Shown: one piece after another, positions 1-28,341 of the stretch
Numbering within the stretch: the stretch's first letter is position 1
Layout of the letters: every line of letters begins with the position of its first letter
Virus record (IMG/VR): IMGVR_UViG_3300031972_001000
Location: 1 to 28,341 of that record
Source of the DNA: a virus
Lineage: Duplodnaviria; Caudoviricetes
Strand: one strand, 5' to 3'
DNA: 28,341 bases
Made by a program: the position numbers and the translations under genes
The notes under the pieces: model-generated
What the model was told of the DNA's origin: nothing
The model's input: only the letters and a program-made list of their open reading frames with translations
Databases searched by the model: none

Positions 1-357
1 GGTGGCGTACGCGGGGTGCGCGCGCAGCCACGCGGCCTTGAACTGCCGGAATGTCTTCATCGTCGGCAGGCTCAGCCCGTGCTCGATCGCGATCGCGCGC
101 ACCTCGACGGCCCACCGGGCGATCTCGTCCTGGTACGCCTCGAGGATGTCGACGTCGCGAGTGCGGCGGAACAGGATCTCGCGCTCGTTCTCGTTGACCT
201 GGTCGATCAGCGCGCCGCGAGTCCACCAGCGCACCAGCGGGTCGAGCAGGCGCGACAGCCGGCGGTTGATGGCCGGTATGCGGGTGAGTACCAGGATGAT
301 GAATGCGGTGGCGCCCGCGATGGTGGGCCCGCTGATCAGGTCGGCGAGCCAGCTCAT
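1..357 (-). CDS. Single N-terminal TM lysis-cassette membrane protein (partial, runs off window edge)
   Basis: Not in ORF track; read by hand. ATG at 357 overlaps the upstream stop (ATGA); open for 119 codons to position 1: MSWLADLISGPTIAGATAFIILVLTRIPAINRRLSRLLDPLVRWW... One hydrophobic segment, then a charged helical region. Confidence 0.8.
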   Translation of the reverse strand, partial: MSWLADLISGPTIAGATAFIILVLTRIPAINRRLSRLLDPLVRWWTRGALIDQVNENEREILFRRTRDVDILEAYQDEIARWAVEVRAIAIEHGLSLPTMKTFRQFKAAWLRAHPAYAT

Positions 358-785
358 GACACCGATGGGTCGTCGGGACTCCGCGTGACCACGTACAGGA
401 TGCGCTCACGGAAGATGTCGACGAACACCCAGAAGCCGTGCAGAATGCACAGCAGCGCGTAGGCCGGCGCGACCTGCCAGCCCCACGCCTGACCCGCGTT
501 GATGACGCCGGCGATGATGCCGTACGTCAGTCCGGCGTAGGCCGCGGCGCTGGCCATGTGACACGCGATCGCCGTCGGCCACCAACTGCGGCGGTTCGCG
601 ACGAACCCGACGATGGCCGGGATGATCAGCCACAGCGCCCACACCTGGAATGGCAGCGCGGCCTCGACGGCGTTGAGCACCTTGGTCACACCGTGCGGGC
701 GCAGCAGGTACTCGATGCCCTGCGCCGCGGAGACGACGAACCACACGTCACCGAGTGGGACTCGTGACGTAGCGAGATTGCGCAC
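354..785 (-). CDS. Multi-pass (about 4 TM) membrane protein, holin-like or lysis accessory
   Basis: ORF 354..851. Preferred start is GTG at 785 with GGAGG at 792-796. Four hydrophobic segments; follows the holin. Confidence 0.7.
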   Translation of the reverse strand: MRNLATSRVPLGDVWFVVSAAQGIEYLLRPHGVTKVLNAVEAALPFQVWALWLIIPAIVGFVANRRSWWPTAIACHMASAAAYAGLTYGIIAGVINAGQAWGWQVAPAYALLCILHGFWVFVDIFRERILYVVTRSPDDPSVS

Positions 786-880
786 TCTGGTCCTCCAGTG
801 GATGGGGATTGCCAGGTGCAAGGTGACCCTGTTCATCCCGGTATTGATCACGCGGCTGTGGTCTCAACCGTTGAGGTAGG

Positions 881-1150
881 TCAGGGCTTCGCTGGCTCGA
901 CCGCCTTGGTCAGCGACGCGGTGCCGCGGTACCCGCGCCGGTAGCTGAGCAGTGAGGTGATCAGCGACGCGACGGCCATGCCGCCAGCGACATTGAGCCC
1001 GTCGAGCCACTGGATCGTGGTCAGGGCGATCTGGCCGCCTTCGGCCGCGGTGAAGATCGCCGATCCGACGACGAAGCCTTGCAGCGCGGACTTGCCGGCA
1101 CGCTCAGCGGTGTCCTGGATGAACGGGTTGTTGTGTAGGAAGTTGTCCAC
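881..1150 (-). CDS. Holin (r1t-like, 2 TM)
   Basis: GTG at 1150 preceded by AAGGAG. DTAERAGKSALQG...AGGMAVASLITSL pattern typical of actinophage r1t-type holins; directly after LysB. Confidence 0.8.
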   Translation of the reverse strand: MDNFLHNNPFIQDTAERAGKSALQGFVVGSAIFTAAEGGQIALTTIQWLDGLNVAGGMAVASLITSLLSYRRGYRGTASLTKAVEPAKP

Positions 1151-1167
1151 TGGGGTGCTCCTTTTTC

Positions 1168-2139
1168 TCAGATTGCGCGTAGGAAGTCGACCGCCGGGAA
1201 GCGGTTGTAGGCGTGCTGCTCGAGGTTCACGAAGAACCGGATCGCCTCGATGCCCGCGGTGGCGGCCGCGATGGTCTCCTGCAGCGGACGGGCGGCCCAC
1301 TCCAGCAGCTGCGCCACGAGCGAGTCCTCGCCGCCGAAGAAGTCGGTCGCCGAGAAGATGAGCCGCTGCACCATGACCTTCCACTCGTCGGCCTCGCGGT
1401 CACGAATGCAGGCGTACATGTCGCCGGCGTGGGCGTAGTTGCGGACCTCGAACGGCGCGTCGTCGAGGCCCTCCAGCCGGTCGGCCATGATGCCGAACGT
1501 GTCGGGGCCGGCCACTTGGTACTTCCAGTGGTCGAAGTGCGCGATTCCCTGCTGGCGCATCGGGTTTCCCCAGAACACCACCTTGCGGACGTCGGGCAGG
1601 CGGTGATGCAGCCGGCCGGCCGGATTCATGATGTCGTGCTTGAGCACCTGGCCGATGACGACCGCGCCCTGCGAGTATCCGGCGAGCGCGATCGGGCCGG
1701 GCTTGGAGTCGATCTGCAGCACCGTCTCGGCGCGGCCCTTGTCGATCGACGGCTTCATGGGGAACGGCACTGCCGGGTAGTTGCCGATGGGCTGCCAGCG
1801 GTAGCGGTCGAGCACATCGCGGGCAGTGTCGGCGGGCAGGCCGGGCCCGAGTGGGTCTGCCATGCCGGTGCCGTGAACGGTGAACAGCCAGGGCATCTCG
1901 CGAGCGTCGGGCACGGGTGAGATGCCGAGCACGGTCAGGTCATGGTCGGACACCTCGCCGTCGTCGACCTGGAACGTGCGCCGCTCATACTCACGCTGCC
2001 ACGCCACCGCGCGGGGCCCGAACTCGTCGGTGTCGCCGGGTAGCGGGCCATGGATGCGCGCATACCCGGCGAACCGGACAGCCATGACCTGGCGCCACTT
2101 TCGGACGGTGGGGTTGCGGTCGTGCAGCCGTAGCGGCAT
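1168..2139 (-). CDS. lysB: Lysin B (mycolylarabinogalactan esterase, cutinase-like)
   Basis: N-terminal PG-binding-like segment (DTDEFGPRAVAWQREYE), HGTG, GYSQG nucleophile motif, GNP motif, GDMY acid, C-terminal His. Coupled to LysA (TGATG). Confidence 0.92.
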   Translation of the reverse strand: MPLRLHDRNPTVRKWRQVMAVRFAGYARIHGPLPGDTDEFGPRAVAWQREYERRTFQVDDGEVSDHDLTVLGISPVPDAREMPWLFTVHGTGMADPLGPGLPADTARDVLDRYRWQPIGNYPAVPFPMKPSIDKGRAETVLQIDSKPGPIALAGYSQGAVVIGQVLKHDIMNPAGRLHHRLPDVRKVVFWGNPMRQQGIAHFDHWKYQVAGPDTFGIMADRLEGLDDAPFEVRNYAHAGDMYACIRDREADEWKVMVQRLIFSATDFFGGEDSLVAQLLEWAARPLQETIAAATAGIEAIRFFVNLEQHAYNRFPAVDFLRAI

Positions 2140-3125
2140 CAGCGCGCCTCGGCGATCTCGGTCAGCGCCTTACCCCACGCCGCGATCGAGTCACGCTGCG
2201 TCAGCGCCACGCCGCCGGGGCCATTGGCCGGCCAATCCTTGTGGCCCGGGCCCTGCTGCTCGGCGATGTACTCCAGCAGTTCGCGATCAGTCGCCGACTG
2301 TGGCCACGGCTTCGGTGGCACCGCAATGACGTTCCCGCCGTCGGGCTTGAACCCGGCGGCCTTGAGCTTCTCCAGCGTGATCGGGCCCACGATGCCGTCG
2401 GCGTCGATCCCGGCGCCGCGCTGGAATGCCCGCACGGCCTGCTCGGTCAGCGGGCCGAAGTCGCCGTCGACGTCTAGGCCGGCGCCGCGGGTGTTGAGGA
2501 ACGCCTGCAGTCGCTTGACGTGCTCGCCATTGTGGCCGAGCTCGGCCCAGTACGACGGCTGCACGACGACGGGCGGGATCGTGCCGCCGCCGGTCCCGCC
2601 GCGTCGGAAGGTCGAGAACCCGTCAGCGCGGATCTTGCGGCGGATGAAGTCGTTGCAGCGGGCGATGTCCTGGTAGGTGCCGTAGCCCATCTGGAAGTGC
2701 ATGGGGTCGATCGGGTTGTCCCAGTGCTGGGCGAAGAACACCATGCCCTCGTACCAGCCGGCCCCGGGCCCGCGGCTGTTCTGCTTGGTGCCGAACAGTT
2801 CCTCGAGAACGCGGCGCTCGTTGGCGTCCCAGCCGGCCCAGTTGACGCGGAACGGGTGGTCGTTCCAGTTGAGATCCATCGCGGTGCCGCCGAGGTGGTT
2901 CGACGTCGGCACGCTGTTGGTGCCGGTCCAGCCGCCCTCGTCGCCGCCACTCGATCCGGCGCGTCCGTTGTTGAGCGACTCGACGAACTGGTGGATGTCA
3001 GCCGCGGCAGCCTTGAGGATGACGTTCGGGATGCCGCGCTGCAGCGGGATCACGATGCTGGTGCCAGGAATGGGGTTGCGGTCGAGCATGTCGGGTCCGC
3101 ACGCGGGCCAACCGTTTTCGGTCAT
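2139..3125 (-). CDS. lysA: Lysin A (M15-type Zn peptidase + peptidoglycan-binding domain + C-terminal domain)
   Basis: TENGWP start, SNHLGGTAMDLNW and DPMHFQ motifs, PG-binding motif (LQAFL...VDGDFGPLTEQAVRAFQ...DGIVGP), RBS GAAAGGA. Confidence 0.92.
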   Translation of the reverse strand: MTENGWPACGPDMLDRNPIPGTSIVIPLQRGIPNVILKAAAADIHQFVESLNNGRAGSSGGDEGGWTGTNSVPTSNHLGGTAMDLNWNDHPFRVNWAGWDANERRVLEELFGTKQNSRGPGAGWYEGMVFFAQHWDNPIDPMHFQMGYGTYQDIARCNDFIRRKIRADGFSTFRRGGTGGGTIPPVVVQPSYWAELGHNGEHVKRLQAFLNTRGAGLDVDGDFGPLTEQAVRAFQRGAGIDADGIVGPITLEKLKAAGFKPDGGNVIAVPPKPWPQSATDRELLEYIAEQQGPGHKDWPANGPGGVALTQRDSIAAWGKALTEIAEAR

Positions 3126-3155
3126 GGGGGCTGTTCCTTTCGGGCATGGCAGCGA

Positions 3156-3180
3156 CCCTGCTGCGGGGAAGTCAGCAGGG
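3156..3180 (-). promoter_or_regulatory. Stem-loop in the lysA leader
   Basis: CCCTGCTG (3156-3163) / CAGCAGGG (3173-3180) 8-bp inverted repeat about 30 nt upstream of the lysA start. No U-tract. Confidence 0.35.
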
Positions 3181-3194
3181 GCGAAGTCGGGAGG

Positions 3195-3374
3195 TCAGAT
3201 AAAGCAGCGCAACGCGCCCCAGCGATGCGCCCACACAGTCGAGCGGCGCTGCGCCGGGCGTCCGCGGTGCTCGTCGACCGGGCGACCGTCGAGAGGACAC
3301 CTATCCTCGGGATGGCCCTCGTTGAAGTCCGGGTCCGAGGTGCCGAAGCGGTCGAGGTGGTCGAACAGGGTCAT
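3195..3374 (-). CDS. Small hypothetical protein (59 aa)
   Basis: Below ORF-track cutoff. ATG overlaps the previous stop (ATGA 3371-3374); MTLFDHLDRFGTSDPDFNEGHPEDRCPLDGRP...WGALRCFI*; fills the gap before lysA. Confidence 0.55.
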   Translation of the reverse strand: MTLFDHLDRFGTSDPDFNEGHPEDRCPLDGRPVDEHRGRPAQRRSTVWAHRWGALRCFI

Positions 3375-4186
3375 CCGAACGGCCTGAACGCTGCAGGCGC
3401 CGGCATCAGCACGAACCCTCGGCGGGCGCCGTCGTAGCCGTAGTCAGTGCCCCAGATGCGGTTGATCGTGGTGCTCGGCGCGGGGAACGGCCGGTCGTAG
3501 GCCGCCTCGATCGCCGGGCGCTGGCGGGCATCTTCGTCGGCCTTGCGCTGCAGGCTCCACCACTTGCTCTCGATGCCGGGCAGCGGGTAGGTCGGCGCGA
3601 GCACGTAGGTCACGTTGGGGTTCTCGGGGTCGACCCAGGCGGTGTTGCGGGGGTCGCCGATGCGCACGTTGGTGTAGTCCGAGTGCACGGCCAGCGACAC
3701 GTTCGACACCGCGGCGCGCACCGACCGGTCAGCCGGGTAGTCCTCCGGGGCGCCGTACTGGCGGGCCACGTCCCACACCCGGTAGGCGCAGTCGTCCGGC
3801 ACGCCGGTGTAGCTGTAACCGCTGACGATGCCCGAGCGTTCGACCGTCGCCGCGCCCCCGTACTTGCGCTCGGGGTGGCCAGTGAGCACGAACACGCACC
3901 GTTCGGGCGGGCACGCGGCGAGCACCTCGGCGTCGTCCATGAGGCTGCCGGCGATGCGCGCGCCGAGCGACTGGCCGAGGACGGCGACCTGGCCGCGGGA
4001 CTCCAGCAGCGCGGCCTTGAGCTTGGCCCGCCCGTCGTCGAAGTTCGATTGCGCGACGAACTTGTTGCTGTAGACGATGTCTCGACGCTGATACGGCGGC
4101 CGGAATAGCTCGCCGCCGAGGTGGTCGTTGTCCAGGCGCGGCTTCGGGCTGGCACCGGCCAGGCAGAAGGTGGTGATCGTAGCCAC
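3371..4186 (-). CDS. PE-PPE-domain / cutinase-like alpha/beta hydrolase
   Basis: GQSLG nucleophile elbow, FVLTGHPERKYGG, DVARQY..EDYP, VHSDY motifs; GGAGG RBS before GTG. Confidence 0.8.
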   Translation of the reverse strand: MATITTFCLAGASPKPRLDNDHLGGELFRPPYQRRDIVYSNKFVAQSNFDDGRAKLKAALLESRGQVAVLGQSLGARIAGSLMDDAEVLAACPPERCVFVLTGHPERKYGGAATVERSGIVSGYSYTGVPDDCAYRVWDVARQYGAPEDYPADRSVRAAVSNVSLAVHSDYTNVRIGDPRNTAWVDPENPNVTYVLAPTYPLPGIESKWWSLQRKADEDARQRPAIEAAYDRPFPAPSTTINRIWGTDYGYDGARRGFVLMPAPAAFRPFG

Positions 4187-4205
4187 GGGGTCACCTCCTG
4201 GTCGG

Positions 4206-4211
4206 TATGCT
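4206..4211 (+). promoter_or_regulatory. Candidate SigA-type -10 (TATGCT) for a leaderless lipoprotein transcript
   Basis: TANNNT hexamer ending 8 nt before ATG 4220. No SD and no recognisable -35. Confidence 0.45.
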
Positions 4212-4219
4212 CGGCCCCC

Positions 4220-5011
4220 ATGTGGGGGAAGTTGCTAGCCGTCGTATTTGTTGTCGCTGCTCTGGCAGGGTGTGACCGGACGCCGCCGGCCTACGAATCG
4301 CGCTACACCCCACCCCCGCCGACGACCCCGGCGTGGCTGCCCGCTGAACATCCCCCGTTCGACCCCGGCACCATCGCCGCGGCCCTGCAATCGCAGCAGC
4401 CCTACGCGATCGCTGTGCTCGGCGACTCCACTGGCAACGCGCCCGACGAATGGGTACACCGCGTCGCGCAACGCATCGCCGAGGACTACGGCCGCGAAGT
4501 CACGGTGAACGGCTGGAACGGGGAAACGAACCGGTACGAATACGTCACCGTCTACGGCTCCGGCTCGCCCGTCACGGTGTGGAACGCTTCAGCCCCAGGG
4601 GAGCCGGCCCAGTATTCGATCGAGTGGTATCCGCAGATGGTGCCCCAACCGGTGAACCTGACCTTCATCAACCACTCGCATAACCGGACCTCAGACGTGC
4701 TGCTCGGCGCCGCCAGCTTGATCGACACCTCGTACGCCAATACCCTGCCCGGAGGCGGTGTGGTGGTGATCCTGCAGAACCCGCGTATCGACGCACCCGC
4801 CCACGAAGGGCAGAAGATGATCGCCCGGCTCCGCGAAATCTACAGCGATCCCCGGTACGGCGCGGTCACCGTGGATGTGTTCTCGGCGTTCACCGACACT
4901 GGCAACGTCCCGGCTTTGCTTGGCACCGATGGCGCGCACCCCAACGAGCAAGGTTCGCAACTGTGGGCCGACACCGTGTGGTCGACCCTCGGACTGGGTC
5001 AGGCGACCTGA
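4220..5011 (+). CDS. Lipoprotein SGNH/GDSL hydrolase (moron-like, opposite strand)
   Basis: MWGKLLAVVFVVAALAGC signal with LAGC lipobox (Cys18), Pro-rich linker, GDST block I, NASAPG block II, SHN block III, DGAHP block V; 263 aa. Confidence 0.88.
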   Translation: MWGKLLAVVFVVAALAGCDRTPPAYESRYTPPPPTTPAWLPAEHPPFDPGTIAAALQSQQPYAIAVLGDSTGNAPDEWVHRVAQRIAEDYGREVTVNGWNGETNRYEYVTVYGSGSPVTVWNASAPGEPAQYSIEWYPQMVPQPVNLTFINHSHNRTSDVLLGAASLIDTSYANTLPGGGVVVILQNPRIDAPAHEGQKMIARLREIYSDPRYGAVTVDVFSAFTDTGNVPALLGTDGAHPNEQGSQLWADTVWSTLGLGQAT

Positions 5012-6465
5012 TCCCAGGCGTCGGTGATGGCCTTCAGCCACACCTCTTCGCCCGTCTCACCGGAACCATCCGCCGCGGTCGGATGAACGCCGTCGCTGGC
5101 CTCCACCAGGTCAGCCACACCGGCAGGCCAGTCGAGGAACGCCTTGTAGGTGTCGATCACCACCAGCCCGGCCCGCGCGGCGTAGCCCATCAGCAGTTTC
5201 CGCCTGCGCGCGTGAGCCTGAATGTAGTCAGCGCCGAACGGGGCGATCTGCGGGTTCTGCGTCAGGATCACCTGCTGACAGCCCGGCACCCGCGCGTCGA
5301 TCGCATCCGAGAACGCCTTGCGCGCCGTCAGATACGCCGCACCCACATCGGTCGTGGCGTCGTTGTGCGAGCACGACTGGAACACCACCGACCCCGCATA
5401 AGGGTGGATCATCTTCGGCAATCGGCCGCTGTCGGCGAGGTAGGTGAGATTCGCGCCCGGTTTCGACCCGTTCAGCACATACAGTGTCGGGGAGCCGCCG
5501 AACGTGCCCGCAATGTACGAACCGGAAACCCCACGCGGCGTCCACGAGTCAATCGGCTGCGGGTTGACGATCTTCCCGTCGATGCCGTCGCGGATCTGCA
5601 CCTCGTAGATACGGCCCATCAGCATCTCGGCGTTCAGGCCGCGCCCACCGATCTCGTAATCCGTGGCCGAAGCGTCGAAGATGCTTGTCGTGGAGCCGGG
5701 AACGACGCTGTTGGTGATCGTCGTCCACGTCACACCATCAGTGGACTTGTAGAACGTGGCGGTGTATCCGCCTGAACCGTTGTCCACATCGAGGGTGACG
5801 CGCACCCACGCCTCGGTTCCATCAGCAATGGCGGCCCCGGTGGATGATCGGGAGATGTTCGTGGTGCCGTCCGTCGTCCAGAGGAACGACAGCGCACCCG
5901 ACGAGTTGACCTGGAAGATGAAGCCGCGCTGACCGGCGGCGCCGTAATGGGCGACGAGATCCTGCGACGACGCCGGTGTCCAGTCGTCCAACCGGACACG
6001 CACGCGGATGTCGATGTCGCCGGAGATGTGCGGAAACGACGCGTAGGGCAGATAGAAGGTGCGGGAGTTGTTGGTGAACAACGCGTAACGCTCCCCGCTG
6101 GCGCCGGCTTGCAGCACCGACCACGCGCCGTACGCCTGCGTCGCGTCATCCCACAGCTTGTACTTGACGTGCGCGTCGGGATGACGGTCAGCCAGCCACT
6201 CCGACAATAGGTACACCCACTCATCGGGGGCGTTAGCCGTCGAGTCGCCCGGCACCTGCACCGCGGTCGAGTTGCCGCCCGCAGCCAGCGCAGCATCGAC
6301 AGCGGAGAAGATCCCGTCAGCGAGTCGCGGGCGCCGCGCGAAACCAGCCAATACGCGAGAGTCGGCAACGGGCTCGGCCACGACGCCGATTTCTGTGCGC
6401 AACTTCTCAGGAACTTTCGTACCTGCTGACTGCGCGTCGTCGAAGGGTACCAGCACATCAGCCAC
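4999..6465 (-). CDS. SGNH/GDSL hydrolase with inserted lectin (LamG/ConA-like) domain, probable tail-associated protein
   Basis: GDST, NGSKPG, SHND and DGVHP blocks, interrupted by a roughly 200-aa beta-rich domain; located at the end of the minor tail cluster. Confidence 0.8.
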   Translation of the reverse strand: MADVLVPFDDAQSAGTKVPEKLRTEIGVVAEPVADSRVLAGFARRPRLADGIFSAVDAALAAGGNSTAVQVPGDSTANAPDEWVYLLSEWLADRHPDAHVKYKLWDDATQAYGAWSVLQAGASGERYALFTNNSRTFYLPYASFPHISGDIDIRVRVRLDDWTPASSQDLVAHYGAAGQRGFIFQVNSSGALSFLWTTDGTTNISRSSTGAAIADGTEAWVRVTLDVDNGSGGYTATFYKSTDGVTWTTITNSVVPGSTTSIFDASATDYEIGGRGLNAEMLMGRIYEVQIRDGIDGKIVNPQPIDSWTPRGVSGSYIAGTFGGSPTLYVLNGSKPGANLTYLADSGRLPKMIHPYAGSVVFQSCSHNDATTDVGAAYLTARKAFSDAIDARVPGCQQVILTQNPQIAPFGADYIQAHARRRKLLMGYAARAGLVVIDTYKAFLDWPAGVADLVEASDGVHPTAADGSGETGEEVWLKAITDAWDQVA

Positions 6466-6468
6466 GGC

Positions 6469-6933
6469 TTATGCTCCTGTCATTTCATAGAATCCGTCTG
6501 CATTCTTCACAAACACTGCGCCCGGCCCCATTACATAAAAACCGTCTGCGTTCTTGGCCAGCGTCACAGTCCAATCACTGGAATGCTCCTCTACGTACTG
6601 AGATACGGCAGCAGCGAGAAGCTCCTGCGCCGTATCCGGCGAGTAGGCGACACCAGCCTCGATGACAGACCACAGGCCGCTGTCCTCAACCGGAATCGTG
6701 ACGAGATACCGCTTGCCGTCGGGGTTCCCGATGTAGACCTTCTTGCCCGCTTCGGCGCGAATCGTCAGCACGCCAGCCTTGGGCCACCACCGGGTCGCCT
6801 CCTCGCCGGGCGTGATGACACCGCCGCCGCCGCCGCCATCCTGGTACGTCGCCGCCTGCGTTGTCCATGGCCGCGGATCAGGGCGGCCCGATTCGTCGCG
6901 GACCAGATCGCCAGTGATCGTCACGAGCGCCAT
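6469..6933 (-). CDS. Minor tail-region protein
   Basis: 154 aa, coupled to the previous gene (TAATG-type/1-nt overlap at 6933); C-terminal KNADGFY-x-M repeat. Confidence 0.7.
   Translation of the reverse strand: MALVTITGDLVRDESGRPDPRPWTTQAATYQDGGGGGGVITPGEEATRWWPKAGVLTIRAEAGKKVYIGNPDGKRYLVTIPVEDSGLWSVIEAGVAYSPDTAQELLAAAVSQYVEEHSSDWTVTLAKNADGFYVMGPGAVFVKNADGFYEMTGA
6488..6555 (-). repeat. Degenerate direct repeat encoding KNADGFY-x-M twice
   Basis: tagaatccgtctgcattctt (6488-6507) versus taaaaaccgtctgcgttctt (6536-6555); 48-nt period. Confidence 0.75.
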
Positions 6934-8048
6934 CAGTTACTCACCCCTGCGATGTAGAACGTGCGGTCATGGCGTCGGCCCTTCTTTGTCGACACGCGCA
7001 CCTGCACACGGGCCTGCGAGAACATGCTGCCGCCGGACAGCCACACCTGGGTCATGTTGTCCTCGAACGCTTCCGACACCTTCTGCAGCGTGCCGCTCAC
7101 CGTGTGCTCGACCGACACGATCTCGTCGTCGGGGGCCATGTGGTTGTGCCAGTGCAGCGTGTAGTCGAGGGTGTCGTCGGGGTCTTTCTCCCAGATCGGC
7201 ATGAGCACGCCGTCGGCGGTCACCGCAAAGTTCTCGAGGAACTCGCGCGGGTCCGCGGTGCCGAGCTTCGGGATGACGTGCTCGCGGTCGGGGTGCGGCG
7301 TCGCGAGCCGGTAGATGTCCGCGCCGACCCGCTGCCGCGGCGACAGGTTCGTGCGCGCCGCGCCACCCGTGTACACCGGGGTGGGCGGCAGGTTCAGCGC
7401 GAAGCCCGCCCAGTTCGCCGTCGACGCGTTGTGCGTGGCTGTGCACGTCACCGAGGTATCGCCGCGGGCCTCGCCGAGGATCAGGTGCCCACCGCCGGCG
7501 ACGATCGCGCTGGCGACCCGCTCGTGGTTGTAGCCGCTGATGCCGCGCAGCTTGCCCACCATGTGCGCCGAGATCACCCGGTGCGCAGGATTGACCGACG
7601 ACACCACCACCGAGCTCGACGCGGCCGAACCCGACGCCACGGCCGTCACCACGTTGTCGCCGATGTTGTCCAGGTCCAGCGCCTCGACCTGCGACCACAC
7701 CCCGCCGACCAGCAGCAGGTTGCGTGTGTTGATCAGCGCGTTGAACGGCACACCCGAGAACGTCGCAGCCAGGTCGTCGGACTCGGGATTCTCGAAGATG
7801 AAGCCGCGCAGCACGCTGTCGTTGTCGGTGAAGTAGATCGGGTCGAACAGCGACACCCCCGACACCCCGCCGAGCGTGACGTCGAACGTGGCCTCGTCGA
7901 TGTCCTGCTCGGCGGTGTAGCCCAGCGCCGCGATGCCGTAGGTGTTGACCGCATCCGGCACCGTCAGTGCGGTGTCGATGTCGCCGCTGGTGACCGTCGA
8001 CAGGATGGCGGCCGCCCGCTGCGCTGCGGCGATCCGAGTCACGGGCAT
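6933..8048 (-). CDS. Minor tail protein with C-terminal fibre-adaptor-like domain
   Basis: 371 aa, beta-rich; C-terminal KDPDDTLDYTLHW...TQVWLSGG...RVSTKKGRRHDRTF. Confidence 0.7.
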   Translation of the reverse strand: MPVTRIAAAQRAAAILSTVTSGDIDTALTVPDAVNTYGIAALGYTAEQDIDEATFDVTLGGVSGVSLFDPIYFTDNDSVLRGFIFENPESDDLAATFSGVPFNALINTRNLLLVGGVWSQVEALDLDNIGDNVVTAVASGSAASSSVVVSSVNPAHRVISAHMVGKLRGISGYNHERVASAIVAGGGHLILGEARGDTSVTCTATHNASTANWAGFALNLPPTPVYTGGAARTNLSPRQRVGADIYRLATPHPDREHVIPKLGTADPREFLENFAVTADGVLMPIWEKDPDDTLDYTLHWHNHMAPDDEIVSVEHTVSGTLQKVSEAFEDNMTQVWLSGGSMFSQARVQVRVSTKKGRRHDRTFYIAGVSN

Positions 8049-8049
8049 A

Positions 8050-8448
8050 TCAGACCCAGCCGTCCAGTTGCAGCGTCACACCGTCGGAGATGATCAGCAG
8101 GTCACCCTCGACGACGGGGATGGGCTTCGTGGCCACGAGGTTCCATACGAAGTCGCCACCCGACAGCGCCGTCCACAGGCTGAAGTGCGACACCGACAGG
8201 TCCGCGATCTCGCCGAGGGTGTATTCCATCGGGGCGCCGATCGTCTGCACGAACGCGTTGTCGTCGACCTCGGAGAAGCTGGGCACCTGGCGGTCGGTGT
8301 CGGCGATGACGTTCGCAGTGCCGTCGCTGCCGGGCAGTCCGTTGTGCGCCTGCATGTAGAGGCCGTTGACGACGAACGGCTTGCCGTTGAACACAGCGCC
8401 CATCAGTCCCTTGACCGTCCACAGAGACGGGCCGATGCTGTTGGCCAT
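8050..8448 (-). CDS. Minor tail / tail-tip protein
   Basis: 132 aa, RBS GAAAGGA; H.G.PG.DGTAN and SHFSLWTA..GG.F pattern common in actinophage tail-tip proteins. Confidence 0.7.
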   Translation of the reverse strand: MANSIGPSLWTVKGLMGAVFNGKPFVVNGLYMQAHNGLPGSDGTANVIADTDRQVPSFSEVDDNAFVQTIGAPMEYTLGEIADLSVSHFSLWTALSGGDFVWNLVATKPIPVVEGDLLIISDGVTLQLDGWV

Positions 8449-8460
8449 GGGTGTCCTTTC

Positions 8461-8676
8461 CTAGTCCCGAAACTCGTCGAGTCGTTCAAACAGCGGGGCC
8501 ATCTCAGCCACCGCGGCATCCCAGTCGGGCCACTGCGCAACCCACTCGGGCGAGGCATCGAGCAGGTACGTATCCGGCTGGTCGCGCTCGTCGGATCCGT
8601 AGAACGTGCCGTCTGGACGCATGAACCAGTACCGGCCACCCGCGGCGCATTCGGCCATCTGCTCTGGCGTCATCAC
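8461..8676 (-). CDS. Small hypothetical protein
   Basis: 71 aa, ATGA overlap with upstream gene, fills the gap in the operon. Confidence 0.65.
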   Translation of the reverse strand: MMTPEQMAECAAGGRYWFMRPDGTFYGSDERDQPDTYLLDASPEWVAQWPDWDAAVAEMAPLFERLDEFRD

Positions 8677-9659
8677 GGCTCATCCCCCTCGGCGGCCACA
8701 CGCAGGCCGGCAAACGGGATGAAGCGGTTCTCCCGACCGAGGCCGGCGAAGCTGATCGACGATGGGATGCCCTGCGAGTGATCTGCCGCGGTGAAGCACC
8801 ATGCGTCGATCAGGGCGGCCGAGCTGCGAGCGATGTTCACTGCCGGTGCCGCGCCGACGTAGCGCGCCGTCTGTAGGCCGCCGGGGGCCGTCTGCTGGAA
8901 CGCGGCAAACAGCAGCTGTCCGGGCGTGCAGGACTGCGGCGTGCCGATCGTCATATAGATGTAGTCGGGGTCAGCCACGGACGCGTAGGTGTCCTTGACG
9001 TTGCCTGAGCCCCAGGCTTTTTCGATGTTGCCGGTGTCGGGGTTGTAAACGCACAGCGCGACCTCGTAGTAGTCGATCGAGAAGATCGAGGTGTCCGCGC
9101 CGCCCACCCAGGAGATGCCCTCGACTGCGCCCTTGCGGTCGGCGATGATCGGGACGTAGTAGATGGTCCCCTCGGTCTCGCCGATCACGACGTCGGGTCG
9201 GAATACCGGCAGCACCGAGTGGTGGTACACGCCCGAGTAGACGAACTCGACGGGGTCGAGCAGGTTGCGCGCCTTCGGTGGTGTCGACGAGCCGCCGATG
9301 GTCGGGATGGTCAACTGCGAGCGAGGTACCGACACCATCTGCTCTTCGTCGCCGACGTAGGACAGCGTGGTGTTCATCGACGCCTGTACGTCCTGCAGCT
9401 CGACGATGGCCTCGGTGTTCAGGGTGAGGTTCTGCTCGACGTTGGTCGACCATCCTGACAGCCAGTCCCACGGGTCGAAGTCGGAGCCGGTGTCGACGCC
9501 GCCCATTGCAACGGCGATGTTCGCCGCGTTGCCCCGGTTGATCTCGGCCTGTCGGTCGAGCAGCTCTTTCTCAGTGAGCCGCTTCGGCGTTGTCGGCGTG
9601 CCACCGGGTATCTGTCCGACGCGCTCGAAGTACCGCTCCCAACCGGGCCCTTCACTCAC
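8673..9659 (-). CDS. Minor tail protein
   Basis: 328 aa, GTGA overlap; coiled-coil segment followed by a beta-rich domain; position in tail cluster. Confidence 0.75.
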   Translation of the reverse strand: MSEGPGWERYFERVGQIPGGTPTTPKRLTEKELLDRQAEINRGNAANIAVAMGGVDTGSDFDPWDWLSGWSTNVEQNLTLNTEAIVELQDVQASMNTTLSYVGDEEQMVSVPRSQLTIPTIGGSSTPPKARNLLDPVEFVYSGVYHHSVLPVFRPDVVIGETEGTIYYVPIIADRKGAVEGISWVGGADTSIFSIDYYEVALCVYNPDTGNIEKAWGSGNVKDTYASVADPDYIYMTIGTPQSCTPGQLLFAAFQQTAPGGLQTARYVGAAPAVNIARSSAALIDAWCFTAADHSQGIPSSISFAGLGRENRFIPFAGLRVAAEGDEP

Positions 9660-10525
9660 GCAGAAACCACCAAGCCCGAGAAATGCATGTAGTCGGAGAG
9701 CGCCGTGTAGGAGGCTGAGCCGTCGACCCGCTCGGTGTTGATGAACACGACCGCGCCGTTTCCTGCGGTCACCTTGCCTACCGTGTCGGCCGAACCTGCG
9801 GCGGGCCCGGGCGAGAAGTTCAGCCGCTCTTTCGCCACGCCACCGATGCCGCGACAGATGCCGATGACTGGGCCGTCGATCGCATTCAGGTGCGCCACCA
9901 GATTCACCTGAATGTTGCTGCTAGTGGCCTCAAACCGGCACTCGCCCTGCGGGATGACGCGGTAGTCGAAGTTGTAGACACCGGCGTCGATGTTGATCTG
10001 GGCCACCGTGATAGGGCTGCCCACGCTGCCGCTCGGCGCGTCACTCAAGCTCGACGGCCAGTGCAACCGGCCCACCTTCGGCCACGCCAGCTCGAACTCG
10101 GTGGCACCCGGTGCGACGACGAGCGCCTGCCCCGCGACGGGCGTCTCGGCGTAGTCCTCCGGGGTGATCAGCGCGGCGCCGGGCGCACCGTCCGCGCCCA
10201 CCCGCACGCCCAGGTCGACCGCCACTAGTGGCCCGGCTGAGTCGGTTGCCGGGGACAGCTCGCGCAGTTTGAACGTGACCGCGGTGGGGCTATCGGCGGG
10301 CAGTGCCTCGACATTGCCCTCGACGAATGTGGTCGAGTAGGCCCTGGGGCCCTGAGCAAGCGCGCCCCATCCCGCCTTGCCGTGCGGCGCCGCGACGAGC
10401 AGATAGGCGCCCGAATCCTGCGTGTCGACAGCGTTCTTGAGCATGTGGAACTCGGTCATCACGAACTTGAGCCACTCGCGCCCGTAGGCGTCGGTGTACT
10501 CGGTCGCGAATACCTGCTTCTGCAT
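9656..10525 (-). CDS. Minor tail protein
   Basis: Preferred start ATG 10525 (MQKQVFAT) with AAGGAG RBS; short Gly-X-Y stretch; position in tail cluster. Confidence 0.75.
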   Translation of the reverse strand: MQKQVFATEYTDAYGREWLKFVMTEFHMLKNAVDTQDSGAYLLVAAPHGKAGWGALAQGPRAYSTTFVEGNVEALPADSPTAVTFKLRELSPATDSAGPLVAVDLGVRVGADGAPGAALITPEDYAETPVAGQALVVAPGATEFELAWPKVGRLHWPSSLSDAPSGSVGSPITVAQINIDAGVYNFDYRVIPQGECRFEATSSNIQVNLVAHLNAIDGPVIGICRGIGGVAKERLNFSPGPAAGSADTVGKVTAGNGAVVFINTERVDGSASYTALSDYMHFSGLVVSA

Positions 10526-10533
10526 GAGTCTCC

Positions 10534-11082
10534 TTAGCTCTGGGGCGCGAGCGTCCACACGTTGAACGCCGCCCATAGATCGCTGATGTTTCGCCGCAGC
10601 ATCACGCTCGAATGTTCAAGCGGCTTACCGTCACCCATCTGCACAGTCAGCTCGCGCGTGCGGCGGTCGGAGCTGAACGAGACGAGCTCGATGTGGTCAG
10701 TGAACAGCTTCGTGCGCGCCGCGTAGACGAGCGTCATGAGCGCGCCGGGGAAGATATCTCGGCCGAGCCGGTAGGGCCCGTTCTGGCCGCGGAAAGACGC
10801 GATGGCAGTCGTGTATCCCCTTGACGCCCAGAGCACTTGGATGAACTGGAACAACGCCTCTAAGTTGTACGGAGACGAGTTGGTGGCGGTGAATACCTCG
10901 ATGGCCGGGTGGTAGGGGCCGACGTCGTTGCGGCGGTCGTAGTGCTGGATCAGCTGGAACGCGAAGAACGCATCGTTGAGGAACCCGTCGAGCAGGTTCG
11001 ACGGCACGCCGGTAAACCCGATGATGATCATGGCCGCGTCGATCACGAACGACAGCCACGCGTTGATCAGGTCGTTGAGCCA
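10534..11082 (-). CDS. Minor tail (hub / Gp37-like) protein, C-terminal part in the +1 frame
   Basis: WLNDLINAWLS...FLNDAFFAFQ...PYRLGRDIFPG...LTVQMGD. No credible independent start or RBS; continues the upstream ORF if 11083-11134 is skipped. Confidence 0.75.
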   Translation of the reverse strand, partial: WLNDLINAWLSFVIDAAMIIIGFTGVPSNLLDGFLNDAFFAFQLIQHYDRRNDVGPYHPAIEVFTATNSSPYNLEALFQFIQVLWASRGYTTAIASFRGQNGPYRLGRDIFPGALMTLVYAARTKLFTDHIELVSFSSDRRTRELTVQMGDGKPLEHSSVMLRRNISDLWAAFNVWTLAPQS

Positions 11083-11092
11083 CTTGAGTTGT

Positions 11093-11140
11093 CCGAAGGT
11101 CGGTGCCCCACCAGTTTCCCGGTGGGGCACCGACCTTCGG
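11093..11140. repeat. Perfect 20-bp inverted repeat with 8-nt loop at the frame break of the hub gene
   Basis: CCGAAGGTCGGTGCCCCACC (11093-11112) - AGTTTCCC - GGTGGGGCACCGACCTTCGG (11121-11140). Confidence 0.97.
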
Positions 11141-12315
11141 CGACTTGCCGCCTATGATGTGTTGCCACCCCAGGGGGGTGCTGTGCTTGATCTTGCACGA
11201 CATGATCGCCGACCGGTCTCGTACCACCTCCCCGTCGGCAACGATGTCATCGGGGGTGATCAGCACCGCATACGGCGGCACGAAATCCAGACCGAGCGCG
11301 GGCGCGATGTGCAGACCCTCGGGCGCGTACTCGCCGTTCGGGTTAAGCAGCGGGTCGAGCGTCTTGCCCAGCAGCGAGCCTTGCGCATCCACCACGGCGC
11401 GCAGGCCCGAGTCGAGGATGTTCTTGAACGGGCCCTCGATCTGGCTGCGGTCCTTGACCGTCATGACGTAGGTGGGCACCTGCAGGTTCGCCCACTTATC
11501 CGGCTGCGGCATCCCCGGCCGCCACAACGTGACTCGCACGTCCACGCCGTACGCGGGGGTGATCTCGCGAATCAGATCGCCGACCGTGGACATGCGCACC
11601 GTCTTGATGAACTGCGGCGAGGAGTCCCGCAGCAGGCCGGTGCGCACCACATACAGCGGCGTGTGCAGCGTCTGCGGGCCATCGTTCTCGATGCGCTGCA
11701 GCATCGTGCCGAACCAGGTCCGCACATCGGGGTTGAGCGAGAGCGCGTTGTTGAAGAACTCGTTCATCCCGGTCTGGATGCGGAACGACGACTGTGCCGC
11801 AGCGGCTTCCAGCACCGTGCACATCGGGCCGGCAAAGGTGGCGTGCGAGAAGGGCTGCGTCTGGATCGGCAGATACCACGACGGCCAGATCGGGAGGTAG
11901 TTCAGGATGTCGTAGATGCCGACGAGCTCCGAGGTGTAAACCCACGCACCGTCTTTGAGTTCCTCGGTGTGGTGCTTGACGTAGAACGCCTCGGAGACAC
12001 CCTCGGTCTCGATGATGACGCCGACCATGGTGTTGACGCAGTCGGCGAGGTAAGGATTGAGCCAGTGCCCGCCCTTGAGCGTGAGCGTGGCCTGCGGAGC
12101 GTTGTTGCGCGGGATCGTGCCCGCGACCTTCATGTAGTCGGCGGCGACACCGATGGGGTTCCAGAACTTGTCGCAGACCGTGACGGTGTAGTCGGTGTCC
12201 TGGTTCTCGAACGCCTCGGCCAGGCGGTCGGACGCTTCGGCTGCGCGCCAGGCGATGTCGGATTCGAGATCCTCGGCCCAGCGGTCGAGCAGTTCGTCGA
12301 CCTGCGCGGAGCTGA

Positions 12316-12319
<4 letters not shown>
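11135..12319 (-). CDS. Minor tail (hub / Gp37-like) protein, N-terminal 395 codons
   Basis: VTVCDKFWNPIG, IWPSWYLPIQTQP, WRPGMPQP, IIGGKSPK. The frame formally continues to 10697, but as an Arg/Pro-rich, off-frame-looking tail. Confidence 0.8.
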
Positions 12320-17822
<5,503 letters not shown>

Positions 17823-18257
17823 CTACATCCATCCGGCGTCGGCCAGTTCGGTTTCGGTCTGTGCGGCCAGCTCGGCGTCGCGGTCCTCGGCCTCGGCGCG
17901 CAGCCGCAGGTCGACCGGGTCGGCAAGCTGGTAGTCGCGCGGGTCGAACCGGACGTCGTTCTCCTCGGTGCTGTGCACCGCCCAGTAGCCCGAGCGCAAC
18001 CGAAGGATCTCGTTGTGAATCTCGTACTGCACCAACTGATCAGGCGTCAGCCGGCCACCTCGCCGCGCCGTCTTGTACGCGCTGGTGTCGCGAAGTTTGT
18101 CGAGCACCGCCAGCAGGCGGCGACTCGACAGGTAGGGGGCGTTGGTGTCGGGGTTGATCGTCAGCCGGTGCCAGAGACCGATGTCGAGGCCCTTGTCGAG
18201 CAGATCGCTCTCGATCTCCTCGGGCCACAGCAGCCAGCGCGCGAGTGCGTCAGCTAC
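17823..18257 (-). CDS. Tail assembly chaperone, frameshift extension (gpT-like)
   Basis: Frame open from just after TGA at 18297-18299 down to 17823: VADALARWLLWPEEIESDL...LSSRRLLAVLDKL...; lies between gpG and tape measure. Confidence 0.8.
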   Translation of the reverse strand, partial: VADALARWLLWPEEIESDLLDKGLDIGLWHRLTINPDTNAPYLSSRRLLAVLDKLRDTSAYKTARRGGRLTPDQLVQYEIHNEILRLRSGYWAVHSTEENDVRFDPRDYQLADPVDLRLRAEAEDRDAELAAQTETELADAGWM

Positions 18258-18747
18258 TTTTCGAGTCGCGCCGGCGACGCTCCTCCATCTGCAGATTCAT
18301 GACCGACCACTGCACGTCGATCTGCCCCGGCACCCCGCCGGCGGCCAGGAACCGCTCATACGTCGGGGGTAGCGCGCCGCTCGCGAAGTACGCATCGCGT
18401 TCTGCCACACCGTCATCAGAGTCAGCCATCAGCGCGATGCACAGCAGCTCGTCCTCGTTGATCAGCTTGCCCTTGTACTCGGGCGGCCAGACGCGCTGCT
18501 TGGACCTCTTGTTCGTCACCGGGTGGGTGACGGTCTCCTGATCCAGCCCCTTGGCCATGAACCTCATGTGCTCGAGGAACCGGCGCTTCATGACCGGCGG
18601 CAGGAAGTGCGGGTTCGGCAACGTCCACTTCTGACCGTCGCCGAGGTCGAACTCGTAACCGGCGAACACCGACAGGAACTCGGCGGCCTGCTGCATCGCC
18701 TTCTCGGGCGAGACCGGGCCGCGCTCGGTGTTGTCGTCGTCGCTCAT
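18250..18747 (-). CDS. Tail assembly chaperone (gpG-like)
   Basis: 165 aa after major tail; GGAGG RBS; ends ERRRRDSKSS. Confidence 0.85.
   Translation of the reverse strand: MSDDDNTERGPVSPEKAMQQAAEFLSVFAGYEFDLGDGQKWTLPNPHFLPPVMKRRFLEHMRFMAKGLDQETVTHPVTNKRSKQRVWPPEYKGKLINEDELLCIALMADSDDGVAERDAYFASGALPPTYERFLAAGGVPGQIDVQWSVMNLQMEERRRRDSKSS
18257..18265 (-). other. Candidate programmed frameshift site C_TCG_AAA_AG (+1 or -2)
   Basis: gpT frame is +1 relative to gpG; a -1 slip gives AAG TAG (stop). Confidence 0.65.
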
Positions 18748-18807
18748 GGGCTGTTTCCTCCAGGGCTGTTGTTGGGCTGCTTGGTGATTCGACCCGCCGT
18801 GTGGCGA

Positions 18808-18851
18808 GCCCAGCCCGGTGCGCGAACAGCCCGAACGCGCACCGGGCGGGC
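18808..18851 (-). promoter_or_regulatory. GC-rich stem-loop after the major tail gene
   Basis: GCCCGGTGCGCG (18813-18824) / CGCGCACCGGGC (18836-18847), extendable by 4 bp past a bulge. No U-tract. Confidence 0.7.
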
Positions 18852-18858
18852 GACTTGG

Positions 18859-19974
18859 TTACGTCTCGGTGATCGTGACGCTGTTCGAGTTCGGCGTGGT
18901 CGCCACCGCACCGTTGGTGCCCTTGACGTTGGCGCGCAACAGGGATGCGCCCGCGGTCAGGCCGGTCACGGTGAGGGTGACCGTGGAACCGGCCACTACC
19001 ACACTCTCGGGCTCGATGAGCGAACCCCAGGTGACACCCGCGTCGGTGGACTGCTGCACACCGGCAGGAGCCTCCGAGTAGTCCCACGGGTCGCCGGGGC
19101 CGGTCGGCACCGGGAACGCCAGGGTGGCGGTGTTGTCGTCGGTGGCCGTTGCGGTCGGCGCGGTCGCCGACAGTTCCGGCACACCACCGAACGCGGTCCA
19201 GCCGTCCCCGCCCCACCAGGTGTAGACCAGCACCGGCTGGTACTCGCCGTCCTGGAATGCCATGAACCGGCCGTCATCGACGGGCAGGTAGGTGAGCTTG
19301 GCGCCCTCGGAGTCCTTCTTGTCCTGCTTCGAGGAGCCGATGTCGTCGAGGCGGGCCAGGCACACGCCAGTCACCGACCAGACGGGCTTACCGTCCCAGA
19401 ACCGCTCACGCAGGAACAGGAACCGGCGGCCCGGGTTGGAACCGTTGAGCAGGCGCCCGTAGCCGGCGTTCGACCAGCCGGGATCCTCGACGAGGCTGTT
19501 GCCGTTCGCATCGAACAGCGGCAGGTTGTTGCGCAGCCGCTGATACACCGGGTCGGCGGTGTCGACCATGGTGAAGCTGAACGGCTCCACCTCCTCGGTC
19601 AACAGCGTGTCGTAGGGGCTGTTGGACTGCTCGATCATGAAGCGGTCCTGGGTGATCTTGGGCTCCATCGACGGGCCGTCACCCTCCTTGAACGCGCCCG
19701 TGCCGTAGAAGCCCTCGTTGGCCTCGGTGTTGGTGACGTAGATGCCGCCGACCTTGTGGCGGGCGAACAGGTCTCGGCGCAGCTTCCCGTCCTGGGCGAA
19801 CGGCGACCAGCGCACCGAGCCGTCGGAGTTGTGCGGGCTGATGTCGGTGGCCACACCGCGGGCATCGCTGACGGCGGCGGCCTTCGCATTGCCACGGCGC
19901 AGGAACTCGGGTGCACGGTCGTTGAGATGCGCGGCGTTCCACGAGCCGCCGGTCTCCGGTCGCAAATCAGGCAT
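18859..19974 (-). CDS. Major tail protein with C-terminal Ig/FN3-like domain
   Basis: Preferred start ATG 19974 with GGAAGGA RBS; WSPFAQDGKLRRDLF motif; Thr/Val-rich C-terminal beta domain. Confidence 0.88.
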   Translation of the reverse strand: MPDLRPETGGSWNAAHLNDRAPEFLRRGNAKAAAVSDARGVATDISPHNSDGSVRWSPFAQDGKLRRDLFARHKVGGIYVTNTEANEGFYGTGAFKEGDGPSMEPKITQDRFMIEQSNSPYDTLLTEEVEPFSFTMVDTADPVYQRLRNNLPLFDANGNSLVEDPGWSNAGYGRLLNGSNPGRRFLFLRERFWDGKPVWSVTGVCLARLDDIGSSKQDKKDSEGAKLTYLPVDDGRFMAFQDGEYQPVLVYTWWGGDGWTAFGGVPELSATAPTATATDDNTATLAFPVPTGPGDPWDYSEAPAGVQQSTDAGVTWGSLIEPESVVVAGSTVTLTVTGLTAGASLLRANVKGTNGAVATTPNSNSVTITET

Positions 19975-20067
19975 AGCTGACGTTTCCTTCCAGGATGGAT
20001 GAACGCCGAATGGCATCCGGCGGAATGGGGTTGGGCTGTTGGTGGTGCGGCAGAAGCCGCGACCCGA

Positions 20068-20505
20068 CTAGGTAGCCGGGACGAACGAGAGGCCGAGTCG
20101 ATACTCGGACACGAAACGCGTCACGACCGACTCGGCGGAATACGGTTCTTCATGGGCCGCGGCGATGATCTCGACCCAGTCGCAGTGCACGACACGGCCA
20201 TCGGAGAGCGTCACACCCCAGCCGGGATACTCGAGCAGCACGCGCATGCGGGCATCAGTCCCGGCCGCGGCGGTCGCCGCCTCGCCATAGGATCCGCCGA
20301 AGGTGTGCACATGCATCACCGGCTCATCGGAGTACAGCGTCTGCGGGCCCGTCACCCGGCGCACCGTGCGGTACGGCTTCGGCAGGTTGGTCGCCCACAT
20401 CTTGGAGCCGATCGACCCGGGGCCGGCTGTGATCGGTAGCAGCCACGAGCGCAGGAACACCTCGGCGTCGACAGCTGTCAGGTCGGGGGTGAGCGGCGCG
20501 CTCAC
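20068..20505 (-). CDS. Tail terminator
   Basis: 145 aa; PYRTVRRVTG...VHTF motif; immediately before major tail. Confidence 0.75.
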   Translation of the reverse strand: MSAPLTPDLTAVDAEVFLRSWLLPITAGPGSIGSKMWATNLPKPYRTVRRVTGPQTLYSDEPVMHVHTFGGSYGEAATAAAGTDARMRVLLEYPGWGVTLSDGRVVHCDWVEIIAAAHEEPYSAESVVTRFVSEYRLGLSFVPAT

Positions 20506-20810
20506 TGGTCACCCTCGGTCTGCTCGAGATGGTTCTGCGTCTTGGCGCGCACCGGGTTCGGCTCCTGATCCTCGGTGCCGAACTCCACCCAGTGGCTCTT
20601 GTGGTCAGAGAACTCGATCTCGACGCCGCTGTTCCCGACGCGGCCGACGCGGATCCCGTCGCGGTACTCGCCCTCGTCGACCGGGGCGATCGACTTCGCG
20701 TACTGCACACCCTGACGCGCGACAGCGAGCTTGTAGGCGATCACCTCGTCGTCATTCTCCAGCGCGTCGTCGATGTCAGCCTGGGGGATTAGGTCGCGAA
20801 GGTCGGCCAT
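20502..20810 (-). CDS. HK97 gp10-like head-tail protein
   Basis: AKSIAPVDEGEYRDGI...WVEFGT motif. Confidence 0.8.
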   Translation of the reverse strand: MADLRDLIPQADIDDALENDDEVIAYKLAVARQGVQYAKSIAPVDEGEYRDGIRVGRVGNSGVEIEFSDHKSHWVEFGTEDQEPNPVRAKTQNHLEQTEGDQ

Positions 20811-21235
20811 CAGCCCTGTTCCCTCTCGCAGATGCAGAACACGTGATCGTCGCGCCCGCGGAGGTCTTGCTCCAGCACGGCGTCACCACGCATCGCGTAC
20901 CGCAGTCCGTTGTGATGCAGCCACCCGTTGGCGTTGATGGCCACCTTGCCGTCGTCGTCCTCACCCGGGTTGTCGATGAAGAATGCGATTGGCGCCGGCT
21001 CGCCGTCGTCGTCCACCGCGGGCACTGAGCCGTCGATGATCGGCAGCATGGCCCAGGCGATCTCGGAGGTTGTTGTGGTGAGGTTCTGCGACTCGGTAGG
21101 CGTCTGAATCTCGAAACAGGCGTTGTCGACCCAGGCCGTCACGTTGTCGGTGATCGGCTCGCCCCAGTCGTTGTGGCCGGTGACGACCTCGCGCTCGATG
21201 CCGACGCGCTGGTTGCCGATTGGGTAGACGCCCAT
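20810..21235 (-). CDS. Head-to-tail stopper
   Basis: 141 aa; DWGEPI and Y.M.GD...DHV motifs; gene order. Confidence 0.7.
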   Translation of the reverse strand: MGVYPIGNQRVGIEREVVTGHNDWGEPITDNVTAWVDNACFEIQTPTESQNLTTTTSEIAWAMLPIIDGSVPAVDDDGEPAPIAFFIDNPGEDDDGKVAINANGWLHHNGLRYAMRGDAVLEQDLRGRDDHVFCICEREQG

Positions 21236-21238
21236 CAG

Positions 21239-21610
21239 TCAGTAATCGAACTTCTTGAACCGGCCACGCGGCGCCGCGGTGGCGCTCAGTCCGAGCATGC
21301 GCCGATGTCGCGGGGTGATCAGATCGTCGACCGCCTTGGCCATGTCGTCGAACGTCCCAGCCTCCTGGCGCCGGCTGGTGATGTTCTGGAACGACGAGAG
21401 CACACTGAGGTGGCCATACATCGCAGCGTCGCGCACGACCTCGAATACGACCTGCTTGGCCGCATCTTCGTTCGCGTCCGGCGCCAGGACGCGCACCCGA
21501 TCAGAGGCCACCTGCAGTAGGCGGGTGGCCGTCGTTGTCTCGCCATCGGATAGCGTTCCGCCCTGGTACTCGGTGGTGAACTGCCCGATAGTCAGGAACG
21601 GGTCGGCCAT
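21239..21610 (-). CDS. Head-to-tail adaptor
   Basis: 123 aa; ATRLLQVASDRVR...AKQVVFEVVR; gene order. Confidence 0.7.
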   Translation of the reverse strand: MADPFLTIGQFTTEYQGGTLSDGETTTATRLLQVASDRVRVLAPDANEDAAKQVVFEVVRDAAMYGHLSVLSSFQNITSRRQEAGTFDDMAKAVDDLITPRHRRMLGLSATAAPRGRFKKFDY

Positions 21611-21939
21611 CAGCCCTCGGAGCGTCGCCGTGAGCGCGAGCGGCGGGGCTTCGGCTCAGTCTCAGCCTCGTCGGCGGCCTGAGCCTCAGCGCCATCGCTG
21701 AGTCGCGACGCCATGTCGGTCAGTCCGTCGACCAGCGCCGGTAGCCCGACGGTTACGCCGAACTCATCATCCAGGACCGCGCCCGCTTCACCGCCACCGG
21801 GCTGATACCGCTCCAGGTGGCCCGACTCAACCAGCGGTGCGGCCAGGTCGTCATCGACTTCGATGGGCGCCGTGGTGGGCCGCACGTGGTGGAGCTTGCC
21901 CACCACGCACGGCACCGTCACGACGTTGTAGAAGCCCAT
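21610..21939 (-). CDS. Hypothetical head-region protein (paralog of upstream gene)
   Basis: ATG at 21939 coupled by TGATG; MGFYNVVTVPCVVGKLHH... Confidence 0.7.
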   Translation of the reverse strand: MGFYNVVTVPCVVGKLHHVRPTTAPIEVDDDLAAPLVESGHLERYQPGGGEAGAVLDDEFGVTVGLPALVDGLTDMASRLSDGAEAQAADEAETEPKPRRSRSRRRSEG

Positions 21940-22283
21940 CAGTCCTCGATCGAGTCGACCAGCTCCCGCAGTTCGGGAACCTTCATGGCGTCGAGTTCGG
22001 CCTCGGTGTAGTCGCTGCCGTCCTCCTTGACCGCGTTGGCCGTGAGCCACGCGACCAGATCGGCCTTCTTGGCGTTGGCCGGCGGCTTGTCGCCATTGGC
22101 TTCGGCCTCGACCGAATCGCTGCCGCCCACGCCCTTGTCGGTGCGCTCGACCAGGCCGCTGGACACGAAGTGCTCAGCCTGCTCGTCGGACAGCCACGCG
22201 ATGACGTCGCCCTCGTAGCGGTGATGGTTCTTACCCTCCTGGTCCTTGGCGATAACGCAGGGGGCGGTCACGAGGAAGCTCAC
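21939..22283 (-). CDS. Hypothetical head-region protein with HeH/Rho-N-like C-terminus
   Basis: GTG at 22283 overlaps the capsid stop (GTGA); 114 aa; ends KKADLVAWL...MKVPELRELV. Confidence 0.7.
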   Translation of the reverse strand: MSFLVTAPCVIAKDQEGKNHHRYEGDVIAWLSDEQAEHFVSSGLVERTDKGVGGSDSVEAEANGDKPPANAKKADLVAWLTANAVKEDGSDYTEAELDAMKVPELRELVDSIED

Positions 22284-23245
22284 GAGGACACCCCGGTGAT
22301 CTTCCAGGCCGCACGGGGCTCGGTGATGACCGGCACGCAGATACGCCGGGCACGCACACGCCAACGGTCGTTGTCGTCGTCGCGGAGCGTCTTGACCTGC
22401 GTCATACCGACCGGACGCCCGCCCGGGCCGGTGGCCCGCACGTAACCCGGCGCCGGCAGCATCTCGTCGACGAACTCGCCGAGGCGGCTGGAGTCCAGCA
22501 CGAATGCCGAGCCGGTGATGGGCGCGACCGGGCTGGTGACCCACGTCAGGCCGCCGGTGCGCTTCACGTACGGGCTGTTGAGGCCCGCCTGCACCGGCGC
22601 GTTGCTGATGCCGCCCGTCTCGCGAGAGAACAGGGCCATCAGCTTCTCGTCGGACGCCACGTAGGAGAACACGTCGAGGTCGACCCAGATGGTGTCGGGC
22701 ATCAGGCCGATCTTCAGCTTCTGCAGCTGAGCCACCGCCTTGAGCACGTCGCGCAGGATGTTCGGCGTGCCCGTGTCCCACACTGCGGCCGCCGCGGTGT
22801 TCTGGGTGACCGCCGAGTTGATGGCCGAGGTCGCGATGCCGTCGATCTTGAGCACCGAGGAGTTGACCAGCTTCACCAGCGCCCGGCGCACCGGGTTGTT
22901 GCGCCGGCGGTTGACCGACTCGTCGGTGATCTCGGCGTCCTGACCCCACTTGACCGTGCTGGCCAACTGCACGGCGCCAGCGCTGATGGGCGTCAGCGGG
23001 TACTCGCCGCCGGGCTTGATCGACCGGGGCTCACGGTCGGCGTAGATGCCCTCGTCCTGCTCGTACTCGACCGAGCCAGATTCGGTGTAGGACTGGCCAG
23101 TCAGCAGCTTGTCGCTGACCAGCTGTTCCATCTCGATCGTGCGCATGGCGCGCGCGACGAGCGGGGTGTCCTTGAGGAACCGGTTGACCGAGCGGATGTC
23201 GCCGTTGTACGACGGCGGCCCCGGGGGATAGGTCTCACTTGCCAT
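22280..23245 (-). CDS. Major capsid protein
   Basis: 321 aa; I.PGGEYP, KWG...ITDE, PVITEPRAAWKITGV; follows protease and cement genes. Confidence 0.88.
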   Translation of the reverse strand: MASETYPPGPPSYNGDIRSVNRFLKDTPLVARAMRTIEMEQLVSDKLLTGQSYTESGSVEYEQDEGIYADREPRSIKPGGEYPLTPISAGAVQLASTVKWGQDAEITDESVNRRRNNPVRRALVKLVNSSVLKIDGIATSAINSAVTQNTAAAAVWDTGTPNILRDVLKAVAQLQKLKIGLMPDTIWVDLDVFSYVASDEKLMALFSRETGGISNAPVQAGLNSPYVKRTGGLTWVTSPVAPITGSAFVLDSSRLGEFVDEMLPAPGYVRATGPGGRPVGMTQVKTLRDDDNDRWRVRARRICVPVITEPRAAWKITGVSS

Positions 23246-23283
23246 TTGCGTTGTCTCGCTTTCTCTTTACCGGGCCGCCCGCG

Positions 23284-23646
23284 TCAGCGGAACGTCTTGG
23301 CGATGACCTTGTTGGAGGCGGCGTCAGCGAGTGCCACGCCGATGACCTGGCCCTCGGTGGGCGAAGATGCAGCGGCGACGGCGCCGCCAGCTGCCGTGGT
23401 GATCTGGTCACCGTCGTTGACCGTTCCTGTACTGGTGAGCTCATGAACGGCCGGGCCGATCACGACGACCTGCTCGCCGGAAGCGGCATCGGTGGCGGCG
23501 ATGCCGACGAATGCCGTCGACACACCACCCGACGGCGCGACGGTCTGCTGGCCCGACACCACCAGCGCCTGGCCGGCGGTGATCGTCGCCGACGCGGTGA
23601 GGGTGACCTCGCGGCCGGGCTTGAAGAGGGGGGTGTAGTCGGCCAT
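23284..23646 (-). CDS. Capsid cement / decoration protein (DUF2190-like)
   Basis: 120 aa; ITAGQAL..SG, VGIAATDAASGE.V, IGVAL motifs. Confidence 0.8.
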   Translation of the reverse strand: MADYTPLFKPGREVTLTASATITAGQALVVSGQQTVAPSGGVSTAFVGIAATDAASGEQVVVIGPAVHELTSTGTVNDGDQITTAAGGAVAAASSPTEGQVIGVALADAASNKVIAKTFR

Positions 23647-23647
23647 C

Positions 23648-24913
23648 TCAGAGGTCCTTTCCGTACTCGACGCCGCCAGTCACGTAGGCGAACATGTCGA
23701 CCTTGTCCTTGTCCTCGGGCGAGTTCTCGCTCGAGACCCCGTGGCCGAGTTCCTCGACCGGGAGGCGGTTTTCGGGCATGTCGTCGAGTAGCGCCTTGAC
23801 GGTCTCGGGGCTCTTGTCGAGCTCCTCGCGCCACTTTGGTGCACTCTTCGGGCTGATCTTCCCGCTGTTCAGCGCGTCAGCGATGACGCGATCGTTCGCC
23901 TCGCGCACCTGCTGCGCACGCGCCTCGGCTCCCGCCTGGGCATCGGCGAGAAGCTTGTCGCGCGCCTCGGTGTTCATCACGGCAAGGTCGAACTCTTCGG
24001 CCCACGCCTTGATGTCCTCGGCGGTCGGCTTGGCCTTGTTCGTGACGTTTACGACGGCCGGCTCCTTGTCGGCGAGCTTGTTGATCGCCTCTTCGATCGC
24101 GCTGTCGTCGGCATCGGCGTTGAGGCCGAGCTTCTGGAGCGCGCTTTCACTCAGGGCCACGGTGGGCTCCTTTCCTTTCTCGACCTCGGCCGCCGGATCG
24201 ACGGACGGGGGGTTCTGGTTGTGCGCCTCGGGCTTCCGCGGCGCTGGCGCAGCTGAGCGCCCGGCATGGTTGAACACGGACAGGTCGAGTCGGTTCTTCG
24301 CGCCCGACTTCGCCGCCGCCTTGCGCTTCGGCGTCTTGAGCACGCGGTCGGCCACCCCGGCGTCAACCGCCTCCTGGGCTGACCACCACGTCTCCTCAGT
24401 CAGCACGGCCAGCCACTCGTCGACGCTGCCGCCGGCCTTCTCGGCGAAGATCGAGGCGATGTTGTTGCCGATCTGGTCGAGACGCTCGGCGGCCTTGCGC
24501 ATGTCGTTGGCGTCACCCATGGCCATCACCCAGGGCAGGTGCGCCATCAGTTCGGCGTTCTCGGCCATGATCAGCTCGTCGGACGCGCCTACGGCGATGA
24601 AGCCGGCTGCTGACGCCGCGACACCATCCACGGTGGTGGTCACCTTGGCGTCGTGCTGACGCAGCGCGTTCATGATCGCCACGGCCTCGTAGACGTTGCC
24701 CCCGCGGCTGTGCACGTGCAGGTCGATGTTCTCCACGTCGTCGCCGAGTGCGCGCAGTTCGTTGCGGAAGCTCGTCGCGTCGACGCCGAAGAACGGAATG
24801 ATGTCGTCATAGATCTCGACCTCGGCCGTCTTGGGGTCGTCGGCCTTGTTCTGCACCGAATACCACTGGCGCGGTTCGGCGTCCTCGGTCTGGTACCAGT
24901 CGGTGACGTTCAT
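23648..24913 (-). CDS. ClpP-type capsid maturation protease fused to scaffold
   Basis: HSRGGNV, DGVAASAA (Ser), LMAH (His), ETWWSAQEAVDAG; charged helical C-terminal half. Confidence 0.9.
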   Translation of the reverse strand: MNVTDWYQTEDAEPRQWYSVQNKADDPKTAEVEIYDDIIPFFGVDATSFRNELRALGDDVENIDLHVHSRGGNVYEAVAIMNALRQHDAKVTTTVDGVAASAAGFIAVGASDELIMAENAELMAHLPWVMAMGDANDMRKAAERLDQIGNNIASIFAEKAGGSVDEWLAVLTEETWWSAQEAVDAGVADRVLKTPKRKAAAKSGAKNRLDLSVFNHAGRSAAPAPRKPEAHNQNPPSVDPAAEVEKGKEPTVALSESALQKLGLNADADDSAIEEAINKLADKEPAVVNVTNKAKPTAEDIKAWAEEFDLAVMNTEARDKLLADAQAGAEARAQQVREANDRVIADALNSGKISPKSAPKWREELDKSPETVKALLDDMPENRLPVEELGHGVSSENSPEDKDKVDMFAYVTGGVEYGKDL

Positions 24914-26319
24914 TCGAACAAGCTCCTCTGCGCGTTCTTGGGGTGTTCGCGTCGCTGTCGGGATCGCGCGGCCGCGCTTCGGGTCTGCAGACGATCCTCG
25001 GGCGCGGGGGGTTGGTTGACCGTGTCAGTTTCAGCGGCAGCGCGCGCCGTATCAGGATCCGGTGACGGCAGTCCGCTGGCTGAGCGCAAGAACGCCTCGA
25101 GCCGCTCGTCGGGTGTGAGTAGTCCGGCGTTGACGAGCATCTGCAACGCCGCAGCTGTGGCATCCTGACGAGAGCCAATCTCATCGAACACCAGTAGCGG
25201 CGCGGGTTCATCTGGGCCCCAGTTCCAGTCGATGATGTCCTCGACCACGTGCGCCTGGGTGGTGTCGCGGATGTCTTCTGCGAACGTCTGCACTGCCTGC
25301 ACGAACACGTCAGACTGCACTGAAGCCAGCGCGTAGCTGCCGCCCTTGCCCTCGAGGTTGAGGAAGTGGGCTAGTGCAACGAGGGCCATCTGGTGGTCGT
25401 GGTACTCGATCGCGCGCCGCGGATCCAGTGGGGTTCCCGACGGTGAGAGGATGGCCGCGAGCTCATCTTTGGTCAGCGCGAGGCCGGCCGACTCGCCACC
25501 GCTGTAGTTCGATGCGATGTCGAGTAGCACATCCATGCGCTCTTCATCTTCCGAGTCGGCGTCGTTGCCCCAGATCGTCATGACGCCGATGCCGTATCGC
25601 CGGATGGCGCCAGCCTCGATCCGCATTAGCTCGTCTTTGAGCTTCCAGTGCTTGAAGGCTGGACGCAGCAGGCTGTTTCCGGTCCAGACGCCGGGGTCCA
25701 TCTCGTGCGTGTAAACAGCTAGGCGGTCCACCGGGATGGGCTGACTCATCCCGTTCATGCCCATCATCAGCATGCCGGGCGCGGCGAACGTCCCAGGCGG
25801 CCACTGCTGCACGGACACTAGGCCGCCGTCGCGGTCGACATTGAAGTACGAGATCGTCGACTGCGGGCGCGGCGCCAGCTTCTTGAGGACCGCTCGCTGA
25901 CCCTGGATGTCGTAGACGGTCTCGAACACTGAGTGGCCGTATTGCAGGCACTTCAGCGCCTCACGGAGATGCTGCCTCCAGACGAACCGGCCGCGCGTGC
26001 GGTCGCTGGGGTCGTCGTCAGACGCTCCCTCGATCGGTAGGCTGAGGCTCTGCGCAACGAGTGCCGTGGCCTCGTCGCTGGCACCGTTCTGGCGGATCTT
26101 CCACGATGTGCGCCGGATGGGCAGTCCGATCGCCCGCAGTACCGAGGAGATCCGGGCATCTTCGCGCGCCATGCGGTTGTAGGTCCACACCGAGTTCGGC
26201 CAGGTCAGTTCGGGATTGACCTCAAACTCGTCGACCGGCGTGCCCCAGCCATTTAGCGTTCCGCCGGCGGGATTGACATAGCCCTTCTCGGCGCGGGGAG
26301 CGGCTGTCTTGGGTGCCAC
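24910..26319 (-). CDS. Portal protein (DUF935-like)
   Basis: 469 aa; L.YGHSVFE, KLAPRP, G.SLLRPA, GGSYAL; follows terminase. Confidence 0.9.
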   Translation of the reverse strand: MAPKTAAPRAEKGYVNPAGGTLNGWGTPVDEFEVNPELTWPNSVWTYNRMAREDARISSVLRAIGLPIRRTSWKIRQNGASDEATALVAQSLSLPIEGASDDDPSDRTRGRFVWRQHLREALKCLQYGHSVFETVYDIQGQRAVLKKLAPRPQSTISYFNVDRDGGLVSVQQWPPGTFAAPGMLMMGMNGMSQPIPVDRLAVYTHEMDPGVWTGNSLLRPAFKHWKLKDELMRIEAGAIRRYGIGVMTIWGNDADSEDEERMDVLLDIASNYSGGESAGLALTKDELAAILSPSGTPLDPRRAIEYHDHQMALVALAHFLNLEGKGGSYALASVQSDVFVQAVQTFAEDIRDTTQAHVVEDIIDWNWGPDEPAPLLVFDEIGSRQDATAAALQMLVNAGLLTPDERLEAFLRSASGLPSPDPDTARAAAETDTVNQPPAPEDRLQTRSAAARSRQRREHPKNAQRSLFE

Positions 26320-26335
26320 AGTGCTCCCTTCTGTG

Positions 26336-27922
26336 TCAGAACGCGGTTGTCATTGCGTCGAATCCGGACTTTCGGCGTCTACTCGGTGTGCCTGACGCCG
26401 GGCGGTTGCCGGTGCGGGGCGCCGCCGTCTTTCGCTTGATGGGTGTACTGAATTTCAGCAGCGCCCACCGGGCCAGTGAGGCGCCGACGAGCTGCGCGTG
26501 CGAGGCCGGATCGACGATCTCCCAGACGAACCCGCCGCCCGCCGTCGCCGGCAGTTCGCGCTTGACCGCGCTGGCCACCGCCTCGGCGAACTGGCCGCTG
26601 TGCGAGAGATTCCCGCCGAGTGCGTCGGAGAGGAACCCGCCGCACGCCTGTGCCTCTTCGGCCCGGGTGGGCAACGTCGCCTCGATGCCGACTGCCTCGA
26701 GCTCGGGCAGCACCTCGGCCGCCGCACCCCGGGCCACCACTACCGCCGAGGGATTCCACGCCGTGTAGACCTCGGCGAGCTTGGCCGCCACCACTGCGGC
26801 CGGTGCGTCCTCGGCGTACCCGACCTCGAGGTGGATCCGCCCGTCGGCCGTACGCTGCGCCGCGGTGATCGCCCAGGTCGACTCCCGGGTGAGCGTGACC
26901 ACCCGCGAGCCGGTGAGCGTCGGAAGTGGACGGTCTGGCTTCGGTCCCATGTCTCGCCACTTCTCCGCAGGGATCTCGGACTCGACCACCTCGGCGTCGG
27001 CTGGCCAGTCGCCCCAGCCGAGCACGTCGACCTCGAACGACCGGCGACCCTTTGCAGTACCGCCGAGGCCGAGCAGGAACTTGCTGATCTTGGCGTCGGT
27101 CTGGATCACCCCGAACGACGGGTTGGCCAGCCGCGCGGTCTGCGGATCCTCGCGATACCGGCGCCGCTCGGCCTCGGAGATGTCCTTGGACGGCTCGGGC
27201 GCCATGTACTCGGCGAAGTACAGGCCCTTGATCTTGCGGTGGCCGTTGCGCCGGATGCCCGCGAGCACCTGGCCGTTCTGGTGGATCTCGGCGAACACCG
27301 CCGACGAGGTGTAGATCGTCGAGGGGTTCTTGGCCGCGGTCTGCGCCAGCGTCGGGCCGGTCATCTCAGCCTCGGTCAGGTTGTACGCCTCGTCATAGAT
27401 GACCCGGTCGACCTTGTCGAGGCCCTTGCCAGTGTCGCCCGAGCGCGTGCAGAAGATCAGCTCATTGCCCGACGTCGTCGACACGATGCTCTGACCCTGC
27501 GACAGCGTCGGCGGCCGGGCCAGCATCCGCTTGAGGTCCGGCACCGCCTTGACCATCTCTGAGAACCGCAGCGCGAGCTTGCGTGCCGTTTTCCACTGCT
27601 GGGTCGAGAACACGATGTTCTCGCCGCGGACGAACAGCCCGTACAGGCAGAGCAGCAGCAAGATCTCGCTCTTGCCGTTCTGGCGCGGACAGATGATGCA
27701 CGCGTCGGGGTGGGTCCACATCCCATCCTCGTCGGTGCGCAGCAGCGCGAGGAGGTTGTCGACCTGCCAGGGCATCGGTGGCGTACCGATCCGGCTGGCC
27801 AGCGTCAGCGCGTTGCGGCCGAGCCGATCGTCGCCGTCGAACACCGACAGGTGCTCAGGCTCGCGGCGACCCTCGAGCTGCGGCCAGTCCTCACTCGAGG
27901 CCAGCGAGGACGCCATCGCCAT
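26336..27922 (-). CDS. terL: Terminase large subunit
   Basis: MPWQ adenine motif, PRQNGKS Walker A, VIYDEA Walker B, YTSSA motif III, ANPSFG. Confidence 0.92.
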   Translation of the reverse strand: MAMASSLASSEDWPQLEGRREPEHLSVFDGDDRLGRNALTLASRIGTPPMPWQVDNLLALLRTDEDGMWTHPDACIICPRQNGKSEILLLLCLYGLFVRGENIVFSTQQWKTARKLALRFSEMVKAVPDLKRMLARPPTLSQGQSIVSTTSGNELIFCTRSGDTGKGLDKVDRVIYDEAYNLTEAEMTGPTLAQTAAKNPSTIYTSSAVFAEIHQNGQVLAGIRRNGHRKIKGLYFAEYMAPEPSKDISEAERRRYREDPQTARLANPSFGVIQTDAKISKFLLGLGGTAKGRRSFEVDVLGWGDWPADAEVVESEIPAEKWRDMGPKPDRPLPTLTGSRVVTLTRESTWAITAAQRTADGRIHLEVGYAEDAPAAVVAAKLAEVYTAWNPSAVVVARGAAAEVLPELEAVGIEATLPTRAEEAQACGGFLSDALGGNLSHSGQFAEAVASAVKRELPATAGGGFVWEIVDPASHAQLVGASLARWALLKFSTPIKRKTAAPRTGNRPASGTPSRRRKSGFDAMTTAF

Positions 27923-28217
27923 TCGGGCCCGCCGGTGTCGCAGCGCGCTGGGCGGTGATCGTCGCGAGGAGCTTGCGCAACTGCTCGGCAGTCGCGCGGC
28001 GCTGACGCAGCACGTCTGTCACGACCACCTCCACTGTCTTGGCGCCCATCTTGACCTCGGTCCACGTCGCCCGGTCGTTGGACATCAGCGACGACAGGTG
28101 CTCGTACTGGTCCGCGGTATCGCCGGCCAGCTCGATGAGGAACGTCAGCGTGTACTGGTCATCGGGGCGGGCAAGCTCGGCGATGAGTCTCTGCCCCGCC
28201 GTCTGGCGCTTCGTCAT
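27891..28217 (-). CDS. terS: Terminase small subunit
   Basis: 108 aa helical protein overlapping the terL start. Confidence 0.75.
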   Translation of the reverse strand: MTKRQTAGQRLIAELARPDDQYTLTFLIELAGDTADQYEHLSSLMSNDRATWTEVKMGAKTVEVVVTDVLRQRRATAEQLRKLLATITAQRAATPAGPNGDGVLAGLE

Positions 28218-28267
28218 GGGCGGAAAGCGCTGGTCAGAGCGGCGTATGTAGCGCGAAATACGTTGTG

Positions 28268-28314
28268 GGGCAGGCGGTTTCGGTGCTTGCTAGCTAACCG
28301 CCGCCCGTTTTTTT
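28268..28314 (+). terminator. Candidate intrinsic terminator on the plus strand
   Basis: GGGC-a-GGCGGTT (28268-28279) / AACCGCCGCCC (28296-28306), followed by G and T7 (28308-28314). Confidence 0.4.
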
Positions 28315-28341
28315 CACTGTCCGTAAAAAAAAAAGCTTGAT

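Follow-up and report, generated by a model that had tools for sequence, protein, structure and literature searches.

Hairpin cassettes in baseplate-hub and terminase genes of mycobacteriophage-like phages as candidate elements for programmed ribosomal bypassing without a stop codon

The baseplate-hub gene of a mycobacteriophage-like virus is interrupted by a 52-nt hairpin cassette, one of 39 distinct cassettes found in hub and terminase genes. Judged from sequence comparison and folding, the cassette is probably a programmed ribosomal bypass in which a common sense codon, rather than a stop, follows the take-off codon, and a stop-independent hop between matched codons, as proposed by a sequence-only reading of this DNA, fits the family better than any rival. 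With less assurance, we lean towards a broader interpretation, in which the element is a mobile, portable bypass cassette whose single long hairpin alone would drive a hop of ~50 bases from almost any codon. Such a cassette would need no stop, rare codon or nascent-peptide signal, would spread among essential phage assembly genes, and would join introns and inteins as a third type of insert that is silent at the protein level, one that has gone unnoticed in 13 cultured mycobacteriophages.

The interrupted hub gene

The window, here the whole 28,341-nt stretch analysed, carries a siphovirus late operon from terminase to lysis genes on its minus strand (1..28217). The upstream half of its baseplate-hub gene (minor tail, PHROG 110; 395 codons, 11135..12319, minus strand) ends in GGKSPK, and the downstream half (182 codons and a stop, 10534..11082, minus strand) begins at TGG (11082). 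Between them lies the cassette, a coding gap of 52 nt (11083..11134, minus strand), whose first codon is the common sense codon GTC. The AAG lysine codon just ahead of the gap (11135..11137, minus strand), paired at the base of a stem, is the take-off codon predicted from sequence and fold, and the AAG that ends the gap (11083..11085, minus strand) is the predicted landing codon, after which coding would resume at TGG. Once the gap is removed, the 395 upstream and 182 downstream codons (11082-10537) give 577 aa; recomputing coordinates and frames reproduced the earlier description of a 52-nt insert at 11134-11083 between AAG codons, with halves summing to that length. Because the PHROG 110 matches of the two halves abut, the upstream half ending at profile position 397 and the downstream half beginning at 398, the gap is the exact point of interruption. 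The motif had been expected to be uninterrupted in hub relatives, and it is: among the tblastn matches listed, the halves join without a gap in Maddy2, MooMoo and prophiGD91-2. The downstream half is ~80% identical to intact relatives.

If no hop took place, frame 0 would run on for 145 codons (10697..11134, minus strand), as had been counted before, to an aberrant product of 540 aa. The resume frame, too, is open through the 52-nt gap in the window. The assertion that the downstream half has no usable start goes slightly too far: a resume-frame GTG lies inside the stem at 11130 and GTG or ATG codons occur at downstream codons 13, 18 and 26, and none of these candidate starts has a Shine–Dalgarno-like run in the 16 nt upstream examined. 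Codon usage in the window, per 1000 codons, is 28.9 for GTC, 48.2 for GCC, 4.1 for CTA and 0 for TTA.

The hairpin (11093..11140, minus strand) comprises a 5' arm (11140-11119) that takes in six upstream coding bases, a GAAA loop (11118-11115) and a 3' arm (11114-11093). The 20-bp stem of the sequence-only reading is present as 20 Watson–Crick pairs and is extended to 22 bp by one G·U pair and one G-C pair closing the loop. The family core, GTGCCCC (11130-11124) and GGGGCAC (11109-11103), lies within the arms. An A/C-rich tail of 7 nt (11086..11092, minus strand) separates the stem from the landing AAG, which begins 7 nt 3' of the stem, the distance given previously. The predicted folding energy is −63.1 kcal/mol (z −7.4; 0 of 200 shuffles equally good), and, among 60-nt folds of the window's coding strand, the hairpin ranks first in stability (−52.8; runner-up −44.7). 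The second-strongest hairpin of the window, at 18790-18860, sits just past the major tail gene in a terminator-like position. A tail-assembly chaperone pair occupies two frames at 18250-18107 and fits the usual programmed frameshift.

The insert is real DNA, neither an assembly error nor a one-off. It is bridged unchanged in contigs of X14 and X16, runs not flagged as source, and in those of X2 (depth 349; X2 may be the source), whereas contigs of X15 and X17 break inside the hairpin. No insert-less joint was seen among contigs of eight runs, although contigs drop rare alleles. The window sequence was found nearly whole in 17 marine or estuary runs from several studies between 2016 and 2025 (13 flagged as possible sources), and the identical insert is present in several marine studies. 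An RNA-library contig, X18 (11060-11234), keeps the gap, at a depth of 3.3 and with 23 nt on one side, and may derive from DNA; the coverage of RNA runs X19 and X20 lies outside the junction. Neither a second copy of the hub gene or cassette in the window nor an endonuclease among the 33 window ORFs scanned was seen.

A predicted structure of an intact relative (mean pLDDT 64) matched best to the Bxb1 tail-tip chain (E 2e-18) and the Douge baseplate chain (E 8e-17), followed by Tal, gp27 and VgrG folds at low TM-scores (~0.37); by this model, the gene product is predicted to be a baseplate hub. A PDB sequence search with both halves gave no match. According to the available text of PMC13033339, the Douge hub is a trimer whose core beta-fold is built from residues of both chain ends, the C-terminal part giving half of it. 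Since the Douge core uses both ends of the chain, both halves are presumably needed in the window phage. With moderate confidence, the break falls at the start of a predicted helix and not in a long linker.

A family of cassettes in hub and terminase genes

When 50,697 phage records were searched with tblastn, 810 matched the upstream half and 796 the downstream half, with the best 40 of each listed. Among these listed matches, Che9c, Sbash and Mycofy1 have a 55-nt gap one codon further on, with an insert that shares the core GTGCCCC...GGGGCAC with the window. Scanning viral sequences for this core pattern gave 102 matches, comprising 24 hub, 2 hub-like and 10 terminase loci; the other 66 lie in neither gene and were left out of the family. 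Of the 71 matches in genomes and 52 in metagenomes, 5 and 13 were family loci (66 and 39 others left out). In 401 genomes of one actinobacterial family, 22 pattern matches included three new cassettes, in a distant hub subfamily, and 18 that look intergenic, judged by open-frame lengths alone. Patterns with 5–12 or 19–28 inner bases hit 55 and 39 viral loci, all outside the hub and terminase genes; the GTGCCCC spacing across the family is partly imposed by the search patterns used. After duplicate removal, 61 loci represent 36 distinct cassettes, and the three later ones bring the total to 39. These are kin, with about eight independent positions and 22 cassettes from one site. A blastn match in Sparky/Farewell proved to be an intact major-tail gene and was dropped as chance, and Rfam returned no match to E 1 for the window and the five loci scanned.

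Thirteen cultured mycobacteriophages (20 records) carry the cassette, namely Che9c, Sbash, Mycofy1, ThetaBob, Cornie, Renaud18, Spartacus, LunaBlu, Guppsters, Sabbb, Pollywog, MadMen and Kersh; it is absent from TChen, LunaStella, Saroj and Ritam007. The carrier annotations examined show two genes or one read-through gene, and a recoding event in none. Seven positions in hub and terminase genes were checked in DNA and an eighth, after GFMN, was seen in protein alone. In the hub gene, cassettes follow K, W or L/V of GGKSPKWL, TAWL, or PSN, or occupy an early site at profile position 169|170; in the terminase gene, the position is AEGL|N. Relatives thus bear out the suggestion that inserts would recur at the same junction: covarying cassettes sit there and nearby, with a codon match that follows wobble rules. 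Of 120 homologues, 112 have an unbroken hub junction motif (the rest being two cassettes, two inteins and four not captured), and 64 of 80 terminase relatives are intact across both terminase sites. A tree of downstream halves from 28 carriers and 31 intact relatives contains eight carrier/intact label changes, seven of them forced by strong branches, which shows repeated gain or loss; its rows were not randomly chosen and yield no rates.

Database proteins P0119 and P0124-P0130, one of them named Mycolicibacterium vanbaalenii, are frame-0 read-throughs of further cassettes and have the signature V-G/C-A-P after the junction, a fast route to further carriers. In one carrier, L368, decay, an assembly error or a second insert may account for a downstream frame that breaks after 59 codons; in every other carrier whose flank is long enough, the downstream frame reaches its natural end.

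A related hairpin cassette of 50-51 nt, with core GCTTTCGCCCC, occupies a second terminase site after RRLW (loci L492, L494, L516, L549-L556 and L154); at least nine variants of it exist, counted outside the 39. Its last triplet is always an Arg codon (CGC, CGA or AGA), unmatched to TGG at the homology junction. L154 has cassettes at both terminase sites.

Conserved phase, codon match and stem

Gap lengths were set from a profile of intact relatives, blind to codon match, except for L178, L226 and L310, where they were judged by eye and then borne out by PHROG 110 positions that abut. They range from 46 to 58 nt across the 39 cassettes (≤56 nt in 36), with 55 nt in Che9c, 53 in Spartacus and 54 in Pollywog. 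The gap starts on a codon boundary at all eight positions (seven DNA-checked, one in protein) and falls in all three frames (23/11/5), five cassettes being in frame; a stop closes the resume frame within the gap in 29 of 39. The codon entering the A site after take-off is GTC in 28, GCT in 8 and GCC in 3, so that the stop or hungry codon of established bypass cases is missing in 39/39.

The last triplet of the gap agrees with the take-off codon at position 1 in 36, at position 2 in 37 and at position 3 in 11 of the 39 cassettes, and at both of the first two positions in 36; in registers shifted by 3–15 nt, the triplet match drops to 0–6 of 36. Pairs of take-off and landing codons include TGG>TGA, TGG>TGC, TTG>TTA, CTG>CTA and GTT>GTC, and at five cassette positions the later change in the match sits at position 3. 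At the SPxW site, the landing TG is invariant (22/22), whereas the seven preceding tail columns carry 0.8–1.7 bits. Premature landing sites are scarce (2 of 348 tail dinucleotides). The three later cassettes served as an out-of-sample test, in which GTT>GTC and GTC>GTC fit and GTC>TTC (L570) does not. The hub PSN|L site has a mismatch, AAT>GGC (2/39), where the Asn anticodon could pair only via two G·U pairs, and TGG>TGA (20/36) implies a C·A mismatch at the wobble position. We note that the third-position change is nearly always G to A, giving the stop TGA or the rare TTA and CTA; such triplets would trap ribosomes arriving by ordinary decoding.

The take-off codon lies within the stem in all cassettes, with its positions 3, 2 and 1 paired in 36, 36 and 35 of 36, and the 3' arm varies with the insertion site. 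Outer stem pairs are kept in 447 of 448 cases, and in 191 of 192 variable columns against a shuffle maximum of 155, the shuffles ignoring kinship. Pairing on the mRNA strand includes 26 G·U and 0 A·C pairs, the sense fold is more stable than the antisense fold in 39/39, and the loops are mostly GNRA and UUCG. This G·U-type pairing and these loops therefore indicate selection acting on RNA. A MITE- or REP-like DNA palindrome was considered and rejected, as the pairing is not strand-symmetric and there is one cassette copy in the window and in each of three host genomes. A purine run precedes the landing codon in 21 of 36, mostly as part of the stem extension; a mini Shine–Dalgarno ~6 nt ahead of landing, of the kind in T4 gene 60, is absent in the window.

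Between close carrier pairs, the downstream half has a median dN/dS of 0.04 and a maximum of 0.16 (30 pairs, >85% identity and dS over 0.05); the median of 0.40 over 303 distant pairs is uninformative, with misaligned subfamilies above 1. These values place the downstream halves under strong selection.

Proposed bypass mechanism

With the take-off codon (AAG in the window) in the P site, the GCCCC/GGGGC pairs would lie ~10–14 nt from its first base, near the mRNA entrance, where they may stall the ribosome in place of a stop codon. After the stall, the peptidyl-tRNA would let go of the take-off codon, and the stem, take-off codon included, would refold behind the ribosome, driving it forward and barring its return; refolding as the driver follows a model from T4 gene 60 (PMC5009743; bioRxiv 2024.12.09.627546). 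The tRNA would then re-pair 6–14 nt beyond the stem at a triplet matched in positions 1–2, and coding would resume after landing to give the normal 577-aa hub, while non-hopping ribosomes would make the 540-aa junk product. Bypassing of this kind would explain the fixed phase, the codon match, the latitude at the third position, the few premature landing sites and the gap lengths. Sliding in T4 gene 60 is processive up to 56 nt (PMC11194080).

The unmatched sites stand as counter-evidence, namely AAT>GGC in two variants, GTC>TTC in one, and TGG against CGC, CGA or AGA in the related terminase cassette. Either landing there can be set by stem distance, or the junction differs, or something other than tRNA re-pairing is at work. 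The codon match could also have been seeded, without any tRNA, by a target duplication of 3 bp, although the later changes at five positions fall on codon position 3.

Alternative explanations

Excision had been named beforehand as an alternative to a ribosomal hop, and its RNA form is retained here as a rival, though an improbable one: a micro-intron cut from the mRNA by a phage or host enzyme, with the stem marking the 5' cut. [quoted passage not shown] Precise splicing, however, would allow any phase, whereas a codon boundary is found at 8/8 positions, and no base is conserved at the 3' end of the gap. The group I pattern, with a U closing the exon and a G closing the intron, is likewise missing: the last base of the gap is A, G or C, and most exon ends are G. 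A cassette of ~50 nt is far below the size of a group I or II core, the Rfam search was negative, and X18 keeps the gap without a joint, a weak point given its low depth and possible DNA origin. Excision at the DNA level, or skipping by RNA polymerase, such that a minority of templates or transcripts is intact, is very unlikely. Hairpins between short direct repeats are prone to deletion, and in the tree intact TChen stands beside the carriers ThetaBob and Renaud18. Against this, the 26 G·U pairs are confined to the mRNA strand, the insert persists in lab-passaged phages, the contigs of eight runs, in which rare alleles would drop out, show no insert-less joint, and slippage between copies where TGG and TGA agree at two bases would bring back a stop.

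Separate translation of the halves by restart after a stop, followed by assembly of a two-chain hub, is unlikely. It draws on the GenBank entries of LunaBlu, Guppsters and Sabbb, which record two genes where a stop and an ATG overlap, on split phage enzymes known to reassemble (Manning and Atkins, bioRxiv 10.1101/2022.08.31.505936), and on the downstream selection, which fits separate chains as well as fused ones; yet just 3 of 32 hub variants have, downstream of the gap, a stop close to a restart codon, and none is present in the window, Che9c and Sbash, where frame 0 runs 145–167 more codons. Two chains would also leave the matched triplet, fixed phase, stem and several neighbouring sites unexplained, and the break at a predicted helix start, away from any long linker, speaks against them with moderate confidence. 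A +1 slip, raised at the outset, or stop read-through within the gap would give a hub with ~17 extra residues, in keeping with the open resume frame of the window and the five in-frame gaps. Since the gaps fall in three frames and 29 close the resume frame, frameshifting cannot serve the family, and the junction motif is contiguous in most homologues; we regard this route as highly improbable. Least credible is that a small palindromic element inactivated the gene in a defective phage, another of the initial alternatives. Chromosomal hairpins of similar core, located between genes in some actinobacteria (18 of 401 genomes; control, 4), and the broken frame of L368 point that way, but the 13 cultured carriers, the downstream dN/dS of 0.04, the other downstream frames that reach their natural end and the identical insert across several marine studies point away from it, and the plaque-forming carriers largely refute it.

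Discussion

As far as the available text of PMC5009743 and PMC10732093 goes, programmed bypassing is established for T4 gene 60 and yeast mitochondrial byps only, with first experimental support for phiHau3 (PMC10732093), and each of the three requires a codon that is slow in the A site. Like T4 gene 60 and its MobA-linked homologues, the cassette has a gap of ~50 nt with the take-off codon on the 5' side of a stem, a landing codon that is matched or wobble-matched, a tail free of premature landing sites, a take-off site that can shift by a codon, and a site under homing-element pressure (bioRxiv 10.1101/2022.08.31.505936; PMC11194080; PMC5009743). Unlike T4 gene 60, it has no stop or rare codon after take-off, no mini Shine–Dalgarno in the window and no sequence likeness. 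The T4 gap combines a short stem with an AU-rich spacer in a topoisomerase gene accompanied by a MobA-type endonuclease, whereas the cassette gap is mostly one 18–22-bp G+C stem in hub and terminase genes, with no endonuclease seen beside it. A fixed nascent-peptide signal is unlikely, because the host codons are many (K, W, L, V, N) and the two gene families involved are unrelated.

The byps of Magnusiomyces capitatus mitochondria are likewise small inserts (27–55 nt) at many sites, context-independent and with an imperfect or relaxed codon match, but they need an unused A-site codon and relaxed mitochondrial decoding, in contrast to a common codon and bacterial ribosomes here (PMC5009743; Manning and Atkins preprint). 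The terminase gene of the Streptomyces phage phiHau3 is, similarly, an actinophage virion-assembly gene whose junction tolerates no added residues; its gaps of 7–10 nt are triggered by a rare UUA, whereas the cassette has ~50 nt, a long hairpin and an A site without UUA (PMC10732093). The group I intron in BAKA minor tail gene 34 shares gene and motif with the cassette and leaves the protein unchanged (PMC3706429), but is a 265-nt spliced ribozyme; L006 and L010 use protein splicing, and the cassette contains neither core. By sequence, the cassette appears to work like T4 gene 60 and byps, yet we do not place it among them because its A-site codon differs in kind and no sequence is shared. No description of these cassettes was found in the literature covered, in which subscription journals are thinly represented and from which supplements are absent; where PMC4351075 (Corndog tape measure start) and PMC12646305 (Bxb1 primase) speak of ribosome bypassing in their available text, other genes are meant, and, judged by their listing, two papers name Mycofy1 no more than in passing.

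Three kinds of protein-silent insert, cassette, intein and group I intron, lie within four codons of the hub motif. The BAKA intron (L254:1687-1951, after VGG), shown to be spliced (PMC3706429), is three codons upstream of the window junction, and the short inteins of the uncultured phages L006 and L010 (after GGK, before locus position 2501) are two codons upstream. The cassette probably persists since it leaves the protein unchanged while altering the DNA of a conserved motif. Given the nearby intron and inteins, and the shielding from MobA that the T4 cassette gives its site (Manning and Atkins, bioRxiv 10.1101/2022.08.31.505936), our leading guess is that a homing target is being protected, with down-tuning of the three-copy hub protein as an alternative reason. 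The former proposal that the cassette controls hub level found no support; protection of a homing hot spot or selfish persistence fits equally. Single-copy GTGCCCC/GGGGCAC hairpins between genes of actinobacterial chromosomes (L557-L578, L260-L330) are a possible source of the cassette core, as a lead only.

Take-off geometry, landing rules and gap limits can be read from the 39 natural variants, and the system is ready for M. smegmatis, as the gaps of Che9c, Spartacus and Pollywog span three frames and close relatives are gap-less. If the bypass reading is true, a bacterial ribosome can be launched from a common sense codon by nothing more than an mRNA hairpin, annotations as two genes or a read-through gene would need correction in at least 13 phage genomes, and the cassette would be relevant to the recoding or synthesis of carrier phages.
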